DNA of 64,000 nt, from NCBI GenBank assembly GCA_012646185.1, contig GCA_012646185.1_4706.1. One strand, given 5' to 3'. A model generated the notes under the pieces. That model was not told the DNA's origin, made no database searches, and was given only the letters and a program-made list of their open reading frames with translations. The translations under genes were made by a program, and so were the position numbers. Within the stretch, counting starts at the first letter, position 1. The number at the start of each line of letters is the position of its first letter. Source of the DNA: a phage. This document shows positions 1 through 64,000 of the stretch, piece by piece.

Positions 1-1857
1 ACCACCGTAAGCTTCCAGAAGCTGGTTGACTGTTAGCTTATTAGTGTTGATTGAACCATTGACACCATCGATACCGATGCCTGCACCTGTGATGGATGTC
101 GCCGAAAGATCGATTGGTCCGGTTAACTTACCCCCGTTGATCGGTAACGCACCAACTTGCTCTGCGGTGTGTGTATGGTCAGCTAACGCCGCAAACGCCG
201 TGATAGACTTATATGTCGAATACGGCGTCATATACGCTGATTGGTTGGTGTTGTCAGCCGCTTCAGTATCGGTAGCGACATTAAAGTTCTGCACGTTGCT
301 GAGACCGACCTGCACCTTCGTTACTTCATGCGGGTTGTTCTTATTGACAACGTGTGCTGCAAAACCGTCACCGGCTAAAGCAGTGATTGCCGCTTTTGTC
401 GCAGCCGGTGTCATATAGCGGTTGGTTGCTTCACCCGTTTGCGCCTCTTCGTCGGAAGCAACAGGATAGTTCTCAACGCTCCCCAACCCAACCTGAGATT
501 TTGTTACTTGGTGTGGGTTTTCGGTATTCGCAATATGACTACTGAACCCTTGACCCGCCAGTTGCTCGATTGCGTAACGAACAAGTATTGGCGTCATGTA
601 CTTGTTGTTAACCTGACCATCGATAGCTTCTTGGGTGGTGGCAACCCCGAAGTTTTGCACGCTCCCCAACCCAACTTGCGCTTTCGTAACAGCGTGAGGG
701 TTATTGGTGTTACCGATGTGATCGGTAACCGTTGGGGTGATTAATCCTGCGATAGCGGCTGCCGTGGTCGCAGGGGTCATGTATTTATCGTTAGCAACAC
801 CCGCAGCAGCTTCTACGTTAGATGCTACACCGTAGTTCAATACATTTCCTAACCCAACTTGAGCCTTGGTTACCCCGTGGGGGTTGTTCCTGTCTCCGGT
901 ATGGGTTGTCAACGTAGCGTTGACATGATCGATACGCGTACTTAAGCCGTCGGTGATTGCTTTGATTGCGGCTCGTACACCCGCTGGTGTTGTGTACAGA
1001 TTGGTGGCCGTACCGGTAATGGTTGCATTACTATCGGCTGTACCGTAGTTCTCAACGTTTCCGAGTCCCACCTGGGCTTTCGTTACCTTGTGTGGGTTGT
1101 TATAGTTGCTGATGTGTGCAGCAGCACTATCACCACTCAGGTTAGCGATCATCTTACGCGTCATCGCCAACGTCATGTACAGATTTTCACCGATGGTTTC
1201 CAGATCGCTCTCGGTCGCCGTTGTGAAGTTCTGAACATTCCCCAAACCAACTTGTGCCTTGGTTACGCCATGTGGGTTATCGCGACGATTCTCGTGCTGC
1301 AGCAATGCGGTCATTGCTTTATTGAACCCTTCTTCAAGCGGTTCTTTCAATGATTCGATTGCAGCCACCACATCGTCCCACGTCATTGTGTCGGTTTCGA
1401 CATTATGTTGGTGGTTGATTGGCGGGAATACGGAAGGAACGTCAGCAACCTTTTCCCAGAACGTAACGCGGGGATCGTAAAGGTTGTTGGCTAAAACGTT
1501 AAGAATTTGTTGTTGATCAAGTGTAAACTCACCCCCCAGTGAATAGTAGTTCAGTTGCAACTGTCCACTGAATGCGGTGTCCAACAGCATGATGGAACCG
1601 TATAATTCCAGGCCGGTCAGCGCAGCCATGGCACGGAAGGGGTGAGTGCATAAAAAGTCAACGCCTTCTTCCAGATACGCGTTTGTTTCAGGGTTGTAGA
1701 TCTTTAACCCATTACGAAAATAGGGTGCGTATTTAGGAACGAGAAAGTTAAATCCGGTCCCCGTGGAAGGACGGACAGTGACGAGTTCTTCTGGAACCCA
1801 TGCGCCATCCAAATTCCCCTGCGGGTTATACGGAAGGCGTTTAATTTCATCTGTCAT
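1..1857 (-). CDS. tail fibre-like protein, partial (N-terminal ~619 aa; gene continues past window start)
   Basis: Hand translation of reverse strand from ATG at 1855-1857 gives MTDEIKRLPYNPQGNLDGAWVPEE...; frame checked open over several stretches toward position 1. Absent from ORF track because it runs off the edge. Six repeats of NNPHxVTKAQVGLGNVxN...YMTPA resemble the phage tail fibre repeat; HTHTAEQVG motif near the window edge. Confidence 0.75.
   Translation of the reverse strand, partial: MTDEIKRLPYNPQGNLDGAWVPEELVTVRPSTGTGFNFLVPKYAPYFRNGLKIYNPETNAYLEEGVDFLCTHPFRAMAALTGLELYGSIMLLDTAFSGQLQLNYYSLGGEFTLDQQQILNVLANNLYDPRVTFWEKVADVPSVFPPINHQHNVETDTMTWDDVVAAIESLKEPLEEGFNKAMTALLQHENRRDNPHGVTKAQVGLGNVQNFTTATESDLETIGENLYMTLAMTRKMIANLSGDSAAAHISNYNNPHKVTKAQVGLGNVENYGTADSNATITGTATNLYTTPAGVRAAIKAITDGLSTRIDHVNATLTTHTGDRNNPHGVTKAQVGLGNVLNYGVASNVEAAAGVANDKYMTPATTAAAIAGLITPTVTDHIGNTNNPHAVTKAQVGLGSVQNFGVATTQEAIDGQVNNKYMTPILVRYAIEQLAGQGFSSHIANTENPHQVTKSQVGLGSVENYPVASDEEAQTGEATNRYMTPAATKAAITALAGDGFAAHVVNKNNPHEVTKVQVGLSNVQNFNVATDTEAADNTNQSAYMTPYSTYKSITAFAALADHTHTAEQVGALPINGGKLTGPIDLSATSITGAGIGIDGVNGSINTNKLTVNQLLEAYGG
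286..1330 (-). repeat. six tandem in-frame repeats, period ~183 bp (213 bp for one unit), inside tail fibre gene
   Basis: Conserved cores start near 286, 469, 652, 835, 1048 and 1228 on the plus strand (gttctSMacg...ccMaacYtg...gttac...tgggtt). Confidence 0.8.
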
Positions 1858-1889
1858 GATGCGCCCTTTACAAGTTGTTAGTAAGTATG

Positions 1890-1907
1890 GGATACCCTGG
1901 GGTATCC
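1890..1907. promoter_or_regulatory. perfect inverted repeat GGATACCC-tg-GGGTATCC in divergent intergenic region
   Basis: Lies between the tail fibre start (1857) and the 1962 gene start; an ATATTAC motif sits about 30 nt upstream of the 1962 ATG. Regulatory role is inferred. Confidence 0.3.
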
Positions 1908-1961
1908 TGTGTTAACAGCGGTAAAATATTACTGTAACTATAAAATAAGGGGGCCTCTCCC

Positions 1962-3242
1962 ATGTATACATTGGTAAAAACTTACGGGTTACCCGTAGGT
2001 TCTGGCACGGCCTGGACAGCGCTTGAGGCGGGTGAAAGTGTCCTGAGTACGTTGTTCTCAACGTATCAAAAACTCAAGATCCAGGTCCATGAAAGCTATG
2101 CTGACCAGCAACAAGTTATTGATCTGTACGCGTTCCAATCCGAGCTTCAAAACAGTAGAGATACGCTTAATGCGTGGCTGAAGGCGAAATCGGATGCGCA
2201 TACCAACCTTCGAGGACAGCCTGGTGAACTGTCGATTAAAACCCACAAGCTTTATTGTCATGACGTTGTTACTGTAGGCTTTCTCCCTAAAGTCGGTAAT
2301 AGCGGTTATCATCCGAGCAACGCGATCCCTGAGTCGGAACGCACCGATATCCTGTTGACGAAAGCGAATACGAATTACGAAAATATCGGCAAACACTGCC
2401 TGTTCACCGTAGGTGGTTATGTTCATCCTCACGTCTACGGTAAAGACGTTGGTGTCTATATCCAGGGCGGGTTCAAGACGGCACAGCGTAGCCAAGAAAA
2501 CGATATCGGCATGATTGATTTTAGCCGTATCGGGAGTTTGGAAATCCATGCTATCACAGAAGAGATGATTGCTGATTCCACGAAGCTCTTGCCGTATAAG
2601 GACGAGATGTACTTGCGGTTACCGCGCAAGGTCGCCGAAGATGAAACCGTCGCGCTGGTGTTCGGGGGATATTTACATCTTCTTGACGATTGTTACACGA
2701 TCGTTAGTGACACGACAGCGAAAATAAACTGCATTAACATGTTTCTTTATGAAAGATACTTCCGTTCCCGCAAATACCTTGATCTAACATCTCTTGGTAT
2801 TCTGTTGAACGAAGAAGACCCACAGTCTGACATTGTTGCCAATCGTTTATTGTCGGATAAAGCATTAAAAGCGTGGGTGACGCATCCTTGCAGTTTCTGG
2901 GTGTATATCAAAGCAACATCGATTCAGGTTACGCAAGAACCCTTACCACGAAGTGGTGTACCAGGACAATATTTCTTAGGTAAGAAACCGGAAGGATTGA
3001 TTCGAGCTGATCTCGGCGAGTTACCGGCTTACGTGCAGACCTATGAAAAACCGTTATGGGTACTTCACTCGCGCTGGGGACTTCGTAAGAATATGTTGTT
3101 TGAAAATACGTTGTACAAACATACCCGCGTTAAGCGACTTAACGATACGCCTTATCTTCACCAGGTTTGGTTGGAAACGCATGCAACGTTGCAGACAGTA
3201 CACAAGCTCGAATTGATCGATTCCAGTCAGAAAAACAAATAA
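1962..3242 (+). CDS. hypothetical protein (426 aa)
   Basis: ATG start with GGGGG ribosome-binding site ~9 nt upstream; ends just before terminator hairpin. Confidence 0.85.
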   Translation: MYTLVKTYGLPVGSGTAWTALEAGESVLSTLFSTYQKLKIQVHESYADQQQVIDLYAFQSELQNSRDTLNAWLKAKSDAHTNLRGQPGELSIKTHKLYCHDVVTVGFLPKVGNSGYHPSNAIPESERTDILLTKANTNYENIGKHCLFTVGGYVHPHVYGKDVGVYIQGGFKTAQRSQENDIGMIDFSRIGSLEIHAITEEMIADSTKLLPYKDEMYLRLPRKVAEDETVALVFGGYLHLLDDCYTIVSDTTAKINCINMFLYERYFRSRKYLDLTSLGILLNEEDPQSDIVANRLLSDKALKAWVTHPCSFWVYIKATSIQVTQEPLPRSGVPGQYFLGKKPEGLIRADLGELPAYVQTYEKPLWVLHSRWGLRKNMLFENTLYKHTRVKRLNDTPYLHQVWLETHATLQTVHKLELIDSSQKNK

Positions 3243-3252
3243 CCAAACATAA

Positions 3253-3284
3253 CCCTCCTCCTTCCCTTACGGGTTGGAGGAGGG
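3253..3284. terminator. conserved terminator hairpin between convergent genes
   Basis: CCCTCCTCC-TT-CCC-TTAC-GGG-TT-GGAGGAGGG; U-rich tract follows on the minus-strand transcript. Confidence 0.7.
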
Positions 3285-3293
3285 CATATGCTG

Positions 3294-4199
3294 TTATGCT
3301 ACATATAACGTTAGATAACCATCGATGAGCGTATTCATCACACTGAGTTGGAGTACGACAGCTTTACTAACATCCGTACGTACACCGAACGGTAGTGTTT
3401 TGAATTGCTCTGGATCGGCTATTACTCTCGCGTTCTGCAAGTTGAGTGGTCCAGGCATTGACGACAATACCCAGCGATCGTTGACCATAAGGCCGTCGAT
3501 CTCTTCAGAGAGACCCAATTGCAGTGTGTTCATTTCTGCGATTAGTGCCTCCGATTGCGTATCGCCTGAGGTTAATGTGTACCCATCGGTAAGTGATGCC
3601 AGAACACCAGCAGATACGAACCAGTTGTACGAAACAATAGCGCCTGGGAGTTTACTGCTATCTCGATCGATGATATAATTCAACCCAGCCAACATATTGT
3701 TGCGAACGAGGTTGTTGAGGTCGTTATGTCCTGAGGTTAACTCAACAAGTAACTGACCAACCCATACTTGGTTACCAGGTTTAGGTGTTATCACAACCTG
3801 TATCGGTGACTTGGACTTATCCAGATCCGCGTCGACAATCTCGGTTTTGTTGAGAAGGATACCGTACGTCGATGCTAAGACAGGTAGGATCTCAGAGACC
3901 TTGGTTAATGCATCTAAGGTTTCGATCTCGATGGGCCAGTGGTGCTGTCCGCCAGGCCAAGTACCCAGTTTACCAAGATCGATGCGGTTATAATAGATGT
4001 CGACAGAGTTCACCAGCCCTGAACCCGGTTGGGGATGCACGGTTAACTTGCTGTTACGCTTGTACCCTGTGCTTTCAGAAGCCTCACCGATAACCAGTTT
4101 ATCCAGCGTTACGCCTCGAGCATCGAAATCGCTATGCTTTCGAATCAGCCGAAAGAGGATTTCTTTCGATTCTAACCCCAGGATTTCACTGTACTCCAT
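3294..4199 (-). CDS. hypothetical protein, paralog family A (301 aa)
   Basis: ATG at 4197-4199; shares IYYNRID, STYGILL and DRWVL motifs with the 5116 and 5978 genes. Confidence 0.85.
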   Translation of the reverse strand: MEYSEILGLESKEILFRLIRKHSDFDARGVTLDKLVIGEASESTGYKRNSKLTVHPQPGSGLVNSVDIYYNRIDLGKLGTWPGGQHHWPIEIETLDALTKVSEILPVLASTYGILLNKTEIVDADLDKSKSPIQVVITPKPGNQVWVGQLLVELTSGHNDLNNLVRNNMLAGLNYIIDRDSSKLPGAIVSYNWFVSAGVLASLTDGYTLTSGDTQSEALIAEMNTLQLGLSEEIDGLMVNDRWVLSSMPGPLNLQNARVIADPEQFKTLPFGVRTDVSKAVVLQLSVMNTLIDGYLTLYVA

Positions 4200-4214
4200 T
4201 TAACACCCCTTAGG

Positions 4215-5099
4215 TTACGGTAGGATTTCTGCGCCCGTCGGGCCTGCCTTACGAGCTTCCAACGCACCAAGGTCGTATTTCAGCGTCAGCGTATCGTTGG
4301 TGGTATAAAGGTTGTGGTAAGTCGAAATCAGATCGGTAACCTGCGCGCCGACGATTTCGTTCATGTCGAAGGCTGAACCTTGACCATCATCAGCACGAAC
4401 GATTTTATCGCCAGCAGAGACCATCCCAATTTCAGAAATAACCGCGTACTCTTCACCACCTTCGGTGAGTTTAGCTACATTGAGATATTCGTTAATATCC
4501 CACGGCGTCCAAACCAAAGAGACTTTACAGCTGTAGTCGTAGTACTCTCCGGTTGCTACCAGAATTCCGGTTGTTGGGATATCCGGTCGGGCAGGGTTGA
4601 GGTTCGCGTCGGTTGGGTGCCATTCGATGGTCTGAGCGACGCCGTCGACGTATTTGGTATAACGCATGGAGCGGACAACGTTATCGAAATCGATCCGGCG
4701 ACCGTAATAACAGATATACTTTTTACCGCTTTCCAGTGTCTCAATACGACGTAACCCAAATTTAGCGCGTTCGTCTGTGGTCAAATCGTTACCAACTTCA
4801 CGCATTACGAAAGGCTTGATTTTCCACGGTGAAAGATCGCTTGCTTCGTGAGCGATCGGCATCGAGGAAGGGATACCGTTAGCGTTGCGGATGAATTCAT
4901 GACCTTGGTTGCCGATACAGAAGTAACGTACAGCAGGATTACCCTCGGGGTAAACCTTTGATTGAATCTGAAGTTTTTCATTCAAGGTGCTGTGTTCTTC
5001 CCATGCATGAGGAAGACCGAGCGTAAGGTTAGTTTGTACTTGACCGCCGATAATCGTACGGACGATACGATCGGTAGCACGGATTTGTGTAGAAGCCAT
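4215..5099 (-). CDS. hypothetical protein (294 aa), possible distant member of paralog family A
   Basis: ATG at 5097-5099; contains YYGRRIDFD resembling the family YYxRI motif. Confidence 0.8.
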   Translation of the reverse strand: MASTQIRATDRIVRTIIGGQVQTNLTLGLPHAWEEHSTLNEKLQIQSKVYPEGNPAVRYFCIGNQGHEFIRNANGIPSSMPIAHEASDLSPWKIKPFVMREVGNDLTTDERAKFGLRRIETLESGKKYICYYGRRIDFDNVVRSMRYTKYVDGVAQTIEWHPTDANLNPARPDIPTTGILVATGEYYDYSCKVSLVWTPWDINEYLNVAKLTEGGEEYAVISEIGMVSAGDKIVRADDGQGSAFDMNEIVGAQVTDLISTYHNLYTTNDTLTLKYDLGALEARKAGPTGAEILP

Positions 5100-5115
5100 G
5101 TCTTTTCCTATTTAA

Positions 5116-5967
5116 TCAGTTATATTGCATCAACAGGATACCGCCGTAGTTCGTGCAGTAATCTTGGCTAAGCGTAACGATAACAGCGTTAGCGAACGCA
5201 GGGTTAACCGGATAACCCTGTGCGATAAGTTCTGTTGTTTTACCGGTTGCAAGCACGGTGGCTCCGTAAAGGTTGTTTTCGTCTTCACGGCCGTTATAAA
5301 CCCATGGGGTTGGCGCAACGTTGTTGAATAAGCTAACCATTGCGCTTAAATTACCGCCAACTTTTAACCCGGCGAGATCGGAACGGATAGCCGTACAGTC
5401 TATAGCGTAACTGTAGACCAGTGCCTGGATACGATTTGCGGTGTAGTACGGGAAATTGAGGCCGGTCATCACCGTGGACTTCATCATCCCCGCAACATCG
5501 TGGGCACTATCGAGGAGATAGAACGTAACACTTCCCGTCCAAGCCAATCCGGTTGTTTTCAACTCTACGGTGTGAGGGAACGGATATTCATCACCTCGTA
5601 CAATCGGAGAATCGACGCAGCTATCCTGATCGATAACGATTCCGTACGTTGATTGAATCAGAGGGATAAGATCGTGCGTCGTTTTAACCCCAGCATCGAT
5701 AGCAAGCTTCGGTTCCATTCCCAAGAAGAAGTCTTGGATAGGGATACGATCGTACCACACGTAGCTGCTTTCACGGTATTGTGCTGGTGTTACTGTTGCC
5801 GAAGGTGATACCTTAGCGCGTGTGTTCCGTTTATACGCGTGGTTTCCGTTTTCAGCAACATCCGTGATATCAAGTGCATCGAAGTTAAAGTCGAAGTCAG
5901 GATTGGCTGCCTGAATAAGTTCAGCGACCAGTACTTTAGGACTTTTGTTTAACAATTTCTGACTCAT
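5116..5967 (-). CDS. hypothetical protein, paralog family A (283 aa)
   Basis: ATG at 5965-5967 with AAGGAA ribosome-binding site; motifs VWYDRIP, STYGIVID, LAWTGSV, DYCTNYGGILLMQYN. Confidence 0.85.
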   Translation of the reverse strand: MSQKLLNKSPKVLVAELIQAANPDFDFNFDALDITDVAENGNHAYKRNTRAKVSPSATVTPAQYRESSYVWYDRIPIQDFFLGMEPKLAIDAGVKTTHDLIPLIQSTYGIVIDQDSCVDSPIVRGDEYPFPHTVELKTTGLAWTGSVTFYLLDSAHDVAGMMKSTVMTGLNFPYYTANRIQALVYSYAIDCTAIRSDLAGLKVGGNLSAMVSLFNNVAPTPWVYNGREDENNLYGATVLATGKTTELIAQGYPVNPAFANAVIVTLSQDYCTNYGGILLMQYN

Positions 5968-5977
5968 TGTTTATTCC

Positions 5978-6913
5978 TTAGCCTTGTTCTTCTGGAGAAC
6001 GACCCTGGAGGCTTGCGGTATGTCCGTCGACGTTGTAATAGAAAATCAATGGACCGCCGACGGCAGTACAGTAGTTTTCATCCAGACCGATCTCGATACC
6101 GTATTGGTAACCTGCTCGTGCTGGAATACGTCCGCCTAACTCGCCGTTGAAAGCCACTTTAGCGTTATACAGGTTATACGGTGCGATGTTGTCGTCTAAC
6201 ACCCAACGATCGGCGGTCATTTCAGCCAGAAGATCGGCGACCACCACATCGCTAATGACCGTACCTGTTACCAGCGAAGCTAGCAACTCACCGTAATCAG
6301 AAGTATCACGACTGTAACTGTAGATCTCACCGCTAGCGCGTACGCCCTGTCCGAAGAACTTAAGACCATCAAGCTCTTTGATCGCGATAATATCATCAAG
6401 ATTCGGTACACGCGACTTCATCAAGATACGAACACTTCCCGTCCAAGCCAGGCAGTTAGATGCGACACGAAGCAATTGTCCGTTAACGGTATCCCAGTTA
6501 AGTTCGTCGTTGACGATTTCCTCCGCGGTAAGGCCAAGACCGAAACGTTCTTTGATGATAGGCCAGATATCACGCATCTTGGTGGCGTCTGGCGCATCGA
6601 TAAGAATAGGCGCTACGTTACGCAGATACGCACCGATATTGATACGATCGTAATACAGCGTCGTCGAACCTTCGTAATCGTCTAACTCAGTAAGCTTAGC
6701 GGTTGCTGTCGCCGTAATCTGGGTGTCGCGCTCATAGGCGCTTTGGTTGGTGGTTGGTGTTCCTAAAACCAATAATTCAGGGGTTAGGATATGCTCTCCG
6801 TTCTGAGGTGGGTTATCGTGGTTGATAAGACCATACACGAGATCGGATGAGGGTAAAGAGACGTCGACCGGGTAAAGTTCGGTGTCGTCAATAGTTGTTA
6901 CCGTATCACTCAC
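5978..6913 (-). CDS. hypothetical protein, paralog family A (311 aa), GTG start
   Basis: GTG at 6911-6913 preceded by GAGGAGG with 5-nt spacer; motifs LYYDRIN, LAWTGSV, ADRWVL, ENYCTAVGGPLIFYYN. Confidence 0.85.
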   Translation of the reverse strand: MSDTVTTIDDTELYPVDVSLPSSDLVYGLINHDNPPQNGEHILTPELLVLGTPTTNQSAYERDTQITATATAKLTELDDYEGSTTLYYDRINIGAYLRNVAPILIDAPDATKMRDIWPIIKERFGLGLTAEEIVNDELNWDTVNGQLLRVASNCLAWTGSVRILMKSRVPNLDDIIAIKELDGLKFFGQGVRASGEIYSYSRDTSDYGELLASLVTGTVISDVVVADLLAEMTADRWVLDDNIAPYNLYNAKVAFNGELGGRIPARAGYQYGIEIGLDENYCTAVGGPLIFYYNVDGHTASLQGRSPEEQG

Positions 6914-6972
6914 GGTGACCTCCTCGCCGGGAATTAGATAAAAAAGACTTTACGATTTGCTGCGCTATCACG

Positions 6973-9384
6973 TTAAACGTCCTCGATAGGCAAAGGTTTA
7001 ACAATCAAACGATTGAGCGGATTCGATAGACGCATACTGATAGGCTTATACGCAGCATGATTCGTCTCACTTAGAGCCACTGATCTGAAACGACCGTTCA
7101 ACTGTTTGTAAATCGGTTCTATCCAGAGACCTCGAAGATCACGTTTACGGAAACGTTGTTCGAACGGTTTGATTGGGGTTACGGTTAACCCACGCAACGA
7201 CTCTGACGGCAGACGCTCACGAAGGTCGCGTGGTGCCCGACCTGGGAACGGTGCAAGCCACAACCCGTCAAGCGGATTTTTACGGAAACGTAACGAGACA
7301 GGATCACTAATGACTTGTGCCCAATATTGCGTACTGAATCGAACGGTTTGGGTATTCTCGTAACCGCTACAGTCACACCAGGTTGGTTTCGGAGGTGCTT
7401 CCAAACTTTCAACCGCTGATTCACGCCAGTTCGTCATCGGGTTGTTATCATGTACGAATTTGATAACTTCCGTAGCCTGGTTATCCGTATCATGAACGTT
7501 TGCCTGTGCCCAGTCTTCCCACAGTTCTTCACTACCACTTACTAAACTCGAACCAAGACGAACGGCGATTTTGTTTAGTGGTTTGATTGGATCACTGTTG
7601 ATTGTCTGGATAAAATGGATGGTGTAACTGCTCAATGTCTTAAGCAGCTGCAGCATTCCGTATTGAATATCCTTAAGACTGGTGACATCTTCCAAATCTT
7701 GACCGGTGGCCTTTGTGAAGATATCGAGAGCCAGAATTCCCGCCTCTTCTTGACTGATTGCGTCAAGCTCCCAATCCATCGCTAAGAACCATTCCTTGTA
7801 AAGCTGCCCAATACCGAAGTCGACACCAACATCCATGTAAAAGTTTTCAACGATTGCTTCAGCCATACCTCGAGCTTGATAATGCTCTTGGAGCTGGTAC
7901 ATGAACTGATGACGACGCCAGCCCTGGTAGATCTCGGTAACGGCGGTCAGAAACTCTTCAGTACTGACGACCGGACGCAATGTTACTTGCTTATCCAAAC
8001 ACCACCAGATCAGTTTATCGGGAATGATAGCAGGATCGGTAATGCTACGGAGATGGTCGAATGTCGGTAGCGTTAACACCCTGACGTGGTTAGCATGGAT
8101 CTTAGGTACTTCAATCAGCGTCATGCCCATCGAATAGTTCAGCAAATACAAGAACAGCTTGTAGGCATCTTTCATCGACATCGTCATGGTATCACCCGTC
8201 ACCGGGTTGGTTGTCGTTAACCGTGACTGATACATGCCTATCGCGCTAAGATGAATCCATTCGTTCAGCAGGAAATCATACTTAGGATACAGTTCACTGT
8301 CTGTAAGGTCTTCGGCTTCACTTTCCAACACCTTGGTCGTTAAGGTATTGTTGTCGTGCATCGACATCTTCTCTATCGTGCGGTTAAGCTCGGTATAATA
8401 CTCCGCTTCGTTATCCCGCGCTAGAGGGAACTGTTGTTGCATCACGGTAGTGACCTTACGTCTTACCGTGCCATTACCGACGATCTCTTGAAGGTTAAGC
8501 GGTTTACGCTCCATGTAAACAGCAGGTTTTAACGTCTGGGGTATCTCGGAAGCGTCTTGTTTGATCGAGAACGCACCGATTGGAATCCCACGATCGGTTA
8601 ATACCTTTTGAATGAGCTTATCGTAGTTTTCCGTTCTGCCCATGTTTCTTTCAACGTAAGCGATGTTACGATAGAACCAGAGCATTTGGGATTCGGTCAT
8701 GTATCGCTTGAATCGATCAAGACCTTGATGACTTGCCAGATAACTCCAGATATGGAAGCTATGGGCATAATGGGTATGACAGTTTTCCCAACGAATACCT
8801 TTTATCATCTCAGGTATTTGTGTGAATAGGATGGCGTATAGCGCAGGCCAATGAAGCATATCGACGCTCTCGTATGCCGGATGTTCCCAGCGTCTGAAGT
8901 AATCGTCGATTTCTTGCTGTAAACGTGGAATAAGATTGGCCTCGCGCGACTCAACCTCTTGTGTATCGTACCAGAGAATCTCATGATTGCGTGCCGCAAT
9001 TGCTTTCTCGATATCGATGGGGTTAAGGATACCCAAGATCAACATACGTTGTTCCGGGTACCGCGCAATTAAACGATTGAAATAATCTCCACCATACGCG
9101 TATTCCCTTGCCGTCATGCGATGCCGTAACATGTTTTCCTTAGTGAACTCGATCTCTTCGAGCGTATCCAGGGAATTTACGGTCATCATTGTCTGACAAG
9201 GATGATACTCGCCAGCGAGATTCATGTAGTATAACCACGTGCGTGGGTCGTCCCCGACGGCCATCTGGTAGACTTCGGAAACCTTGAGGTTTAACCGTTC
9301 TGCCGTGATGTCGCTTTTAATAATCAGGGTGTCCGTTAGACGCTGCACGCTTTCCGAATAAAGCTGATAGTCAGTGTTGGACAC
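6973..9384 (-). CDS. hypothetical large protein (~803 aa), start moved to GTG at 9382-9384
   Basis: Track start is TTG at 9453; the in-frame GTG at 9384 has a GGAGGA ribosome-binding site 7 nt upstream and avoids overlap with the divergent 9412 gene. C-terminus carries three short RFRKxxLxGLWxxP repeats. Confidence 0.75.
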   Translation of the reverse strand: MSNTDYQLYSESVQRLTDTLIIKSDITAERLNLKVSEVYQMAVGDDPRTWLYYMNLAGEYHPCQTMMTVNSLDTLEEIEFTKENMLRHRMTAREYAYGGDYFNRLIARYPEQRMLILGILNPIDIEKAIAARNHEILWYDTQEVESREANLIPRLQQEIDDYFRRWEHPAYESVDMLHWPALYAILFTQIPEMIKGIRWENCHTHYAHSFHIWSYLASHQGLDRFKRYMTESQMLWFYRNIAYVERNMGRTENYDKLIQKVLTDRGIPIGAFSIKQDASEIPQTLKPAVYMERKPLNLQEIVGNGTVRRKVTTVMQQQFPLARDNEAEYYTELNRTIEKMSMHDNNTLTTKVLESEAEDLTDSELYPKYDFLLNEWIHLSAIGMYQSRLTTTNPVTGDTMTMSMKDAYKLFLYLLNYSMGMTLIEVPKIHANHVRVLTLPTFDHLRSITDPAIIPDKLIWWCLDKQVTLRPVVSTEEFLTAVTEIYQGWRRHQFMYQLQEHYQARGMAEAIVENFYMDVGVDFGIGQLYKEWFLAMDWELDAISQEEAGILALDIFTKATGQDLEDVTSLKDIQYGMLQLLKTLSSYTIHFIQTINSDPIKPLNKIAVRLGSSLVSGSEELWEDWAQANVHDTDNQATEVIKFVHDNNPMTNWRESAVESLEAPPKPTWCDCSGYENTQTVRFSTQYWAQVISDPVSLRFRKNPLDGLWLAPFPGRAPRDLRERLPSESLRGLTVTPIKPFEQRFRKRDLRGLWIEPIYKQLNGRFRSVALSETNHAAYKPISMRLSNPLNRLIVKPLPIEDV

Positions 9385-9411
9385 GATCGGTCCTCCAAGG
9401 AGCCAGTGTAA

Positions 9412-12321
9412 ATGAACGATATAAATAAAGGGCGCGTCGCCCTCGAACGTCAAATGAGCAATAATGACGTTGCGAAGGCACTCATGAACAAATTTGTCGC
9501 TCCTGCTCCGCAGTCACGTCTTTATAATACACGTGATGCGGAAGGAGCGAACGGTCGTTTCGGGTTAGTTGTTCCCGACCAAATGACGATGAACACGGTT
9601 ACGCGTGCGACCGCGACAAACATCGAGGATAATAAAAACATCCTCGAGTTGTTCCCTGAACTTAAACGCGTGATGCAGATCTATGTTGCCGCGTTGACGA
9701 ACCCTAACGATCTTAAGACGGTCGAGATGTTTATCGACAGCGAAGATTTCCCCGGCAGAGTCGCAGAAATCGTTCAGCCGATGATCGATACCATCGACAC
9801 GCATTTTAAGAATATCTATAAAATAAAGACGCTTATCCCTCGTATCATCGAAGACGTCTTCTTTATCAAGGGCAGTTATAACTTCGTTGTTCTGCCAGAA
9901 AGCACGCTCGACCGCGCGATTAATGGTAACGGTCAACTGAAACTTGAAGAATACGGATTTAAAGACAACCATTTTGCAAGTTGGGGGCTTCTAGGTAACG
10001 ACAGTCGCAAACGCCACGAAAATCAATTACCCGCGACGGTTTCGATGGAAGATTATTTCTCGGGTGTTAATGAAACCATACCGTACGATCCTGTTGTTCG
10101 CATAGACAGCATTAAGTTTACCAATACCCTGCTTCGCGATAAGGACGGTAAATTCATTGAAGCGAAGATCGATATTCCGGATATGGTTACGGTTGTCGAT
10201 AACCCAGACATCCTCCGCATGCCCATTCTGCATCAACGTCGAGCAGCGACAGCAGTGCAGCGTGCGTTACGCGCAAACACGTTAGGAGGTAGTGGTTTGG
10301 TAACGCTGTCAGGCGATCCGACCCTAACCGCTAACCGACGCGAGCTAACGCAAGAACAGGTTAACGAGATCTGGAATAAGCTCAACATCCAACGTCACAC
10401 TAAGGTATCTCCCGTTTACGCGTTGGCGACTCCAGATACGCTTGATCGTCAAAGCGTCGGTCATCCTGGTGTGATGCACGTACCACCTGAGGCATTAGAA
10501 CCCGTACATGCGCCCGGTGATCCTGAGAACCATATCGGGTATTTGGTTCAGTTGGATGAGTTTGGTTATCCGGTGCGTTTGGTTGAAGATGCTGCATATT
10601 ACAAGCAGTTGGAAGGTCGGTTGTCGAAGATCACTGCAGATATCGCAGGCACGTCAAGCAACGGCATGGCGAGCGAGATGATTGGTGCGGCCAAGAACAT
10701 GATCCAAGGTACGTCATGTAATCAGGTAGACATGTCGGCCTTCGTATCGTCGTACGAATCGCTGATGCAACGTTACATCGTTGAACGTATTGTCAACGGT
10801 TATCTTGGCAGTGCGGTGGAGATCGGTGCGACATCATCGTTTTACCTATCGATGCTTGCCCGTAGCCTCGCTCACAAGCAGACCCGTGTTTTGTTTATTC
10901 CTCGAGAGATGGTGACTTACATCGCCTATGAATACAACAAATACGGTATCGGTCGTTCGCTGCTTGAAAGTACGAAGATGATCTCGTCGCAACGAGCCAT
11001 GCTCATGGTTCAAGAACTAATGGCGAAAATCAAAAGTTCGTTGAACTATACGACGTTAAGCGTAATGCTTGAAGACACCGACAGAAACCCGGTCGATACC
11101 GTCGAACAAGCACTGCATAGTTTCGCTCGTGTCTACCAGTCTGGTTTCCCGTTGGGTGAAACTAACCCGATGGATATCATCAACGCGTACGAACGAAGCT
11201 CGATTCGATTGAAGGTTGAGGGGAATAACCCACGCTTCCCGAAATTGAATACAGACGTCAGCGTTGAGCAGCGTAACTATCAGTCTCCTGATAATGAGCT
11301 GATGGATCGTTACCGTCGTGACCATTTCATGGGCTTGGGTGTGTCTCCGGAGATTATCGATACTTCCTACCAATCTGAATTCGCAGCTTCTGTGATTACA
11401 GCTAACGCGATGCAAGAGAAACAGTTCACGGTTTGTCGTGAGGTGATCACGAATGGATTATCGGACCACATCAAGAAATATACGGCATACAGTCCCGTGT
11501 TGTTGACGTCGTTACGAAACACGGTTCGTGCGAACATGTCTAAGCTCTCCCAGGCACAATTGAAGCAGCTTTTTGGTAGCGATTTCGAAAACGGTGTTAT
11601 CCGTAACGTTAACGCCTATCAGGAGATTGACGACCAATCAGCAACAATGGATCTGGATTACACTAAACCAGAAGTCCAGGAAGTTATTGCCGATGCTTAT
11701 GTGTCCATGTTCTTAAACAGCCTGCGTGTGCGTTTACCAGATAGCAATGCTCGTCGCCTTGAAGATCAGGTACGTGAATATAATCAGTACAAGGAAGCGA
11801 TTACTGCGCAACTTGATGATTATTTAACGCCTGATTACGTCATGGGTCTGGGTGGGGTTGATGAAACAACGCTGCAGATGATCCGCGCATGCATTATTGG
11901 TACCGCGATGCGTACGTGGGCAAAAGAGAACAACTTCAATCAGGAGCTGGCTGATCTCTTCAGTCTTGACGATAAGAAGAATGCCGTGCAAGATTGGAAA
12001 CGTATGTCCATGGAACATATTGAAGTCATGGGTAAATGCATGGGTGATTTTGCATTGTATATTCAGAATCTGACGAAGAAGATTGAAGAGAAGATGGGAG
12101 CTCAAGCACAGGACGGCAGCGTTTCATCTGACGGTTCGTGGTCATCCGATTCAAGTAGCGATACCGGTTCTTCTGATGACTTCGGTGGCGGTGACGATTT
12201 CGGAGATACTGATTTCGATACCGAAACGATGGAGGAAACCTCAACAGAAGAAACAACCACATCTGAGGATACGACGACCGACACAACGTCAGAAGACGAT
12301 ACTTCAGGTGGCGTTGTCTAA
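9412..12321 (+). CDS. large virion-type protein (969 aa) with acidic S/T/D-rich C-terminal tail; possibly portal (weak guess)
   Basis: ATG with AAGGAG ribosome-binding site 9 nt upstream; C-terminal ~70 aa low-complexity acidic tail; A-run and terminator hairpin downstream. Confidence 0.8.
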   Translation: MNDINKGRVALERQMSNNDVAKALMNKFVAPAPQSRLYNTRDAEGANGRFGLVVPDQMTMNTVTRATATNIEDNKNILELFPELKRVMQIYVAALTNPNDLKTVEMFIDSEDFPGRVAEIVQPMIDTIDTHFKNIYKIKTLIPRIIEDVFFIKGSYNFVVLPESTLDRAINGNGQLKLEEYGFKDNHFASWGLLGNDSRKRHENQLPATVSMEDYFSGVNETIPYDPVVRIDSIKFTNTLLRDKDGKFIEAKIDIPDMVTVVDNPDILRMPILHQRRAATAVQRALRANTLGGSGLVTLSGDPTLTANRRELTQEQVNEIWNKLNIQRHTKVSPVYALATPDTLDRQSVGHPGVMHVPPEALEPVHAPGDPENHIGYLVQLDEFGYPVRLVEDAAYYKQLEGRLSKITADIAGTSSNGMASEMIGAAKNMIQGTSCNQVDMSAFVSSYESLMQRYIVERIVNGYLGSAVEIGATSSFYLSMLARSLAHKQTRVLFIPREMVTYIAYEYNKYGIGRSLLESTKMISSQRAMLMVQELMAKIKSSLNYTTLSVMLEDTDRNPVDTVEQALHSFARVYQSGFPLGETNPMDIINAYERSSIRLKVEGNNPRFPKLNTDVSVEQRNYQSPDNELMDRYRRDHFMGLGVSPEIIDTSYQSEFAASVITANAMQEKQFTVCREVITNGLSDHIKKYTAYSPVLLTSLRNTVRANMSKLSQAQLKQLFGSDFENGVIRNVNAYQEIDDQSATMDLDYTKPEVQEVIADAYVSMFLNSLRVRLPDSNARRLEDQVREYNQYKEAITAQLDDYLTPDYVMGLGGVDETTLQMIRACIIGTAMRTWAKENNFNQELADLFSLDDKKNAVQDWKRMSMEHIEVMGKCMGDFALYIQNLTKKIEEKMGAQAQDGSVSSDGSWSSDSSSDTGSSDDFGGGDDFGDTDFDTETMEETSTEETTTSEDTTTDTTSEDDTSGGVV

Positions 12322-12355
12322 ACGGACGTAAAAAAAAAAAATAACACATAGTTAA

Positions 12356-12389
12356 CCTTCTCCCCTTCCCTTACGGGTTGGGGAGAAGG
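12356..12389. terminator. conserved terminator hairpin
   Basis: CCTTCTCCCC-TT-CCC-TTAC-GGG-TT-GGGGAGAAGG; A12 run at ~12330-12341 gives a U-run after the hairpin on minus-strand transcripts. Confidence 0.75.
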
Positions 12390-12406
12390 GCTATGCGCTA
12401 TTTAAC

Positions 12407-12682
12407 TTATCTCGAGGTTAACCACGATTCAATTGTGGTGAGGTTGCTTCGCAATACGCGCCAACTAGGGTGTGGTGGGATCACAGCACCTTGGTCGATT
12501 ACGGTTAGCTGAGCCTGGTACTTCTGTTTCATACGGGCTACCGTAGCGTTTACCGAAAGGAAAAGCTGGTAACGTTCGTACGCCGTCAGTACAGCATCCA
12601 TTTGGATTGCTTCGGTTGCTAAAACGATTTCGCGTAAGTCCTTTGCGTCCATCGGGACAGTAATGAGTTTATAATGACTCAT
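12407..12682 (-). CDS. hypothetical small protein (91 aa)
   Basis: ATG at 12680-12682 with AAGGAA ribosome-binding site; terminator immediately downstream. Confidence 0.7.
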   Translation of the reverse strand: MSHYKLITVPMDAKDLREIVLATEAIQMDAVLTAYERYQLFLSVNATVARMKQKYQAQLTVIDQGAVIPPHPSWRVLRSNLTTIESWLTSR

Positions 12683-12731
12683 AGGGTTTCCTTATCAACC
12701 AGGGTATCGCGTTAACAATACCCATCGTCAA

Positions 12732-15269
12732 TTACTGCTCTTCACGTTCCAGCAGATACTCGGAAGCGGTAATACCGTTTACCGTACGTACTGCTTTCAG
12801 ACGAGTATCATCGCTCAGAATTACAGTAACAGATTGCAGACCTTTTACTTTGGTTTCGAAGGTCTTGAACACCTGATCCAGCATACGAGCAATGCTTGGG
12901 TTGGTTGCAGCAGATGCGTGAGTGTAACCGCTCTGGTTCAGCTTCAGAATCTTGGCGTTGGTCGGTACGCGAACAACAACATGCGGACGCATCGCGAACA
13001 CGCTGTGATTGAACCAGTAAGCATCGTTGCTATCTTCGTCGGTAACGATGTCTGGATTAACACGCATATCCTCGATAGCCGCATCCGCCAAACGACGTTC
13101 GATTTCGTCAGCATCCAGAGAACCATCTTTCTCCAGTTCTGCACGATACTCACTCATGGCAACCAGATGACGTTCACGATTCGCTGCGGATTTTTCGTGA
13201 GCGGCTTTCAGGTAGTCATGCATGTTGTACAGTTCTGCCATGGAAAGACGAATGTTCCACTGACCTTCGCCGTCACGATTGCAGTAGAGACACTTCAGCA
13301 TGTTGACCCAGGTATAGTAGCAATTGGAGAATTCATCTTCAATGAACTTCTGGTCCATTTTAAGATCGTGAATCAGCCAACCGGACAGTTCTCCGATATC
13401 ATCAACGAAGCTAGAGATGGTGGTTTCAGAGAAGTTCTTCGGTACGATACGTTTGATCAGCTTGTTAACGTCTTTGGTCATGCTATCATTCAGGAAATGC
13501 CAGATACGCAGAGGAATGACATCTCGATACTGTTGCATGATCTGACGATAAGCTTTGATATCGTCGCTACGACCTTTATCAATAGACAACGCATCCAGGA
13601 ATTCATGGATTGCATCCAGCTCTTTGTCGGTATAGGTTCCCAGATAGGAATTGACGGTGGCCAGGAATGCTAATGCGTCGTTTTGGTTGACGTCGGTGTT
13701 GGTCTGCTGAATGATCGCTACTGAAGCTTTGGTTTCAGCATCCTCAACGCTTGACGCTGCGATCGCGTCGGTGACGGTAAACAGTTTCATTTCGCGCTGC
13801 TCACCGACAACGATTGGCTCACGCTGAACCGGCTTGTTAAGACTAACACGAACAACTTCTGCTTGCGCGATACGATCCAGTTTTGCCATTTCCTGCTCTG
13901 CCATACGACGAGCGGTTGGATCTGATTCAAGTTCGATGTATTCCACTTCTTCCTCCGTGAGGGATGTAATGTCAACAATGGTTTCATGAAGAATTCCGTT
14001 TTCGTCGATACGTGCTCGACGAGCGAAGTGCCTGAAGTCATACAACGTCGGCCAACGACTATTAGGTGCAAAGTCTTTGGCTTTCAGACGCATCTGCATA
14101 AATTCTTCATGTTGAACAACACGACCGTAACGCTTAGCATCTTCGGTCGCATCAATTGGATTAACGGTCTTTGTTGCCGTAGCGGAACGAGCCGTACGAA
14201 CCGGTTCAGGTTGAACGGGTTTCTGCTGCCCAGCCTTAACATGCCATTCTGGCTCTTCGTACTGCTCAGCAAATTGCTCAGCGGCTGCAAAGATATCGTT
14301 GATACCACCAATATCTCCTTCAGGATTTGTCGAGTAAATCCGTGGTTGTGGTGCCTCGTAACGCGGCGCTGTAGCAGCAGGTGCGTCATCAACGATAGGA
14401 TCGTCATCACCAACATCATACAAACGGTTGAACGCACAATCCTTCGAATCAATGTACGATGGCGTTTGTGGTTGGACAACCGTCGGCCGAGGTTGTGTGC
14501 CGTATCCTGGTGTTGTTGGAGCCATACCACGCATAACTGCTGGGTTAGGTTGGTATTGTGGTTGCGGGTAGGTTCCACCATACATGGCGTACGCAGGCTG
14601 TTGCGGTTGACCATACCCGTTGCTAACCATCGCACTTGCTTGCGGACCACGATAAGTCATCCCCATCTGCATCACCTGCTGCTTCAAACCACGTGACTTC
14701 TGAGCGATTTGCGCTAGGCTTCCGCTTTTATTCAGCTGCGTGTACTTGTTCGCGGCTTCCGGGTTAATGCGTGATAATTCAATCGCGCGATAATATTCCG
14801 GGTACTGATTCGGTTCAAAGAGCCACGTTACAAGATGATACAGCGCAACTGTGCTCACAGCAGCAGAGACGATCTGGTCGTCGGACGCGTTCTGTGGCAT
14901 CGGGTTGATGTAAGAGAACACGTTCCAACAACAGTCTTCAACAAGCGATTCCATCATCATATCGTTATTGGTATAACGTGCGACGAACTCGGTTTGTATT
15001 TTGTCTTGCTGAGCGAAGTCTTTCAGGACATTAAAGATGGCTTGACGGATTTTGACGATCGTCGCTTCTTGGGTGATGAAGTTATAGTTCTGCTGATATG
15101 AGGGTTGTTGGTATTGTGGTGGTTGATAGGCGTTATTCGGGTATGCGCCGTACGGCGATTGCTGATACTGTTGCTGACGAACCCGTTCAGCCGCATAATT
15201 AACCGTGCTCGTATAGGGGTTTTCGCTATAGCCCATTTGTTGATACATGTTGTTACTGCCATTATACAT
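12732..15269 (-). CDS. hypothetical protein (845 aa) with two Q/Y/P-rich low-complexity regions
   Basis: ATG at 15267-15269 with AAAGGA ribosome-binding site; N-terminal ~65 aa and residues ~190-270 are Q/Y/P/G-rich. Confidence 0.85.
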   Translation of the reverse strand: MYNGSNNMYQQMGYSENPYTSTVNYAAERVRQQQYQQSPYGAYPNNAYQPPQYQQPSYQQNYNFITQEATIVKIRQAIFNVLKDFAQQDKIQTEFVARYTNNDMMMESLVEDCCWNVFSYINPMPQNASDDQIVSAAVSTVALYHLVTWLFEPNQYPEYYRAIELSRINPEAANKYTQLNKSGSLAQIAQKSRGLKQQVMQMGMTYRGPQASAMVSNGYGQPQQPAYAMYGGTYPQPQYQPNPAVMRGMAPTTPGYGTQPRPTVVQPQTPSYIDSKDCAFNRLYDVGDDDPIVDDAPAATAPRYEAPQPRIYSTNPEGDIGGINDIFAAAEQFAEQYEEPEWHVKAGQQKPVQPEPVRTARSATATKTVNPIDATEDAKRYGRVVQHEEFMQMRLKAKDFAPNSRWPTLYDFRHFARRARIDENGILHETIVDITSLTEEEVEYIELESDPTARRMAEQEMAKLDRIAQAEVVRVSLNKPVQREPIVVGEQREMKLFTVTDAIAASSVEDAETKASVAIIQQTNTDVNQNDALAFLATVNSYLGTYTDKELDAIHEFLDALSIDKGRSDDIKAYRQIMQQYRDVIPLRIWHFLNDSMTKDVNKLIKRIVPKNFSETTISSFVDDIGELSGWLIHDLKMDQKFIEDEFSNCYYTWVNMLKCLYCNRDGEGQWNIRLSMAELYNMHDYLKAAHEKSAANRERHLVAMSEYRAELEKDGSLDADEIERRLADAAIEDMRVNPDIVTDEDSNDAYWFNHSVFAMRPHVVVRVPTNAKILKLNQSGYTHASAATNPSIARMLDQVFKTFETKVKGLQSVTVILSDDTRLKAVRTVNGITASEYLLEREEQ

Positions 15270-15303
15270 TTCTTACGATCCTTTTTATTTATTCGGTTAT
15301 GTG

Positions 15304-17100
15304 TCAATCGATTATGTCGTGATCGTTAATTTCTACAATTTCTTCATCGAATCGACCGACGTCTTTCTTCAAGCCTGCATTGGTTGCTGCAACGTCATTT
15401 GCAATTTGTGGGGTAATGATTAACCGACCGCGCTCATCGATAGGTGCGTACATACTGAACTTCTGACGTCCGGTTGGTTCGGAGTGTGGAAGATTCAGAT
15501 AGCTTGCACAGAACGGGATGGAACCACTAACCAAACGACTCTCGTCAGCCAATGCAGCACCGCCTGCGTTTTGGCTCTGGAGAACAACATGCGTGCTCAC
15601 TTTGAACAGCATGCAATCACCAGGTGACTGAATCGATGTTGCCACTTTCTCACGTTTATCACGATTGCTCTGGATATTGAGAATCGCTTCCGTTGCAACT
15701 TGATTTCGCAACGCCTTCTGTACATCGCGATTGGTCATCTCTTTACGGTTGTTCTGTCGTTTACCACGTTCTGTGGTTTTAAGATGGAACCCCAGTTTAA
15801 AGATGCTCTTACGCACATCCTCCATGACATATTCCAACACCATCAATTCCTTACCGAACATCGTCGTGGTGTCAACACGACTCATTTCGATAGTGACATT
15901 GTCAATCAGATACGCCATAAATTCATAGAAGTCGTCGCAAGGAATATTTTCCTGTTTGAACTTCTTCTGCTGAATTTCGTCAACGTAAAGATCGAGACTG
16001 TCGATGTGGTGGTTTACATCACGCAACAAACGCGCATCCGCATTGTTGTTATTAAAGATAATCAAACCGAGTAATGTACGCCAATGGTCTGGCGCATTCG
16101 CGAACTCTTCAACCGGATAGTCTTCCGGAAAACGATCGTAATAACGGTCGATGAGATACAAGAATGCACCGACAAGGCCAAGAACAATACGTTCCGTGCC
16201 TCCACGTCTTACAGCAATTTGAATATCAGGATGTTTGTAACGTACAGCGCTAGCGCTACGGCTTTTACCGCTTTTGCTGATACTAAAGCCTTTAGGAATA
16301 ACCCCCATGGTGCGATAGATTACCCATTGGTCACGCGGAAAATCACGTTCAGCAAGGTTCCGTCCGGTTACGGCTTCGACACCTGCAAAACGTCGGAAAC
16401 ACTCACCCACCCCGTACTTCGCAAAGAGATAGTGACCCAGTGTGGTTACGCTGGTGTGGTTGATGTTGTCACCGTTCACTTTACTTTGTTTAGTAAGATG
16501 ATAGATTTGCGACCAGGGTAATGACAGGTAATGACGATAATCGATACCGGTCGGTGTATCGTTGCTCAGGAACTGATACGGTGTACGTTTAACCGTGATT
16601 TTGTCACGCGGAAGCATGATGAACGCCATGTCTTTCGTGTAACTGATTACGGGGTCAGCGAGTACCGCACTGAGAATGAAGTTCGCACCACGTAGACGCA
16701 TTTTACCACCCTGACCTACCGCGGGTAATAGGAGAGGATGTCGGATAATGCAGTAGTCCTTTCCGGGTTCACGACGGTCACCTGATTCCATCGCGCCGTA
16801 CCAGCGGAATTCTAGCATCACCATAAACACATCGGAAGGCGCAAGGTCGAAGGTCAGCTTACCGCTATCCTTCCCTTTGGTTTTCTTTCCTCCGCTTAAG
16901 TAGTGGAACTGTTCGCGGGCCATACAGCGACGCAGGCCATGATACACCAGATCCTTAGGTAAACTATCTTTGCTGTTCCGCCAAAGACGATCAACATAGG
17001 ACTCAACATCTTGCATCTTATCGACGACGATGTTGCGTGCTATCTTCTCGTTCATCTTCGGTGCAAGCTCAGCGACAGCTTTGCAGAATCTAGGATCCAT
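15304..17100 (-). CDS. hypothetical protein (~598 aa), start moved to ATG at 17098-17100
   Basis: Track start GTG at 17103; adjacent ATG has AAAGGAG ribosome-binding site 6 nt upstream. Confidence 0.8.
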   Translation of the reverse strand: MDPRFCKAVAELAPKMNEKIARNIVVDKMQDVESYVDRLWRNSKDSLPKDLVYHGLRRCMAREQFHYLSGGKKTKGKDSGKLTFDLAPSDVFMVMLEFRWYGAMESGDRREPGKDYCIIRHPLLLPAVGQGGKMRLRGANFILSAVLADPVISYTKDMAFIMLPRDKITVKRTPYQFLSNDTPTGIDYRHYLSLPWSQIYHLTKQSKVNGDNINHTSVTTLGHYLFAKYGVGECFRRFAGVEAVTGRNLAERDFPRDQWVIYRTMGVIPKGFSISKSGKSRSASAVRYKHPDIQIAVRRGGTERIVLGLVGAFLYLIDRYYDRFPEDYPVEEFANAPDHWRTLLGLIIFNNNNADARLLRDVNHHIDSLDLYVDEIQQKKFKQENIPCDDFYEFMAYLIDNVTIEMSRVDTTTMFGKELMVLEYVMEDVRKSIFKLGFHLKTTERGKRQNNRKEMTNRDVQKALRNQVATEAILNIQSNRDKREKVATSIQSPGDCMLFKVSTHVVLQSQNAGGAALADESRLVSGSIPFCASYLNLPHSEPTGRQKFSMYAPIDERGRLIITPQIANDVAATNAGLKKDVGRFDEEIVEINDHDIID

Positions 17101-17139
17101 CACACACTCCTTTCAGAAAGTTGCTTAAGCAGATTAAAG

Positions 17140-18576
17140 TTACTTTTTCGATGACGCCTTTTCAAGAATCTTGAAAAAGGTCATACCTATACCGACAACG
17201 GCCGCGGTTATGCTCGCAGCGGCTTTCCAAACATCGACGTTACGTTGACGTCGCGCTTCTTCCGCTTCACGTTGTCTTTTTGCCTCTTCATCACGTCGAC
17301 GTATCTCAGCAGCAAACTCGTCGTGCTTACGTTTGGCTTCTTCGTCTCGACGACGAAGTTCAGCGACGAATTCTTCATGTTTGCGTTTAGCCTCGTCATC
17401 ACGACGTTTTAAATCAGCTTGATAATCTTCGTGTATTTGTTTACGTAGATCATCTTGACGCTTCATTTCGGCTTGGTGTTGTTCCATCCTACGTTTTTGT
17501 TCGTCTTTAAGCTGATCGAGTTCGGCTTTATGTTGTTCATCGCGCAGCTTTGCGTCGGCGCGATGCGCCTCATGCATCTGTGCGATAACTGCCTTGTGTT
17601 CATCCGCCATACGCCGCATTTCAGCCATCACCCCTTTAAGGGTTTCTTCTGATGCCTTACGTTCGTAGCTACGCTGGTCGAAATCATTTTTGTAGGCTTC
17701 TTTTTGGATGGGGTCGCGCCAATGCAATGCCGATTCACGTGTCGGAAAAACATTGTACTTCCACATCTCTTTTTCCAAATCTTCGACCGGTACGAAGATG
17801 GAGTCATTATTCCCGAAGGTAACCAACATACCTGGCGCGCCTGCTCCATTCGTTGGTTTTATTTCGAACGCTTTCCCCAGCACGTTAACCCATAAGCTAT
17901 ACGGATTATGAAAGTCGGGTGGCGTCCAATGGATAGTGAGTTGCGTTCCGAGAATCCGGAAACCCTCTGTTTTTCCCGTCAAGCTCCGCGCGCACGTTGC
18001 GATGTAGGGGTGATCAATCCCTTTCGTAACGTGGTCTGCGCTTTTGTATTCTCCTTTAACTTTTACGATTGCCACGTTGATTTGCGCGACATAAGCAGGT
18101 TGATTAAAGTTCAGCGTGTTGAGGTCAATTTGACATATTTCATCCAGCGTATCGTACCAGTCTTGCTGGTCTAATAGACGCGGCATTTTCTCAGCGTTAA
18201 CAATACGACGGATATGCGGTTTCCTTATCGCGTAACCTGTGCCGTTTTTAACACGGAGTATATCCCGACGTCTACCCGCGTAGACGAAGTTTCTGAATGC
18301 ACCATTCGCATTAGATACGTCATGGCTGTCAACTATTACAGGACTACGAAATTTTGAACGTCGTACGATCCTGAATGTATTGCCGTCCTCAACCCTACCA
18401 GGAATGTACTGGAACATATTGTCGGAGGTGATAACCAACACGGTATGGCCAGATTCATTAATACATGCCCATCCTAATTCCAGGTCATATAACGGTTCAG
18501 CATAACCGTCAATGCGATAAGCGTGCGTACCATCCCACGGTTCGAACGCGGTATCACATATTGGCATGGAGGGCAT
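17140..18576 (-). CDS. hypothetical protein (~478 aa): globular N-domain, E/R/K-rich repeat helix, C-terminal transmembrane anchor
   Basis: Start moved to ATG at 18574-18576 (GGAGG, 6-nt spacer); three 19-aa repeats LRRRDEEAKRKHEEFVAE; hydrophobic AAASITAAVVGIGMTFF followed by KILEKASSKK at the C-terminus. Confidence 0.8.
   Translation of the reverse strand: MPSMPICDTAFEPWDGTHAYRIDGYAEPLYDLELGWACINESGHTVLVITSDNMFQYIPGRVEDGNTFRIVRRSKFRSPVIVDSHDVSNANGAFRNFVYAGRRRDILRVKNGTGYAIRKPHIRRIVNAEKMPRLLDQQDWYDTLDEICQIDLNTLNFNQPAYVAQINVAIVKVKGEYKSADHVTKGIDHPYIATCARSLTGKTEGFRILGTQLTIHWTPPDFHNPYSLWVNVLGKAFEIKPTNGAGAPGMLVTFGNNDSIFVPVEDLEKEMWKYNVFPTRESALHWRDPIQKEAYKNDFDQRSYERKASEETLKGVMAEMRRMADEHKAVIAQMHEAHRADAKLRDEQHKAELDQLKDEQKRRMEQHQAEMKRQDDLRKQIHEDYQADLKRRDDEAKRKHEEFVAELRRRDEEAKRKHDEFAAEIRRRDEEAKRQREAEEARRQRNVDVWKAAASITAAVVGIGMTFFKILEKASSKK
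17255..17425 (-). repeat. tandem ~57-bp in-frame repeats encoding the E/R/K-rich helix
   Basis: Repeated cgacg...gcgac...ttcttc...tttgcgttt units visible on the plus strand; bounds approximate. Confidence 0.5.
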
Positions 18577-18726
18577 CGTCAACCTCCATCTGATTGAAAA
18601 CTATCACGCATAATGCATTTCCCTTTTCTTGTTCTTATCGAGCCGACAGCCGACGGTTTCAGCATCGTTCCTAGCGCGAGAACGACCTTACGTGTTGTCT
18701 ATGCCTTATTCATCGCAGGCGTCTGT

Positions 18727-18746
18727 CACCTAGGTAATGTAAGCGT
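18727..18746 (-). promoter_or_regulatory. conserved motif CACCTAGGTAATGTA (plus strand), candidate promoter element
   Basis: Same core as elements at 25205-25267 and 63861-63924; lies after a terminator and ~150 nt upstream of the 18576 start. Confidence 0.3.
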
Positions 18747-18784
18747 CAAATTTTTTCTATTCGCAACAATAAACGGCATAGAAA

Positions 18785-18814
18785 CCTCCCCCAACCCTTA
18801 CGGGCTGAGGGAGG
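18785..18814 (-). terminator. terminator hairpin downstream of major capsid gene
   Basis: CCTCCC...CCC-TTAC-GGG...GGGAGG; U-rich run follows on minus-strand RNA (plus 18750-18765). Confidence 0.65.
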
Positions 18815-18913
18815 CTGACTTATGTATCACGGTGCCGGATGAATGTCCGGTGCAATGAAACCATCCGCAACGTTGTCGTCAAGAATATCGTCCAACGAAG
18901 CAGCTACGGTAGT

Positions 18914-21136
18914 TCAGTTAGTCTGAACCGGCAGCTTGATGTTTTCAGTGTAGACCTTACGCAGGTTCACAACGTTAATCAGACCCAGCAGCGGGCAGTT
19001 GTTAACGAAGCGGCAGCGCGGCTGAACCATGGTTTCTTTAGAAACCTGACCGTTACGGGTAACCTGAGCAACAGATACCAGTTCCGGTACATACAGGAAC
19101 ATACCGAAGGTCAGCGGATCCGGAGAACCCTGGATACCACGAGACAGGGTCACGAAGATCTTATCGCGCAGCATGACGTTCGGGTTATCTACAACCACGA
19201 AGTTGAAGCTTACACCAACGGTACGGAAATCGCCATCGGTCTGCAGGAACTGCGGGATGTAGTTGTCAGTTGCTACTACGCAACGCGGTTTCTCATCAGC
19301 GTTGGAAGACAGCAGCTGCAGAGCTGGCTGATAACCAGACTCGGAGTACATGCGGTATGCCATCTCACGAATCACGTTCATGATCGCAGCAGACACTTCA
19401 GCACGACGTTCTGCAGTGGTGGTACCCTGAACAGATTTCTCCAGGTCCAGATTGATTTCTTCGAACCACGGACGGATCAGGTAACGACCGAAACCTTCGA
19501 TCTGGATGTCGCCGAACTGACGGAAGCGAGAGGTCGCAACCGCTTTCAGTGCGTCTTTGTAGCTGAACAGTTTCTCAACCATCAGGTTGTCGAAACGTGC
19601 GTTAGCAGCTTGGATCAGAACGTCCAGGTCAGCAGCGTTTTCTTCCCAATCCAGCGGACGAGGAATGGAGAACGGAGCCAGCAGGCCGATTGCGTAACGT
19701 TCTTGCTTCATGTTGAAGTCAAGGTGCTTACCGCGCTCACGACGGTTGCTGTTGTTACGGCGGATACGCAGTTCGTAACCAACCAGTTTGAAGCTCAGGT
19801 CTTCAGCCAGCTGTTTGAACTCTTCGCCCTTACGCGGTTGTTCGATGTTGTCACGATCGACCAGACGATACAGTTCAGCGTTAGCGCCGTTAACACGCAG
19901 ACCGGCTTTCTCTACGTTGGAAGAACCGTAAACTTCGATTGCCAGCTGAGCAGCGGATTTCGAATCGATGATGTCCTGCAGCGCTTCAGCTCGTGCACCT
20001 TTAACGTCAACGGTGTTCTCATCAACGAAGATGGAGTGGGTGTCGAACGCCAGGGTCATTTTGCGGAAGTCGCCTTCCAGGGATTTCTGGAAACCGTTGG
20101 TGATCAGACCAGATACGTCGAACGGTACGTAAGAGGTTTTGCTGTGCTTGGTAGATTTGATTTCCACCAGGATTTTGGTCAGCGTGATCTGGGCGTCCAG
20201 CGCGTCGGTGTTGTCGCTGTAACCGTTAGCCAGGATGCTATCGTCTTCAGCGATACCGATCATGTCGATCAGTTTATCAACAGCCAGGTAAGACGTTTTA
20301 TAAGTTACGCCTTTAATTTCGATGTCGCGCGGAGCAACGATAGCTTTGTCAACGAAGTACTGTGCGTTAGCATCGTCAGCACGATAGATCGGATGCAGAT
20401 CGGTCACGTCGTTGGACAGAACGTCGTTGTACATGAACGCATCCAGCAGCGGACGACGTACCCAATCAGCCGGAGTACCGTCAGCGTTACGACGCAGGTG
20501 GTTGAACACCAGCGGACGACGGAAAGATACGTCGTAACCGATCTGGTTCGGAGCCAGAACGATGGTGTTGTACAGTTCGTTACCCATGCGGCTCAGACGA
20601 GAAGCCTTCACGTTGAACACAACGGAGTACGGCATCATGTCACGCAGTTCTTTCTGGTCGTAGGACAGCTGAACCAGTTCTTCAGATTCGCAACCGCAGG
20701 AATCAGCAGCCATCATGACGAAGTTAGAGCTGTCAACTTCACGGCCAGACGGAGTGGTGCTGATGTTCATGGAACGTGCTTGTTTAGCATATTCCACCGG
20801 GTTACCATGAGCCAGCATGATCAGTGCTGCTGCACGAGCCTGCTGTGCGTTCATGGTGAACAGCTGTTCTTCAATACGCTGCTTCTCTTCCGGAGTGGTG
20901 GTTTCGAAGCCCAGCATGGACAGAACCGGTTCTTCGGCTTTACGGATGTCGCTGCTGAAGCTCTTAACATCCATTTCGTTAACCAGTTTGTCCATGGATT
21001 TGAAATCAACCTTAGAAGCAGATTCCATAGACAGGAAGGTGTTCTCCAGACCTTTGTCTGCTGGTTTGCTACCATTAGCGGTCAGGAACTGGCGAGTGGC
21101 CGCGACCTGTTGGCTAAGAAGGGTTTTATCATTCAT
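18914..21136 (-). CDS. putative major capsid protein (740 aa)
   Basis: ATG at 21134-21136 with AAAGGA ribosome-binding site; length close to the ~750-aa capsid proteins of phiKZ-like phages (recollection, not verified); strong host-like codon bias; own terminator. Confidence 0.55.
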   Translation of the reverse strand: MNDKTLLSQQVAATRQFLTANGSKPADKGLENTFLSMESASKVDFKSMDKLVNEMDVKSFSSDIRKAEEPVLSMLGFETTTPEEKQRIEEQLFTMNAQQARAAALIMLAHGNPVEYAKQARSMNISTTPSGREVDSSNFVMMAADSCGCESEELVQLSYDQKELRDMMPYSVVFNVKASRLSRMGNELYNTIVLAPNQIGYDVSFRRPLVFNHLRRNADGTPADWVRRPLLDAFMYNDVLSNDVTDLHPIYRADDANAQYFVDKAIVAPRDIEIKGVTYKTSYLAVDKLIDMIGIAEDDSILANGYSDNTDALDAQITLTKILVEIKSTKHSKTSYVPFDVSGLITNGFQKSLEGDFRKMTLAFDTHSIFVDENTVDVKGARAEALQDIIDSKSAAQLAIEVYGSSNVEKAGLRVNGANAELYRLVDRDNIEQPRKGEEFKQLAEDLSFKLVGYELRIRRNNSNRRERGKHLDFNMKQERYAIGLLAPFSIPRPLDWEENAADLDVLIQAANARFDNLMVEKLFSYKDALKAVATSRFRQFGDIQIEGFGRYLIRPWFEEINLDLEKSVQGTTTAERRAEVSAAIMNVIREMAYRMYSESGYQPALQLLSSNADEKPRCVVATDNYIPQFLQTDGDFRTVGVSFNFVVVDNPNVMLRDKIFVTLSRGIQGSPDPLTFGMFLYVPELVSVAQVTRNGQVSKETMVQPRCRFVNNCPLLGLINVVNLRKVYTENIKLPVQTN

Positions 21137-21285
21137 TGAAAGTATCCTTTACAGAATTAACTTATATAAGTCGGTCGATAGACCATAGCGTACACGCGTG
21201 CATGCGCCACTATAGTATCAGTAAACACTTACCGTTATTGAGGTCGTGATACAACACTAAAAATGCCGCATAACTTTTCCCTACG

Positions 21286-21906
21286 TCACAAACGACGCAG
21301 GCGATAATGGATGGAACGATTGGTGCAATATGAACGGAACAGCGGCAATTGCGCAACTTCCGCAAGACTCATATTAATTCGCAGGTGTTCAATAACGGCG
21401 CTGTAGTTATCAGCAATACGATCGCTCAATAACTCTTCTGCCAATAAAGGAAGACAATCGACAACAATCGCGATCACATCCTCATTAACATAACGCACCC
21501 GAACACTCAGCGGACGTTTGTCTGGGCTGTAAGTTGGATCCGCCAAACGACGTTCAATATCACGCGGATAGCTCGTCAGTAAATGGTAATAACCATTGTC
21601 ATAACGATTGATGTACTCACACAGCACATCAACATTCTTCTCTGGCGGCAAACCTGTTTCGTCATAGTGATACGCAAACATACCACCAAGCAGGTTGTTA
21701 AGATGAACCGCAGGGTTCGCTTGTTCGTGTTCTTTCGTGATGAAGAAAGGCACGTTCTGGGCTGCGAAATAAAAACCTACATCATTGGGCGATAGTATGC
21801 CGAAAAGACTTTTAGGGTCTAATAACACCTGTAAGTCATCACGCGCATTTCGAATAATCGCGTGTTCTACCCAATTCGGAACGACGAGATATCGGAGTTC
21901 CTTCAT
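21286..21906 (-). CDS. hypothetical protein (206 aa)
   Basis: ATG at 21904-21906 with AAGAGG ribosome-binding site. Confidence 0.8.
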   Translation of the reverse strand: MKELRYLVVPNWVEHAIIRNARDDLQVLLDPKSLFGILSPNDVGFYFAAQNVPFFITKEHEQANPAVHLNNLLGGMFAYHYDETGLPPEKNVDVLCEYINRYDNGYYHLLTSYPRDIERRLADPTYSPDKRPLSVRVRYVNEDVIAIVVDCLPLLAEELLSDRIADNYSAVIEHLRINMSLAEVAQLPLFRSYCTNRSIHYRLRRL

Positions 21907-21945
21907 TATGATTACCTCTTTGCAAGTATCGAAAGGATTGAGTCG

Positions 21946-23556
21946 ATGGACCCAAAACAGATAGCCATTAAGATTATTACGTTACTGTTTCGTAATGCAC
22001 AATTGAACCATCCCGATCCCAGTACGATCGAACATGTTAAATCCGTCTTAGATAAAGTCGAACCCCCGAAAAACCATCTCGCTACAGACGTAGATAGAGA
22101 GGTTTTCAACAACCTGATGAATACCATTCATTGGATGTTGGAACAACCATTATCGGAACCTTTCGATAAACAACAGTTGTTACAAAGGATACGTTTGGAT
22201 TGCCTTGAACAAAGCAATCTTTACGAGATTCTTGCCGACGGACTGTACGATATCGAAGACGACGCTCATATCAGTAAGGTCTGTTCGCTCTATTACAATG
22301 AATTACGTAATCTGATTACCCGGCGTCGTGTTTTCGAAACCTTTAAAAACACGTACATGGATATCAGTAACGGGCGACTTGGGGATAAAGAATTTTTCGA
22401 TGCGATGGCGAATCTGAAATTATCGCTAGACAGTATCGAAATGGATACCGAAAATCCCGAAGAGATGTCGTGTATGATTGACGGCTTTATCGCTGACAGC
22501 GAAGACGATATCGAGAAAGTTGAACGTATGTTCGTCAAAGCGATGGAACGTAACAGTCCTGAAGGTGGATTTGTAACCGGCTGGCAAGGCTTTAATAAAA
22601 TGTTGGGGTCGGTCGGCGTTTTACGTCGCGGTACCTTAGGACTGATTGGTGCAATGCAGCACCGGAACAAGTCAGGCGTGTTGTTAAAACTGTTCACACA
22701 TCTGGCATTGTACAACAAACCCCATTTCTTTTTCCCAGAGCGAGCAAAGAAAGCATTACTGATTCATTTGTCGACAGAAAACGAAGTGGAAGAAAACACG
22801 CTTCAGATATACAAGAACATGCGAGAACAGGAAACGGGCGAATATGTCGATATTCGTAAGATTGACCCTCGCGAGGCATCACGTTATGTGTTGAAGGTGT
22901 TCAACGATGCGGGTTTCTCTGTTTGTATGCGTCGTGTTGATGGGATGAGTTATAAACAACTCGCTAATCTCATCGACCATTTCGAACGCATGGGTTATGA
23001 AGTCATGGCGTTGTTCATTGACTATCTGAAAATGTTCTCATCGGAAGGGTTGGATAGAAATGGACCGACCGGCGCATGGCTCCAAGAACTCTTCAACAAA
23101 GTCCGTAACCTCTGCAGCGTTAAACGTATTTTAGGTATGACGGTACACCAGCTGTCATCCGATGCGAAGATGCGTGCGCGTGATGGTAACGATGAAGAGT
23201 TTGTTGACCAGGTCGCAGGTTTAAGTTACTGGGATGGTTGTAAAGGGATCGACCGTGAGATTGACCTTGAGGTGATTGTTGATATCGTTAAGGAGCCGGG
23301 CAAACGTCAAAGTTGGCAGGTCTTTGCGTTAGGGAAAGACCGTCAACCGGATAACGGTTCAACGAAACCTGAAGACAAACATTTCGCGATGCCATTCCAA
23401 ACCATCGGGATGCTTCCTGATGATTACGGTAAGAAAGCAGTATACTGCCGCAAGGTTGGCGGACAACCTGTCTCCGAGGGAGGTAAAGGTCCGTGGAACA
23501 AGTTCGATGAAAACGCAGCACCGAGTAATGAATTACAATTTGATTTAGAATTTTAA
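21946..23556 (+). CDS. putative DnaB-like helicase (~536 aa) with atypical P-loop
   Basis: Start moved from GTG 21862 to ATG 21946 (AAAGGA, 8-nt spacer). GWQGFNKMLGSVGVLRRGTLGLIGAMQHRNKSG parallels the DnaB Walker A region; ALFIDYL resembles DnaB Walker B IDYLQL; QLSSD follows. Confidence 0.5.
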   Translation: MDPKQIAIKIITLLFRNAQLNHPDPSTIEHVKSVLDKVEPPKNHLATDVDREVFNNLMNTIHWMLEQPLSEPFDKQQLLQRIRLDCLEQSNLYEILADGLYDIEDDAHISKVCSLYYNELRNLITRRRVFETFKNTYMDISNGRLGDKEFFDAMANLKLSLDSIEMDTENPEEMSCMIDGFIADSEDDIEKVERMFVKAMERNSPEGGFVTGWQGFNKMLGSVGVLRRGTLGLIGAMQHRNKSGVLLKLFTHLALYNKPHFFFPERAKKALLIHLSTENEVEENTLQIYKNMREQETGEYVDIRKIDPREASRYVLKVFNDAGFSVCMRRVDGMSYKQLANLIDHFERMGYEVMALFIDYLKMFSSEGLDRNGPTGAWLQELFNKVRNLCSVKRILGMTVHQLSSDAKMRARDGNDEEFVDQVAGLSYWDGCKGIDREIDLEVIVDIVKEPGKRQSWQVFALGKDRQPDNGSTKPEDKHFAMPFQTIGMLPDDYGKKAVYCRKVGGQPVSEGGKGPWNKFDENAAPSNELQFDLEF

Positions 23557-23582
23557 ACGCAAAAAAAAAAGATTGTGCGGTT

Positions 23583-23614
23583 CCCTCCTCCAACCCGTAA
23601 GGGAAGGAGGAGGG
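23583..23614. terminator. conserved terminator hairpin between convergent genes
   Basis: CCCTCCTCC-AA-CCC-GTAA-GGG-AA-GGAGGAGGG preceded by A10 (U10 after hairpin on minus strand). Confidence 0.8.
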
Positions 23615-23630
23615 GTTATGACCGCTTTGA

Positions 23631-23957
23631 TTAACTTATTGTCATGAATTCATTAGGTGAAAATTTCCAGCCGTTCTCAGTGAGAAGCGTGTTGAGTTTC
23701 GCTGCAACGATAAGCCATGCATGCATGGCTGTTACATCGTATTGGCGATTCACTCGACGTTGGTTTTCGATATTGATTTGCTCCTGTTCAGTGATGTTTG
23801 GATAAAGTGCGATAGCGCTAGGTTTACCCAGCGCGCTAGTCATCACCGCCGTACATTCACTGATAATGTTGTTTAAGTGGTAGTTATACACCGTTCCACG
23901 CATGACGCGATGACGGCATTCGATAATAGCGTCGTAAATGATTTCTCGAGTAATCAT
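23631..23957 (-). CDS. hypothetical small protein (108 aa)
   Basis: ATG at 23955-23957; terminator downstream. Confidence 0.75.
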   Translation of the reverse strand: MITREIIYDAIIECRHRVMRGTVYNYHLNNIISECTAVMTSALGKPSAIALYPNITEQEQINIENQRRVNRQYDVTAMHAWLIVAAKLNTLLTENGWKFSPNEFMTIS

Positions 23958-23963
23958 GATAAT

Positions 23964-24365
23964 TTAAAACATACGGTCGTTTTTAGCACGGGCGTCCATT
24001 ACCAGATCGTAGATGCCTGCGGTTCGTAAGCACTCTTCGTAGTAACGATGTGTGCCTTCCTCAGCCATCCACGATAACCCACGGCTATCCGCAACAATAA
24101 CCAGTTTGTTATTGTTGAACGCACACACCACACGGTAGGTCGCGTTGTTATTCGGATCGCGAGTGATAAGTTCGTAAACGCCGTTAACAGGTTTACTGAA
24201 TTCACCGTTTAACGGAACGAGTTCGGTAGTACCTTCAGCAAACGTTACGTTGATCGGTGATGGGTCTTTAGCGATAACAGTATATTCCACATTGTGTTCT
24301 TTACTGGTCATAATACCGAAGTAAGAACTCACAGGGGAACGTGGTACACTAAGAATATTAAACAT
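23964..24365 (-). CDS. hypothetical protein (133 aa)
   Basis: ATG at 24363-24365 with AAGAGGA ribosome-binding site. Confidence 0.8.
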   Translation of the reverse strand: MFNILSVPRSPVSSYFGIMTSKEHNVEYTVIAKDPSPINVTFAEGTTELVPLNGEFSKPVNGVYELITRDPNNNATYRVVCAFNNNKLVIVADSRGLSWMAEEGTHRYYEECLRTAGIYDLVMDARAKNDRMF

Positions 24366-24435
24366 AGATGTTGTCCTCTTAATTGGATTTAGATTGTTGG
24401 GTGTGTTATTGGGAAATGAAAACGTTGTTTCGGTT

Positions 24436-25005
24436 TTAGACGATGAGTGACCAGGTGGTAAGCACCCCGCTTGCGAATTCGAGCTTAAGACGTTTACCGA
24501 TAAGTTGTTGTTGGATCATCTTCTCGGTGATACGTCGATCATGCTGAACCGCTTTATCAAACGCTTCTTTCGCTTCAGCTTGGTAGAAGTTCGTTTCTTC
24601 GTTTTCGTCGATCTCTTCGAGAGCATCGTCGTCGATGTCAGCAAGTTTCACTCGACCGTTTTCATCAGGTTGTTCTGCAGGTTCATTGTCATACGGCGTG
24701 TCTTTTGTTGGTGCGACACGATGTTGCAACTCGACCTGCGTTAACATGATCTCCATCTCACCATCGATAGGAATGATTTCATCGGCGCTGCCGTTTTCGG
24801 TCAGCTCTCGACTTTCCAGTAATGTCGTCGTAACAGAGAACACCTCTTCAACAGGAACCTCATCATCGTCGATGGTGTTAACCGTATTGCTGGTAACTTC
24901 GGCAACAACCATCAAATCAAATGCGTGAGGGTCACCTGGCATTTTGATTCCTGGAAGTTTGTTGAGGTACCAAGGATCAAGAATCATGATTTCTGGATTA
25001 AACAT
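24436..25005 (-). CDS. hypothetical acidic protein (189 aa)
   Basis: ATG at 25003-25005 with GAAAGG ribosome-binding site; ~200-nt leader after the conserved element. Confidence 0.8.
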   Translation of the reverse strand: MFNPEIMILDPWYLNKLPGIKMPGDPHAFDLMVVAEVTSNTVNTIDDDEVPVEEVFSVTTTLLESRELTENGSADEIIPIDGEMEIMLTQVELQHRVAPTKDTPYDNEPAEQPDENGRVKLADIDDDALEEIDENEETNFYQAEAKEAFDKAVQHDRRITEKMIQQQLIGKRLKLEFASGVLTTWSLIV

Positions 25006-25204
25006 CGTATTTTACCTTTCTATGTTAGGTGGATTGCGGATAGAAGAATCAATGCATAGATTGATAGTTCTTTGTTAGAAATTATTGCCGAACCGGTTAT
25101 GGTTATAACGCGTGTTTTCGTATTCTGACGGGTCGCGTATTAATAAGGCCATGACTGTATCCTCGATTATTAAGAGAAATTTACAACGATAACAGTAACC
25201 GCTG

Positions 25205-25267
25205 TTATCACCTAGGTAATGTAGTCGCGAAATAAACTGGAGTAATGCGAAATAAGACAGCATAGAA
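25205..25267 (-). promoter_or_regulatory. conserved ~60-nt element, candidate phage promoter
   Basis: About 85% identical to 63861-63924; plus strand reads CACCTAGGTAATGTAGTCGCGAAATAAACTG...CGAAATAAGACAGCATAGAA. Confidence 0.35.
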
Positions 25268-25299
25268 CCCTCTCCCAACCCATCAGGGAAGGGAGAGGG
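25268..25299 (-). terminator. conserved terminator hairpin
   Basis: CCCTCTCCC-AA-CCC-ATCA-GGG-AA-GGGAGAGGG directly after the stop of the 25304 gene. Confidence 0.7.
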
Positions 25300-25303
25300 A
25301 ATA

Positions 25304-26671
25304 TTAAACGGTTGGGCGAACGGTGTTGTCTTTTTCTGGTGCAAGCCATAACGTGACCGTACCATGGCATGTCCACTGTGGTTCACGTACAGAAGAACCT
25401 GCCATCGTAACAGCACAATCGGTACGCATGATAACCCCGTATGCTTCGCAGAGATTGTTATCCTGCATCCACACAACTTTAGCAGGCATGCCAGGATACA
25501 ACAAATCCATGTTTGCGTATTCCCACACCAACTGCATTGTTCTGCCGCGTAATCCAGCAGTATTACTTAATTCACGCCATCGGTTATCGGTTACGCGCCC
25601 CATCCCTTTCGCCACCTTCACGTTATCGCTACGTTCTTCAGTTACGTACTCGCTAACGTTTACGGTACGACTGATTATCGTATCACCCCCTTTTGATAAT
25701 GTCATTCCCTGACTCATCTGACTTGCCGAAACAAAACGCCCGCCCGCATTACCTAACAACGAAGCCGCGTTATTGATGTCGCTTACCGACGCCCCTCTCG
25801 TACATGCAATTTCCACGTATTTGTCACGATTGATCCAGGTCTTGTCCATGCCCGGAAACATATCGGCAGGATAGTTGTAAAAGATAGCCGTACGGCGGCC
25901 ATCAGAGAAACGGGTTTCGTCATAGAGAGGATAAATATACAGATACGGGGATTGATAATAACAACCGACATCCGCTGAATAAATACCGACCTGGTTCTGG
26001 ATTTTGTCTACGAGATCCATTGCGTTGGTACCGTGTGGAAGAATAAGCAACTTGAACAGGTTGTCGTTATTCGGTGCAACAATATCCACACCCTGCATTT
26101 TGAACCCGGTATCGGCTTCAACCGCAGAAAGTATCTTGCTGAATTCGAGCCGTAACACATCCAGCACTTTCGACCCGGTATAGTTTTCACCGGTTTCTGA
26201 TTGCATGAAGCTTTCAAGAACAGGATCGAACAGTTGAAATTGAAGATCGACCATTTGTTCGTAGTCTTTCTTCGAAGAATCGGTTGCGGTACGTTCGTCG
26301 TTAGCAGACATACGACTGTCTACGGTTGTTAAACAAACCGCCCGGTAGACGTAAGCTTGCGCAGCATCGTCTACGGTTTGGCGTTGTCCGCGCATCAGGC
26401 TGTACGCCTGCACGATGATGCGCATTTTAAGTTGTTGTTGGTATGGTAGAATGTATTTTCCGTAACTGCCCGGTGGGAACTTTACAGAAATATAAAGTTC
26501 ATCCCCTGCGTTACGTTCATAGTCTCGATACGTGTGGACTTGAGTCACTAAAGGAACAGACACCGTCATTGACGGCGTGATTAATTCCGCGGTGACTTTA
26601 TACGCAACAGCAACTGCTTCCTGCGCAAATGTACCGATATACCGTCCTAACGGCGTCTGTTTGTAATCCAT
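25304..26671 (-). CDS. hypothetical protein (455 aa)
   Basis: ATG at 26669-26671; long ORF; upstream gene stops 2 nt before its start. Confidence 0.85.
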   Translation of the reverse strand: MDYKQTPLGRYIGTFAQEAVAVAYKVTAELITPSMTVSVPLVTQVHTYRDYERNAGDELYISVKFPPGSYGKYILPYQQQLKMRIIVQAYSLMRGQRQTVDDAAQAYVYRAVCLTTVDSRMSANDERTATDSSKKDYEQMVDLQFQLFDPVLESFMQSETGENYTGSKVLDVLRLEFSKILSAVEADTGFKMQGVDIVAPNNDNLFKLLILPHGTNAMDLVDKIQNQVGIYSADVGCYYQSPYLYIYPLYDETRFSDGRRTAIFYNYPADMFPGMDKTWINRDKYVEIACTRGASVSDINNAASLLGNAGGRFVSASQMSQGMTLSKGGDTIISRTVNVSEYVTEERSDNVKVAKGMGRVTDNRWRELSNTAGLRGRTMQLVWEYANMDLLYPGMPAKVVWMQDNNLCEAYGVIMRTDCAVTMAGSSVREPQWTCHGTVTLWLAPEKDNTVRPTV

Positions 26672-26673
26672 GT

Positions 26674-27279
26674 TTAACGACCCCGTTGCTGTTGTTGAAT
26701 GATGAATTCTTCGATCTTCGTACCACGGAATTCGCTGTGACGAACCGCTTGCAGTTGCTCTTCAACGGTTGGGCCTGCGTTGAGACCGCCACGACGTGCG
26801 CGGTTGATGCCGATTTTACGACGCTGACCGATTTCACGTAAACGTGAAGATAATCCGCTCATTTCGGTTGGGTCTTTAATACGACCGCGTGCAACGTTCC
26901 ACAGACCACCCATGAACTCTTCGAGGATACGGCTGGCTTCGAGAGACGGTACGCGTGCGTTGGGATCGTTTTCGAGATTGTATTTAACGTATTCCGTGTG
27001 TTCCAGAAGAAGCATGAACATCTTCATGGCGTTCACGTCAGGATTTGCAATACGCATAGGGACACCACGAGAATGTTTTTCAGCAGCCTGCGGTACAGTG
27101 AGCTGTGCGGGCACCTCTTCGTTCATGGCCATATCGTCGATTTCTGCAACCCCTGAAGAGTAGACACCGCTGACTTCGTTGGTGTAGTTATCCACCATGA
27201 ATTTACGGGGAATCCAGAATTCGAATTTACGTTCAAATAGACGTTTGGTTGGGGTATCTTTAACGTGTTGTAGACTCAT
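26674..27279 (-). CDS. hypothetical protein (201 aa)
   Basis: ATG at 27277-27279 overlapping the upstream TGA (ATGA coupling). Confidence 0.8.
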   Translation of the reverse strand: MSLQHVKDTPTKRLFERKFEFWIPRKFMVDNYTNEVSGVYSSGVAEIDDMAMNEEVPAQLTVPQAAEKHSRGVPMRIANPDVNAMKMFMLLLEHTEYVKYNLENDPNARVPSLEASRILEEFMGGLWNVARGRIKDPTEMSGLSSRLREIGQRRKIGINRARRGGLNAGPTVEEQLQAVRHSEFRGTKIEEFIIQQQQRGR

Positions 27280-28592
27280 GGTTCAATAGCTCCTGCTCGT
27301 AACAGCATAATAACGAACGGTGTGAAATAATAACGATCTAGCGGAGAAAGCAACGGTATTGCGTCAACCATCTGTTTCAGTGCCGGATGGCTGATCGCTT
27401 TCTCATCGACCATATCACGTACCATACTCTCAATAATCGTCATTGGGGCTTGATTGCGGTAGAAAGCCTCTGTGAAAACATAGTACGGATCGTCCGCTAC
27501 CGATGGAAACAACGGAACGCCGTCATACTCCATCGATGTAAGGTTGGTCACCAACGGATTTGTCGGTGGTGTGTTTTCAGGTACAGCCAACTCTTTACCT
27601 ACGTCTTCACCGAGCGACGTGGTCGCAGGCCACATACAGAACCGCGCACCACTAAAACGAATCCCACCTGCAGCCGGGTACTGATAGAAACGCTTTGTTG
27701 ACAACAGTGTGAATTTCACCGTCAACCGTGCTTCGTCTTCCCGACGTCCGTCCATGACCCATTCAAAGACAGAAATCGCGTTCGCTTCCTGGCTGTCGTC
27801 TACGTTAAGGCGTCCGAAGTTCCATGAAGGTTTTCCTTCAAGCGACGACCATAATTTCGTAAACGCGTTAACGCACCAGGGATCGTAGGTTGCAGCATCT
27901 TGACCAGGAACAAGCAATGTGTTTAATTCACGGCTGTAGAATTCATGGTAGTACGCGTGACAAAGTCCCAGTGCACGACGGAGATAATCGTACTTACGAT
28001 TGTATTTCTCCGTTGCCATTACGGGATGTTTTCCGTGCTTTAACTGGTCTTGGTCGTACAGCGTATCCTCAACGATTTTCGCTTCCAGTTCGATAAGCTG
28101 TTTTTCGTCAAGAATACGTTGGAAGGAAATATCACATTCGTAAGCCGGTGCTAAGCTGATGTTCTTCGGCGTGATTCGGGTGATCGTGTACACCGCGATA
28201 CGATGATCGAGACCGGAGATTAACAGCATGTTACCTAAAAGAGGAACCGATACCGCCGGAAGTATACACGTACCCTCGGATTGAAAACGTGCGGTCCCGT
28301 TGTCGTACGACGGCGTCAATGACGACATTAACTTGATAGGGTAATGTCTGATGCGACGGTACTGCTGCTCGGCAATATCACGGTTAGCTTGAAAACTGCT
28401 TTGTTCATCATCACGACCGAGAATCTGTTCGTAATAATCACATTCTACGGAATAACCGGATGCGTAATTCACTAACCCGATTTGACTATTGTATTGCTCA
28501 TCCACCACTGCAGAACGATAAACATCGTCGCGAGCCTTCGCGGGTTGTTGGGGGTTGATGATGGGTTTCGCGGGCTTCTTAGCGAGCGCCAT
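27276..28592 (-). CDS. hypothetical protein (438 aa)
   Basis: ATG at 28590-28592; overlaps end of upstream gene. Confidence 0.85.
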   Translation of the reverse strand: MALAKKPAKPIINPQQPAKARDDVYRSAVVDEQYNSQIGLVNYASGYSVECDYYEQILGRDDEQSSFQANRDIAEQQYRRIRHYPIKLMSSLTPSYDNGTARFQSEGTCILPAVSVPLLGNMLLISGLDHRIAVYTITRITPKNISLAPAYECDISFQRILDEKQLIELEAKIVEDTLYDQDQLKHGKHPVMATEKYNRKYDYLRRALGLCHAYYHEFYSRELNTLLVPGQDAATYDPWCVNAFTKLWSSLEGKPSWNFGRLNVDDSQEANAISVFEWVMDGRREDEARLTVKFTLLSTKRFYQYPAAGGIRFSGARFCMWPATTSLGEDVGKELAVPENTPPTNPLVTNLTSMEYDGVPLFPSVADDPYYVFTEAFYRNQAPMTIIESMVRDMVDEKAISHPALKQMVDAIPLLSPLDRYYFTPFVIMLLRAGAIEP

Positions 28593-30144
28593 AGCGTTTC
28601 ACTCCTACGATGGTACCGACAAGAATTCTCGGTACGAATAAACTACGATGTTTGAACCATGAAGCGGTTGTTGGGATACGTTTGATGGCTTCGATAAGCC
28701 CGATTAGCGTATAGCATCCCCGACTGTTCTTCCTAGGCCAGTACTTTTTATCTAGACCTAATACTGCAAACAGTTCATCCACCAGATTGGGATAACAACA
28801 CAACGCTTCAAGTGTTTCAACCTGTAACTGACTTAAATCTAACAGTATCGCTAGACGAACGTGGTAATCACTCCGTAAGTCTAACGGATCTTTCGCTTCA
28901 AGATCACCAACGTCGGTTAATGTCCACGCGTCTCTTGCGTAGCGGTATTTGCCCTTCCAAACCTCAAGGAAAAAAGGAGATTGGTAGTGGCATTTTGACC
29001 ATTCTGGGTACTCACGGAACCACCGAACAAGATCGGGATGGAATTCACCTTCTTCGGCTAACGAGTCCAACGTCACCAATAGGTTAGGTTGTTCAGGATC
29101 GATGGCAAGCAGCGCGGTGAAAAGCGTGCTTGATGGAAGTTCGGTTTCCACGCTCGATGGCGGTAGCCATTCATCCAAATCAGGATACCGATACGCTTGA
29201 ATCGATGCGCCCTGTTCAGGCAAGAACGAATCACGAAGAATGTCCTGATACTGCACCACCATACCACCACGACGCGCACGGGATTTATCACGCACCGAAA
29301 GGCTCGGTTTGTAAAGGTACTCTTCGGGGAGTATCTGTTGGTGTACTTGAACCGGATACCGTGCTACGATGTGTGTTGGCGTGTCGTACGTGTAACGGTA
29401 AGAGAAGGTTGCGTTGTACGAAGAACTGTTCTCATTCTTCTCGGGTTTCGGAGCGTCGGTGAAATCAAATTGACCAGAGATCTCTTCTTGCATTTCCCTG
29501 ATAACCAATTTAACGCTCTTACCGTCACCGGCAACTGTCGTCATGGTGGTTGCACGGTTGTCGAACCCATCCCTAAGGTATTCGCTGAACTTATCCCCGT
29601 AACCCGCTATTGCTTCTCGGTGTGTATGAATAACTTTTAACAACATGAGAAACTGTGTTGGGATCGCATAGCTGTATTCGGCGCTAAGAAAGGCGGCAAC
29701 ATGCTGACTTGTGAGCAACCGTTTCATGTCGTACCACCAACGTTCGGCAGTGACCTGATCTTCGAACCGTTTGGTGATCTGCATGGTTGCAACCATCGTA
29801 CTGTAAACAGGTACCAGCGATACACCAAGGTTACGGTCTTCAAATACGGGAAGACTGTTTCGTTTGTAAACAGTATCGTACATAGAGGCCTGTTCTTCAG
29901 GGACAATGTTAAGCTCAATTTGGATAAACCCGTCAGCAGGCCCCTTTACATCCTGATCAACAACTTGCGGCGGTTGCTCGTTCGCAGCACTCATTTTAGC
30001 GTGAAGCGCTTCCCCTCGAAAAAGAATGTTCTCCCGACTATAATCCCACCCGCAAAGCTCGCTGATCTGCCGTAACACCGCGATTGCAACCGGACGTGTT
30101 ACCGTCGCGTATACGTCATTGATTTTTCGATCAAGTTTAGGCAT
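28579..30144 (-). CDS. hypothetical protein (~521 aa), start moved to ATG at 30142-30144
   Basis: Track start GTG at 30171; ATG at 30144 has GAGGA ribosome-binding site 8 nt upstream and lies 2 nt after the upstream stop. Confidence 0.8.
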   Translation of the reverse strand: MPKLDRKINDVYATVTRPVAIAVLRQISELCGWDYSRENILFRGEALHAKMSAANEQPPQVVDQDVKGPADGFIQIELNIVPEEQASMYDTVYKRNSLPVFEDRNLGVSLVPVYSTMVATMQITKRFEDQVTAERWWYDMKRLLTSQHVAAFLSAEYSYAIPTQFLMLLKVIHTHREAIAGYGDKFSEYLRDGFDNRATTMTTVAGDGKSVKLVIREMQEEISGQFDFTDAPKPEKNENSSSYNATFSYRYTYDTPTHIVARYPVQVHQQILPEEYLYKPSLSVRDKSRARRGGMVVQYQDILRDSFLPEQGASIQAYRYPDLDEWLPPSSVETELPSSTLFTALLAIDPEQPNLLVTLDSLAEEGEFHPDLVRWFREYPEWSKCHYQSPFFLEVWKGKYRYARDAWTLTDVGDLEAKDPLDLRSDYHVRLAILLDLSQLQVETLEALCCYPNLVDELFAVLGLDKKYWPRKNSRGCYTLIGLIEAIKRIPTTASWFKHRSLFVPRILVGTIVGVKRYGAR

Positions 30145-30520
30145 CGATGTCGTCCTCGCTAATTTCCTCACCTCCTTGTTGTCGATATCCGGTATAATGA
30201 ATCAGACTGCTCTGTAGAAGCTCTTTAACGAGCCCTAGACGCGTTTTATCTGTTTCATTGGACGTTTCCATTAATGTTTCTATTTCGTTGTTTAAAACAG
30301 CGTATAGCGCTTCTAACGGCAATCCTTGGATGATTGGTTTGATGGTACCTTCCGGTAGTGCCGCAACAGGAATCTGCACGACGGTTTCATGTGAGGTATG
30401 TGGGTTAATACGGCAAATATACATACCGGGTACTGAATGTCGCGGGCACGCCGCTACCAAGCATGTCTGTTGCTGCGCACCGTTAAGTGCGAGTGAGAGA
30501 AATTTTGCTTCACGTGTCAT
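30137..30520 (-). CDS. hypothetical protein (127 aa)
   Basis: ATG at 30518-30520. Confidence 0.75.
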   Translation of the reverse strand: MTREAKFLSLALNGAQQQTCLVAACPRHSVPGMYICRINPHTSHETVVQIPVAALPEGTIKPIIQGLPLEALYAVLNNEIETLMETSNETDKTRLGLVKELLQSSLIHYTGYRQQGGEEISEDDIDA

Positions 30521-30571
30521 CGCAGATTCCTGTTTGAAAGATAAGATATCACATGATGGTCGACAGCATAA

Positions 30572-30593
30572 AGCCCACCCCGAAGGGCGGGCT
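30572..30593 (-). terminator. hairpin AGCCCACCC-CGAA-GGGCGGGCT with GCATAAA/TTTATGC flanks
   Basis: Sits between the stop of the 1128-aa gene and the next start. Confidence 0.5.
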
Positions 30594-30608
30594 GTTTATG
30601 CGTACGGA

Positions 30609-33600
30609 TTACTTGTAGGCACCGCAATGGGCTTTGATGAGGAAAAGCACCGCTTGCATCGGTTTATTGAACTGTTGCCATAACGTCAATGCCGGATGGA
30701 ACAACCAATCTTCCAGACCAAGAACGATACCGTAGTTAACGACATTATTAACATCGTTCTCAACGTTGAGTTCGCTATCCAGGAATTTATCGATTGAACG
30801 CAGGGTCTGCATGGCGTTGTCAGCAATAAGCCAAGCTTCATGTGCTTCACGAGCCGCACGCAGCACTGCCTCCAGTTCGCTGATAGTAGCTACCGGTAAT
30901 TCCTCACTGGTGAGGTCGTCAGAAACCGTAAACTGGCGATTGATACCGGTGTAGATCCACTGCATCAGTTTCGCTGCTTCCTCGTTCGGGTTGTTACGCG
31001 TTGTCGCATAAGTCGCGCTCACCTTCACGATATGCGTTTCACCAAGATACGCTTTGGAACCAACACCTTTACGATCGCTGTCTTTCCACGGTTGTACGGT
31101 AGCGACCATGAGCTTATCCCATTTCTGAATAGGAATACGCTTCAGACCAACAACCGATCCAGCGGATGTTTCGGACTGGTTGCTCTTCCGCACGTCGCTG
31201 AGCTCACGATCGATAGCAACGATTAATTCACGCGTCATGTTACCAAGCATTTTGATTTCACCCAACGCAGCGATGAGCTTCTTCACGTCAGTAACAGGTT
31301 CACCACCGATGGTAAGATGACGGATGAAACGTTTCAGAATAATCCGTTCTGCTGCTGGGTTACCACGACGCGCTTTAGCCAACGCTTGCTGTGTTTCGGC
31401 GAACAGCTTATCCCATGGAGCCGTAGCGGCGGTATAGTAACGATGGTTGGTTTCGATCCAGTTACCGATACGGTTGACCGCGCTCTTAACGGTATCCATG
31501 AATCCTTCCATCGCAATTTCGGTAGCTTCGACGTTACCCTGGAAGTTATCAGGACCGATTTCGCGTGCCGCTACCAGAATACCTTCCACCGCACTCACCG
31601 CATGACGACCGATAGCCAGATTTCGCTGTGCTTCTTCAGCACGCTCAACGAATTCCACTACCGCAGGATCGTCAACGATTTCCGCCTCGGCAACAGCACG
31701 CGTACCCGCATCACCTTCCAGCGTTTCGATAGTGACAACCGGATCGTTTTCACCGGCAACATCCTGATACTCTTCCTGTTTGAGATCGCCGTTATCAGCC
31801 GCTGCGACAGCGGTGAGTATACGGACGGTAACATCACCGAGTTCTTTTGCAGCGAATCCGTAAACGGTGCATGCTGTTTTTGCAAAGTTCATTAGAATGC
31901 GTGTACGTTTAACGATGTAACCAACGCCGTAGTCACTACCGCTATTATCGATGTCACGGATTAACTGCTCAGCCGTTTCTTGAAGGATAGATACTGACTT
32001 CAAGAGATCGTCTTCAAACAGTTTCTTCGACACCTCAACCAACATATCAGCATTGATGTTGGGTGGGGTTTTGTCGCCCTGTTGTTTCATCTCGCTTAAT
32101 TCATCGCGGAACTTACTGATTCCATCCAAAGCGGCACTGGCGGTATGTCCGAACGCGGCAACTCCTGGCATTGTTGTTGCTGACAACATATCCGAATCGG
32201 CGTTTGGACTTTCGCCTTCTTTAAGATCCTTCAGCTGGTCGAAGAACTTGCGAGATGCTTCAGCGATACGTTTGCTGTCTTTCACCGCGTTTACGATTTT
32301 ATCGACGGATTTAGCGTCGTTTGCAAGCAGCGTATCGAGTTTGTTCCATTCGACACCGACTTTCGTCGCATCCTTAGTATCGCTTGGCGGAGGAAGCAGT
32401 TTTGTCACCGGAGTCGTGCGTTGTTCTTTGGTCAGCTTGTTGGCCTTCTCTTCGATTTTTTTCTTGTTAACACCAAAGAGATTTTTCAAACGCGCCACGA
32501 GGGCTTTTAAGAACTTCGCGACCGCTTCGTAAACCGATTTCAGAATCTGTTTAAAGCGACCCGGCTGCTTTTCCCCGTCTTCCAGATTGAGATCGCTGTT
32601 CAGTGCGACATCAAGCTGTTTGTACGATTCCATGATGTATTCGTCTTTGATTTCAGGACGAATCTCGAAGCTTTCCATCGGACCTTCAGCCGGACGGAAT
32701 TCCATTTTCAGTTCGCCTTGCAGGGTAGGGTCGACAATAGCGATAGCTTCACCCTGACCATCAGCGTTAAAGCGTTCAGCGTAACGAGTACGGCGAACAA
32801 TAACGCTCTTATCCCCATCAAGACGACGCACCACCATGGTGCCAGGAATGTACGGTTGTTCTGTTTCAATGACGGTTACATCTGTTTCACCCTCACCGAG
32901 AATAACAGATGCACGCTGTTCGACAACAGGAACATCTAATACACCACGGGCTTCCAGCTCTTGATGGATTTCGAACGACTCTTGTTTCAGATCTTCATCT
33001 TCTTCGTTTTCGTCGTCTTCATCATCGTCACCTTTGGTGTTTTCATCATCCTTGGTGGTTGTGTCGTCGGTGGCACCAGCGTCAGCGTCGGTGTTAGCAG
33101 GTTCTTCGGACGCAGGTTCGGTGGTGTTGTCCTCCGTGGACGACCCGTCAGTGTTATCGACATCAACATCACCTTGCAGTTCTGTTTCCTGAGCAACTGC
33201 TTCGGCTTTCTGCTCGCCGGTATTACCATCATTAGCGTCGACAACAGGTTGTTCGTCAGCGACGGTATCTTCAACCTTTTCTACTTTCTCCACGACACGT
33301 TTAATCACGGTGACTTTGATGGGTTCTTCCGTTGTTTTGGTTTCTGACGTCACCTCGGCTGCCGCAGCCGCTGTTTCAGCAACAGGTTCTGCTTTTTCCG
33401 GTTCGACGACATTACCTTTAACACCTTCGGTGGTTTCTGCAGGTTGCGCTGCCTGTTCGATTTGCGCCGGATTGGTTGGATCGATGGCGTTAGCCGCATC
33501 CTGAATCTTGTTCTTCAGGTTGTCGCGGTCAGCGTTAACGGTCGGGTCGTTGGTCACTTTCGGTGCCGGTGTTTCGGTCGGTGCGTTTGCCGGATACGGG

Positions 33601-33995
33601 TTCTTCGGCTCTTCGCCAGGTGCGGTCGGTACCGCGATCAGAACGAACGGTTGAACATCGTTACCGTCTTCCATGGTTACGCCACCGTTGCTCGGTGTGA
33701 AACGAATTCGTAAACTACCATCAATAGGACGGGTCACAATAACAGCACGTACGACATCCTCACCGTTCTCATCCGTGCTACGAATCACACGAACAGCGTC
33801 ATCAACGGTAGCCCCTTCCTCGAGCGTATCTGATTCGATCGTCGCTTCGATGCTGTCTGGCCGTGCCGCTGTAGGTAATGCGATCACTTGCTCTTCTTTA
33901 TCAGTAGAAAGCGTTGCTTTGACTTCGATAGGTGTATCGCCGCTTTCCAGGTTAAGATGCGACTTACGCATCAGATCAGCTAACGATTTTTTCAT
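30609..33995 (-). CDS. large protein (1128 aa) with acidic low-complexity region; shares a motif with the tandem paralog family 34011-40592
   Basis: ATG at 33993-33995 with AAGAGGAA ribosome-binding site; D/E/T-rich stretch (…KDDENTKGDDDEDDENEEDEDL…). Confidence 0.85.
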   Translation of the reverse strand: MKKSLADLMRKSHLNLESGDTPIEVKATLSTDKEEQVIALPTAARPDSIEATIESDTLEEGATVDDAVRVIRSTDENGEDVVRAVIVTRPIDGSLRIRFTPSNGGVTMEDGNDVQPFVLIAVPTAPGEEPKNPYPANAPTETPAPKVTNDPTVNADRDNLKNKIQDAANAIDPTNPAQIEQAAQPAETTEGVKGNVVEPEKAEPVAETAAAAAEVTSETKTTEEPIKVTVIKRVVEKVEKVEDTVADEQPVVDANDGNTGEQKAEAVAQETELQGDVDVDNTDGSSTEDNTTEPASEEPANTDADAGATDDTTTKDDENTKGDDDEDDENEEDEDLKQESFEIHQELEARGVLDVPVVEQRASVILGEGETDVTVIETEQPYIPGTMVVRRLDGDKSVIVRRTRYAERFNADGQGEAIAIVDPTLQGELKMEFRPAEGPMESFEIRPEIKDEYIMESYKQLDVALNSDLNLEDGEKQPGRFKQILKSVYEAVAKFLKALVARLKNLFGVNKKKIEEKANKLTKEQRTTPVTKLLPPPSDTKDATKVGVEWNKLDTLLANDAKSVDKIVNAVKDSKRIAEASRKFFDQLKDLKEGESPNADSDMLSATTMPGVAAFGHTASAALDGISKFRDELSEMKQQGDKTPPNINADMLVEVSKKLFEDDLLKSVSILQETAEQLIRDIDNSGSDYGVGYIVKRTRILMNFAKTACTVYGFAAKELGDVTVRILTAVAAADNGDLKQEEYQDVAGENDPVVTIETLEGDAGTRAVAEAEIVDDPAVVEFVERAEEAQRNLAIGRHAVSAVEGILVAAREIGPDNFQGNVEATEIAMEGFMDTVKSAVNRIGNWIETNHRYYTAATAPWDKLFAETQQALAKARRGNPAAERIILKRFIRHLTIGGEPVTDVKKLIAALGEIKMLGNMTRELIVAIDRELSDVRKSNQSETSAGSVVGLKRIPIQKWDKLMVATVQPWKDSDRKGVGSKAYLGETHIVKVSATYATTRNNPNEEAAKLMQWIYTGINRQFTVSDDLTSEELPVATISELEAVLRAAREAHEAWLIADNAMQTLRSIDKFLDSELNVENDVNNVVNYGIVLGLEDWLFHPALTLWQQFNKPMQAVLFLIKAHCGAYK

Positions 33996-34010
33996 AAAGC
34001 GTTATTCCTC

Positions 34011-35117
34011 TTAAAAGTAATATTTCAGCGCCTCGCGAGAGACATCAAGCATAGCCGCTGTTGAATTCGTAAAGAACTCGGCATAGCCCACAAGCGGCAC
34101 CTTGATCCACGCGGTATACGCTGTAAGGTATCGAGAAAGGGCTACCATAGCATCATCAGAAGCAGTAGTAACTGACAACTGACCTTGTTGACGATAAACG
34201 TCGTTAAGTTTTGCTTGTAGATTCCCTGCGATTTCGAGTAACTCGTTGGCGTACTTTTTGCGATGGTAACTAACCAGTAAATCAACACCCGTATTTACCG
34301 ACTCGAGTAGCACACCAACTTGTTCTAATGTTGGCATTGTAACCACCATATCCCGTTCAACGGACGGTACATCCTGGACTTCAAACCGTGCGGATTGAAT
34401 GGCGAGGGACTGTTGAATTGAACCAGAACCTGAGGCGGTAACCTGATCGAGTCGTAGCGTACGGTTACCCAGTAACGTTACGTTGACGAGTCTCGATTCG
34501 TTCAGCGTACTGTAGACTTTGTGCAATAACGTATACGCGTCACGGTTAATCACATCGATTAATGCGGTATCCGTCTGTTTTAAGATAATGTCGAGCGCTC
34601 TATCTAACGTATTAGCGAACTGCTTGAAATCATCACGGAACGACGAAGACAAGAGATATTCAGCGATTGCCAAATTCTGTTTGTATAACGTATTCCCAGT
34701 TGTGAAGTCGAATCCAAAACTGTTCCCATACCGTAGGTGCGGTGCCAGCGTTGACGAAGCTTCGAAGCTTTGCGCGATGGGTTTACGACCAACGGCTTTT
34801 GTGTAGTGACGGCGGATGTTGCTGAGTTCGAGCTGTAGTGCACGACTACGATCGATAAACCGGGCGATAAAAGCAGTGATGTTCCGCAACGTTGTCCAGA
34901 TCGCATCGATGATGGCTTTGATGATTTTCATCGCAAGCTGATTGTACGATTCCATCGTGAGGAGATCAGCACTTTCTGTGGTATAACCGGTTGCCGGAAT
35001 ACCGCCTGCTTGCTGATAAATAAGCTGGTGAATTTGTCGTTGCGTTGCTGTCTCTGGCACAGGTAATGTTTTTAACAAGCTTAACGCTTGAATCTGTCCG
35101 TCATAGGTCTGCAGCAT
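34011..35117 (-). CDS. hypothetical protein, paralog family B (possible head internal protein); start uncertain (35117 or 35159)
   Basis: ATG at 35115-35117 has GAGGAAA ribosome-binding site; the track ATG at 35159 lacks one and overlaps the upstream gene by 59 nt. Confidence 0.7.
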   Translation of the reverse strand: MLQTYDGQIQALSLLKTLPVPETATQRQIHQLIYQQAGGIPATGYTTESADLLTMESYNQLAMKIIKAIIDAIWTTLRNITAFIARFIDRSRALQLELSNIRRHYTKAVGRKPIAQSFEASSTLAPHLRYGNSFGFDFTTGNTLYKQNLAIAEYLLSSSFRDDFKQFANTLDRALDIILKQTDTALIDVINRDAYTLLHKVYSTLNESRLVNVTLLGNRTLRLDQVTASGSGSIQQSLAIQSARFEVQDVPSVERDMVVTMPTLEQVGVLLESVNTGVDLLVSYHRKKYANELLEIAGNLQAKLNDVYRQQGQLSVTTASDDAMVALSRYLTAYTAWIKVPLVGYAEFFTNSTAAMLDVSREALKYYF

Positions 35118-36402
35118 TGCTGGTTTCCTCAAGTTCGAGATGCGCGTCAAGATAATCATTAAGACCGTCGATGACGTCGCAGACAGTTAACAGGAATCGG
35201 GCAAAAGCAACCGCTTGGAAACCGACGACGTTACGCGCGATACCCACACGTTGAACGATAGCGGATGCGGTGGTATCGTCGTTGTCCATCTGTTGTAGCA
35301 AACGCTCGTAAGGTTGAATCCATTCGTCCTGGTCGGCAAGGCTTGCTTCAAGACAACGTTTAAATTCCAACTGGCGTAGCGTAGACCATAACGTACTTAA
35401 TGCGTTGATGATCGCGTTGGTTCCGTCGATAACGTCGTTTAACGGTAAGAAACGGAATCCGTCTTTTGCTGATTGGAAAGATACGGCTTCCCACACAACG
35501 CTGAATTGCGTTCCTGTTGCGTCTTCGATGTTGTGTACTTTAAGATAGGAAGCACCAACAGGTACGTCAACGACCAGATCGTCTGTTCCGGTAGGCGTTA
35601 ACGGCTTCTCGCATAACGCCTCGTTAATGACCTCGAGGATATTCTCCCAACAGGCTTCGTTTTCTGCAGCGATACCTTCTTTGTTATCCGCAGATGGTGC
35701 TTTTAGTAGCTGCATTAATAACGGATCGAGTTGACGATGCCATGCTGCGAGGATTCCTGTGTTCGTCACGATGTTTTCTGCGGTTTGTCGTAAATCAGCA
35801 ATACTGCTTACGGCACCACCTTTCGGATGAAGATATCGCCAGTTGTAGGGAAAGTTCTCCCAGAATGCGTTATCTTCATTAACATCGTATTCGGAAATAG
35901 TTTTCAACGCAGCCGCTTTCTTTAATAACGGCTTCACCTGACGAACGAATCGACGATAACAACGATTGCAGATATCGATCGCGTAGCGGTATAACTCGTT
36001 CATGTAAAGCCATAACGCTCGGGTTGCTTCTTTTGCGGTCTTGTCAAAACTTTCCATGTTCAAGCTCATCCCGCTGGAAGTTTCCTCTTCCAGACCATCG
36101 ATGATGTGGTTTGGGTCCATTCCCATTCCGGCTGCTGCGGTTGTTGCGATATGTTTGATGGTGCTGATATCGCGTTCCTCGACTGCAGCCATGTTTGGGA
36201 CAATATCCAGCCTGAGTTTATTTAATGTTTGAAGGTGTTGTTCACCTTCTTTCATCATCGTGTTTGTTTCGTCGATTGAGTGAAACTGATTCTCAATATT
36301 ACTGGCATCGAGAATGTTGCCAGCGATACCGAACGATTCTACAGGTTCATCATCAATCCCTTGAAACAACGATGTCATGGGTTGTTGTAACACGTTTTCC
36401 AT
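35101..36402 (-). CDS. hypothetical protein, paralog family B (433 aa)
   Basis: ATG at 36400-36402 with GGAG ribosome-binding site. Confidence 0.85.
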   Translation of the reverse strand: MENVLQQPMTSLFQGIDDEPVESFGIAGNILDASNIENQFHSIDETNTMMKEGEQHLQTLNKLRLDIVPNMAAVEERDISTIKHIATTAAAGMGMDPNHIIDGLEEETSSGMSLNMESFDKTAKEATRALWLYMNELYRYAIDICNRCYRRFVRQVKPLLKKAAALKTISEYDVNEDNAFWENFPYNWRYLHPKGGAVSSIADLRQTAENIVTNTGILAAWHRQLDPLLMQLLKAPSADNKEGIAAENEACWENILEVINEALCEKPLTPTGTDDLVVDVPVGASYLKVHNIEDATGTQFSVVWEAVSFQSAKDGFRFLPLNDVIDGTNAIINALSTLWSTLRQLEFKRCLEASLADQDEWIQPYERLLQQMDNDDTTASAIVQRVGIARNVVGFQAVAFARFLLTVCDVIDGLNDYLDAHLELEETSNAADL

Positions 36403-36509
36403 TTGGGACTCCTACGTAGGAAAATCTTGGCGGGTGATCATGTCCGCCATTTACCTTCTGAACCGTTGATTCAGAAGTCAAAAGATAACCGGATACCAAC
36501 GTCATAAAA

Positions 36510-36541
36510 CCTTCCTCCAACCCAACAGGGAAGGAGGAAGG
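36510..36541 (-). terminator. conserved terminator hairpin
   Basis: CCTTCCTCC-AA-CCC-AACA-GGG-AA-GGAGGAAGG. Confidence 0.7.
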
Positions 36542-36551
36542 GATATAGTGG

Positions 36552-37841
36552 TTATGCTTTTTCGGTTACAGCGTCGAAGTATTTCGCTGCAGCAAATACA
36601 GCATCTGCATATTGACGGTTAGCAACACGGAGGATCTTAGCTGCTAATACCGCGCTCAAGCGCGCCATTTCAGAAATGGCGCTTATATAAGGACGAACGG
36701 TTTCACGATCTGCTTCCGGTAGATTGTCGAGCATACCGTCCCATTTAGTTTTAATTTTCATGCCGTTGAGTTTAGCAGTACGTTCGACAGTACTTGTTAA
36801 ACTTTCTGTCTGGTGAAAATACACGGGGTCAACAACACGAAACGCGTTAAGATACGAAGTCAGTGCGGCTTTCAATTCGTCGTCGTTATTGAAAATGTTC
36901 GCGTTTTCAATACTACCGGTCGCGGTTTCTTCAACTTCGATCTGAATATTCTTCACGAGCGCGCAGGCCTTAATGGTATCTTTCTCAGCCATAAGAGCGT
37001 CAAGACCTTTAACAACATATCGTTTCCCACCACTTTCTGGTATTTTGAGTCCTTTTAACGCAGGCTTGATGGCGTAAATATAATCGTCCAGAATATCGGC
37101 AAGTGTCGTCAAATCGGTTAGTTTATTAACTTTCTTGTTAATGTCGTCAGTTTGGAGTAGTAAAAAAGTGGATGCTTGTGTGGATGCCGCTAACTGCTCA
37201 ATATGTTTACGAATCTCCAACGCGTTAACCGTTTTTGCGTTAGGGAACATGCTAATCATATTCCCGGTCGGTTTATTTAGTTGTTTGATGTGACGCTCGC
37301 CTTTATTTACAGCGGTTGCAACATCGGTAATTTTTTTATACGCTACCGCAAGGTTTTTGAAAAGCAGCTGAATCAGCTTACATAACTGTTCAGCCATGTT
37401 CGCAATGATTACCCAGACTGCGTATAACGCTTGTGCTGCGCGTTCTTTAAAGCCTTCCAGTACAATAGCTTGCCCTTCCACCAAACGATCGTCGGCTTGG
37501 AACATGTCTTCATCAGACATCCCCAGGTTAGCCGCTGACGTCGAAGCAATCTGACGGATAAGGGCGACGTCACTAGCACGTGCTTCCGTGATCGTTGGTG
37601 CGATCATGTACGCGGTATCTTCCAGCGTTGCTGAGGTACGCACCGCGATTTCAGCCAGTTCGCTGGATTCATCGATTGTCTCGTCGGTACGTCGAATCAC
37701 CAACTCAACTTCGTCCTCTTCGATTTCCGCGTTAGGATCATTTTGCTCCGTCGGAATTGCCGCAAGAAGATCTTCGGCGCTGAGCAATGCGAGTTCGAAT
37801 GCGTTTTTATTGACGTTATCAAAAAGAGAGATGCGGGCCAT
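36552..37841 (-). CDS. hypothetical protein, paralog family B (429 aa)
   Basis: ATG at 37839-37841; N-terminus MARISLFDN resembles the other paralogs. Confidence 0.85.
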   Translation of the reverse strand: MARISLFDNVNKNAFELALLSAEDLLAAIPTEQNDPNAEIEEDEVELVIRRTDETIDESSELAEIAVRTSATLEDTAYMIAPTITEARASDVALIRQIASTSAANLGMSDEDMFQADDRLVEGQAIVLEGFKERAAQALYAVWVIIANMAEQLCKLIQLLFKNLAVAYKKITDVATAVNKGERHIKQLNKPTGNMISMFPNAKTVNALEIRKHIEQLAASTQASTFLLLQTDDINKKVNKLTDLTTLADILDDYIYAIKPALKGLKIPESGGKRYVVKGLDALMAEKDTIKACALVKNIQIEVEETATGSIENANIFNNDDELKAALTSYLNAFRVVDPVYFHQTESLTSTVERTAKLNGMKIKTKWDGMLDNLPEADRETVRPYISAISEMARLSAVLAAKILRVANRQYADAVFAAAKYFDAVTEKA

Positions 37842-37850
37842 GTTAGTTCC

Positions 37851-39167
37851 TTAACCTTTTGTATAAGCTTTAACGAGAGTGTTGATAAATGAGGTCAATG
37901 CACGAAGATATTGGTAAGCGAATTGGTTTTCAATACGGTTCTCTTTACCGCAAAGCAGAATCGCACGCTTAACGAGCTTAGGATAGATCTCAACGTACGG
38001 TTGGTAGCTCGCATCAAAATTCTGCTCGTTGAAGCGTTTCATGGTGATTTCCTGGATGCGCTCCATGGTGCGAATTTTATTACGAGAGAAGATCTCAGAG
38101 AAAGCGCGTCCGCGTTTTGTTACCATCAACAGATCTTTCGCGAACGTCAGTTGTCGAACGCTACGCAAATCGTCAGGTGTCGGCAGGACGTACGTTTCCG
38201 GATCACTATCCCATTCAACATCTTCAACGACAATATCCAAGTCGAGGTAACGTTTAACCGCATCGATGATATTGTCTTTTGACGCATCGAATTCTTTCAA
38301 GAAGACTGCGCCGTTGATGTAACGAATGCGTTTTCCGGAAACCGTTGGGGTGATAACGTCAGTACCTTCCACGGAACCGCGATTTTCCAGCGTCGATTTG
38401 ACAGCGTTCAAGAAAGTCAGATAATCAACGGGAAGTTTTTCAACCTTATCTAAATGGAAGTCGATGATGTTTAACCCCAACCCATCAATAACTGAATAAC
38501 CGTCCGATTTAAGGAACATCTGATTGAAGGTATCGATGTTGCTTTTCAGCGCGTCTACACCACCAACGTTGTTACGGTTAGGGAAAAGTGTCCGCCACTC
38601 CGCTTTAAATGCAACTTCTTTATTTTCCTCGTATTTGCCTTTAGGCATTTGTTCGAGGGCTGCAACGGCTTTCTGAAAATTGCGCGTCTCGTCGTAAACA
38701 AGACGGGTAAGCTTCTCGAAGGCTGCTGCCAGGGTCAGGGCAATATCAACAATGATATCCCAGATCTTTTTCATGGCTTTTACAACGGTGTCCTTAAACC
38801 CTTCAACAACCAAAGCTTCTCCAACCTCAACACGATCGGTTGGCGTCAGCAATGCTTCGGAGGGTAGACCCAGAGCAATCGATGCGGATTCTTGCACGTT
38901 ACGAACCAACGCAACATCACTGTAGTTAGCCGATTCGATAGTCGGAGCAACATCAAAACTGATTTCCCGTAATGCAGCAACAGCAGGGAAAGCACGATCA
39001 AGTGCATCTTCATGTTCGTCGATTGTCGCCAAACGTAATTCAACGCCATCGGCATCGATGACATCGGCTGTAGGCTCCACAGCAAGCGCCTCAGCAACAA
39101 TAGGATCTTTTTCAAACGCCTCAAGGCTGATATCGCCTTGGGTCGCAAATAGCGGTATGTGTACCAT
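37851..39167 (-). CDS. hypothetical protein, paralog family B (~438 aa), start moved to ATG at 39165-39167
   Basis: Track start TTG at 39191; ATG at 39167 has GGAG ribosome-binding site 7 nt upstream; N-terminus MVHIPLFATQ fits the family M-x-x-I-x-LF pattern. Confidence 0.8.
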   Translation of the reverse strand: MVHIPLFATQGDISLEAFEKDPIVAEALAVEPTADVIDADGVELRLATIDEHEDALDRAFPAVAALREISFDVAPTIESANYSDVALVRNVQESASIALGLPSEALLTPTDRVEVGEALVVEGFKDTVVKAMKKIWDIIVDIALTLAAAFEKLTRLVYDETRNFQKAVAALEQMPKGKYEENKEVAFKAEWRTLFPNRNNVGGVDALKSNIDTFNQMFLKSDGYSVIDGLGLNIIDFHLDKVEKLPVDYLTFLNAVKSTLENRGSVEGTDVITPTVSGKRIRYINGAVFLKEFDASKDNIIDAVKRYLDLDIVVEDVEWDSDPETYVLPTPDDLRSVRQLTFAKDLLMVTKRGRAFSEIFSRNKIRTMERIQEITMKRFNEQNFDASYQPYVEIYPKLVKRAILLCGKENRIENQFAYQYLRALTSFINTLVKAYTKG

Positions 39168-39215
39168 GTGTTGTCTCCAGTAATGATTCAAAAGATAAAC
39201 CTGAGCGGCATAGAA

Positions 39216-39247
39216 CCCTCTCCCAACCCGTTAGGGAAGGGAGAGGG
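39216..39247 (-). terminator. conserved terminator hairpin
   Basis: CCCTCTCCC-AA-CCC-GTTA-GGG-AA-GGGAGAGGG. Confidence 0.7.
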
Positions 39248-39269
39248 GATATGTCAGTTTATTAACTGA

Positions 39270-40592
39270 TTACTGCTGTGCTGCGTCAGCCGGTTTCTCA
39301 GCCGCCTGGCCGCCGTACTCTTTCAGCATTTTAGCAACGCCATCCAGGACAGCGTTACCTGCCTGAACACCGTATTTCATCAGACCGGTCTGCGGGTTCA
39401 CATAGCAGGAACGTGCGTCTTTCAGCGCAGACAGTACAGCTTGAACACGCTGTTTTTCCTGAGCGGAAACTTCGCCTTTCTTAGACAGATCGGCTTCCAT
39501 ATCGTCACCGAATTTAACAGCGTCTTTGAAGCCCTGGGATTTCTTACCGATGTTGCCTTTCAGCGCCAGCAGTTTGTCAGCCAGTGCTTCAACACCGCTA
39601 ACCGCAGCAGCCAGCTGGTTCAGGGACAGGACGGTAGCTTCAACTTCTTTTGCTTCGCCGGAGCGTTCCCAGGTTACTTTACCATCATTGGCTTTGAAAC
39701 CCCAACCTGCCGGGCCAGCAACGTCAGCAATCGCCGGAGCGTTCAGTTTATCAGCGTACTCGGTGTGAGACTTAGCAATAACGGTACCAACGAATTTATC
39801 AGCACGATCGTCAGCAGCCTTCATTGCTTTCTCGAAGGTGTCGGCGATTTTGGTCGCGCTGGTAACCAGATCGTCGCCACCGGTGTAGCCTGAAACACCG
39901 CTACCCAGTTTAACTTTGGTATTTTTAGCAGTGCCTTTACGCTTGGCGATCATTTCTTTCAGTTTAGCAGCACGCGCTTTCAGTTTGGTCGCGCCGTCGA
40001 AGATGCGATCCATGAACTTCACGAAGGTTTCCCAGGAAGTCTTCAGGAAGTTCTTGATGGTTGCCCACAGTTTCTGCCACCATTTTTGTTCTTCCAGGAA
40101 GATCATGTTGGTTGCATCGTAGCGGGAAGCGGAACCACCGAAGCTTTCGAAGGACGGCATGGTTTCCGGCATTTTGAAACCGATAGTACCACACAGACGT
40201 TTCAGATTACGCATGTGTTCCTGAGCGGTCTGTGCAGACATACCACCGTCTTTCAGGTAGCTTTCGGTTGCAACAACGGTTTCCGTCAGTTCATCCATGG
40301 CATCATCCATGGCTTCTGCGGTTTCGTCGTCTTTTGCAATTTCGATAACAACAGAATCAACCTGCTCGATATCACCACGAACTTCGATAGCCAGTTCGGT
40401 TTCAGCTGCGGTATCTTCAGCGATTTCAGCACGTTCGGTCAGTTCAGCCACAACGTTTTCATCCGCTGCTGCAGCATCAGCTGCCGGTTCTGCTTCAACG
40501 GTTGCCGCTGCATCCGGATCGATCTCAGCAGCCAGTTGAACCAGCTGTGCGTTAGATGGATTTGCGACAAGACGATCAAAAATAGAAGGCAT
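39270..40592 (-). CDS. hypothetical protein, paralog family B (440 aa), Ala-rich, strong codon bias
   Basis: ATG at 40590-40592 with AAAGGAAA ribosome-binding site; codon usage resembles highly expressed host genes. Confidence 0.85.
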   Translation of the reverse strand: MPSIFDRLVANPSNAQLVQLAAEIDPDAAATVEAEPAADAAAADENVVAELTERAEIAEDTAAETELAIEVRGDIEQVDSVVIEIAKDDETAEAMDDAMDELTETVVATESYLKDGGMSAQTAQEHMRNLKRLCGTIGFKMPETMPSFESFGGSASRYDATNMIFLEEQKWWQKLWATIKNFLKTSWETFVKFMDRIFDGATKLKARAAKLKEMIAKRKGTAKNTKVKLGSGVSGYTGGDDLVTSATKIADTFEKAMKAADDRADKFVGTVIAKSHTEYADKLNAPAIADVAGPAGWGFKANDGKVTWERSGEAKEVEATVLSLNQLAAAVSGVEALADKLLALKGNIGKKSQGFKDAVKFGDDMEADLSKKGEVSAQEKQRVQAVLSALKDARSCYVNPQTGLMKYGVQAGNAVLDGVAKMLKEYGGQAAEKPADAAQQ

Positions 40593-40656
40593 AATTTGTT
40601 TCCTTTACAATAAATTGCACATTAGCTAATGTGGCTTAAGTGAACCGTCAGCTCAC

Positions 40657-41187
40657 TTAAAAGCCCTTAAAACCCGGTGCCATAGGTTGCCCAAACACCG
40701 CATTCAAAGTACATATGATGTCCTGGATGCCATTGTCCCAATGGAGCCAAGTACGCACCATCTCTTCGTCTGACAACGTGATATAACTCATAAGTTTACC
40801 GCTGCTTTCCAGACGTTGGTGTGAACTTAACGACTGACGATCTGACCAGTTATCAATCAATTGTCCAGCAATCTGTACGTTCGTGTCTCGTCTACCCGTA
40901 TGAATAAACCGTAGCGTATCACGGATAAACTCCAGACTGGTGAAGTTCAGATTTGGGTTATGGCTGTTCATTTCCACCCAATCGGTGATGGGGTACATCA
41001 AACGATAAAGGGTAGAAAGAACCTGACGTTCATATTTCCAGTCATCGAGAGGAGTACCATCGACCAGACGCTGATACAAACTAACAACGTCGCGATCGTA
41101 GTTCTCCTGGCGTTTTACACCGTTAACCGGAAATCCGAAGAACCCGGTACCGTATAACGTTAAAGGGACGTCACGAAGTGCATTCAT
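40657..41187 (-). CDS. hypothetical protein (176 aa)
   Basis: ATG at 41185-41187 overlapping the upstream TGA. Confidence 0.8.
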   Translation of the reverse strand: MNALRDVPLTLYGTGFFGFPVNGVKRQENYDRDVVSLYQRLVDGTPLDDWKYERQVLSTLYRLMYPITDWVEMNSHNPNLNFTSLEFIRDTLRFIHTGRRDTNVQIAGQLIDNWSDRQSLSSHQRLESSGKLMSYITLSDEEMVRTWLHWDNGIQDIICTLNAVFGQPMAPGFKGF

Positions 41188-42086
41188 ACAGCTGCCTCTT
41201 CTTTTCGTTTAATATCATAACGAAGTTTCTTCAGTCGCTCTTCGTGATATTCGATCTGCTGCTGGATTTTTGGATCGTTGCCCGCATTCTGCTGTTTTTG
41301 CTTCAGTGACAAAATCCAATACTCCAGCGCTTGGGCTTCTTCTTTGGCTGCTTGCAATGACGCTTCTTCACGTTCGCTGCGCCAGATGCGATAACGGTAA
41401 ATAAGCGTGTTGGTCATTTGAGTGTCGGACCATGAGCCCATACGCATCGGGTCAGTATTACCTGCGTTGTACAATCCATTACCAACACCGTCTTCATCAG
41501 AAACCACAACATCCGGGATTTTATCCAACCCAGCAAGGATCTGTTGTTTCTGTCCACATAGCACCTCGGTGGCGATGGCGAAACCGTACATGTTGGCGGT
41601 CAGGTAAGCAATCTCGTTTTTGGTGAAGAACTCACCAAGTGCCTTATCACCACCCGGCATGCTTTCGCAGATGACCGTTGCACGAAGCAGCGTACGGGCG
41701 TAGCTAACGTAGAAGCCCAGGGATTCAACAAGACGTACCAGAGCGGCTTCTTTGAAACTTAGACCGTCAGCAGCAACATCGATTTCCAGGTTTTTGTTAA
41801 CACGTTTAACGATTTCTGGAATCAGGTCGACAGCGTTGCGTAGCGCTAAGTGAACGTTTTCTACCCAGCTTCCAGAGCGAACGCGGGTTAAACGCTGGTG
41901 CAGATCCTTGTCAGCGAGTTTCCATAAGGCGCTTTCCCCTTTTTGGAGAAGCGAAGCGGATGTCTCGTAGTAAGGAATCGCGGTGTTGTTGATTTCGTCA
42001 CGGATCGATTCAAGTGCGTCAGCAACACCGGTGCGTTTAAAAAGCGGCTTCAAACCGCGAATGAATTCTTTAAAATCAATTGCCAT
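41184..42086 (-). CDS. hypothetical protein (300 aa)
   Basis: ATG at 42084-42086. Confidence 0.8.
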   Translation of the reverse strand: MAIDFKEFIRGLKPLFKRTGVADALESIRDEINNTAIPYYETSASLLQKGESALWKLADKDLHQRLTRVRSGSWVENVHLALRNAVDLIPEIVKRVNKNLEIDVAADGLSFKEAALVRLVESLGFYVSYARTLLRATVICESMPGGDKALGEFFTKNEIAYLTANMYGFAIATEVLCGQKQQILAGLDKIPDVVVSDEDGVGNGLYNAGNTDPMRMGSWSDTQMTNTLIYRYRIWRSEREEASLQAAKEEAQALEYWILSLKQKQQNAGNDPKIQQQIEYHEERLKKLRYDIKRKEEAAV

Positions 42087-42125
42087 GAGTGAGCACCTAT
42101 GCTATTTCGAAACAGGTTACGTGTA

Positions 42126-43232
42126 TTAACGAATCTGTGGGACGTTTCCGGTACGGAGCGCCTGGAGGATCGTCAGAAGATCGGAACCCGAGGTTGACGA
42201 ACTGTTGGATTTTTCCAGTTGCTTGAAGCTTACGGTGGTCCCTTGATCCAAGCTGTGGAAATAGAAGGTCACCATCTCTTCAGCTTCGTCGATGATGATC
42301 AACTGCATTGCGAGGGCTTCAGCCATGACTTTCTGACGTGTGGTATAGTCAGATAAACGACGTCCGATCTTACGCTCGATGGCTTCCTGGTTAGCCTTAG
42401 AGATGATATAGGTGGAGGCGATTGCTCCAGAAGAAGGGATCTTTGTGCTCGCTGCAGCTTTTGCGGCATTGATGCGCGCAGCGTTAACAGCCTTACGGAT
42501 ACCCTCTTTATCCATGCGTGAGATTCGTTTATGCTCACGAACCAGATCGCTAAGCAGGATCATATCGCTCCAGAAAGATAGCTCACCGGCCATCATGCGA
42601 TGCCAACGTGCTCGCCAGGTGTTCTGTGGACCGCCAATCGCTAAAATCGACGCAAGCACTTCCGCTGGCGAACTCGCGATACGCATGCTGATGTTCAACG
42701 GCATTTTCATCGTTGCCTGACCATCGGTCAGCGTCACGGTTAAGAACTTGCCGGTGACCGCGTTCGCATCTTTGTTCAGCAATTCGATCGCTGCGTCGCT
42801 GGCTCCAACATCGAGGCTATTTTTTTGTTTCCCTTGCAGGTTGAATCCTTTGTCATCAAGGAAAACAAGGCTTTTGCTATCCGCACTTTCCAGCGCTAAT
42901 TTAATAGCCTTATCCGTCAGGTTAGCGTTACGATTTGGGTTAACACGACCCAGCGTTTTATCGACACTGATGTTACCCACCTGCATGATGGTATTCAACG
43001 CCAGTAAATAGAACCCGGTATACATGTTTTCAGCGGTGCGCATGCAGTTGCCTAACGCATTGCGTGCGTCGCTATAATACAACTCACGTTCAAAGATCAA
43101 CGGCGCGATAACGCGTGAAGGTTGTGAGAGTTCAACCAACGAACCTGGCTGGATAAGTTTATTAACTTCGTAGACTTTAGCGATACCGGACGCAACAACG
43201 TTAACAGCGTCGGCAATTTCTGATGCTACCAT
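42126..43232 (-). CDS. hypothetical protein (368 aa)
   Basis: ATG at 43230-43232; divergent from the 43267 gene. Confidence 0.8.
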   Translation of the reverse strand: MVASEIADAVNVVASGIAKVYEVNKLIQPGSLVELSQPSRVIAPLIFERELYYSDARNALGNCMRTAENMYTGFYLLALNTIMQVGNISVDKTLGRVNPNRNANLTDKAIKLALESADSKSLVFLDDKGFNLQGKQKNSLDVGASDAAIELLNKDANAVTGKFLTVTLTDGQATMKMPLNISMRIASSPAEVLASILAIGGPQNTWRARWHRMMAGELSFWSDMILLSDLVREHKRISRMDKEGIRKAVNAARINAAKAAASTKIPSSGAIASTYIISKANQEAIERKIGRRLSDYTTRQKVMAEALAMQLIIIDEAEEMVTFYFHSLDQGTTVSFKQLEKSNSSSTSGSDLLTILQALRTGNVPQIR

Positions 43233-43266
43233 ATTGAAATCCTTATTTACAAATAAAGGAAAGAAA

Positions 43267-44472
43267 ATGTCTAATTACTACGACCAAGCTATTCAAACCA
43301 TTCAGGAGAATAATGCGTCGTTAACACCCGAAGCTGTGGAGGCAGCGGGCAATGCGGTGTTATTCACTGATTCGGATTGGGCAATAGCGCGGAAGAATAT
43401 TCGTACCAGTGTCGGTCAAGGGACATACGAGGACAGTATCGCCAGACGGTATCGGAATGTGTCACCTATTCCGGGTAACAGTCCGATTCCGATTAACCGC
43501 GATCATGCCGGTATTACCTTCTTCACACGACCTAATTTACATCTTACCGACGCGAACTTAAAACGAGATCGACGTTTGTGGTCGTTACGTACGGATAACC
43601 CTAACAGTATTCAGGCTGTTGTCCGTGACTACTTGGACCCTGTGGGTGCCAGAAAGCGGAACCATCGAGGACGTGCCATCGTCGATGAGCGCAATCCATT
43701 CATAAGTATACTGACGGACAACCTGACGGATATCAGCGGTTTCAATGACATGGAAATGCAGGTCTATCAGGGCAAACCGGGATTACGCCAAGAAACCGTT
43801 GTGATGGCTGACGGTTCGGTGGATATGTTCCAGCCTTATAACCTGAACGCGACATTCAAGAACATCATGGGTAACCCCATCATGTTCCTTCATTATATTT
43901 GGTTGATTTACATCGCTGGTGTGCATAATGGCGAACTGACGCCAAGCCCTCAGGCCATCATTGATAATGAAATGGATTACTGGACAAGATGTTATCGTAT
44001 CATCCTGGATCCGACTGGGATGTATGTTCGTTATATCTTCGCACCGACCGCGATGTTTCCTGTCGGACTACCGATTGGTAATATGGCTAACTACAGCATC
44101 GATAAACCCTTCACGCAAGATAACGAACGTATCACTATCCCATACCAAGCGGTTGGTAACAACGCATTCGATGAAATTCTGAAGGATGAATTCAATCGCC
44201 TTGTCCTGATGTTCTATTACGGTGAGAACGATACCCGTACGTTCCTTGAAGATGAGGAGTTGGTACCTATCTCACCCTACGAGCGTCGAATCATGTCGTA
44301 TCGTGTCGATATGTATCCATTTATTCATCCGTTGACCTCAGAGCTTCTTTGGTTCGTACCCGCCGATGATTACAACGAATTCTATCTGGATCTTGAGCCG
44401 TCGGCGTTACCACCGGATACGTTCAGTCGCGATCTTGTCCGTACCACCATTCCGCAAAATTACGAGGGATAA
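43267..44472 (+). CDS. hypothetical protein (~401 aa), start moved from TTG 43234 to ATG 43267
   Basis: ATG at 43267 has AAAGGAAAG ribosome-binding site; the track TTG start would overlap the divergent gene. Confidence 0.8.
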   Translation: MSNYYDQAIQTIQENNASLTPEAVEAAGNAVLFTDSDWAIARKNIRTSVGQGTYEDSIARRYRNVSPIPGNSPIPINRDHAGITFFTRPNLHLTDANLKRDRRLWSLRTDNPNSIQAVVRDYLDPVGARKRNHRGRAIVDERNPFISILTDNLTDISGFNDMEMQVYQGKPGLRQETVVMADGSVDMFQPYNLNATFKNIMGNPIMFLHYIWLIYIAGVHNGELTPSPQAIIDNEMDYWTRCYRIILDPTGMYVRYIFAPTAMFPVGLPIGNMANYSIDKPFTQDNERITIPYQAVGNNAFDEILKDEFNRLVLMFYYGENDTRTFLEDEELVPISPYERRIMSYRVDMYPFIHPLTSELLWFVPADDYNEFYLDLEPSALPPDTFSRDLVRTTIPQNYEG

Positions 44473-44475
44473 TAA

Positions 44476-47469
44476 ATGAGCGTAACCAACAAAGATCTTG
44501 CTGAACAGCTCAATCGTTATATGCTTTCACCTATTGAAATGCAGGCTGTTGCAAGCGATATGATCCGTTTGGCCTCTGATGGTGAATTAACCCTGGTTGA
44601 TCCCAGCTGTCCGTTTGTTTATCTGCTGGAGGTTGCAACGGCAACGGCTGCGAACCAGAACGCGCGGGATGAGTCCCGTGTTCGCGAACTGTATCCAAAA
44701 CTTGCAACCAACTGGAACCAGCTCTATCGTTGGATGTATGATGAGTCGTACGTCGGACGTTTCGCGATGCCGGGTAAAACGGAAATCATTTATTCGTTAG
44801 GGTATCAGGAAATCCTCGATCGGGCTGTAGAGATTCCCAACACCATTGCCTCCGATGATTTAAGCCGTTCTTACAGCCGTAAGTTAGTGATACCACGTAC
44901 GACGGCGTTTACGGTGGCCGGAATGGATTTCGGGTTACATTATCCCATCGAAATCCAAGTACAAGCGCATGATCAGATCCGCGTCGTTTATAACACCGAT
45001 AACATCAGCCCATTGCAAACCTTGGAGAGTAACCAAGTTGAGTACGGGGTTGTTCGTGTAAAAGCGGGTAAAGTGTTGGTGATGCGTATCCCGCTGTTCC
45101 AGTTTAAAACACTGGTAAAAGATGTGCCGTTTAACAGCGTTCACGGGATGAACAGCAGCATTACCTTCGAAGATCAGTTTTACCATTGTCGTGCGTACAT
45201 GTCGTCGGATAACGATACCTGGACGGAGATAGCGACAACGCACAGTCAACAGATCTACGATCCGTTAACACCAACCATCGCGTTACAAGTAGAAGGGAAC
45301 AAACTTAACTGGCGTGTTCCTGAAATCTATTTGTCTCAAGGTACGATGGATAAAAGCACCATTCGACTTGAGGTGTTGACGACGAAAGGGAAAATCAGCG
45401 TCGACCCGTCTGATTACGATGTGACCGACTGGAAAGATAATTACATCGATTTGTCGCCAAAAGCCGAACAGAAATACAGTGCGCCGCTAAGTGCATTCAA
45501 CATTAAAGGGATTTATAGCGAAGGGGCGTTGTCGGGCGGACGATCTGCGTTAACGTTCGAGGAACAACGTGAACGTGTTATGGCAGGTGTGAACAAAACC
45601 AAGGTGCCGATCACAGGAACGCAGGTCGAGCTGGTGCTTCAAGATGCGGGTTACGGGATGGTGACCACCATCGACAACGTAACTAATCGTTCGTTCCTGG
45701 CAACCCGAGATTTACCGCAATTGAGCGACAGCGTACCTCAAGCCGGTTCGTTGATGGGGTCTTTCTATACGTCAGCTGCAGCATTGGTGAAAAGTAAGTT
45801 TGTCGCCGATAACGGCGATCGTATTACGATTAAACCTGATTGCTTGTATCGTGACAGTAACGGAAGTATCGCACTGTTGTCAGACGATGAAATTGACCGT
45901 ATTAATGCAGGCAACTCTGATGCGAAGTTGAACGCGGTAAACAACGCCATGTTGTTCTACAGTCCGTTTCATTACGTATTAGATGCAACAAGCGATTTCG
46001 ACATCCATGCTTATTACCTGGATGCCCCTAAGATCGGCACGCAAGCATTCCTCGACGCGAACGAGACAATCCCGTTAACCGCTATGGTGACCGGATACCG
46101 TCTGGATCGTATCGCTGAAGGATATCGTCTAAGCCTCATTGTAGAAGGTAACGACGCGTGGAAGGCGCTCGACGATAAAAACGTGCACATCCAGCTGGGG
46201 TTCAATCCGCGGGGTGAGGGTGATTATGCGACGATGTTAGCATCGCCTACAACCGATGAACAAGGTCGTCGTTTGTTCACCTTCGATATCACCACGAATT
46301 ACGATTTTACACGAATCCTGGCTGATGATTCCACGGCGTATGAACCGTATATCGCATTGACCTCTTTCTCGATGTATGAATCGACACCGCGGGCTTACTG
46401 GGCATCACTGCAGCAGTATTTGGAAATCTTCCATGTGGTGACGGATTACGCGCCGGAAGATGTCGACGGTATTTTACACAGCGCTTCCGATAATTACCTG
46501 GTTAAGAAACTCACGCTTCAAAATGGGTATTGTTTCTACCGTGAACGTCTCACCGCAACCTTTGGTTATGATCTGGACGGTCTTTGGATGCGCTCACGTA
46601 CGGTGGCCTCGGAGATTACGTATAAACGTTACACCGAGAACATTCCGTGGGTGTATGACGAAGATATTCCAGCGACGGATGAGACCGGTTCGGTTATCAT
46701 TGAGCAAGGCGATGATGGTACGTTGTCGGTTAAATATCTGCATCGTAAAGGTGACCCGAAATTAAACAGTGATGGAAGCCAAGCCTATCGTTATCTGAAA
46801 GGCGACATCATGAAAGATAATTACGGTAATCCGATCCCTGTCGATGAACGTGAGGTTCTGCGTAACCTGGACATGTTCTTTATCGATGCGTCGTATCTGC
46901 TCGCGAACGATACGGACGTGATTGACTATCGTAACACGATTCCTACACAGCTTATTGAGTGGATTCAGAACGATATCAGCACGTTCAGGAATTTCTGTTA
47001 TGAGGAAACAGAGATTTCATTGTATCCTAAGCAATCGCTGGGGTATGTGGATGTGATTGTGGAAAACGGATTGGAAACAACGCTTCCTGCTGCCTTATCG
47101 TTCAACGTGACGCTTTACTTACCGGCTAAGCAATACGCTGACCTGGATTTACGTCAAGTTCTTCAAGCGATGGTATCGAAAGTCATCAACGAATGCTTAA
47201 CATCCCGTACGGTGGCTAAAGCAGAAATGATCGCGATGATTCGTGAGGAGGGCGGTGACGACATCCTTAACGTTGAAATCGATGATTTTGGGCCAGGTAA
47301 GAACCTCAGTGTTTATACCGCGAAGAACGACGGCGTTCGTTGTGCGGTGAAGAAAGAGCTTTATGTTAAAGCGGATGGTATCTTGTCCGTACGTGAAGCG
47401 ATCGATGTGAGTTTTGTGAAACACGCACAAAGCAACAGTTCAGCGCTAGCGCAAGGCCTTCGTGTCTAA
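44476..47469 (+). CDS. large hypothetical protein (997 aa)
   Basis: ATG at 44476 with GAGGGA ribosome-binding site; starts 3 nt after the upstream stop. Confidence 0.85.
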   Translation: MSVTNKDLAEQLNRYMLSPIEMQAVASDMIRLASDGELTLVDPSCPFVYLLEVATATAANQNARDESRVRELYPKLATNWNQLYRWMYDESYVGRFAMPGKTEIIYSLGYQEILDRAVEIPNTIASDDLSRSYSRKLVIPRTTAFTVAGMDFGLHYPIEIQVQAHDQIRVVYNTDNISPLQTLESNQVEYGVVRVKAGKVLVMRIPLFQFKTLVKDVPFNSVHGMNSSITFEDQFYHCRAYMSSDNDTWTEIATTHSQQIYDPLTPTIALQVEGNKLNWRVPEIYLSQGTMDKSTIRLEVLTTKGKISVDPSDYDVTDWKDNYIDLSPKAEQKYSAPLSAFNIKGIYSEGALSGGRSALTFEEQRERVMAGVNKTKVPITGTQVELVLQDAGYGMVTTIDNVTNRSFLATRDLPQLSDSVPQAGSLMGSFYTSAAALVKSKFVADNGDRITIKPDCLYRDSNGSIALLSDDEIDRINAGNSDAKLNAVNNAMLFYSPFHYVLDATSDFDIHAYYLDAPKIGTQAFLDANETIPLTAMVTGYRLDRIAEGYRLSLIVEGNDAWKALDDKNVHIQLGFNPRGEGDYATMLASPTTDEQGRRLFTFDITTNYDFTRILADDSTAYEPYIALTSFSMYESTPRAYWASLQQYLEIFHVVTDYAPEDVDGILHSASDNYLVKKLTLQNGYCFYRERLTATFGYDLDGLWMRSRTVASEITYKRYTENIPWVYDEDIPATDETGSVIIEQGDDGTLSVKYLHRKGDPKLNSDGSQAYRYLKGDIMKDNYGNPIPVDEREVLRNLDMFFIDASYLLANDTDVIDYRNTIPTQLIEWIQNDISTFRNFCYEETEISLYPKQSLGYVDVIVENGLETTLPAALSFNVTLYLPAKQYADLDLRQVLQAMVSKVINECLTSRTVAKAEMIAMIREEGGDDILNVEIDDFGPGKNLSVYTAKNDGVRCAVKKELYVKADGILSVREAIDVSFVKHAQSNSSALAQGLRV

Positions 47470-47490
47470 AACAAAATAGCATGAGCATAA

Positions 47491-47522
47491 CCCTCCTCCA
47501 ACCCGTCAGGGAAGGAGGAGGG
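47491..47522. terminator. conserved terminator hairpin between convergent genes
   Basis: CCCTCCTCC-AA-CCC-GTCA-GGG-AA-GGAGGAGGG. Confidence 0.75.
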
Positions 47523-47531
47523 AATATGCTG

Positions 47532-50500
47532 TTATCTTACGTTATTGCTGTTCTGCTGTTCGCTGAACCAACCGTACACCTTGAGATCGGTACCGTATTT
47601 CAATGCGATATACGCATTCAGTGCGGCACAGAACAAAGACGCGAATGCCCATATCAGCGAAGGATCAACATCTTCCGTTACCACCGGGAGAGTATTATCC
47701 GGTTCCCATGATGGAGAACTGTCCATGAACGTCGTGACCATTACTCGCCGTTGTTCTTCGGTGGTAAAGTCGCTATGAGGTTCCAACGCTTCTTTTGCCA
47801 GACGTCGATATTCGAACATATGCGTTGCTAAAGCCGATGAGTTACCAGATTCGCCTTCATAGTTCGGATCCACCGCATAACAGAGTTCTGTTGAATCTAA
47901 CAAAGCAACCGCCTGTGTGATGCTGTCGGCAGTGCCTGCACCATAGAGTTCGATAGACCGCGAAAGCTTCTCACAGAACGCATCCAACGCGGCAGGATTG
48001 GACACCTGAAGGTCAAGGCCTAATGTCCACGGATAGTTACTGAATACACCCGTAAACCGCGGCATAACACCCAACAGATGTTGTCCGATTACAGCACGGT
48101 TATAAACAGCCCGGTTATAGACTTGAAACGCAGCCTCCAAAGCTTGGTTATAATGACGACGAAGTTCGTCACGAGAGTTGCGGAACCTGTTTGCCGCAAG
48201 ACTCGTGGCTGCGACGCTACAAACATCGTAATTGGTGGACGAGAGCACAGTTTCGTTAAGATCGAACGCTTCCTGTTTCAACGATCCGCTAACCGCTGCT
48301 GCTTCGCTGTTTGCTTTATCGACAACAGTACTCAAAGCGTTGATGTAACGTTTAGCTCGGACTTCCAGCCATTGTGCGATGCCGAGAACATCCACAGCGG
48401 CTTTAGCAAGGTCACGCGCGTTCACGATTTCGTTCTTCAAGGCACCCAACCCTTTATTCTCAGGCGAAGAGGCTTGTTGACGAATCATGCTGTTTAACAT
48501 GGTAAGCAGATTATCCAACTCGTGCCCACTGACCTTGTTACGCGCATCGGTAATCGGCCCTTGCAGGAATTTACGGCAACCATCGTTGTATCGAATCAGT
48601 TTATCCACATCGATAGATTCGTTCGTGGATTCCTTGAACTGATCCTTCAATTCTTCACGGTAGTCATGGATTTCACTTGCGAGATTATCGATAGTGATAC
48701 CATCATGTCCAAGAAGAACTTTATTGAAGTTACCTTTCTCGAATGCCAGAGCAAGACCTTCACGAATCTTAGCGAGTTTATCCTGATCAAGTTCACGACC
48801 GTTCGATAGCTCTTTCACTTCCGAGCTGATTAATGCCGAAACGTTACCCAGATTGTCGGTAACCCCTTTGAACGCTCCCGACCAGATCGTTCCTGCTTCA
48901 GCGTATTTCGCAATGGTCTGAATACCGACGGTGTGCAGCGACGCTAAACGTTTCTTCGTGCCTTCGGTAAGCAGAGCGTCTTTAGCTCGCGTAAGCTGGC
49001 TGTTATTAGCTTCCGCCTGCTGAATCGCTGCTTTCGCACTTCCATTACGCCAGCTCTTAACCAGCCAATCAACCAAACGTTTTAGGATGTTGACGGTATA
49101 TTCCATCGTCCGCCGTAACGTTTCCCACGCGCTTTCTGCGGTATAGATGCCGTACCCTTCCATCTTCAACGCTTTCAAGCTTGTTTGACGTGCCAGCCAT
49201 TCTACCGTTGCGGAACAAACGTTTACAAAGGCTTCCAGGTAGGTGTAATAGACGTCTGTTGCCGACGTTTCGTTGAACTTTGAATGCAGATAGAACTGAT
49301 CGTAAAGTTCGTCGTCATCGCCGAAGGCATCATAGTTCCACAGTTCTGTATCACAACCTGTACCGCAGAAGACGTCAGCTGTCGTAAACTCTTTAAGCGC
49401 TTTAGCTGCATCATTCGTCAGGAATTTACCCGTTTCGACTACATCGTCGACATTAAGCTTGGGGAGTTCGTCGGTGACTGGCTCTTCCAACATCAGCATA
49501 TTGAAGAATGTGCTGTACTTGTATCCGAGCCATTTTGGATAACTGCTTTCAGGGATCGTAGACAACGGCTTGATTTTCTTGGCTTCAGCCAATGTGTCTT
49601 TTGCGACCTGATATTGGTTTTCCCCAGCCTTGACGCGACGTAATGCTTTTTCTTCCAACTGCTTAAGCTTGGCATGGCGTGCTTGTGCTGGAGCTTCAAC
49701 AAGTTTTTGTACTGACCGCATTGCAGAAATCGCTTCTTTTAATACGATCATCGGCATACGAACTTTGCCGTCGTCGAAACTAAGAGCGCGAGCGACACGT
49801 TTACTTACGACAGGCTTATCATGGATATTTCGTTCCACCCATGATTTGTTTGCGTAAGTTTGAGCGATCTGCTGTTGGATATTTTCAAGGTATTTCCAGC
49901 CGTTGGAAGCTTTGTTATCCAGAAGCGGATTCGGTCCCTTCTTATCGAAAAGTTTCAGAATCGGACCAAAGAAACCTTCCTGTACGAGTTCGATACGCGT
50001 GTATCCGTCAGCCGCTTCGATTTCTTCTTGGGTTTTGTCCCAGAGCTGTTCACTACGGACAGCAGTAGCTGTTTCAGATACCGACATAACAAGCTCGGCA
50101 ACAACTTCAGCACAGGTCAGTACGGTACGCACGCATTGCACTAGCATACGCTGGTAAACGATACGTGCGTTTTGTAGACGTGCGATAACCGCTAAATAAC
50201 CGATATTGTCAAGACGTTCGTCGGCTTGAGCAGAGTCGACACGTTCTATCAGTTGTTTAACCAGCGCGGCTGTTTCCGGATAATCGTTCACGACGTCACG
50301 CATAATTCGTGATGCGAAAACCGCGGTACCTAAAACGTTAAGAAGTGTTTTACCGTCCCATTCTTTTGGTGTCGCTACCGATTCGGTAGGGATGAGATTT
50401 CCCGCTTGATCGAAGTATGGCATAAGGACATTGATATCCGTAGACGGTACTGCGGTGATTGCGTTGTACTCTTCATCCGCACCATCGTTGCCAGACGGCT

Positions 50501-51137
50501 GTAATGCAAGTGCTTGTTCAAGGATTTTGCGGTCAACAGCATAAAGCGCCGACAGAGCCTGTGTTACCGCAACCAGATCAACGATCGGCGACCAGAGCTG
50601 TGCGAGCTTACCTTCGTATTTCTGTACAGCGATAGCAAGGTCTTCTTTTACGTCAGGATGATTGATTAAACCACCCAGCGCTTCATGGATTGCAGAAAAA
50701 CGTTCAGAATGTGCTTGAGTTAATGCAACAAAATCGTCAACGTACGATGCATTTTCTTCAAGGCGTGCAAGTTCCTGCTCCAGAAGATCTTTTACTTGCG
50801 TGGCGGATGCGTTTCTCAGCTGTTCCCCGATAATCGCGATGGCTTTATCGACAACACGACAAGCTTCATTGAAGCCTGTCGTTGAAGGTAACTCGGTCCA
50901 TAATGCCAGCGGCTTACCTTCCATTGCGTCAGGAAGGGAATATGACAACATTGCTAGTTGTTGACGTGATACCTGTTTGTCACGATGTAACGTTTCTTTC
51001 AACGCCAGAAGCTCATCAAGACCCACACTGCTAGGGATCGTGGGATGTGATACGGCGTTGATATTTTCTGTCAATGACTCAAGAACCAATAAACCATTTT
51101 CAGCGGAAGATAACCCTGCTTTAAGGTATTTGTTCAT
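47532..51137 (-). CDS. giant protein (1201 aa); shares ELVQEGF-type motif with the 930-aa and family B proteins
   Basis: ATG at 51135-51137 with ACGGAG ribosome-binding site. Confidence 0.85.
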   Translation of the reverse strand: MNKYLKAGLSSAENGLLVLESLTENINAVSHPTIPSSVGLDELLALKETLHRDKQVSRQQLAMLSYSLPDAMEGKPLALWTELPSTTGFNEACRVVDKAIAIIGEQLRNASATQVKDLLEQELARLEENASYVDDFVALTQAHSERFSAIHEALGGLINHPDVKEDLAIAVQKYEGKLAQLWSPIVDLVAVTQALSALYAVDRKILEQALALQPSGNDGADEEYNAITAVPSTDINVLMPYFDQAGNLIPTESVATPKEWDGKTLLNVLGTAVFASRIMRDVVNDYPETAALVKQLIERVDSAQADERLDNIGYLAVIARLQNARIVYQRMLVQCVRTVLTCAEVVAELVMSVSETATAVRSEQLWDKTQEEIEAADGYTRIELVQEGFFGPILKLFDKKGPNPLLDNKASNGWKYLENIQQQIAQTYANKSWVERNIHDKPVVSKRVARALSFDDGKVRMPMIVLKEAISAMRSVQKLVEAPAQARHAKLKQLEEKALRRVKAGENQYQVAKDTLAEAKKIKPLSTIPESSYPKWLGYKYSTFFNMLMLEEPVTDELPKLNVDDVVETGKFLTNDAAKALKEFTTADVFCGTGCDTELWNYDAFGDDDELYDQFYLHSKFNETSATDVYYTYLEAFVNVCSATVEWLARQTSLKALKMEGYGIYTAESAWETLRRTMEYTVNILKRLVDWLVKSWRNGSAKAAIQQAEANNSQLTRAKDALLTEGTKKRLASLHTVGIQTIAKYAEAGTIWSGAFKGVTDNLGNVSALISSEVKELSNGRELDQDKLAKIREGLALAFEKGNFNKVLLGHDGITIDNLASEIHDYREELKDQFKESTNESIDVDKLIRYNDGCRKFLQGPITDARNKVSGHELDNLLTMLNSMIRQQASSPENKGLGALKNEIVNARDLAKAAVDVLGIAQWLEVRAKRYINALSTVVDKANSEAAAVSGSLKQEAFDLNETVLSSTNYDVCSVAATSLAANRFRNSRDELRRHYNQALEAAFQVYNRAVYNRAVIGQHLLGVMPRFTGVFSNYPWTLGLDLQVSNPAALDAFCEKLSRSIELYGAGTADSITQAVALLDSTELCYAVDPNYEGESGNSSALATHMFEYRRLAKEALEPHSDFTTEEQRRVMVTTFMDSSPSWEPDNTLPVVTEDVDPSLIWAFASLFCAALNAYIALKYGTDLKVYGWFSEQQNSNNVR

Positions 51138-51152
51138 AAAACACTCCGTTGA

Positions 51153-51183
51153 CCTAGGTGGAGGCCAATAACCTCCACCTAGG
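51153..51183 (-). terminator. distinct near-perfect hairpin CCTAGGTGGAGG-ccaataa-CCTCCACCTAGG
   Basis: 12-bp stem between the stop of the 930-aa gene and the start of the 1201-aa gene; terminator, attenuator or processing site. Confidence 0.5.
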
Positions 51184-51218
51184 GTTGAACAACGCGTACG
51201 GTTATACGGTACGCACGA

Positions 51219-54011
51219 TTACGCTAATTTACCGAAACCGGCCTTCTGTAGTTTCTCGTTGATCAGTTTTGCTTCAGCGAAAACATAATCACGATACGCA
51301 GTGACTAATCCGTCCACCCGTGAACGCAAGGCTTCTTCGAAGCTATACCACGCAGCGATTTCACGAATCTGTGCGTTGATATAATCAACGGTTGAGCGAA
51401 GCTCGGTTGCGTTTTCTTGCGGAATGGCTTTCACCTGGCGAGCAACGTCATTTAAACGACGGAACTGTGTTTCGATTTCTTTAAACTTACTGTCAGCAAG
51501 TTTGCTGAATTCGTCACCGGAACGGGTAAATAACAGATAGCTGTTGCCGTCAAGTGCGGTCGCTAACTGCTGAAGTACGTTGGTGTCCGGATACACAGGA
51601 GTACCGCTTTGCAATACTTTCTCACCGAATTCCGCGAAGTCCTTCGGCGGTAAGTGTGCAGACGTTGTCAATTCGTTGAAACGGAAAGTCAGCGAACTAT
51701 CATACAACATCCGGTACGCTTCCATACCCTGTTTCATGGTACCGGCCAGGTTAGCCAGACGCGGAGCAATCTCGCCTTCTTTAGCGCGTTTCTGGTCTTC
51801 TAACGCCCCTTCGAGTTCTTTACACTGGTCGTTCAGATACACGATACGATCGGGACGCAGACGACGCATCTCACGAAGAATGGTATCCAGCTTACCTTCC
51901 TGGAAATAACCTAACGTTAAAGACGTACACGCTTGCTGAAGACGATCGAAGACCGGTAAGGTTACCATCTCCTTACGGATACCATCAACAATCGCAGAAA
52001 CAGCCGAAAGTTTCTGTTCTGTAGTCAATGGAACATCAGAGGCCGACTTGCTGGGCGCACCAACAACGTTACGCATTGCGTCGGTATCCTCGGTTTTATC
52101 AACCTCTTTACGAACATGCTCATCAGGAACATAAACGTTAGCATTACGTTTCGCCTGCTTGATAGCATCGCTGGCCGCTTTTTCGGTGGCCGCTACGCTA
52201 TCGGCACGTTTCTTCAAGAGTTCAATAATCCAGAGCACCAGACGACGAATCGCAGTGTAGGCTGTCGTGATGATGACGCCGATAACAGCCATCTTCATGA
52301 TACCGAACGATTCCATGGTCGGCTCTAACGCTTGGTCTGGCATATACCGTTCACGCAGTTCCAGATAGATCTGCTCATCTGGTTTGCTGACCTCACCACG
52401 ATGCGAAGTACGATAGATGGCTTCGTCAATCTCAACAAGATCTTTGCGGGCCTGGCGATCGGATTCTGTTAAGTAAGCACAACCGGATACATCATCTTCG
52501 AAGCTTAAGAATTTGAAAAAGTCACTGACGTCGATCTTGATCTTCTTCGCTTCATTGTCAACGTTAATGAAATCCGTTTTACGAGACTGCTGTTGAATCT
52601 TAATATCCTTTATCGGTTTAAGCGCTTTGTCTTTTAATGCCTGCATGATCTGTTTCCAGCTGGCATCGCGTTCAAGAACAAGGAAATAGTTCTTGAGTTC
52701 GAATGCGCGATAGCGGACAACAAGTTGTTCTACCTGGACATGAGCGAGTTGTACGTCCATCAGCCAACGCGACAGCGCAGAAACCAAACGGCTATACGCA
52801 AGCAGCGTCTGGTACGTCAGCTTCATGTGTTTCTCGTAGAGCTCAATGTCTCCGCCCTGGATGTCGGCTGTCGGGTTCATTTCCTTCGTTGCTTTGAAGA
52901 CTTGTTCGGCTTCATTCAGCATTTGCTCAAACTTGACTTCATTGAACGCGTTGAATGGTTCGGCCAGTTCGTTCATCCGATCGTGTAGTTCGCGAACCCA
53001 AGCTTCTTTGTGATTACGAATGACCGCATCAGCGTGGAGTTCGGTTTGATGTTTCTGTACCCATTCTTCAATGATATCCGCAGCTGCAACAACACCTGTG
53101 TTGTCAGAAATCAATGGGATGACGTTAGAGAGCGTACCCGCACATGCTGGCGTTTTCCAATGATCATTAAGTGTGTTGCGGAACGTAATGATGTCCGTCA
53201 TTGACGTAGTGATATCGAGGAACGTGTTACCGTTACGACTCATGCTTGTGATGTTTGTGGCAAACGTCTTTTGTTGTTCTACAACGAATGGAATCAACGC
53301 CATCAACCAATCAGCAATACACTGTGCTTTTTCTTTCAGGTTTTTGTCGGCGATTTCTTTGAGATTAATTGCGCCGCCGTACCCCGCAAGTTCGTTATAC
53401 ACATCGTTCAAGGTCATCTGCGCATCAAGCATTTCTTTGAAACGCGGATAATCTTCCCCTAACGCATCGATGATATCCTGGATAACGTCGTCGGTTGTAG
53501 CGATAAATTTCTTCGTGTCGACTTTAGATTTCCAGATTATTTTCACCGCTTCTTTCATAACGGTGAACATGATCTGCCAAATACGCTTAATAAGTTCCCA
53601 GACTTTCTTCGCACCATCGACAAACAGTTTAGAGATCTTGGCAACGAATCCTTCCTGCACTAACTCAACGCCGTTACGTGATGGGATTTCCGTGAAGAAA
53701 GCATCCGGCAGTTGTTTCGGGAATGCGTCACCAAGACGCATACGCAGTTCCGGTACATCAGCACGAGAAATACCGCGTGTTACTAATTGTTCGTGAAGAC
53801 GAACGTTTTCTTCACCAGCAGCCACGAATTCATTAACGTCGAAGGAGACCATTGCTTCCTGATCTTCGGTGGTAACAACGCTTGAACCGTCGCTGGTTTG
53901 GATGTCTTCGTCAGGGAACGCCATGAGCATACCGTGACGCATTTCAACCACTCCGTAATCGGTTGCTAAACCGAATTCGTTGTGGTCGGGAGTAATAACT
54001 GGGATACTCAT
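51219..54011 (-). CDS. large protein (930 aa)
   Basis: ATG at 54009-54011 overlapping the upstream TGA; contains VELVQEGFVAKISKLF. Confidence 0.85.
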   Translation of the reverse strand: MSIPVITPDHNEFGLATDYGVVEMRHGMLMAFPDEDIQTSDGSSVVTTEDQEAMVSFDVNEFVAAGEENVRLHEQLVTRGISRADVPELRMRLGDAFPKQLPDAFFTEIPSRNGVELVQEGFVAKISKLFVDGAKKVWELIKRIWQIMFTVMKEAVKIIWKSKVDTKKFIATTDDVIQDIIDALGEDYPRFKEMLDAQMTLNDVYNELAGYGGAINLKEIADKNLKEKAQCIADWLMALIPFVVEQQKTFATNITSMSRNGNTFLDITTSMTDIITFRNTLNDHWKTPACAGTLSNVIPLISDNTGVVAAADIIEEWVQKHQTELHADAVIRNHKEAWVRELHDRMNELAEPFNAFNEVKFEQMLNEAEQVFKATKEMNPTADIQGGDIELYEKHMKLTYQTLLAYSRLVSALSRWLMDVQLAHVQVEQLVVRYRAFELKNYFLVLERDASWKQIMQALKDKALKPIKDIKIQQQSRKTDFINVDNEAKKIKIDVSDFFKFLSFEDDVSGCAYLTESDRQARKDLVEIDEAIYRTSHRGEVSKPDEQIYLELRERYMPDQALEPTMESFGIMKMAVIGVIITTAYTAIRRLVLWIIELLKKRADSVAATEKAASDAIKQAKRNANVYVPDEHVRKEVDKTEDTDAMRNVVGAPSKSASDVPLTTEQKLSAVSAIVDGIRKEMVTLPVFDRLQQACTSLTLGYFQEGKLDTILREMRRLRPDRIVYLNDQCKELEGALEDQKRAKEGEIAPRLANLAGTMKQGMEAYRMLYDSSLTFRFNELTTSAHLPPKDFAEFGEKVLQSGTPVYPDTNVLQQLATALDGNSYLLFTRSGDEFSKLADSKFKEIETQFRRLNDVARQVKAIPQENATELRSTVDYINAQIREIAAWYSFEEALRSRVDGLVTAYRDYVFAEAKLINEKLQKAGFGKLA

Positions 54012-54448
54012 GCATTCTCTCCTTGCAGTGCGTTAGCGAAAGCCGTTGCAAGTTGTGCAACCAGTTTCGGATCAACGCCTTCGATAACGTCAGGCAGCCC
54101 TGCGGTTTCTTGGTCACGAACAGCGGAGGCTAATAACAGCATGGTTTCAGGTGCGGTTGGCTCATGCACCATGCGGTAACGCAGGCACCAGAAGTAGCGA
54201 GCAACGTCTAACGCATCAGCCAGCCCAATAACCAGCACCTTGTTCAGCTTATCCAACCCTTCACGGATTTTAGGGAGATGTTCACGAACGAAAATGCTAT
54301 CTGCGGTCAGATCTTCTTTTTCAGCGAATACGGGCATGCTGTAACCAGCGATATAACCTGCGGCAATACTTAGCGCACGGGTCTGTTGTTCGGCTGGGAA
54401 ATCACGTACCAGGTCTTTCAGCTGAACGGCGAAATCAGAAATATTCAT
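54008..54448 (-). CDS. hypothetical protein (146 aa)
   Basis: ATG at 54446-54448. Confidence 0.8.
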   Translation of the reverse strand: MNISDFAVQLKDLVRDFPAEQQTRALSIAAGYIAGYSMPVFAEKEDLTADSIFVREHLPKIREGLDKLNKVLVIGLADALDVARYFWCLRYRMVHEPTAPETMLLLASAVRDQETAGLPDVIEGVDPKLVAQLATAFANALQGENA

Positions 54449-54481
54449 GTTAAATTCCTTTATAGTAGAAGGTGAATTAGG

Positions 54482-55792
54482 TTACGCGACGACAGAGTCG
54501 AGTTTCGCTGACACTTTGAACAGATCGTTGTTCATTGTGGAAGAAAGGACTTGTTGAATTTCTTCCTGTTTAACGGCTTTACGAACCCCAGGACGAAGGA
54601 TAAGCGTAACCATCTGTGAAAAGGTACGATTATTGTTCATCGCACTCAGCGTTTCATCGATTGTTTTGATGGTATCCAGCGTCATGGAACGAACATCGCT
54701 TGGGATATCACGATCTTTCAAGCGTATAATTAAATCTTGTTTGATTTTACGGAATCGTTCCATGTCGTTATCGTAAATGCTGTATGTTGGATCTAACCAA
54801 ACAGAAAGCGCGGTTACGGCCACAACAACCAACACACCGATAGCGCCAACAGAAGCTAAACCTATCGCCATCATAGAGGCTATAGTAGCATCCATGATGA
54901 AGGAGAGCCAGAACATCGTTTTGGACTTCATGGAGTTGGTGCCATAAAGCCGATACATTTTAGCAAGCCCGCTAACGAGATACTCCCCACTACCGTGACG
55001 CGTAGCGAACTGATCAGCCATGAATTCGGAAGCAACGTCAGTGTATCGACCAGCATTGTTTACATTTCGTAACTGCATTGCTCTGTTAGACACGTAAACC
55101 GTGTACCAGACACTACCATCGTCTGAATCACTGATTTTGTCTACGTCAACGTTGGTATCCAACGTTTTGTTTAACGCTTTCGCCAGTTCGATACGTTTTA
55201 CCTTATCGGTTGTTCCCAACAGTTCACGCTGTACGGTCATGATCGAGGCTTCGACACGAACCGTTTCTGATAATGTTTCAAGGAAAGTAAATGCGTGCCC
55301 GATTTCATGCAGCATTATGGCTGCTTTTTCTTCCGGAAGAAAGGGTTCTGTCGCTGTTAGCAGTTCATACGTGATGGCAGAACGAATCTTCAACTCCTCA
55401 AAGATACCGTAAACACGACCTTTTTCTAAATCGACGTAACCGACAGGTGCATCTTTAATCTTCTTAAGGAGTGCGACACCATCAGCACCACGCATCCATA
55501 ACCGATGATAGTCCGCCAGGATCGTGTTGTTTGTCGAAATATCCGGTGGGTACACGTAGGCGTTCATCTGGCCCATTTTCATGTCGACCGAGAATTCGAT
55601 GTTCAACCCCGTATAGCGTTTAACCATCTCGGTTAAACGACCGTCCTTGAAAACGTTTAAAACCTCTTTTTTATCCAGTCCCTGTTTGCTTCTGAAGAAC
55701 TCGGTCATTTCCTTGAACAAGGAACCATCTTGAAACTTGATGGCTTCCATCGTTAATTCGTCATGACCATACACGCGTTGTAGTAATGACAT
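54482..55792 (-). CDS. putative zinc metallopeptidase (HExxH) with hydrophobic membrane segment (436 aa)
   Basis: MLHEIGHAF motif with Glu residues downstream; ~40-aa hydrophobic stretch FWLSFIMDATIASMMAIGLASVGAIGVLVVVAVTALSVWL. Confidence 0.8.
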   Translation of the reverse strand: MSLLQRVYGHDELTMEAIKFQDGSLFKEMTEFFRSKQGLDKKEVLNVFKDGRLTEMVKRYTGLNIEFSVDMKMGQMNAYVYPPDISTNNTILADYHRLWMRGADGVALLKKIKDAPVGYVDLEKGRVYGIFEELKIRSAITYELLTATEPFLPEEKAAIMLHEIGHAFTFLETLSETVRVEASIMTVQRELLGTTDKVKRIELAKALNKTLDTNVDVDKISDSDDGSVWYTVYVSNRAMQLRNVNNAGRYTDVASEFMADQFATRHGSGEYLVSGLAKMYRLYGTNSMKSKTMFWLSFIMDATIASMMAIGLASVGAIGVLVVVAVTALSVWLDPTYSIYDNDMERFRKIKQDLIIRLKDRDIPSDVRSMTLDTIKTIDETLSAMNNNRTFSQMVTLILRPGVRKAVKQEEIQQVLSSTMNNDLFKVSAKLDSVVA

Positions 55793-55803
55793 TGTACACT
55801 CTC

Positions 55804-55821
55804 TAAATTTACGTAAATTTA
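55804..55821. promoter_or_regulatory. perfect 18-bp palindrome TAAATTTACGTAAATTTA in divergent intergenic region
   Basis: 12 nt upstream of the metallopeptidase start codon, inside the 220-nt gap before the polymerase gene; operator or leader hairpin. Confidence 0.35.
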
Positions 55822-56013
55822 AGGGCTAATGGATCGGCTGGCCGCACCAATCACAATGTGTCCGCTGCTATGCAACGGCATTCATAGAAATACCTTTTGA
55901 CGGTAACATCACCCATCACACCCCAAGCAATAAGAGTGGTCGGTTAAAAACAACAGAACGTGGGGATGATATAGAAAATCACCTTTTAACACTTATTACG
56001 AGTTTATCAAGCC

Positions 56014-57513
56014 ATGAGCGAACAAGAACGAAAACCTAAGAAGAAACTGCTCGGTATTCAATGTCGACACATCAGCTATAACGAAGCGAACGACGGCAGC
56101 AAGAACGACCTCATGATCGCAAAAGAGATCATGTTCTTTGATGACAATACGCAAGCGACGAACCTTCGCTTCTTTGAGAATTACAAACGTCCGTTTTGGG
56201 TGACGGTAGAGAGTAAACGTAAGAACAAATATAAAAAGGAAAGCGAGAAGCTCTCGCATGTGCGTCGCTATGATGTCCGCCAAAGTGAACTGGTTGAAAA
56301 GATCAGTTCGGTGCTTTATAAAAGACGTGCTGACGATAACACCCGTTTACAGCAGCTTGCACGGAGTCCATACCTCTACGGCACGGACGTTAGCGCCAGC
56401 TGTTATTTAAAAACCCAGTACAACACAAAATGGCCGGAATACGTCGATAAATTACCCGCTTCCATTGCCTGTTTCGATATCGAAACCGACGTTGTCCATG
56501 GACATGGTAAGATCGTTTGTATGTCTATTACAATGGGATACAATGCGATACTTTGCTATACCAAGGACTTCGTTGGTCATATTCCGAATGCGATTGAGAA
56601 AACCCATGAGAAGATTCGATATTACCTGGCCGAACGTCTGAATACCAAAGAAGATCCTCATGCGTTCGAAAAATATCAGTACGATGTGCGAATCGTAGAA
56701 AGTCCGGCACAAGCAGTCATCCAATGCATGCAGAAGGTTCACGAATGGCAGCCGGATTATCTCCTTGGCTGGAATATCGCGTTCGATATTCCGCGCATGC
56801 TCCAGGCACTGAACGAGGAAGGGTATCGTCCCGAGGATGTTTTCTCCGATCCTCGTGTACCCCCTAAGTATCGTATTGCTCGCTGGGTACCACCGAAGAC
56901 CGACAAGGTATCTGCTTCAGGCCGTAAAACCAACCTTACCCTCGAGCAGACCTGGCCGATGTTTTATACGATGGCTACGTATCAGGTTATGGATGCGATG
57001 TGTGGTTATAAGTTCGTTCGTTTAGGAAGACCGGATGAGGGACGCTATTCACTCGATGCGGTGTTAGAGCGTAATAAATGCCATACGAAATTAAAAGCGA
57101 TTCCTGGTACAGAAGGGTTCACGGAGCTCGCCTGGCACGAAGAGATGCAAACGAACCATCAAATCGACTACGGCGTATATAACCTTTGGGATAACCAAGG
57201 TATTGAGGCGTTGGACCAGAAAACAAAAGACTATTCGATGACCATCCCGATTCGTTTAGCGGCGTCGGATTTGAAAGATTTCAGTTCCAACCCTAAACGT
57301 ATCTGCGATAAACTTTTCTTCGTGTATCTTAACCGTGGGGAAGTCATGGGATGCACCGCCGACGACATGACCCAGGAAGAAGATAAGTGGGTTATCTCAC
57401 GAACCGGACATATCGTCACATTACCATGCGATCTCATGGCGGACAACGGCATTCATCTCTTCTGGGATATGCCTAATTTAAGGAGCTATATTCGATTATT
57501 TGTTGCGGATTAA
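56014..57513 (+). CDS. family-B DNA polymerase, N-terminal/3'-5' exonuclease part (5' exon plus read-through to in-intron stop)
   Basis: Exo I FDIETD, Exo II GWNIAFDIP, Exo III YNLWD in T4-like order and spacing; no polymerase motifs A/B/C; ORF ends at the start of the intron region. Confidence 0.75.
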   Translation: MSEQERKPKKKLLGIQCRHISYNEANDGSKNDLMIAKEIMFFDDNTQATNLRFFENYKRPFWVTVESKRKNKYKKESEKLSHVRRYDVRQSELVEKISSVLYKRRADDNTRLQQLARSPYLYGTDVSASCYLKTQYNTKWPEYVDKLPASIACFDIETDVVHGHGKIVCMSITMGYNAILCYTKDFVGHIPNAIEKTHEKIRYYLAERLNTKEDPHAFEKYQYDVRIVESPAQAVIQCMQKVHEWQPDYLLGWNIAFDIPRMLQALNEEGYRPEDVFSDPRVPPKYRIARWVPPKTDKVSASGRKTNLTLEQTWPMFYTMATYQVMDAMCGYKFVRLGRPDEGRYSLDAVLERNKCHTKLKAIPGTEGFTELAWHEEMQTNHQIDYGVYNLWDNQGIEALDQKTKDYSMTIPIRLAASDLKDFSSNPKRICDKLFFVYLNRGEVMGCTADDMTQEEDKWVISRTGHIVTLPCDLMADNGIHLFWDMPNLRSYIRLFVAD

Positions 57514-57606
57514 CCTTCGTTCTGTAAAAACTTACCGATATATAGAAATTACTGTGAGATACCAAAGGTACTCGTAAGTTTAGTAATTTCTGAGCGGTAG
57601 GTAAAT

Positions 57607-58743
57607 ATGTTGGAACATCTTGAACATTTAGACAATGAATACTTAAATTTCACCAATCGTCGTTATCGTATCTTCGAAGACGGTACACTTTACGATTACA
57701 AAGAGAATTGTAAAGTACCTGTTATAATAGAAGATAACAACTCTTACGTTATTATCGATTGGTATCGTGGGGTTGGTAAATACGAATTGGGGATGATCAT
57801 GCTTACAGCATTTGATCGCATCCACATTCCTAACTATCTTTACGATGAAATTGAATCGTTGTTTATTGATAACGACCCGACGAACTTTTCGTATAGTAAC
57901 CACATCTATCGTTTCCGTAATGGACCGCTGGCTGTGGAAGGGTATCCGGGATATTACTACATCCCGTTTGCCACGTACTATGCGCTAAATGAACAAGGTG
58001 AATGTTTAAGTCTTTTGTCTGGGGAAGGTATAACGTGGACAATGACGCAGCAAAACGGTACGCGGCGTCCCGGCTATCGATACAGAAAGGTAACACCTGA
58101 TAGCGGTTTTACGGCTCAGCTGTATCGTCATCGAGCGATGATGTTGACGTTTCGTCGTTACGACGCAAGCGTTGTGGAAATGACCGTTAATCACAAGAAC
58201 GGTATTAAAGGCGATGATTGGCTGGATAACCTGGAATGGGCAACCTACAAGGAAAACAACAATCATGCGCGTATAAACGGTTTATGTGACGGCAAAGCGA
58301 AACCTATCAAGATCTTTGATTATAATCGTCATACCGAACGTCATTTCAAGAGCATCGCTGAGGCGGAACGTGCGTATCCACACGTAGCAAAAGGACGTTT
58401 CAAATGGTGGGTTGAAAATCCACCGAAACGTATACCTGAATGTAACCTCTACATCAAACATGCGTTCGATAATACTCCGTGGCCTGAATGGAAACTGGGT
58501 GATGAACGACGTATTGAAGATGTAGCGGGTATTCCGATTATCGCCCTTAACATGGTTACAGGCGAGAAACGAGTGTATTCATCGGTTACAGCTGCGGGTA
58601 AGGATACGAAAACAAGTTGGATAACAGTACGACGTCACTGTGATAAGCGTGTCGTTCCTGTTAAACAAGCATGGTGTTTCCGTTATGCTGACGACGTCAA
58701 AAACATGCCTGAGTTAACTTCCCTACCAACAATCGAACAGTAA
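57607..58743 (+). CDS. HNH homing endonuclease (378 aa)
   Basis: ATG start; motif VNHKNGIKGDDWLDNLEWATYKENNNHA (His-Asn-His); located inside the intron. Confidence 0.8.
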   Translation: MLEHLEHLDNEYLNFTNRRYRIFEDGTLYDYKENCKVPVIIEDNNSYVIIDWYRGVGKYELGMIMLTAFDRIHIPNYLYDEIESLFIDNDPTNFSYSNHIYRFRNGPLAVEGYPGYYYIPFATYYALNEQGECLSLLSGEGITWTMTQQNGTRRPGYRYRKVTPDSGFTAQLYRHRAMMLTFRRYDASVVEMTVNHKNGIKGDDWLDNLEWATYKENNNHARINGLCDGKAKPIKIFDYNRHTERHFKSIAEAERAYPHVAKGRFKWWVENPPKRIPECNLYIKHAFDNTPWPEWKLGDERRIEDVAGIPIIALNMVTGEKRVYSSVTAAGKDTKTSWITVRRHCDKRVVPVKQAWCFRYADDVKNMPELTSLPTIEQ

Positions 58744-59254
58744 CGATAACAGGTCCCCCTACTTGTAATGAGTGGGTGAACTCTCTTTAATTGCTGGAAA
58801 CCTTTAATGCCCCTCCACACCACAACGCAATCCGAAAGGGTAAACGTGATGGTTGTCGAAAGACAGAAAAAAGTTGGAGGGGATTACCTAAGCTGAAATA
58901 AAAGCCGTTACTTTCTGGATATGGAAAGAGTCTAACGGTGCTAAGGGTCCTGCTAGAAATAAGGTAACCGTAGCAGCGAAGACCCTACGGACTGTCGTGA
59001 CCGACTCGATGAGTTGGCGTGGTTAACACGGACAGGCTACGGGTAACGTTCAACGACCATCCGGTTGCGCGGAGTAGGAGAATTAGGATGTTCTCCGAAA
59101 AGGGAGAAGTCGGTCGAGGTGTTGTAGAAACACCGTTGCTTTGCTTCGCAAACATAAGACAGGCTAAGATATGGTCTATATTAAATGTAATACTATGATG
59201 TATAGAATTTAATGGCTCGATATTAGCAGTTCATATCCAAATGGGCAGATCCTG
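58744..59254 (+). ncRNA. group I intron catalytic core (3' portion)
   Basis: Region aligns by eye to T4 td intron: CTTGTAAT...GGGTGAACTCTCT...AATTGCTGG then R and S elements; no protein-coding capacity. Confidence 0.55.
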
Positions 59255-59470
59255 TTGAATCTATCCAGAGCATGTGTTTTTCGTGAGCTCTCACGCATTG
59301 AGGGCGTCTCTGACTACCAATTCAGGAAGCTAGGTATCAACTTTATTACCGGAGGTAAAACGAACGCTGTAGACTTCTGTAGAATCGTTTATAAAGCACC
59401 ATCGATGTTTGAGCTCTTAGAACATTTCGATGCGACGCGTCCAAAAGAGGAAGCGCGGACCATCGAATGA
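59255..59470 (+). CDS. possible 3' exon of the polymerase-exonuclease gene (frame open from 59213), or small independent ORF
   Basis: ORF follows directly after the intron core; track start is TTG; terminator hairpin downstream. Confidence 0.3.
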   Translation: MNLSRACVFRELSRIEGVSDYQFRKLGINFITGGKTNAVDFCRIVYKAPSMFELLEHFDATRPKEEARTIE

Positions 59471-59519
59471 TTCAAGTAGGTTGATCCTCGTTTAACAAAA
59501 AAGAAAACACATGCGAAGC

Positions 59520-59549
59520 TCCTCCCCCTGGCGGAAGCCGGAGGGAGGG
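59520..59549. terminator. hairpin with GGAA loop, terminator between convergent genes
   Basis: CTCCTCCCCCTGGC-GGAA-GCCGGAGGGAGGG with one mismatch; U-rich on the minus side. Confidence 0.6.
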
Positions 59550-59556
59550 GTGAGGT

Positions 59557-60042
59557 TTATGCGCGTTCGTTACCAACCGTTACTTTGTAGTCAGCGTCGG
59601 TTAAGAATATAGACAGGAATCCATGTTCTTTGCAAATCTGACTAAGGATGTCAGCAATGATTTCGTTGATCATCGGCTTGTTTGCAAGGGCATAGATGTA
59701 CCCGGGTGTAAAAGAAAGTGCGTGATTGATCATAGGCTCATGAGAAGCCAAGATAAGGATCACGTGATGCTTCCCATCGTCGGTAACGACCGCTTGCGTA
59801 GACACGAAGAAATCAGTGAAGCAGCAGCGATCACAGGCTTTAGGTATATACAAGTCACCCAGAGCTTCGTTACGTGCTTTTACGTGTGTTTCAGGGGTGA
59901 TGCTGCTAAGTTGATCTTCAGCGAGATCCAAGACATCCTCAATCGTTTTAAGAATAGCGTTGCGGAAATCCTCACGGTAGAATGGGATGATATCACGATC
60001 GTTCATGTAATCGCCGGATTCGATAGTAAAGTTGATGTTCAT
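59557..60042 (-). CDS. hypothetical protein (161 aa)
   Basis: ATG at 60040-60042. Confidence 0.8.
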   Translation of the reverse strand: MNINFTIESGDYMNDRDIIPFYREDFRNAILKTIEDVLDLAEDQLSSITPETHVKARNEALGDLYIPKACDRCCFTDFFVSTQAVVTDDGKHHVILILASHEPMINHALSFTPGYIYALANKPMINEIIADILSQICKEHGFLSIFLTDADYKVTVGNERA

Positions 60043-60152
60043 TGAATGCTCCTAGTGGTTATGTCGATTGATTGATGTATTGATTTATGTTTGATGGGGT
60101 ATACTTGAAACTACAAATAAGGCTCTTGGCGTTGCTGTTATGGTTCAGTTCT

Positions 60153-60605
60153 TTATCCCTTGTTGGATTCGTCAATATACTTGGTGTCGTAAGACAAATG
60201 CTGAATTAATTTTCTAGGTCTGATGAATATACGACATGTGATAAACACATCAGGATTGTATTGTTCCACGCAACGTCCGAAGGCTCGTTTTGCGGCGTGA
60301 CGCATCAACACTAATTCCCGATCGTTCATCTCATCATCAAATTCGATGTGTATCGTGATTTTATCGGGAAATAAATAGATAGAGTAATCGCCACCAATAC
60401 CGCCGTCGTCAAAACGATAATCGTTGTGGTAATGGTGAAGTTTACCTTCGTGTATCGTCTGGTACCACCCGACGTTACTATCAAGGCCCATACCCAGGCG
60501 TCCGAATGCCTGATTAATAATATCTTCGACGACGGATGCGGGTGTGGGGCCATTGAACAATCTATCCAGACGTTTTTTCATCGATTTGTCGTTTTTCATG
60601 TTCAT
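60153..60605 (-). CDS. hypothetical protein (150 aa)
   Basis: ATG at 60603-60605 with CAGGAAAAG ribosome-binding site. Confidence 0.8.
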   Translation of the reverse strand: MNMKNDKSMKKRLDRLFNGPTPASVVEDIINQAFGRLGMGLDSNVGWYQTIHEGKLHHYHNDYRFDDGGIGGDYSIYLFPDKITIHIEFDDEMNDRELVLMRHAAKRAFGRCVEQYNPDVFITCRIFIRPRKLIQHLSYDTKYIDESNKG

Positions 60606-60633
60606 TGTTTCTTTTCCTGTGTAGTCGGTATAC

Positions 60634-60669
60634 AGCCCTTCCCCGGCCTTGGTGGCTAGGGAAGGGGCT
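60634..60669 (-). terminator. hairpin AGCCCTTCCCC...GGGAAGGGGCT
   Basis: Between the stop of the 60681 gene and the start of the 60153 gene; one bulge. Confidence 0.5.
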
Positions 60670-60680
60670 ATGCTACGTTG

Positions 60681-61079
60681 TTATGCTTCGCAATCAGCTG
60701 AAGGCGTCGCGCCTTTCTTACCGGCGATACGCCAAATCCGACACGCTGGGTAATGGTTAACCTCTAGAGAGCAAGGAATGTTATATTTCTCTTCCAGCGC
60801 ATAAAGACATTTCGTTAGCTGCTCCAGCGCGTTCTCGTCGTGTCGTAACGCGTGGTGGCCTAATCGATGTTGGTCGTTCTTTATATACGCCTCGAAGAGA
60901 ACATGTTGGCGATGTACGCTGACGTTTACAGCCTCGAGTATAGCTTGGTCGAGCATACGACTAAAGCACATCAACGAGTCAGATACGTTTTCTCGCTTAA
61001 CCAGATCGATCATGGCGGGAATATACGAATGGTCGATGTTATCGATGACCGCTTTAGCGACGGAATCAGCAACGTTCAT
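60681..61079 (-). CDS. hypothetical protein, small paralog pair C (132 aa)
   Basis: ATG at 61077-61079; shares KAVxDNIDH, MIDxxKxE, EEKYNIPxSLEVN with the 61115 gene. Confidence 0.8.
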   Translation of the reverse strand: MNVADSVAKAVIDNIDHSYIPAMIDLVKRENVSDSLMCFSRMLDQAILEAVNVSVHRQHVLFEAYIKNDQHRLGHHALRHDENALEQLTKCLYALEEKYNIPCSLEVNHYPACRIWRIAGKKGATPSADCEA

Positions 61080-61114
61080 CTTTTAATCCCTAGTTTGTTA
61101 TTGATCACGTATAT

Positions 61115-61510
61115 TTACTCTTTGACGTCAGTTGTCGTTTCGACATGCTTCTCACTACTGACGTACCAGAGCAGGTACGCTGGGAAAAGATTGACCTCTA
61201 AGCTAAATGGGATATTGTATTTCTCTTCCATTTTACAGAGATGTTCTTTAAGTAAATTTCTCGCGTCTCTGTCACCACGAACAGAGTGCCAGTCTAGTTC
61301 TTTGTTCTCCTTTACCAGGACCTCTACGATGATACGTTGCTCGTGAACCTCGGTTTTCACAGTGAAAAGTAAATCGCTGCTATCAAAACGGGTAAAACGA
61401 ATGTATGAACCAGGTGTTTTTTCTTGTTTAATAATATCGATCATGGTAGAAATGCGCGGATGATCGATGTTGTCGTTAACAGCTTTAACGATGGATTCTA
61501 CAATGCTCAT
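61115..61510 (-). CDS. hypothetical protein, small paralog pair C (131 aa)
   Basis: ATG at 61508-61510 with AAGGA ribosome-binding site. Confidence 0.8.
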   Translation of the reverse strand: MSIVESIVKAVNDNIDHPRISTMIDIIKQEKTPGSYIRFTRFDSSDLLFTVKTEVHEQRIIVEVLVKENKELDWHSVRGDRDARNLLKEHLCKMEEKYNIPFSLEVNLFPAYLLWYVSSEKHVETTTDVKE

Positions 61511-61605
61511 TTTTTATCCTTAATGTTATCGATATTGACGAGTTCATCAATACGGCACTGTTGGTTGAATTCGATTAATCGTTGAACTTTATCTTTGATA
61601 GACAT
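61507..61605 (-). CDS. possible 32-aa ORF (MSIKDKVQRLIEFNQQCRIDELVNIDNIKDKK), translationally coupled
   Basis: ATG 2 nt after the upstream stop; its TGA overlaps the ATG of the 61115 gene; GAAGGAG upstream. Below the ORF-track size cut-off. Confidence 0.3.
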   Translation of the reverse strand: MSIKDKVQRLIEFNQQCRIDELVNIDNIKDKK

Positions 61606-61607
61606 GA

Positions 61608-62066
61608 TTACCCATTAGCTCCTTCTTCGTCTGGAGAGTACTCCATTGTGTAGAATTCATAACCATCGGAAAACTTGAGTGTTAATGTAATAGGGAAATC
61701 GCACGGCGTAGCTGATTTCGTAAATGCGTTATTAGCAACATCTGCCAACCGACGTATAGCATCAGTCCCGCTGACGCTGAATGGTAGTTGTATGTTGATA
61801 AGGATACGATGCTTGTAAACATAGAAAACAACGGTACTGTCAAGATAGACGCTATGGAACGGTATTGTTGGGATGCGTTCCACGATGGTAAAATACGTCC
61901 CGTCATTATCGCTATGTCCCACCGACCAAATATCGGATTTGCGTAGATTTTGTTTGAGAGATTCGATGCTTCGAGTGACGGTATCAGCAACAGGCGTGAC
62001 GTAAGCGTCTTTATGCGAGTCGAAAAGTTCGTTGACGTTAGATTCGAATGAAAACGTTGTTGCCAT
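61608..62066 (-). CDS. hypothetical protein, small paralog pair D (152 aa)
   Basis: ATG at 62064-62066; C-terminal region resembles the 62132 gene (PITLTLKFSDGYEFY vs PVILTINGHDGSGLFEF). Confidence 0.8.
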   Translation of the reverse strand: MATTFSFESNVNELFDSHKDAYVTPVADTVTRSIESLKQNLRKSDIWSVGHSDNDGTYFTIVERIPTIPFHSVYLDSTVVFYVYKHRILINIQLPFSVSGTDAIRRLADVANNAFTKSATPCDFPITLTLKFSDGYEFYTMEYSPDEEGANG

Positions 62067-62091
62067 TTTCTACCTCAATGGTTTAACCGAT

Positions 62092-62118
62092 ACGTGCCCC
62101 ACCTAACAAGGGACACGT
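62092..62118 (-). terminator. hairpin ACGTGCCCC-acctaacaa-GGGACACGT
   Basis: One mismatch; sits between two minus-strand genes. Confidence 0.35.
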
Positions 62119-62131
62119 TATCGTTGATTAA

Positions 62132-62626
62132 TTACTCTTCTGTGTTTTCATTGTCGGGATCGTAGTGGAATTCGAACAGCCCTGAACCGTCGTGCCCGTT
62201 GATTGTTAGTATAACGGGCATATCGAATCCTCGGACACGCGAATGAAAACACTGTGCTAATTTGAGTTTGGCGTATGCCGCTATTTCATTGACAGCAATA
62301 CACGATTCACCTGTTATACTCAGTATAACGTCGATACTAACAATGTTGTCGTGCAACGCAAAACGCCAGCGATCGATACGATTATTATCTTTATCGGTTG
62401 TCTCGTTTACGAGATAGACTTTATCGTCAACCGACAAAGCGGGACTCCAGCAACGATCGTTTATTAAATTCGCCTGGAGTTTTAGTATCGTCTGATCGAT
62501 AATATCCCAACACGTAACCAGCGTGGTGTCAGGCACTGAGTAGAGAAGGGCGTGCACTTTATCCTTTATTTTAAGTGCTTCCGCAGGACGTCCGCAAATA
62601 CCATGCATTTCAACTTTCTTATTCAT
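62132..62626 (-). CDS. hypothetical protein, small paralog pair D (~164 aa), start moved to ATG at 62624-62626
   Basis: Track start GTG at 62632; ATG two codons later follows a purine-rich AGAAAGAAG. Confidence 0.75.
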   Translation of the reverse strand: MNKKVEMHGICGRPAEALKIKDKVHALLYSVPDTTLVTCWDIIDQTILKLQANLINDRCWSPALSVDDKVYLVNETTDKDNNRIDRWRFALHDNIVSIDVILSITGESCIAVNEIAAYAKLKLAQCFHSRVRGFDMPVILTINGHDGSGLFEFHYDPDNENTEE

Positions 62627-62669
62627 ATTCACTTCTTTCTTAATCTAAATGTTAGTTGGGGTGGAATGC

Positions 62670-63272
62670 TTACATGCTTTCTAACATATCGATGATCATG
62701 GAACCCATACCGAAACTCGGTCTTTCACCGATGTACTCAGCAAGCTGGCGATGGACGTCTTTTGGATTTCCTTCTTCACCATCGGCATCGATGTAGACCG
62801 AAAAAGAAAATGAATCGGAATCCACGCTGATAACCAGACGACGTTCATTGCGTTCCTTGAGCGTGTCGACGATAGCTGCTTTCAGTACTGCGATCGCGTT
62901 CATCGCGTGCAAGATATCTCCATCGGGTTTCGGCAGATCGATCTTTTCTTTCAGGTCGATATTGATGTTGGTTACAATTGGGTTGAGGTCGACCTTGACG
63001 TAATCGTTAGGGTACATGCGAATAATCGCACGATCGATATCTGAACCGTAAAAGTCAACACGTGGCTTTAACACTTCTTTGTTTGGATCCATGTTTTCAT
63101 CCATACCCGCCTGCAAGAAACGTTCTACGTTATCCAGTTCACGATAAACTGACGCTTCGATTTCTTTCAGATAGTTGGCTGCGGTTTCATGTTCTTTACG
63201 CAGCTCGTCTTTAAGGAGCTGTACGGTGACTTCACTGGAACGAATGCTGTTCGCGAATTGGGTAATTGACAT
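62670..63272 (-). CDS. hypothetical protein (~200 aa), start moved to ATG at 63270-63272
   Basis: Track start TTG at 63302; ATG at 63272 has AAGGAA ribosome-binding site 6 nt upstream. Confidence 0.75.
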   Translation of the reverse strand: MSITQFANSIRSSEVTVQLLKDELRKEHETAANYLKEIEASVYRELDNVERFLQAGMDENMDPNKEVLKPRVDFYGSDIDRAIIRMYPNDYVKVDLNPIVTNINIDLKEKIDLPKPDGDILHAMNAIAVLKAAIVDTLKERNERRLVISVDSDSFSFSVYIDADGEEGNPKDVHRQLAEYIGERPSFGMGSMIIDMLESM

Positions 63273-63327
63273 ATCGAATTCCTTAAATTCTCTTGAGTTC
63301 AATTAATGATGAAAAGCTGTAAAAAAA

Positions 63328-63345
63328 GGTGGGGCGAACCCCACC
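63328..63345 (-). terminator. intrinsic terminator GGTGGGG-CGAA-CCCCACC with U7 tract on minus strand
   Basis: A7 on plus strand immediately 5' of the hairpin; downstream of the 63371 gene. Confidence 0.8.
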
Positions 63346-63370
63346 AAAACGTCAGACACACGCAGGAAAA

Positions 63371-63796
63371 TTAATTCAGTGACGCATATAACGCATAACG
63401 ACTGTAGATCTCAACCGCCGGTCCGTTATGCGTTAACAGACCATCCCGGTTGTAATACTGGAAAAATGAATAACGTTTGTCGAAGTGATAAACAAAAGCA
63501 ATGTCTTTGCTGCCAAGACCTGTGATGCGTGGTCTGTTTTTATCTAACAGCGCTTTGACTTTTAACAGTGTTGCCGCACGTGCTTTAACGTTAGGGATTA
63601 ATCCATCACAATCGATATAAACTGTGTAACCTGTTTCAGATGTTGCGACGGTCGTATTGCGATTGACGCGGAAGATTTTTGTTTCGTATGTACTATCTTC
63701 AAGAATTGGGTTTTGTTTTTCGTATTTTCGTTTACGCAGAAATTCTACAACGGTGATATAGTTAGCGGTAATATGCCCGGTTATAGCTTGTAACAT
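63371..63796 (-). CDS. hypothetical protein (141 aa)
   Basis: ATG at 63794-63796 with AAAGGA ribosome-binding site; conserved upstream element. Confidence 0.8.
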   Translation of the reverse strand: MLQAITGHITANYITVVEFLRKRKYEKQNPILEDSTYETKIFRVNRNTTVATSETGYTVYIDCDGLIPNVKARAATLLKVKALLDKNRPRITGLGSKDIAFVYHFDKRYSFFQYYNRDGLLTHNGPAVEIYSRYALYASLN

Positions 63797-63860
63797 CTTG
63801 ACATCCTTTTATATTGGATTGGTTGCAATTGTCTTAAATAGATGATAAGATATTTTGCTC

Positions 63861-63924
63861 TTATCACTAAGGTAATGTAGTCGTGAAATAAACTGCGTTA
63901 ACACGAAATAAAAACAGCATAGAA
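63861..63924 (-). promoter_or_regulatory. conserved ~60-nt element, candidate phage promoter
   Basis: About 85% identical to 25205-25267; about 70 nt upstream of the 63796 start. Confidence 0.35.
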
Positions 63925-63964
63925 CCCTCCTCCCACATCCTTCAAGAGGACGGTGGGAAGAGGG
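63925..63964 (-). terminator. conserved-type hairpin CCCTCCTCCCAC...GTGGGAAGAGGG
   Basis: One mismatch; the gene it terminates lies beyond the window end. Confidence 0.5.
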
Positions 63965-64000
63965 AGAGATTAAATGTCGTGGACGGCAATGCCGTTTAAC

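What the first reader, a model, noticed from the sequence alone, without database searches (positions are those of the whole stretch)
9384..9412. Back-to-back divergent genes whose ribosome-binding sites share one short spacer
At 9384/9412 both divergent ribosome-binding sites sit in the palindromic tcctccAAGGAG (GGAGGA on the minus strand, AAGGAG on the plus). The same arrangement occurs at 21906/21946 and 43232/43267, with only 27-40 nt between start codons. Promoters for both genes must therefore lie inside the neighbouring coding sequence, which fits very short phage-specific promoters.
Basis: seen in the sequence. Interest (0 to 1): 0.4.

Follow-up and report, generated by a model that had tools for sequence, protein, structure and literature searches.

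The report
Back-to-back late genes, jumbo phage
Three pairs of head-to-head genes in a Goslar-like jumbo phage really are only 27-39 bases apart. This is ordinary for the family, whose own RNA polymerase needs only a four-base start-site signal and often starts inside the neighbouring gene.

Summary
The window is about 97% identical to Escherichia phage Goslar, a nucleus-forming, phiKZ-like jumbo phage. The start-codon pairs 9384/9412, 21906/21946 and 43232/43267 lie 27, 39 and 34 nt apart. All six genes have a 5-6 nt Shine-Dalgarno match at 6-9 nt spacing. Four N-termini were traced to phiKZ homologues, and RefSeq Goslar uses the same starts.

Two junctions are ancient. The gp128/gp129-type pair (J1) and the gp89/gp88-type pair (J3) are head-to-head, mostly about 11-53 nt apart, in roughly eight other genera.

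Published Goslar RNA-seq shows all six genes need the phage nucleus, so they are not early genes. No early or middle promoter motif, and no sigma-70 site above chance, lies at the junctions.

In phiKZ, mapped start sites for both orthologous junctions lie inside the neighbour's coding sequence, 106 and 215 nt upstream. The phiKZ non-virion polymerase recognises only TATG at the start site.

At 21907-21910 a TATG sits in the spacer itself, 36 nt before the helicase ATG.

No start-site map exists for this phage, so exact start sites remain inferred. This is known biology and of low interest.

The parts
6973..9384 (-). J1 minus gene (Goslar gp035, homologue of phiKZ gp128 virion protein). Starts with GTG at 9384.
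   Evidence: ORF listed. tblastn against phiKZ covers residues 1-400, reaching the PHIKZ128 start. SD is GGAGG at 7 nt. Late class in Goslar RNA-seq.
9385..9411 (.). J1 spacer, 27 nt. It holds the minus-strand SD (9391-9396, read as GGAGGA) directly abutting the plus-strand SD AAGGAG (9397-9402).
   Evidence: Sequence. Identical in Goslar. Orthologous spacers: 35 nt in phiKZ and 201phi2-1, 32 in Bosolaphorus, 24 in PCH45, 11 in EC001.
9412..12321 (+). J1 plus gene (Goslar gp036, homologue of phiKZ gp129 virion protein).
   Evidence: ORF, with an in-frame TAA immediately upstream. tblastn against PHIKZ129 gives E = 2e-71. Late class.
21286..21906 (-). J2 minus gene (Goslar gp042). It occupies the position that gp119 holds in phiKZ, between the major head gene and the helicase.
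   Evidence: ORF. Goslar annotation. Synteny with phiKZ. SD is GAGGT at 7 nt. Late class.
21907..21945 (.). J2 spacer, 39 nt, holding both SDs.
   Evidence: Sequence. Identical in Goslar.
21907..21910 (+). Candidate start-site promoter TATG (G at 21910 as +1) for the helicase gene. It abuts the start codon of the minus gene.
   Evidence: The G lies 36 nt upstream of ATG 21946, inside the 20-60 nt range where sense TATG is enriched upstream of Goslar late genes. This is inferred, not mapped.
21946..23556 (+). J2 plus gene, a DnaB-like replicative helicase (Goslar gp043).
   Evidence: Annotation. tblastn against the phiKZ helicase aligns from residue 3, E = 9e-61. Late class.
42126..43232 (-). 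J3 minus gene (Goslar gp061, homologue of phiKZ gp089 head protein).
   Evidence: E = 1e-31. SD is TAAGGA at 7 nt. Late class.
43233..43266 (.). J3 spacer, 34 nt. It forms an AT-rich quasi-palindrome, TCCTTATTTAC/AAATAAAGGA, made by the two SDs.
   Evidence: Sequence. Orthologous spacers: 39 nt in phiKZ, 36 in 201phi2-1, 53 in Simmy50, 34 in Xoo-sp14, 25 in EC001, 25 in OBP, about 29 in PhiEaH1.
43267..44472 (+). J3 plus gene (Goslar gp062, homologue of phiKZ gp088). It is followed by the gp087 homologue at 44476-47469.
   Evidence: E = 9e-51. The N-terminus is similar to phiKZ and 201phi2-1. Late class.
15304..17103 (-). Gene for the beta-like subunit of the phage non-virion RNA polymerase (Goslar gp039, homologue of phiKZ GP123). 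In phiKZ this is the subunit that binds TATG.
   Evidence: blastp against PHIKZ123 gives E = 4e-57 at 24% identity. Of the 14 published pocket residues, 7 are identical and 2 conservative (residues from PMC12809450). Early class.

Best explanation
These are genuine head-to-head junctions between late genes of a Goslar-like chimallivirus. The genes are expressed only once the phage nucleus exists. Each spacer holds essentially nothing except two ribosome-binding sites on opposite strands. At 27 nt, J1 is close to the physical minimum for that.

No intergenic promoter space is needed. By homology with phiKZ, these genes are read by the phage's own non-virion RNA polymerase. In phiKZ its only sequence-specific promoter element is a 4-bp TATG at the start site, bound by the beta-like subunit. 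That subunit's homologue is encoded in this window at 15304-17103. The rest of the polymerase footprint, out to about -30, is sequence-non-specific and can sit on coding DNA.

Transcripts therefore start in one of two places:
- In the spacer itself. The candidate is TATG 21907-21910 for the helicase.
- Inside the neighbour's coding sequence, giving 5'UTRs antisense to the neighbour's 5' end. This is what has been mapped experimentally at the orthologous phiKZ junctions.

Shown here: the gene starts, the SDs, homology, conservation of the short gaps, absence of other promoter types, and the phiKZ start-site positions.

Taken from the literature: the late class of the genes, and TATG recognition.

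Inferred: the polymerase assignment and the start-site positions in this phage.
For: - Identity: 97.8% to Goslar over 5.5 kb, and 96.9% over 49 kb.
- Starts and SDs are verified.
- All six genes fall 16-128-fold on ChmA knockdown in Goslar, while neighbouring gp037-040 and gp044-047 are unaffected.
- Early-promoter PWM hits head every early block, and none lies at the junctions.
- No exact GTAA-N4-TTAC (middle-type) motif lies near the junctions. One 1-mismatch copy sits 104-115 nt upstream of the helicase ATG, at chance frequency.
- Sigma-70-like sites occur at or below chance.
- phiKZ has J1 and J3 orthologous gaps of 35 and 39 nt, the two shortest of 16 divergent gaps in its first 200 kb. 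Mapped start sites there are 130258(+) inside gp128 and 88779(+) inside gp088.
- In phiKZ, 24 of 43 late and 23 of 25 unclassified start sites lie inside CDSs. By contrast 0 of 10 early and 2 of 15 middle start sites do.
- TATG is the only specific contact of the phiKZ nvRNAP.
- Sense TATG is enriched in Goslar late upstream regions, 48 observed against 18.8 expected, peaking 20-60 nt before the ATG.
- Short gaps are conserved across genera.
Against: - No start-site map exists for Goslar or this phage.
- J1 has no TATG within 320 nt on either strand. The J2 minus gene and the J3 plus gene have none within 320 nt either. The nearest TATG for the J3 minus gene is 192 nt upstream, at 43424.
- The phiKZ TATG upstream of gp129 is not conserved at the homologous Goslar codons, which read TTTTAATAA.
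- Five of the 14 TATG-pocket residues differ in the Goslar-type subunit, including the Tyr that encloses T-1. The motif could therefore differ in this phage.
- TATG is a 4-mer, so single sites carry little statistical weight.
Confidence: 0.72

Rival explanations
1. The minus-strand genes have no local promoter. They are read through from far-upstream same-strand promoters, and the plus-strand genes are 1-2-gene inverted islands transcribed antisense within long minus-strand units.
For: - Every plus gene at these junctions is a 1-2-gene island in a minus-strand context.
- At the fourth short Goslar junction (gp171/gp172, 31 nt), the minus gene sits in an early block headed by an early promoter at 160784, upstream of the island.
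- At J3 the upstream minus genes gp064-067 are also late, so read-through cannot be excluded there.
Against: - At J1 and J2 the upstream minus genes (gp037-040, gp044-047) are early, while gp035 and gp042 are late.
- Knockdown read counts drop from hundreds to about 10 across the boundary, so early transcripts do not read through.
- This rival does not explain the plus genes, which still need a start upstream on the other strand.
- Even if true, the start still lies inside the neighbour's CDS or beyond it.
Confidence: 0.15
2. The start codons are mis-called. The real starts lie further downstream, and ordinary intergenic promoters fill longer gaps.
For: Start calling in phage genomes is error-prone. 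Several relatives do show annotation slips at these loci: PhiEaH1, RSF1 and the phiKZ helicase.
Against: - Six of six genes have SDs at canonical spacing, against about 3% at random positions.
- The traceable N-termini align to phiKZ homologues at or near residue 1: gp035 at residue 1, gp043 at residue 3, and gp062 by N-terminal similarity.
- The same starts are used in RefSeq Goslar.
- Short gaps recur independently in about 10 genomes.
Confidence: 0.03
3. The inverted repeat in each spacer is a functional element in its own right. It would be either an operator for a regulator, or an RNA hairpin in which the complement of the neighbour's SD sequesters the gene's own SD.
For: Each spacer contains CCTCC...GGAGG-type inverted repeats. 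Minimum-free-energy folds of read-through 5'UTRs do pair the two SD-derived arms at J1 and J3. The regions flanking the junctions are somewhat better conserved against Goslar than average (Fisher p about 0.05).
Against: - The inverted repeat is an automatic by-product of two SDs on opposite strands.
- Folding energies are no better than shuffled sequence, with z between -1.9 and +0.9.
- The J1 loop would be only 2-3 nt.
- Spacer sequences are not conserved between genera beyond the SDs.
Confidence: 0.05
4. Host sigma-70 RNA polymerase promoters embedded in the flanking coding DNA drive these genes.
For: One weak sigma-70-like match (9 of 12 positions) spans the J2 spacer on the minus strand, at 21932-21905.
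Against: - Such matches occur at or below the shuffle expectation at all three junctions.
- phiKZ-like phages develop independently of host RNAP (PMC4666361).
- Expression of these genes requires the phage nucleus.
Confidence: 0.02

Closest known systems
phiKZ gp128/gp129 and gp088/gp089 divergent junctions, with ONT-cappable-seq start sites P070 (130258) and P046 (88779)
   Same: The gene pairs are orthologous and share the head-to-head orientation. The gaps are 35 and 39 nt, against 27 and 34 nt here. They encode late structural genes. Their mapped start sites lie inside the neighbour's CDS.
   Different: No start sites are mapped in this phage. The phiKZ TATG positions are not conserved at the homologous codons. 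In phiKZ only one gene of each pair has a mapped start.
phiKZ non-virion RNA polymerase late promoter (T-3 A T G+1, e.g. P119L)
   Same: A homologous polymerase is present, including the GP123-type subunit. Sense TATG is enriched 20-60 nt upstream of late genes. The J2 helicase has such a TATG 36 nt upstream. The minus gene at J2 occupies the gp119 position.
   Different: In phiKZ the helicase/gp119 gap is about 140-211 nt, with P119L in the intergenic DNA. Here the gap is 39 nt. Four of the six genes lack a nearby TATG. Half of the pocket residues differ.
phiKZ overlapping or back-to-back divergent start sites (81893-/81932+/81969- at gp083/gp084; 134420+/134428-; 157220-/157249+)
   Same: Two TATG-type starts on opposite strands lie within a few tens of bp, and some sit just inside the neighbour's CDS. 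This gives complementary 5' ends.
   Different: Those phiKZ gaps are about 100 nt, and the start sites are experimentally mapped.
Compact bidirectional promoters of bacteria and other phages (sigma-70 type)
   Same: Two divergent transcription units share one short control region.
   Different: Sigma-70 divergent promoters need roughly 70 bp or more of -35/-10 DNA (general knowledge, not tested here) and are usually intergenic. Here there is no room for them, and no such motifs are present.

Membership tests
Chimalliviridae / Goslarvirus genome | High nucleotide identity and synteny with Escherichia phage Goslar | tested here: met
   97.8% identity over 5.5 kb. 96.9% over 49 kb, with the remainder at 89-94%. 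The gene order matches the Goslar annotation.
phiKZ-type nvRNAP start-site (late) promoter | The phage encodes the non-virion multisubunit RNAP, including the GP123-type beta-like subunit | tested here: met
   Window ORF 15304-17103(-) against PHIKZ123 gives E = 4e-57. Goslar also has gp171, a homologue of gp071 plus gp073.
phiKZ-type nvRNAP start-site (late) promoter | TATG with G as +1, a few tens of nt upstream of the start codon | tested here: inconclusive
   Present for the J2 plus gene (21907-21910, 36 nt upstream). Absent within 320 nt for J1 on both strands, for the J2 minus gene and for the J3 plus gene. For the J3 minus gene the nearest is 192 nt upstream. Across the genome, sense TATG is enriched upstream of late genes.
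phiKZ-type nvRNAP start-site (late) promoter | The genes belong to the non-early class, which depends on the phage nucleus and nvRNAP | tested here: met
   Published Goslar RNA-seq shows log2FC of -4 to -7 on ChmA knockdown for gp035, 036, 042, 043, 061 and 062. These data are for Goslar, not this exact phage.
phiKZ-type nvRNAP start-site (late) promoter | Conservation of the GP123 pocket that reads TATG | tested here: inconclusive
   7 of 14 residues are identical (S144, F151, K158, K190, H331, S334, Q466). Two are conservative (H185Y, Y406F). Five are changed, including Y399K. The alignment is pairwise at 24% identity.
phiKZ-type nvRNAP start-site (late) promoter | Experimentally mapped primary 5' ends at the motif | not testable with these tools
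   No start-site map of Goslar was found. Only phiKZ orthologues are mapped.
vRNAP early promoter (TATATTAC type) | A roughly 35-nt conserved AT-rich element upstream of the gene | tested here: not met
   The PWM built from 8 Goslar sites gives 13 hits, all at the heads of early blocks and none at the junctions.
phiKZ-type middle promoter (AAanTTAC; here GTAA-N4-TTAC) | The motif lies upstream of the gene | tested here: not met
   Exact motifs in the window are at 1921, 1974, 16639, 21221, 23525 and 57524 only. A single 1-mismatch copy at 21831 occurs at chance frequency.
Host sigma-70 promoter | -35 and -10 hexamers with 16-18 nt spacing | tested here: not met
   0, 1 and 1 weak matches were found, against 1.3-1.7 expected from shuffles.

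The most novel reading that the evidence does not exclude
The ultra-short head-to-head junctions could be a conserved, selected architecture of chimallivirus structural modules. The two mRNAs would necessarily carry mutually complementary 5' ends, each long 5'UTR containing the complement of the partner's SD and start region. Expression of the paired virion genes would then be coupled or balanced by antisense pairing or by transcriptional interference. On this reading the arrangement is more than genome compaction.
Probability: 0.12. Interest if true: 0.45.

Novelty: new member of a known kind. Interest (0 to 1): 0.2.

Why it matters
It matters mainly for annotation and engineering. In Goslar-type phages the control DNA for several essential late genes (virion proteins and the replicative helicase) is buried in the first codons of the neighbouring gene. 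Knock-outs, recoding, or dCas13/ASO targeting of one gene's 5' end may therefore hit the partner's promoter or 5'UTR.

The family-wide conservation of the gp128/gp129-type and gp89/gp88-type junctions gives well-defined test cases. They could be used to ask how a polymerase with a 4-bp promoter selects its start sites. The finding does not change current understanding of jumbo-phage transcription.

Tried and rejected
1. RNA structure in the spacers. Folding the spacer plus 12 nt on each flank, on both strands, gave energies indistinguishable from shuffles, so no riboregulator is claimed.
2. Sigma-70 promoters and intrinsic terminators at the junctions. Nothing exceeded chance except one terminator-like hairpin at 9428-9444(-). 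It is not conserved in phiKZ.
3. De novo motif search (k-mers and a Gibbs sampler) on Goslar upstream regions. It recovered the early promoter, the terminator tail TTTATGC[CT]G and a GTAA-N4-TTAC palindrome. None of these occurs at the three junctions.
4. Homologous-position test. The phiKZ TATG inside gp128 aligns to TTTTAATAA in this phage, and the phiKZ TATG inside gp088 is not at a homologous codon. Start sites therefore cannot be transferred by alignment.
5. Supplementary start-site tables for 201phi2-1 and the journal version of the phiKZ paper are not held. The Ceyssens 2014 paper is not held either.
6. Rfam and tRNA scans of the window found nothing.
7. Relation between temporal class and gap length. 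All six Goslar gaps of 64 nt or less join same-class genes, but this is not significant (p about 0.2 from my own hypergeometric count, 8008/38760).
Full report
WHAT THE WINDOW IS

A 5.5-kb piece around the first junction is 97.8% identical to Escherichia phage vB_EcoM_Goslar. Over the whole window the first 49 kb align at 96.9% and the rest at 89-94%. Goslar is a nucleus-forming, phiKZ-like jumbo phage of the Chimalliviridae. These phages carry two multisubunit RNA polymerases of their own: a virion enzyme for early genes and a non-virion enzyme (nvRNAP) for later genes.

CHECKING THE OBSERVATION

- J1. A GTG at 9384 on the minus strand is preceded by GGAGGA, 6 nt away. An ATG at 9412 on the plus strand is preceded by AAGGAG, 9 nt away. 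The two Shine-Dalgarno (SD) boxes abut, and 27 nt separate the start codons. An in-frame TAA directly before 9412 excludes any longer plus ORF.
- J2. The starts at 21906 and 21946 are 39 nt apart.
- J3. The starts at 43232 and 43267 are 34 nt apart.

In a uniform scan of all 247 Goslar genes, the six junction genes have 5-6 nt matches to the SD consensus at 6-9 nt spacing. The genome's modal spacing is 6-8 nt, and a match of 5 nt or more occurs at about 3% of random positions.

RefSeq Goslar uses exactly these starts (gp035/036, gp042/043, gp061/062).

Homology supports four of the N-termini:
- gp035 aligns from residue 1 to the annotated start of PHIKZ128. Most of the 40 records listed out of 290 matching also align from residue 1.
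- The helicase gp043 aligns from residue 3.
- The N-terminus of gp062 resembles those of phiKZ gp088 and 201phi2-1 gp150.
- gp061 and gp036 align only from residues 27 and 45.
- gp042 has no detected phiKZ homologue.

The word 'palindromic' is only loosely correct. CTCC-AA-GGAG is the inverted repeat that two SDs on opposite strands always produce.

IS IT MORE THAN CHANCE?

Goslar has 20 divergent gene pairs. Their gaps are 27, 31, 34, 39, 54 and 64 nt, and then 96-254 nt. Three of the four shortest are the ones in this window.

Two of them are ancient.

The gp035/gp036 pair is orthologous to phiKZ gp128/gp129. Its gaps in other phages are:
- phiKZ, 35 nt
- 201phi2-1, 35 nt
- Erwinia phage Bosolaphorus, 32 nt
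- Serratia phage PCH45, 24 nt
- the SPN3US-like EC001, 11 nt
- Ralstonia RSF1, 11 to 47 nt depending on the start chosen
- Vibrio VP4B, 74 nt as annotated

The gp061/gp062 pair is orthologous to phiKZ gp089/gp088. Its gaps in other phages are:
- phiKZ, 39 nt
- 201phi2-1, 36 nt
- Simmy50, 53 nt
- Xoo-sp14, 34 nt
- EC001, 25 nt
- OBP, 25 nt
- PhiEaH1, about 29 nt
- a Bacillus relative (AgentSmith), 109 nt

In the first 200 kb of phiKZ these two are the shortest of 16 divergent gaps.

J2 is different. In phiKZ the helicase and gp119 are 211 nt apart as annotated. The distance is nearer 140 nt if the helicase start is corrected. The compaction at J2 is therefore lineage-specific.

WHICH POLYMERASE READS THESE GENES?

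I recovered the Goslar early promoter de novo. It is TTCACGGCTATATTACTTAnGTGA, the phiKZ TATATTAC type. A weight matrix built from it finds 13 sites, all on the minus strand.

Published Goslar RNA-seq compares a control strain with a ChmA (nuclear shell) knockdown at 30 min (bioRxiv 10.1101/2023.09.20.558163, supplementary table). It splits the genome cleanly into two groups:
- Knockdown-insensitive blocks, each headed by one of these early-promoter sites.
- Knockdown-dependent genes.

All six junction genes drop by log2 4-7. Their neighbours gp037-040 and gp044-047 are unaffected. The junction genes are therefore non-early, nucleus-dependent genes. By analogy with phiKZ, the nvRNAP reads them.

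None of the following lies at the junctions:
- the early motif;
- an exact copy of the second motif I found, GTAA-N4-TTAC, which resembles the phiKZ middle element AAanTTAC;
- sigma-70-like sites above chance.

WHERE ARE THE PROMOTERS?

For phiKZ the answer is known in outline. Late promoters are T(-3)ATG(+1) with G as the start. The motif is necessary, and nothing conserved lies upstream of it (PMC4666361). A 2026 structure shows the four bases held in a pocket of the beta-like subunit GP123. There are no other base-specific contacts, and non-specific backbone contacts extend to about -30 (PMC12809450).

The window encodes the GP123 homologue at 15304-17103 (E = 4e-57). Of the 14 published pocket residues, 7 are identical and 2 conservative, but 5 differ. 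A similar motif is plausible in this phage but not proven.

In Goslar, sense-strand TATG is enriched in the intergenic DNA upstream of late genes (48 observed against 18.8 expected). The excess sits 20-60 nt before start codons, matching phiKZ late 5'UTR lengths.

At J2 a TATG occupies 21907-21910. It abuts the minus gene's start codon and lies 36 nt before the helicase ATG. It is a good candidate start site within the spacer itself.

The other five genes have no TATG in their spacers. Four of them have none within 320 nt upstream.

EXPERIMENTAL EVIDENCE FROM THE ORTHOLOGOUS JUNCTIONS

ONT-cappable-seq of phiKZ (Table S3 of bioRxiv 10.1101/2023.10.13.562163) lists two relevant start sites:
- 130258(+), with context ...AAATTTTATGA. 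It lies 106 nt upstream of the gp129 ATG and 70 nt inside the gp128 coding sequence.
- 88779(+), with context ...TATCGTATG. It lies 215 nt upstream of the gp089 ATG, inside gp088, and heads a unit covering gp089, gp090 and gp091.

I checked both against the genome sequence. The sequence column of that table is shifted by one row for P042-P047, but the coordinates agree with the paper's transcription-unit table.

Among 93 phiKZ start sites in the first 200 kb:
- early: 0 of 10 lie inside annotated CDSs;
- middle: 2 of 15;
- late: 24 of 43;
- unclassified: 23 of 25.

Nine start sites lie inside a CDS on the opposite strand, and seven of those are upstream of a divergent neighbour. Back-to-back and even overlapping divergent starts exist, for example 81932(+)/81969(-) and 134420(+)/134428(-).

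VERDICT ON THE INTERPRETATION

Promoters here are very short and phage-specific. The polymerase must sit on the neighbour's coding DNA. In the model relative, the start sites of the orthologous genes do lie inside the neighbour's gene.

It is overstated in one respect. The recognised motif need not lie inside the neighbouring CDS, as the J2 candidate shows. Nothing has been measured in this phage. I cannot place the start sites for J1, J3 or the J2 minus gene.

The main rival is that the minus genes are served by read-through from distant same-strand promoters. For J1 and J2 this is contradicted by the early-to-late class switch and the roughly 30-fold drop in knockdown read counts across the boundary. 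It remains open for J3, and it probably applies to the fourth short Goslar junction, gp171/gp172.

Folding gives no support for a structured element.

The ±100-nt regions around the three junctions show 0, 2 and 1 differences from Goslar, against a mean of 7.1 per window of that size. Divergence is patchy, and the combined significance is only about 0.05. I treat this as a weak hint of extra constraint.

NOVELTY

The mechanism and the phenomenon are already documented for phiKZ, and the gene starts are already annotated in Goslar. What this analysis adds is modest:
- The two structural-gene junctions are kept ultra-short across roughly eight genera.
- There is a specific start-site candidate at J2.
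- Three Goslar promoter and terminator motifs were recovered by computation.

Interest is low.

Noticed in passing
window 18839-21139 (+), overlapping 18914-21136 (-): A 766-aa ORF runs fully antisense to the major head protein gene. It is a shadow ORF caused by extreme codon bias. The capsid gene has 0 TTA/CTA/TCA codons in 740 (64 of 68 Leu are CTG), against a genome mean of 3.3%. The Goslar copy has one TCA, and phiKZ gp120 has 47 such codons.
   Followed up: yes
window ~18729-18758 (-), ~25203-25250 (-), ~63867-63896 (-): Early (virion RNAP) promoter-like sites with the consensus TTTCACGnCTAyATTACCTnnGTGA, the Goslar version of the phiKZ TATATTAC early promoter. Each heads a block of knockdown-insensitive early genes: gp040-037, gp047-044 and gp075-070.
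   Followed up: partly
window 1921-1932, 1974-1985, 16639-16650, 21221-21232, 23525-23536, 57524-57535: The palindrome GTAA-N4-TTAC occurs 6 times against 1.03 expected in the window. In Goslar it occurs 16 times against 4.6 expected, with 12 of 16 copies in the 7% of the genome that is intergenic. It lies upstream of late genes such as the major head, tail sheath, gp029/030 and gp069. It resembles the phiKZ middle-promoter element AAanTTAC, and being palindromic it could act in both directions.
   Followed up: partly
window 9428-9444 (-): A terminator-like hairpin, GAGGGCG-ACG-CGCCCTT followed by TATTTATATC, lies on the minus strand inside codons 6-11 of the plus gene gp036, about 45-60 nt upstream of the gp035 start. 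It resembles the hairpin-plus-TTTAT module that precedes many genes in this phage. It is not conserved in phiKZ gp129.
   Followed up: partly
Goslar-wide; e.g. window region upstream of gp052, gp057, gp076 equivalents: Intrinsic terminator hairpins are followed by a conserved tail, TTTATGC[CT]G. This is the same kind of motif as the phiKZ terminator consensus ...GGBYTTATKYYGT. The tail itself contains TATG, so terminators and possible late start sites are interleaved (PMC10914365).
   Followed up: partly
L011 (phiKZ) 117451-117519; L014 (PhiEaH1) 1225-1369; L022 (RSF1) 401-437; phiKZ 62781-63020 (-): Likely annotation slips in relatives. The phiKZ RefSeq helicase PHIKZ_p43 start looks at least 63 nt too short. 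The PhiEaH1 AGX01952 start is too far upstream and overlaps its neighbour. The RSF1 gp100 start is 36 nt too short. An unannotated phiKZ ORF is homologous to Goslar gp172.
   Followed up: partly
bioRxiv 10.1101/2023.10.13.562163, supplementary Table S3, rows phiKZ P042-P047: The '50 bp upstream region' column is shifted by one row relative to the TSS coordinates for these rows. The coordinates agree with the paper's transcription-unit table, and TATG is present at 81893, 81932, 81969 and 88779 in the genome.
   Followed up: yes
Goslar 155765/155797 (gp171/gp172), outside the window: A fourth ultra-short divergent junction (31 nt) joins two genes scored as early. No plus-strand early promoter exists anywhere in Goslar, so the 'early' reads for gp172 may be antisense read-through, if the RNA-seq is not strand-specific.
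   Followed up: partly
window 9284-9512, 21806-22046, 43132-43367: The ±100 nt around the three junctions differ from Goslar at 0, 2 and 1 positions, against a mean of 7.1 per 236-nt window. Divergence is patchy, and the combined p is about 0.05.
   Followed up: partly

What the first reader, a model, noticed from the sequence alone, without database searches (positions are those of the whole stretch)
12732..15269. Phage protein with Q/Y/P-rich prion-like low-complexity regions
The N-terminal ~65 aa (MYNGSNNMYQQMGYSENPYTS...QPPQYQQPSYQQNYNF) and a second ~80-aa segment (GYGQPQQPAYAMYGGTYPQPQYQPNP...) resemble phase-separating SYGQ-type domains. This is unusual for a phage protein and notable in a likely nucleus-forming phage lineage.
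Basis: seen in the sequence. Interest (0 to 1): 0.55.

Follow-up and report, generated by a model that had tools for sequence, protein, structure and literature searches.

The report
Tyrosine-rich disordered arms on Goslar JADA
The flagged gene is the E. coli jumbo-phage (Goslar-type) version of JADA, an essential early protein of nucleus-forming phages whose function is still unknown. Its two Gln/Tyr/Pro-rich stretches are real, conserved, probably floppy arms, and whether they make droplets is plausible but untested.

Summary
ORF 12732-15269(-) encodes 845 aa with two uncharged Q/Y/P/N/G-rich segments (aa 1-64 and about 206-272). They are the most extreme such segments in the window and in the whole Goslar genome.

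The protein is not an orphan. It is Goslar gp038 (98.5% identical) and the divergent orthologue of JADA (phiKZ gp124 / Pa36 gp316; Mol Cell 2026; PDB 9RP3). It sits directly downstream of the nvRNAP subunit gene, as in 20 other chimallivirus loci. Its C-terminal domain matches the family profile (hhalign 99.2%, E 3.7e-19).

The second segment is the start of JADA's known disordered inter-domain linker. The first is a Goslar-lineage N-terminal extension.

New here:
- Polar low-complexity arms recur across the family (17 of 22 orthologues versus 22 of 134 neighbouring ORFs).
- The Goslar clade is the tyrosine-rich extreme.
- The arms are under purifying selection (dN/dS 0.09-0.18) with nearly invariant Tyr, Gln and Pro.

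Phase separation is plausible, because ChmC of the same phage family does it through an N/G-rich tail, but it is untested. Amyloid, collagen-like, FG-like and SSB-tail readings are rejected. Verdict: a new variant of a known kind, of moderate interest.

The parts
12732..15269 (-). Complete CDS (845 aa plus stop) of the Goslar gp038 / JADA orthologue
   Evidence: ORF list. It is 98.5% aa identical to Goslar HOV27_gp038.
15279..15283 (-). Shine-Dalgarno-like AAGGA, 9 nt before the ATG at 15269
   Evidence: Read directly from the sequence.
15078..15269 (-). N-terminal low-complexity segment, aa 1-64 (Q/Y/N/P-rich, 13 aromatic residues). It is a Goslar-lineage extension that is absent from the sister lineage P0005.
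   Evidence: Composition. Conservation of 10/12 Tyr, 12/13 Gln and 5/6 Pro in 11 relatives. dN/dS 0.12-0.18. AF2 pLDDT 29-39.
14655..15077 (-). N-terminal helical domain, aa 65-205
   Evidence: AF2 predicts a helical bundle with pLDDT 55-75. The composition is like the rest of the proteome. Sequence homology to other JADA N-terminal domains was not detected.
14454..14654 (-). Second low-complexity segment, aa 206-272 (P/Q/Y/G-rich, no acidic residues). It is the first part of the inter-domain linker.
   Evidence: In 11 relatives 8/8 Tyr, 12/13 Pro and 9/10 Gln are invariant. dN/dS 0.08-0.09. AF2 pLDDT 22-30. It has the same position as the disordered linker of JADA.
14130..14453 (-). Acidic, proline-rich second part of the linker, aa 273-380 (aa 273-345: 17 D/E versus 5 K/R). 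It contains the recombination breakpoint seen in relative P0003.
14385..14420 (-). Conserved acidic motif YDVGDDDPIVDD (aa 284-295). P0005 has FDYDEDDVIG and phiKZ gp124 has AAYDVPGSSPF at the equivalent place.
   Evidence: Alignments.
14244..14303 (-). Conserved acidic helix INDIFAAAEQFAEQYEEPEW (aa 323-342) inside the linker
   Evidence: Invariant in the clade and recognisable in P0005. A helix is predicted at aa 323-336.
12735..14129 (-). C-terminal domain, aa 381-845, homologous to the ring-forming, Avs5-activating C-terminal domain of JADA (PDB 9RP3)
   Evidence: hhalign of the Goslar clade against 19 positional orthologues including phiKZ gp124: probability 99.15%, E 3.7e-19, 334 columns, aa 407-849. 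phiKZ gp124 matches 9rp3_A over its whole length (1666 bits). 9RP3 is the only or top hit in PDB sequence and fold searches, though weak. BFVD fold hits to Eowyn gp146 and similar proteins reach E down to 2.7e-8.
13374..13514 (-). Best-conserved family motif, aa 586-632 (P..RIW.FLNDSMTKDVN...TISSFVDDIGEL..WL). It holds the near-invariant Asn602 and the T598, I618, F621 and D624 columns.
   Evidence: BLASTP to Eowyn gp146 (E 4e-5) and phiKZ gp124 (E 4e-4) in this stretch. Invariant columns.
15304..17103 (-). Upstream, co-directional gene for the non-virion RNA polymerase subunit (phiKZ gp123 orthologue). Its adjacency defines the JADA locus. The gap is 34 nt, with no terminator-like site on this strand.
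   Evidence: phrog_2943 'polymerase', E 7e-120. Synteny in 20 loci. Terminator scan.

Best explanation
The ORF is the Goslar-lineage orthologue of JADA (phiKZ gp124 / Pa36 gp316). JADA is an essential, abundant, early protein of nucleus-forming jumbo phages. It gathers at the early-infection (EPI) vesicle, and its knock-down disturbs phage transcription and chimallin production.

The protein is built as [Tyr/Gln/Asn/Pro arm, aa 1-64] - [helical N-domain, 65-205] - [Pro/Gln/Tyr/Gly arm, 206-272, followed by an acidic proline-rich stretch, 273-380] - [C-terminal domain, 381-845, which in JADA forms a ring-shaped dimer].

The two flagged segments are therefore a lineage-specific N-terminal extension and the first part of the family's flexible inter-domain linker.

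My preferred mechanism is that the segments are intrinsically disordered 'sticker-and-spacer' arms, about 21 aromatic residues per chain and about 42 per dimer. They would give this abundant dimer weak, multivalent self- and hetero-association. That would help it concentrate into the foci seen at the EPI vesicle, where early phage mRNAs are translated and the nucleus is seeded. The acidic stretch behind the linker would temper that stickiness, as in ChmC.

Shown here: identity, locus, architecture, composition, conservation. Taken from papers on orthologues: early expression, essentiality, foci, dimer, invisible linker. Inferred: disorder of these particular segments, and above all their role in self-association or condensation.
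For: Identity:
- 98.5% identical to Goslar gp038.
- Same gene order, DnaB - small ORF - capsid protein - hypothetical - nvRNAP subunit - [this gene] ... portal-like gene, in 20 chimallivirus loci including phiKZ, 201phi2-1, PCH45 and a RAY-like phage.
- C-terminal domain profile-profile match: 99.15%, E 3.7e-19.
- A family HMM built without the Goslar clade finds P0005 at 3e-19 and P0004 at 7e-6, while 600 shuffled decoys score 40 or worse.
- PDB 9RP3 is the only sequence-profile hit and the top fold hit. BFVD fold hits are all 660-870-aa jumbo-phage proteins of this position.

Segments:
- Extreme composition.
- No tandem DNA repeats, so not a recent slippage product.
- dN/dS 0.09-0.18, as low as the folded domains.
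- Tyr, Gln and Pro are nearly invariant while Ser, Thr, Ala and Asn vary; the one Tyr change is to Phe; an insertion in one subclade adds two more Tyr.
- AF2 pLDDT is 22-39 in the segments versus 55-78 in parts of the domains.
- The equivalent region of JADA gave no cryo-EM density.

Family:
- 17 of 22 positional orthologues carry at least 30 aa of uncharged polar low complexity (median 95 aa), versus 22 of 134 other ORFs of at least 200 aa in the same loci.

Precedent:
- The same genome-wide scan ranks ChmC (gp176) second. Its N/G-rich tail plus acidic cluster is required for RNA condensates and for Goslar titre.

Biology of orthologues.
Against: - No experiment or dedicated predictor (PLAAC, IUPred, catGRANULE) was available, so disorder rests on low AF2 confidence in an overall poor model (mean pLDDT 43.5) and on analogy.
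- mScarlet-JADA of the phiKZ type is diffuse in uninfected cells and forms foci only on infection. The family does not self-condense on its own at those levels, and recruitment may be by a specific partner.
- Five of 22 orthologues (RSF1, FBKp24, PCH45, Ea277G, BUCT660) have no low-complexity segment by my criterion, and most have few tyrosines. So a Tyr-driven mechanism cannot be the conserved core function.
- The JADA C-terminal domain alone carries the Avs5-activating and toxic activity.
- Homology of the N-terminal domain to other JADA N-domains was not detected.
- Direct Goslar-to-phiKZ sequence similarity is weak (E 4e-4 pairwise; E 1.2 profile against PDB).
Confidence: 0.6

Rival explanations
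1. Passive spacer. The segments are merely flexible, protease-tolerant tethers that set the reach between the N-domain and the C-terminal ring. Their Q/Y/P composition has no role in self-association and no condensate forms.
For: - Linker length and composition vary widely between orthologues, and five lack low complexity altogether.
- phiKZ-type JADA is diffuse without infection.
- The JADA authors needed only 'disordered or flexible region' to describe it.
Against: - A pure spacer should tolerate substitutions, yet dN/dS is 0.08-0.18 at dS of about 1, and Tyr, Gln and Pro are specifically invariant while spacer residues vary.
- An N-terminal extension has nothing to tether.
- Low complexity is strongly enriched in this gene relative to its neighbours.
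Confidence: 0.25
2. Specific docking region. The conserved residues are short linear motifs that bind a defined host or phage partner, for example replisome or division proteins, nvRNAP subunits, ribosomes or chimallin. The motifs would be GYGQPQQP, YDVGDDDP and the acidic helix 323-342. The low-complexity look would be incidental.
For: - Near-complete sequence conservation of aa 206-345 within the clade, with recognisable YD[VY] and acidic-helix motifs in P0005 and phiKZ gp124.
- A secondary citation says phiKZ gp124 was pulled down with host DnaX/FtsZ complexes (PMC11849849 citing Van den Bossche 2014).
- GWGQPQQP plus an acidic DDD motif recalls the E. coli SSB tail (from memory).
Against: - The primary interaction paper could not be read.
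- The SSB tip must be the free C-terminus, whereas here the acidic motif is internal.
- The N-terminal segment is absent from the sister lineage P0005, so any motif there is recent.
- This reading does not exclude multivalent stickiness.
Confidence: 0.15
3. True prion or amyloid former. The Q/N/Y-rich N-terminus converts into a self-propagating cross-beta aggregate.
For: Composition is closest to Sup35N.
Against: - Proline occurs every 5-12 residues (6 in 64 aa, 13 in 67 aa), which disfavours cross-beta cores.
- The segments are short (64-77 aa).
- An essential, abundant early protein in a lytic cycle of tens of minutes has no obvious use for heritable aggregation.
- No experimental support.
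Confidence: 0.03
4. Ordered fibrous or repeat structure (collagen-like, beta-helical fibre), as in the first reader's own refutation scenario.
For: Pro, Gly and Gln richness.
Against: - No Gly-X-Y or other periodicity, and no tandem repeats in the DNA.
- Gly is only 5-12%.
- The protein is not a virion or tail component by position.
- AF2 gives coil with pLDDT 22-39.
- The orthologous region is invisible by cryo-EM.
Confidence: 0.02

Closest known systems
[quoted passage not shown]
   Same: - Locus directly downstream of, and co-directional with, the nvRNAP subunit gene.
- Chimallivirus genome.
- Size class (656-911 aa in 21 of the 22 orthologues compared; EarlPhillipIV is 516 aa).
- N-domain, long disordered linker, large C-terminal domain.
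- C-terminal domain homologous by profile-profile comparison.
- Linker uncharged, Q/P/G-rich, followed by an acidic stretch.
   Different: - Only about 16% identical to phiKZ gp124, and not found by the single-sequence or PHROG searches that define the published family. Goslar is not mentioned in the paper.
- Extra 64-aa Tyr/Gln/Asn/Pro N-terminal extension.
- Linker is tyrosine-rich (12% in aa 206-272, or 9% over the 77-aa sliding-criterion segment, versus 4% in the 77-aa phiKZ segment).
- A roughly 90-aa helical insertion in the C-terminal domain (about aa 665-750) relative to the other orthologues.
- N-domain homology not demonstrable.
- Early expression, dimer ring, EPI-vesicle foci and Avs5 activation are untested for this protein.
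ChmC (Goslar gp176 / PhiPA3 gp61), nucleus-associated RNA-binding protein with an N/G-rich disordered tail (Enustun et al., NAR 2024, PMC11077065)
   Same: - Same phage family.
- Early, abundant, and encoded beside nvRNAP subunit genes.
- Oligomeric folded core carrying an uncharged polar low-complexity segment followed by an acidic cluster.
- It is the second-ranked low-complexity ORF in my Goslar-wide scan.
   Different: - No sequence or fold relationship.
- ChmC's segment is Asn/Gly-rich with few aromatics, C-terminal and about 40 aa. Here there are two Tyr/Gln/Pro-rich segments of about 65-75 aa.
- ChmC's condensates with RNA are demonstrated; nothing is demonstrated here.
- RNA binding is not known for JADA.
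Eukaryotic and yeast prion-like low-complexity domains (FUS SYGQ domain, Sup35 N domain)
   Same: - Q/N/Y/G/S/P-dominated composition with almost no charged or aliphatic residues.
- Aromatic residues every 5 or so positions.
- About 20 aromatic 'stickers' per chain.
   Different: - Much shorter (64 and 67 aa versus 120-215 aa).
- Richer in proline and poorer in serine and glycine than FUS.
- Bacteriophage context, with no RNA-recognition domains attached.
- Behaviour untested.
E. coli SSB intrinsically disordered linker plus acidic tip
   Same: - Gly/Gln/Pro-rich uncharged linker containing the identical hexapeptide GQPQQP.
- An Asp-rich motif (DDDP versus DDDIPF) follows the linker.
   Different: - The acidic motif is internal, followed by 550 residues, so it cannot present the free C-terminal Phe carboxylate that SSB partners bind.
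- Tyrosine-rich.
- No OB fold.
- The resemblance is recalled from memory and is within what low complexity gives by chance.

Membership tests
JADA / phiKZ gp124 family | [quoted passage not shown] | tested here: met
   nvRNAP subunit at 15304-17103(-), E 7e-120 to phrog_2943. The gap is 34 nt. There is no terminator-like site on that strand. The arrangement is identical in 20 loci.
JADA / phiKZ gp124 family | Encoded by a Chimalliviridae genome | tested here: met
   96.4% nt identity to Goslar. PhiKZ_MCP PF25620 E 4.5e-216. The Goslar record carries nuclear shell protein and PhuZ genes.
JADA / phiKZ gp124 family | C-terminal domain homologous to that solved in PDB 9RP3 | tested here: met
   hhalign 99.15%, E 3.7e-19, 334 columns against an alignment that includes phiKZ gp124, which matches 9rp3_A over its whole length (1666 bits). 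Direct evidence is weaker but points the same way: BLASTP E 4e-4, the only PDB profile hit at E 1.2, and the top two Foldseek PDB hits at probability 1.00/0.99 but E 0.13.
JADA / phiKZ gp124 family | Tripartite build: folded N-domain, about 100-aa disordered linker, large C-domain | tested here: met
   AF2: helical aa 60-170 with pLDDT 55-75; aa 200-320 coil with pLDDT 22-30; C-terminal helices and strands with pLDDT up to 78. The model is poor overall, so this is supportive rather than strong.
JADA / phiKZ gp124 family | N-terminal domain homologous to the JADA N-domain | tested here: inconclusive
   hhalign of aa 60-210 against the first 230 aa of 19 orthologues: probability 0.3%. Only the position and helical character agree.
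JADA / phiKZ gp124 family | C-domain forms a closed ring-like homodimer | not testable with these tools
   No multimer prediction was available, and the monomer model is too poor.
JADA / phiKZ gp124 family | Early, abundant and essential; forms foci at EPI vesicles; activates Avs5 | not testable with these tools
   Known only for phiKZ and Pa36. No Goslar gp038 data were found in the searched literature.
Prion-like / SYGQ-type low-complexity domain | Composition dominated by Q, N, Y, G, S (and P), with few charged or aliphatic residues | tested here: met
   68-77% Q+N+Y+P+G+S and at most 10% charged. Jensen-Shannon divergence to Sup35N is 0.083 and to the FUS domain 0.145, versus 0.196 to the phage proteome.
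Prion-like / SYGQ-type low-complexity domain | Evenly spaced aromatic stickers | tested here: met
   N-terminal segment: 13 aromatics with gaps of 2-10. Second segment: 8 aromatics with gaps of 3-17. The aromatics are invariant or Tyr-to-Phe in relatives.
Prion-like / SYGQ-type low-complexity domain | Intrinsic disorder | tested here: inconclusive
   Low AF2 confidence and an invisible orthologous linker. No disorder predictor or experiment was available.
Prion-like / SYGQ-type low-complexity domain | Passes a trained predictor (PLAAC core of at least 60 aa, PAPA) | not tested
   The tools are not installed. Segment lengths of 64-78 aa are just above the PLAAC core length.
Prion-like / SYGQ-type low-complexity domain | Phase separation or self-templating aggregation | not testable with these tools
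   Needs purified protein or live-cell imaging.
SSB C-terminal tail mimic | Acidic tip at the free C-terminus (…DDDIPF-COOH) | tested here: not met
   YDVGDDDPIVDD is at aa 284-295 of 845.
Collagen-like / fibrous repeat | Gly-X-Y or other strict periodic repeat | tested here: not met
   No tandem repeats in 14200-15300. Gly is 5-12%.
FG-nucleoporin-like selective phase | Phe-Gly repeats in an uncharged spacer | tested here: not met
   One Phe in aa 1-64 and none in aa 206-272. The stickers are Tyr.

The most novel reading that the evidence does not exclude
JADA's unknown essential function is scaffolding. Its dimeric ring, carrying four uncharged sticky arms, would condense into a membraneless coat or hub on the EPI vesicle. 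That hub would concentrate nascent early proteins (chimallin, nvRNAP subunits) and possibly co-condense with ChmC and mRNA, bridging the vesicle stage to nucleus assembly. The Goslar lineage, with a bona fide Tyr-rich prion-like extension, would be the strongest former. Such a hub would be a new, phage-encoded prion-like-domain organiser of an early viral factory in bacteria, and the exposed, abundant hub would explain why Avs5 watches this protein.
Probability: 0.15. Interest if true: 0.75.

Novelty: new variant of a known kind. Interest (0 to 1): 0.45.

Why it matters
JADA is essential, among the most abundant early proteins, and the trigger of a bacterial immune sensor, yet a 2026 review still lists it as 'of unknown function'.

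Three things follow from this analysis:
1. The family reaches the E. coli model phage Goslar, where dCas13d knock-down and complementation already work. This contradicts its listing as 'non-core' in the phiKZ antisense screen and gives a tractable system.
2. The family's 'flexible region' is a selected, uncharged, sticker-bearing low-complexity element, and it recurs in most lineages. That turns a structural footnote into a testable hypothesis about how JADA gathers at the EPI vesicle.
3. The Goslar clade supplies a natural extreme, with 20 aromatics in the arms plus an extra N-terminal arm, for deletion and Tyr-to-Ser experiments.

If the arms prove inert, the finding reduces to the annotation of one more divergent JADA orthologue.

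Tried and rejected
- Pfam gave only sub-threshold hits (Cas9_C_2 at 18.4 bits, DUF4186 at 17.9 bits, both below cut-off). I rejected them as noise. PHROGs gave nothing for this protein.
- tblastn of the phage collection, the 5.8-billion-protein word search and the exhaustive 1.84-billion-protein HMMER search found only the Goslar clade plus one 34%-identical sister, P0005.
- Two further word-indexed searches with family alignments failed. With the full-length alignment only the four close Goslar-clade proteins returned, probably because low-complexity words filled the 8,000-candidate list. With the C-domain alignment only two FBKp24-like proteins returned.
- phmmer of the protein against PDB sequences found no relevant hit.
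- AF2 with 5 and then 8 sequences gave poor models (pLDDT 35 and 43.5). No confident C-domain model could therefore be superposed on 9RP3.
- N-domain homology was not detected.
- The SSB-tail mimicry idea was dropped because the acidic motif is internal.
- Collagen-like, fibre and FG-repeat readings were rejected.
- Recent slippage origin was rejected, since there are no DNA tandem repeats.
- The primary source for 'phiKZ gp124 binds DnaX/FtsZ' (PMID 25185497) is not held, so that claim stays second-hand.
- No Goslar gp38 data were found in the literature searches or in the ChmC paper's supplements.
- The sigma-70 promoter scan found fewer sites than shuffled sequence gives (6 versus a mean of 9.0), and phage promoters are of another type.
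Full report

Yes. The six-frame ORF list gives an 845-aa ORF at 12732-15269 on the minus strand, with an ATG start. An AAGGA ribosome-binding site lies 9 nt upstream.

Residues 1-64 read MYNGSNNMYQQMGYSENPYTS...QPPQYQQPSYQQNYNF, as quoted. They are Q 20%, Y 19%, N 14%, P 9%, with two basic and two acidic residues.

A second segment, aa 206-272 (192-268 by a sliding criterion), is P 19%, Q 15%, Y 12%, G 12%, with no acidic residue.

The best 60-aa window is 77% Q+N+Y+P+G+S. The next of 40 long ORFs in the window reaches 50%, and the background is 28%. The binomial P is about 2e-11 per window.

I rebuilt the whole Goslar genome from five fetched pieces. In it the orthologous ORF ranks first of 517 ORFs. 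It is the only one with at least 7 Tyr and at least 12 Gln/Asn in 50 aa.

**2. What genome and what gene?**

The region is 96.4% identical in DNA to Escherichia phage vB_EcoM_Goslar, a nucleus-forming chimallivirus. The window carries a PhiKZ-type major capsid protein (PF25620, E 4.5e-216).

The protein is 98.5% identical to Goslar gp038, annotated 'hypothetical protein'.

By sequence it looks like an orphan:
- tblastn of 50,697 phage records found only Goslar.
- A 5.8-billion-protein word search found four proteins at least 79% identical.
- An exhaustive HMMER scan of 1.84 billion representatives added only one 774-aa sister (P0005, 34% identical, E 4.5e-108) and a fragment.
- IMG/VR and metagenome scans added only members 79-98% identical.

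**3. Synteny breaks the orphan status.**

The upstream gene (15304-17103, same strand) is the non-virion RNA polymerase subunit orthologous to phiKZ gp123 (phrog_2943, E 7e-120).

I fetched the neighbourhood of this polymerase gene in 19 diverse chimalliviruses: phiKZ, phiHQ, 201phi2-1, Noxifer, an EL-like phage, Eowyn, FBKp24, Miami, PCH45, BUCT660, Simmy50 (RAY-like), Ea277G, EarlPhillipIV, RP12, RSF1, FLC9, Aphrodite1, Yong MS32 and PS1. I also fetched the contig of P0005.

The order is always the same: capsid protein - hypothetical - nvRNAP subunit - a large hypothetical (656-911 aa in 19 of the 20; 516 aa in EarlPhillipIV). In the ten loci that extend far enough, an opposite-strand gene annotated as a virion-structural or portal protein, or of matching size (about 930-970 aa), follows. 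In phiKZ the protein at this position is gp124.

**4. Homology.**

Pairwise BLASTP already aligns the same motif:
- aa 578-632 with Eowyn gp146 residues 590-642, E 4e-5.
- aa 588-677 with phiKZ gp124 residues 554-636, E 4e-4.

Eowyn and RP12 proteins hit the phiKZ gp124 PHROG (phrog_15010) weakly in that region.

Stronger evidence comes from profiles:
- A profile-profile comparison of the Goslar-clade alignment with an alignment of the 19 positional orthologues gives probability 99.15%, E 3.7e-19, over 334 columns (aa 407-849).
- An HMM built only from the 19 outsiders finds P0005 at 3e-19 and P0004 at 7e-6 (Z = 1e5), while 600 shuffled decoys score 40 or worse. The window sequence itself scores only E 1.8.
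- phmmer links P0005 to 201phi2-1 gp204 at 1e-3 with Z = 1e5.

phiKZ gp124 in turn matches PDB chain 9rp3_A, 'Gp316/JADA', over its whole 721 aa (1666 bits).

Direct tests against the PDB are weak but point the same way:
- The Goslar-clade profile has a single hit among 177,635 sequences, 9rp3_A, at E 1.2 and on the same motif.
- A poor AF2 model has 9rp3_B and 9rp3_A as its top two Foldseek hits among 350,542 chains (probability 1.00/0.99, but E 0.13/0.29 over 85 columns).
- Against BFVD, the seven hits with E of 1e-3 or better are 663-874-aa proteins.

The N-terminal domain could not be linked by sequence (hhalign probability 0.3%).

**5. What is known about the family?**

Muralidharan et al. 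(bioRxiv 2025; Mol Cell 2026, PMC12931631) named Pa36 gp316 'JADA'. According to that paper:
- It is the trigger of the Avs5 (Sir2-STAND) defence.
- phiKZ gp124 is its orthologue.
[quoted passage not shown] - The C-domain forms a ring-like dimer with a novel fold (2.1 A cryo-EM). No density was seen for the N-terminal part.
- The C-domain alone activates Avs5 and is toxic.
- An mScarlet fusion is diffuse before infection and forms foci at EPI vesicles on infection.

An antisense screen (Nature 2025, PMC12571901) found that phiKZ124 knock-down lowers plaque yield and chimallin level and strongly perturbs phage transcription at 30 min. That paper lists the gene as 'non-core'.

A 2026 review still calls JADA 'of unknown function'.

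None of these papers mentions a Goslar orthologue, low complexity or condensates.

**6. Where do the flagged segments sit?**

Mapped on this architecture:
- aa 1-64 is an N-terminal extension in front of a helical N-domain (aa 65-205; AF2 pLDDT 55-75).
- aa 206-272 opens the inter-domain linker.
- The linker continues as an acidic, proline-rich stretch. In aa 273-345 there are 17 D/E versus 5 K/R.
- That stretch holds a conserved YDVGDDDPIVDD motif and a conserved acidic helix (aa 323-342).
- The C-domain begins at about aa 381.

AF2 gives coil with pLDDT 29-39 and 22-30 for the two segments. The model is poor overall (mean 43.5), so this is supportive only.

**7. Are the segments selected or drifting?**

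No tandem repeats underlie them.

I used the DNA of Goslar and of two metagenomic relatives for Nei-Gojobori estimates, window versus P0004, at dS 0.8-1.4:

| Region | dN/dS |
|---|---|
| N-terminal segment (aa 1-64) | 0.175 |
| N-domain (aa 65-205) | 0.130 |
| Second segment (aa 206-272) | 0.093 |
| Acidic linker (aa 273-380) | 0.149 |
| C-domain (aa 381-845) | 0.098 |

So the low-complexity parts are as constrained as the folded ones.

Among 11 distinct clade members:
- Tyr is invariant at 10/12 and 8/8 positions in the two segments, and one of the two changes is to Phe.
- Gln is invariant at 12/13 and 9/10 positions.
- Pro is invariant at 5/6 and 12/13 positions.
- Ser, Thr, Ala and Asn vary: N 5/9, S 2/5 and A 2/4 in the first segment; A 4/6, T 2/6 and N 0/2 in the second.
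- One subclade carries an insertion (QQPPYQPQQP plus GGG) that adds two tyrosines.

This is the pattern expected of stickers and spacers, though the sampling is shallow.

The sister lineage P0005 lacks the Tyr-rich N-extension and keeps only GY...QPQQP of the linker. The tyrosine-rich state is therefore an innovation of the Goslar genus.

**8. Is low complexity a family trait?**

I used one fixed criterion: 30-aa windows with at least 55% Q/N/Y/P/G/S and at most 13% charged residues.
- 17 of 22 positional orthologues carry at least 30 such residues (median 95). The segments lie in the linker, at the N-terminus, or both.
- Only 22 of 134 other ORFs of at least 200 aa in the same loci do, and mostly with barely 30-40 residues.

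Composition differs by lineage:

| Orthologue | Low-complexity composition |
|---|---|
| phiKZ | Gly/Gln/Pro/Met |
| RAY-like (Simmy50) | Gln/Met |
| PS1, EarlPhillipIV | Asn/Gly |
| Eowyn | 156 aa of Gln/Pro/Tyr |

Aromatic content of the segments is highest in the Goslar clade (20), followed by FLC9 (19), Simmy50 (18) and Eowyn (16). Five orthologues have none.

An acidic stretch after the linker is present in the Goslar clade (net -11/-12), phiKZ-like phages (-7/-8), and Eowyn and P0005 (-4), but not elsewhere.

**9. Precedent in the same phages.**

The genome-wide scan ranks Goslar gp176 second. This is ChmC. Its N/G-rich disordered tail followed by an acidic cluster is required for condensates with RNA in vitro. 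A tail deletion cannot rescue Goslar titre after knock-down (NAR 2024, PMC11077065).

ChmC, like JADA, is early, abundant and encoded beside nvRNAP subunit genes. A condensate-forming low-complexity tail in a chimallivirus is thus not new in kind. What is new is that a second essential early protein carries a different, tyrosine-based version.

**10. Mechanism and rivals.**

My best reading is this. The ORF is the Goslar JADA, which I put at about 0.9. The segments are disordered arms, at about 0.8. They would provide weak multivalent self- or hetero-association that helps the abundant dimer collect at the EPI vesicle, at about 0.3 for true condensation.

Evidence against this reading:
- The phiKZ-type protein is diffuse without infection.
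- Several orthologues lack such segments.
- The C-domain alone carries the known activities.

The main rivals are a passive spacer and specific docking motifs.
- The passive spacer is disfavoured by the residue-specific conservation and by the existence of an N-terminal arm with nothing to tether.
- Docking motifs are compatible with the near-invariant aa 206-345.

Other readings:
- A true amyloid prion is unlikely because proline occurs every 5-12 residues.
- Collagen-like, fibre and FG-repeat readings fail on periodicity and composition.
- SSB-tail mimicry fails because the acidic motif is internal.

**11. Caveats.**

- The low-complexity criterion is my own heuristic, not PLAAC.
- The 134 control ORFs include some spurious antisense ORFs.
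- dN/dS rests on two or three divergent sequences.
- AF2 models are poor because only eight admissible sequences could be supplied.

**12. Verdict.**

The object is a new, tyrosine-rich variant of a recently described family (JADA). The low-complexity arms appear to be a selected family feature that has not been discussed in print. Interest is moderate (0.45). It would rise sharply if the arms prove necessary for focus formation or infection.

Noticed in passing
window 17140-18582 (-), especially about 17140-17600: This is the Goslar gp040 orthologue, at the position of phiKZ gp122, whose knock-down also disturbs phage transcription. It ends in about 100 aa of highly charged near-repeats (RRRDEEAKRKH(E/D)EF(V/A)AE(L/I), three copies). 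A 20-aa hydrophobic stretch (AAASITAAVVGIGMTFFKIL) and a lysine-rich end follow, which looks like a coiled-coil with a C-terminal membrane anchor. That is intriguing for a phage that starts infection in a lipid vesicle.
   Followed up: partly
window 12094-12318 (+), C-terminus of ORF 9412-12321: The portal-like virion protein (phrog_3004) ends in a roughly 70-aa Ser/Asp/Thr/Glu-rich acidic low-complexity tail (…SSDGSWSSDSSSDTGSSDDFGGGDDFGDTDFDTETMEETSTEETTTSEDTTTDTTSEDDTSGGVV).
   Followed up: no
L023:3001-5592 versus L022:3001-5592 and window 12732-15269: The gene of relative P0003 is a mosaic. Its N-terminal half is nearly identical to P0004 (dS 0.09-0.25). Its C-domain is nearly identical to the window (dS 0.09), while the reciprocal comparisons have dS 0.9-1.3. 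The breakpoint falls in the acidic linker (aa 273-380), so the domains are exchanged as modules through the disordered region.
   Followed up: partly
window 14210/14211 (between aa 353 and 354): The window's protein lacks a 7-aa unit (PEPAQVK, or PETVKVK in the P0004-like members). All 10 other close clade members have it, within a PEP-x-x-x-K-PEP direct repeat. It looks like a small slippage deletion unique to this phage.
   Followed up: partly
L035:15932-16720 (Goslar gp176, outside the window): ChmC is the second most polar low-complexity ORF in the whole Goslar genome by the same scan that ranks gp038 first. Its Asn/Gly-rich tail is the experimentally proven condensate driver, which serves as an unplanned positive control for the scan.
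   Followed up: yes
window 18839-21139 (+): A 766-aa open frame runs antisense across the entire major capsid gene (18914-21136, minus). It is probably a by-product of codon usage rather than a gene.
   Followed up: no
L007:2926-5394 (Simmy50 / RAY-like JADA orthologue), aa 1-49: The N-terminal segment is 29% Gln and 22% Met. Methionine is also 8-12% of the low-complexity segments in phiKZ (10% in its linker segment), Aphrodite1 and Miami, and 9% in the window's own linker segment. Met-rich low-complexity regions are known elsewhere as redox-sensitive stickers (from memory). This was not examined further.
   Followed up: no
window 12407-12682 (-): A 91-aa ORF directly downstream (Goslar gp037) is conserved in position and length in the Goslar clade, and as 110 aa in the P0005 contig. 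Small ORFs also follow JADA in most other loci (phiKZ gp125 at 210 aa, for example). No family match was found.
   Followed up: no

Follow-up and report, generated by a model that had tools for sequence, protein, structure and literature searches.

Predicted head, charged-helix, and tail-anchor architecture of cg35, a core gene product of nucleus-forming phages

Within a 64,000-nucleotide stretch of phage DNA (contig GCA_012646185.1_4706.1, here called the window), one gene is the Goslar-clade version of cg35, the phiKZ gp122 family of the Chimalliviridae, and its product combines an N-terminal head with a long charged helix and a hydrophobic tail at the C-terminus. This three-part layout had been proposed in the initial annotation of the DNA; it is real and is conserved in the family. 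The gene itself was already known as cg35, and its head/helix/anchor architecture appears to have gone unremarked so far: no description of it was found in the literature searched, and the words "transmembrane," "tail-anchored," and "tether" are absent from the 2025 review of the field. We propose, with a confidence that we set at about even, that cg35 is an early nonvirion protein held on the cytoplasmic face of a lipid membrane by a putative C-terminal tail anchor, with ChmA or ChmB as the preferred binding partner of its head. In nucleus-forming phages, the genome moves from a lipid vesicle into a nucleus with a protein shell, and cg35 is a candidate for the link between the two or, on another reading, for a factor in membrane-sited capsid assembly.

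Identity and conservation of the gene

The coding sequence (478 aa plus stop) occupies positions 17140 to 18576 of the window on the minus strand, with the ATG at 18576 and the TAA at 17140 to 17142. The start codon is the one used in the GenBank annotation of Goslar, and a Shine-Dalgarno sequence, GGAGG (18583 to 18587, minus strand), was read from the upstream sequence 6 nt 5′ of the ATG. The gene comes from a Goslar-like nucleus-forming E. coli phage, and tblastn gave 99.4% identity to Goslar_00040 (gp40, HOV27_gp040). A published core-gene table equates cg35 with gp040 of Goslar, gp122 of phiKZ, and gp001 of RAY and labels it "hypothetical" (PMC10299810, supplement). Other members are PhiPA3 gp138 (YP_009217217.1) and 201phi2-1 gp202, and the family corresponds to PHROGs 15024, 7727, and 7286. 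PhiPA3 gp122, SPN3US gp122, and PCH45 gp202 are unrelated proteins that share only a number with the orthologues.

Sequence divergence within the family is large, the window protein being only 12 to 18% identical to the non-Goslar orthologues. Its match to phrog_7727 had an E value of 2.4e-5, and the Xoo-sp14 and SPLA10 orthologues bridge PHROGs 7727, 7286, and 15024, the last of which is that of phiKZ gp122. Alignment of a Goslar-clade profile with 7 other orthologues by hhalign gave a probability of 95.2% and an E value of 2.5e-8 over residues 28 to 284 (224 columns). Whole-database searches with N-domain profiles and an exhaustive HMMER search (1.84 billion representatives) recovered only three close lineages and one Eowyn-like protein.

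The genomic neighborhood was compared across the window, Goslar, two metagenomic lineages, phiKZ, SPLA10, Xoo-sp14, 201phi2-1, Asesino, RP12, Yong MS31, Eowyn, and PhiPA3. At every locus examined except that of PCH45, which differs locally, the order was major capsid protein (MCP) gene (gp120 in phiKZ), cg35, and nonvirion RNA polymerase (nvRNAP) subunit gene. In the phiKZ-like Pseudomonas phages, an extra small gene (gp121, gp201, or gp137) lies between the MCP gene and cg35. On the other side, a gap of about 10 to 40 nt separates cg35 from the nvRNAP beta-subunit gene (gp123 in phiKZ, gp39 in Goslar).

The three-part design was found in the three close lineages and in the positional orthologues from phiKZ, 201phi2-1, Xoo-sp14, SPLA10, Asesino, RP12, Eowyn, and a Vibrio phage. 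Members of cg35 have in common the slot between the MCP and nvRNAP beta-subunit genes, the N-domain with its motif, the charged helix, and the C-terminal hydrophobic tail, and this conservation lends strong indirect support to a functional importance of the design. At ~160 residues, the helix of the Goslar clade is much longer than those of other members (about 60 to 100), through expansion of an 18-aa repeat. The tail of this clade is also clearly transmembrane (TM)-like, whereas the tails of phiKZ and 201phi2-1 are degenerate.

Architecture of the protein

The protein runs from an N-terminal domain of ~290 aa through an E/R/K-rich helix of ~160 aa and a 17-residue uncharged segment to a C-terminal KILEKASSKK. 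The N-terminal head (residues 1 to 290; positions 17707 to 18576, minus strand), put at ~300 aa when first annotated, is of ordinary composition up to about residue 290 and is predicted to be mostly beta. At its end stands the family motif [YF]x[VL]F-x-[TS]-x-E-[AS] (VFPTRESA, residues 276 to 283). Pfam and NCBIfam searches returned no family for the head, and comparisons with the PDB were negative both by Foldseek (best E value of 0.45) and by sequence profile (best E value of 0.054, to a COMM domain). A Foldseek search of BFVD produced 26 matches with an E value of ≤0.001, all of them uncharacterized phage proteins; those that are named all come from jumbo phages, and they include 201phi2-1 gp202, RP12 ORF093, and Eowyn gp144. 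AlphaFold2 confidence was low for the head (mean pLDDT of 58 at full length and 50 for residues 1 to 316), and because its pLDDT is about 50, no binding surface can be argued for it. Weak Pfam matches to FUSC and CD99L2 and a PADLOC match to PDC-S06 were rejected as compositional; none of them extends beyond the charged helix or the TM segment.

Residues 291 to 448 (positions 17233 to 17706, minus strand) form a predicted continuous alpha-helix rich in E, R, and K, as judged by AlphaFold2, composition, salt-bridge count, and periodicity. AlphaFold2 modeled a single unbroken helix from residue 289 to residue 475, with pLDDT values of 75 to 89 across about residues 320 to 430. The ~160 residues would extend for 22 to 24 nm if fully helical. 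Charged residues make up 54% of residues 301 to 448 (17% R, 17% E, 10% K, and 10% D) with a net charge of 0, and the hydrophobic residues LIVMFWY account for 16%. Pairs of opposite charge at i/i+4 numbered 39 in the helix, compared with 21.2 ± 3.6 in shuffled sequences (z of about 5). These properties support a predicted ER/K single-alpha-helix (SAH) character, the monomeric state being putative. Hydrophobic residues are spaced in a heptad-like manner in residues 311 to 348 (resultant of 0.77) and form a straight stripe with a 3.6-residue periodicity in residues 349 to 438 (resultant of 0.73); because of these two features, the helix might also dimerize.

Five in-register repeats of 18 aa (54 nt) make up residues 349 to 438 (positions 17263 to 17532, minus strand) and were identified by identity at a lag of 18 residues. 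In order, the units are HKAELDQLKDEQKRRMEQ, HQAEMKRQDDLRKQIHED, YQADLKRRDDEAKRKHEE, FVAELRRRDEEAKRKHDE, and FAAEIRRRDEEAKRQREA. The lag-18 identity was 0.36, compared with a maximum of 0.23 across all lags in 5,000 shuffles (P < 1/5,000). The initial annotation had described E/R/K-rich repeats as three copies of 19 aa (~57 bp). The repeats stand, and their length and number are corrected here, the three copies first noticed being the last three of the five. These last three copies are 50 to 67% identical in protein and 61 to 67% identical in DNA. Tandem Repeats Finder, run on positions 17000 to 18700, reported no repeat because the 54-nt copies share so little DNA identity; a repeat search of the DNA found one pair, spaced 54 nt apart.

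Length variants of the protein with 460, 489, and 507 aa differ from the 478-aa form by indels of exactly 18 and 11 aa, which equal 5.0 and 3.06 helical turns. Such whole-turn changes in length fit a rigid spacer of preserved phase. An IMG/VR scan was uninformative on length variation because all three loci that it matched encode 478-aa proteins. The last repeat and the juxtamembrane segment (residues 421 to 448, FAAEIRRRDEEAKRQREAEEARRQRNVD; positions 17233 to 17316, minus strand) stood out in an alignment with a metagenomic lineage of 413 aa. This is the best-conserved stretch between the Goslar-like protein and that lineage, with 21 of 28 residues identical (75%) versus 30% in the N-domain. 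The same conservation is absent from a third lineage, P0017.

Hydropathy predicts a tail-anchor TM segment at residues 452 to 468 (AAASITAAVVGIGMTFF; positions 17173 to 17223, minus strand), preceded by a conserved W-K. It is the sole strongly hydrophobic stretch of the protein and overlaps every next-best window on the Kyte-Doolittle and Hessa scales. The Kyte-Doolittle maximum over 19 residues was 1.76, at residues 453 to 471, above the classical cutoff of 1.6; the uncharged run of 17 residues has a mean Eisenberg hydrophobicity of 0.69 and a low hydrophobic moment of 0.19. Hessa sums for the segment ranged from +1.1 (15-mer) to +2.8 (19-mer) kcal/mol, indicating marginal hydrophobicity. Elsewhere in the family, the sums were −0.3 for P0015, −1.7 for P0017, +5.3 for phiKZ, and +4.0 for 201phi2-1. 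The 17-residue run is short and rich in Ala, Gly, Ser, and Thr.

As first annotated, the hydrophobic segment is followed by KILEKASSKK, a short basic tail (residues 469 to 478; positions 17143 to 17172, minus strand), and the helix predicted by AlphaFold2 continues to residue 475. The N-terminus of the protein, MPSMPICDTAFEPWDG, is not signal-like. The layout is that of a tail-anchored protein, with one hydrophobic segment, 10 residues after it, no signal sequence, and no second TM segment. Judged from the sequence, KILEKASSKK would face the periplasm or the vesicle lumen if the predicted anchor spans the bilayer.

Among 11 family members examined, 8 have an equivalent segment of 13 to 20 residues that lies ≤10 residues from the C-terminus, and the orthologues carry basic tails of 0 to 10 residues. 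In the SPLA10 protein, a 19-residue run lies 41 residues before the C-terminal end. A low-moment, TM-like C-terminal segment with lysine flanks was present in 10 of the 11 members (9 of 11 when scored by uncharged run length). The C-terminal segments of phiKZ and 201phi2-1 are degenerate, with uncharged runs of 6 and 9 residues and Hessa sums at or above about +4, which suggests either that the anchor is not the conserved function or that the segment binds protein rather than lipid. No experimental membrane insertion or localization was found for any orthologue in the literature searched.

Promoter context, virion data, and published phenotypes

An early-promoter-like box, TTACATTACCTAGGTGA, preceded by AAAAAATTTGACG, lies at positions 18726 to 18742 on the minus strand, about 150 nt 5′ of the ATG. 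The suspicion that a candidate promoter element precedes the gene was borne out, the box being identical to the one 5′ of chmA. The window has three copies, compared with 0.15 expected, every one in an intergenic region, and the Goslar genome has 12, each upstream of a gene (chmA is one of these genes); in both, every copy lies on the minus strand. In 8 further phages or contigs, the interval from the MCP gene to the cg35 gene contains the same box. The chmA gene of phiKZ likewise has an early promoter motif (PMC8244752). A sigma-70 scan detected no host-type promoter upstream of the gene, and none is expected, because the phage relies on its own polymerases.

The terminator of the major capsid gene (positions 18774 to 18814, minus strand) consists of a 15-bp GC-rich hairpin (18785 to 18814) followed by TTTCTATGCCG, and its RNA has a predicted folding energy of −30 kcal/mol (z = −5.3). 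A module of the hairpin and TTTATGCCG recurs in Goslar and is kept 3′ of the MCP gene in other chimalliviruses. By prediction, this strong terminator separates the capsid transcript from the gp40 operon. Just past it lies a TATG-containing element that matches the core of the phiKZ late promoter.

Among the proteins listed in the LC-MS/MS table of Goslar virions, which reach down to about 0.1 copy per virion, HOV27_gp040 (YP_009820725) does not appear, and the neighboring gp039 is present at about 0.14 copies per virion. For 201phi2-1, gp202 is without a virion-protein note, and its neighbors gp198 and gp200 carry one. A reading of the gene product as a virion protein was rejected on the basis of the Goslar proteomics.

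In an antisense screen of phiKZ, gp122 was a core-genome hit whose knockdown weakly reduced plaques and ChmA; it was also named, together with ChmA, nvRNAP subunits, and PicA, as a knockdown that strongly affected phage transcription at 30 min (PMC12571901). A transposon study recorded zero insertions in PHIKZ120 to PHIKZ124 (supplement of PMC12676376) and warns of polar artifacts (PMC12676376). Both the antisense and the transposon phenotypes may be due to polarity on gp123, an essential nvRNAP gene that begins 10 nt downstream. PhiPA3 gp138 was detected by ChmA miniTurboID and in ChmA-GFP and GFP-ChmB pulldowns, its signal amounting to one peptide in the ChmA-GFP pulldown and being low in miniTurboID (PMC10643120).

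Candidate roles and comparable systems

Under the preferred reading, cg35 would be transcribed from an early promoter of the virion RNA polymerase type, in one operon with the gene for the nvRNAP subunit gp39 and probably early in infection. The protein would be completed in the cytoplasm and then inserted into the membrane by its tail, leaving the head on the cytoplasmic side. The helix, presumably rigid, would hold the ~290-aa head about 20 nm off the bilayer, where it could bind a phage structure, the nascent ChmA shell or ChmB being the favored candidates. [quoted passage not shown]

In Goslar, the vesicle and the nucleus remain physically attached, and >95% of ChmA shells adjoin a vesicle; how the two bind and how DNA is transferred were stated as unknown by the Goslar authors (PMC10541120). 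That cg35 is itself the physical connector of the EPI vesicle membrane and the phage nucleus, with a head that binds or nucleates the ChmA lattice, is a tentative and rather doubtful extension of our proposal; by itself, a tail anchor would not direct the protein to the EPI vesicle in preference to the inner membrane, which is far larger. Were it true, it would explain why shells assemble beside the vesicle, why the vesicle stays attached to the nucleus and rotates with it, and how the genome is handed over without exposure to the cytoplasm. The helix steps of 18 and 11 residues would then tune the gap between the compartments, and cg35 would be the first phage-encoded tether between a membrane and a protein organelle. 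If cg35 is only a membrane-parked accessory protein, what is gained is a somewhat better annotation of a core gene.

The location of the gene downstream of the major capsid gene in the chimalliviruses examined, together with the assembly of Pseudomonas chimallivirus capsids on the membrane (PMC10299810), would also suit a membrane-bound initiator or scaffold of procapsid assembly, whose tail anchor would place the head at the inner membrane, there to nucleate or retain the initiation complex of portal and capsid, and which would stay behind when the procapsid departs. Absence of the protein from mature virions agrees with such a role, as does recovery of the PhiPA3 orthologue in the GFP-ChmB pulldown, which capsid proteins dominate (PMC10643120), and the TATG element after the MCP terminator could add late transcription. 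We nevertheless consider this role unlikely. A strong terminator stands between the MCP gene and cg35, a chmA-type box heads the gene, and cg35 lies in a tight array with an early-class nvRNAP subunit gene; moreover, the lowered ChmA and altered 30-min transcription after phiKZ gp122 knockdown are unexpected for a pure capsid factor, though polarity on gp123 could explain them. In T4, gp40 acts with the gp20 portal at the membrane in prohead initiation. The T4 gp40/gp20 system resembles cg35 in being nonvirion, membrane-associated (putatively so for cg35), and encoded among head genes, but cg35 differs from T4 gp40 in its early promoter context and its transcription unit separate from the MCP gene, and Pfam, PHROG, and PDB searches linked it neither to T4 gp40 nor to a scaffold family.

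The hydrophobic helix could instead be a protein-protein or shell-embedding element (for example, within the ChmA lattice) of an nvRNAP or nuclear-import accessory whose head deals with nvRNAP subunits or other cargo at the surface of the nucleus. This reading would account for the invariant adjacency to the nvRNAP beta-subunit gene (gap of about 10 to 40 nt), for the grouping of phiKZ gp122 with ChmA, nvRNAP subunits, and PicA by transcription effect (PMC12571901), and for the detection of the PhiPA3 orthologue near ChmA (PMC10643120), and the degenerate tails of phiKZ and 201phi2-1 argue that lipid insertion is inessential to the family. We regard it as quite improbable, since TM-like, lysine-flanked tails as found in 10 of 11 members (9 of 11 by run length) are typical of lipid anchors, it is hard to see what a polymerase cofactor would do with a rigid spacer of ~20 nm, and the transcription phenotype may be polar. 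The known composition of nvRNAP also speaks against it: the phiKZ enzyme purified by Yakunina et al. in 2015 reportedly contained gp55, gp68, gp71-73, gp74, and gp123, without gp122. A late inner-membrane factor unrelated to the nucleus (a lysis regulator, a holin-like protein, or a superinfection exclusion factor) is very improbable, even though cg35 is a nonvirion protein with a single C-terminal predicted membrane segment and a large, putatively cytoplasmic domain and many phage membrane proteins belong to such classes. Exclusion genes tend to be accessory, whereas cg35 belongs to the core of the entire family and has a fitness phenotype; its promoter context is of the early type; and it has no holin-like topology, no Pfam match, and no functionally annotated PHROG match, the sole PADLOC match being compositional (charged helix). 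The phiKZ holin and lysis regulator are reported to be gp142 and gp143, which adjoin the endolysin gp144 (PMC12676376), and with the holin reported as gp142, the holin reading was rejected.

As a tail-anchored tether, cg35 would share its design logic with golgin-type tethers (giantin, golgin-84, and CASP), which combine a single-pass C-terminal anchor and a very short luminal tail with a helical rod and a distal N-terminal capture domain. Golgin capture domains reach tens of nanometers from the membrane. There is no sequence relationship and no detectable fold relationship between golgins and cg35. Golgins form dimeric coiled coils with heptad periodicity that extend for hundreds of nanometers, whereas the cg35 rod measures about 20 nm, is 16% hydrophobic, and has a salt-bridged ER/K look. 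The GET/TRC40 insertion machinery is not known to occur in bacteria. Host precedent for tail-anchored proteins that are inserted after translation and combine a helical cytoplasmic region with a functional N-terminal part is provided by ElaB, YqjD, and YgaM (DUF883) of E. coli, which are ribosome-binding stationary-phase proteins of about 100 aa. From these, cg35 is set apart by a 290-aa head without known relatives, and no match to DUF883 was found in Pfam.

The rod itself is closest in character to the ER/K SAH domains of the myosin VI and X lever extensions and of caldesmon, which it resembles in balanced charge, excess of i/i+4 pairs, few hydrophobic residues, and an uninterrupted predicted helix. 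It differs from them in its heptad-like residues 311 to 348 and in an aromatic/aliphatic stripe at positions 1 (F/Y/H) and 5 (L/M/I) of the 18-mer, which could mediate weak self-association. The natural helix-length variants (460, 478, 489, and 507 aa) would offer a ready-made ruler.

Architecture of gp40 and its charged helix

The coding sequence at 17140-18576 (minus strand) starts with an ATG at 18576, with GGAGG 6 nt before it, and encodes a 478-amino-acid (aa) protein, gp40. A tblastn search matched it to Goslar_00040 of Escherichia phage vB_EcoM_Goslar with 99.4% identity across all 478 residues. The gene is flanked on the same strand by a major capsid protein (MCP) gene (18914-21136; Pfam PhiKZ_MCP, E value of 4.5e-216) and by a gene for a non-virion RNA polymerase (nvRNAP) subunit (15304-17103), which matches a jumbo-phage RNA polymerase PHROG. 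Given these three sequence matches, we assign the window to a Goslar-like nucleus-forming phage (Chimalliviridae) of E. coli.

The initial annotation proposed an N-terminal domain of ~300 aa, a charged repeat helix, and a C-terminal hydrophobic segment, and this layout was seen in residue composition, the Kyte-Doolittle profile, and the helix modeled by AlphaFold2. Residues 1 to ~290 (the head) have an ordinary composition, and R, E, K, D, and A are extremely abundant at residues ~291-448 (54% charged, net charge of 0, and just 16% LIVMFWY). The sole hydrophobic peak is at residues 452-468, AAASITAAVVGIGMTFF, followed by KILEKASSKK. This predicted anchor has a Kyte-Doolittle 19-residue maximum of 1.76, a mean Eisenberg hydrophobicity of 0.69, and a hydrophobic moment of 0.19. 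Full-length AlphaFold2 modeling predicted one unbroken helix over residues 289-475 (pLDDT of 75-89 over ~320-430); the head was of low confidence in both AlphaFold runs, and the alignments were shallow (6-10 sequences). Pfam and NCBIfam contained no family for the head, and the PDB yielded no sequence relative and no significant fold match.

The E/R/K-rich repeats described initially are real, with a period of 18 residues (54 nt) and not 19 (57 nt). Where three copies had been claimed, five share one register (residues 349-438; window 17263-17532, minus strand), the three C-terminal ones being most alike (50-67% identical in protein and 61-67% in DNA). Lag-18 identity in the repeat region is 0.36, and no lag exceeded 0.23 in 5000 shuffles. 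A repeat search of the DNA returned one pair at 54-nt spacing, and Tandem Repeats Finder reported nothing for the repeat DNA because the 54-nt copies are so diverged.

The helix contains 39 opposite-charge i/i+4 pairs, compared to 21.2 ± 3.6 in shuffles. Judged from sequence, this excess, together with low hydrophobicity and zero net charge, is the signature of an ER/K single alpha-helix. Hydrophobic residues of 349-438 occupy positions 1 (H/Y/F) and 5 (L/M/I) of each 18-mer. The resulting stripe has a periodicity of 3.6 residues (resultant of 0.73) and not 3.5 (0.23), so that it is predicted to run straight along an unsupercoiled helix. Since residues 311-348 are heptad-like (0.77) and the stripe follows at 349-438, the helix may also self-associate weakly. 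If helical, its ~160 residues would span roughly 22-24 nm.

Length variants and conservation of the cg35 family

When 1.84 billion representative proteins were searched exhaustively with a profile, three close lineages only were identified: the Goslar-like proteins, a 413-aa lineage (P0015 and P0016), and the 406-aa P0017. All three combine a head, a charged helix, and a C-terminal hydrophobic tail, and in all three the gene is located between a PhiKZ_MCP gene and a ~600-aa gene at the position that Goslar gp39 (the nvRNAP subunit) has. Comparing the Goslar-like and P0015 lineages gives 75% identity over the 28 residues preceding the anchor and 30% over the head.

Goslar-like gp40 proteins are 460, 478, 489, or 507 aa long. 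In Salmonella and E. coli sequencing data, P0003 has 507 aa, P0005 has 489 aa, and P0004 and P0006-P0011 have 460 aa; relative to the window, the differences map to 17233-17706. They are indels within the helix, sized at exactly 18 residues (a single repeat, 5.0 turns) and/or 11 residues (3.06 turns), and the head and tail are almost invariant. Such whole-turn indels are consistent with a rod that varies in length while keeping its helical phase, and P0003-P0011 constitute a natural length series of the spacer.

Because a weak tblastn match in Salmonella phage SPLA10 lay directly downstream of the SPLA10 capsid gene, the MCP-adjacent slot was inspected in other phages. Between the MCP and nvRNAP subunit genes, a protein of 334-483 aa is encoded in phiKZ (gp122), 201phi2-1 (gp202), PhiPA3 (gp138), Xoo-sp14, SPLA10, Asesino, RP12, Eowyn, and a Vibrio phage. 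Each of these nine proteins combines a charged helix with a hydrophobic C terminus, with a degenerate tail in phiKZ and 201phi2-1. An uncharged, low-moment run of 13-20 residues lies ≤10 residues from the C terminus in 8 of the 11 members examined; in the SPLA10 orthologue, a 19-residue uncharged run lies 41 residues before the end. Homology is indicated by PHROG families that these proteins cross-link, by hhalign (Prob of 95.2%, E value of 2.5e-8), and by a conserved motif at the head-helix junction, [YF]x[LV]F-x-[ST]-x-E-[AS]. A BFVD fold search gave 26 matches at an E value of ≤0.001, all to uncharacterized phage proteins, and those with named sources were all from jumbo phages.

The gene and its family are already catalogued and are not new: the core-genome supplement lists core gene cg35 (Goslar gp040, phiKZ gp122, and RAY gp001) as "hypothetical" (PMC10299810). 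The design of tail anchor plus ER/K rod, its family-wide conservation, the whole-turn length polymorphism, and the early-promoter context seem not to have been reported before.

In several chimalliviruses, the capsid gene and cg35 are separated by an additional small gene, namely, phiKZ gp121 (locus L007, 6952-7404), 201phi2-1 gp201 (L010, 4905-5423), PhiPA3 gp137 (L015, 5288-5821), Asesino gp92 (L011, 4342-5151), and a gene at 4277-4636 of L013. It overlaps the cg35 start by ~30-45 nt in the Pseudomonas phages; Goslar-like phages are without it.

A putative early promoter and a hairpin module upstream of gp40

The MCP gene is followed by a terminator (18774-18814, minus strand), identified by RNA folding as a 15-bp GC-rich hairpin (-30 kcal/mol, z of -5.3) and then TTTCTATGCCG. 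The candidate promoter element noted upstream of the gene is indeed present: ~45 nt downstream of the hairpin lies the box TTACATTACCTAGGTGA, with an A/T-rich tract ahead of it. Three such boxes occur in the window, where 0.15 would be expected (18726-18742, 25208-25224, and 63864-63880; minus strand, all intergenic), with the consensus CTA[TC]ATTACCT[AT]GGTGA behind a T/A-rich tract. The Goslar genome (MK327938.1) has 12 matches to this consensus (~2.6 expected). Each lies on the minus strand just upstream of a gene, at 2567, 15067, 43266, 49732, 86705, 113797, 142800, 151634, 166069, 172978, 187639, and 201944. The genes behind them include chmA (Goslar_00189), which encodes a phage-nucleus protein, and an RNA polymerase subunit gene. 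A CTA[TC]ATTAC box also lies between the MCP and cg35 genes in phiKZ, PhiPA3, Eowyn, SPLA10, Asesino, RP12, and both metagenomic lineages, and the core CTATATTAC is found upstream of cg35 in phiKZ, PhiPA3, Eowyn, and others.

In phiKZ, chmA carries an early (virion polymerase) promoter motif made up of a T-rich section plus an extended -10-like box (PMC8244752; PMC7598289). The box is probably the early, virion RNA polymerase promoter of the family. From the terminator, the box shared with chmA, and the early motif of phiKZ chmA, we infer that gp40 heads a putative early operon with gp39 and gp38.

The box at 25208-25224 falls inside an annotated 62-aa open reading frame, Goslar_00047 (Goslar 49584-49772). 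Because of this promoter-like box, Goslar_00047 may be misannotated, or the box may act as promoter for the downstream gene, Goslar_00046, alone.

The hairpin is itself recurrent. The Goslar minus strand has at least 10 copies of a GC-rich hairpin with (T)TTTATGCCG(T) after it (225526, 202846, 180584, 176536, 166925, 132982, 117667, 87250, 63711, and 43305). PhiPA3, Xoo-sp14, RP12, and Eowyn keep this module behind their capsid genes, and phiKZ and 201phi2-1 keep it there in the form TTTATGTTG. Within the module is TATG, which forms the core of the late promoter of phiKZ; what determines the specificity of that promoter is described as unknown (PMC7598289). The module might unite a terminator and a late promoter.

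Candidate functions of gp40

The virion LC-MS/MS table, with proteins listed down to ~0.1 copy per virion, does not contain Goslar gp040; its neighbor gp039 is present. The best-supported description of gp40 is that of a probably early, non-virion protein with a predicted tail anchor, in which a stiff charged helix would set a conserved head ~20 nm off a lipid surface. This would place an uncharacterized core phage family among tail-anchored rod-like tethers.

We favor the view that the head would bind the nuclear surface formed by ChmA/ChmB, so that gp40 would tether a vesicle to the phage nucleus. This is suggested by the putative early promoter shared with chmA, proximity data from PhiPA3, the effects of the phiKZ knockdown on ChmA and transcription, and unexplained vesicle attachment in Goslar, where the vesicle of early phage infection (EPI vesicle) stays joined to the nucleus and the two rotate together (PMC10541120). 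PhiPA3 gp138 (YP_009217217.1, whose annotation notes similarity to phiKZ gp122; its identity in PMC10643120 is fixed by accession) was recovered by ChmA miniTurboID, ChmA-GFP pulldown (one peptide), and GFP-ChmB pulldown, and its role was considered unknown by the authors (PMC10643120). A phiKZ antisense screen placed gp122 under "core genome, uncharacterized," with a weak (+) drop in plaques and ChmA, and named it among the knockdowns strongly affecting phage transcription at 30 min (PMC12571901). Transposon sequencing of phiKZ found zero insertions in PHIKZ120-124, including gp121, and many in PHIKZ125 (PMC12676376 supplement). The authors of that study warned of polar effects in RNA polymerase operons (PMC12676376); gp123 starts 10 nt past gp122, and both gp122 phenotypes are possibly polar.

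The link to tethering is circumstantial, and its weak points are the marginal hydrophobicity of the anchor, anchor degeneration in phiKZ-like Pseudomonas phages, thin PhiPA3 evidence, and the low-confidence head model. The main rival is that gp40 acts as a membrane-sited initiator of capsid assembly: cg35 neighbors the MCP gene, capsids assemble at the membrane (PMC10299810), and the protein copurified with ChmB in a pulldown where capsid proteins dominate. Both an accessory role in polymerase function or import and a role in lysis or exclusion are less likely. No transmembrane, tail-anchored, or tethering protein of a phage is mentioned in the phiKZ EPI-vesicle preprint or in a 2025 review, and the architecture of gp40 makes an explicit open question of phage cell biology directly testable.

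The last of the three genes in the putative operon gp40-gp39-gp38 (12732-15269, minus strand) encodes an 845-aa product without annotation; the gene is orthologous to Goslar gp38 and corresponds in position to phiKZ gp124, knockdown of which also strongly affected phage transcription (PMC12571901).
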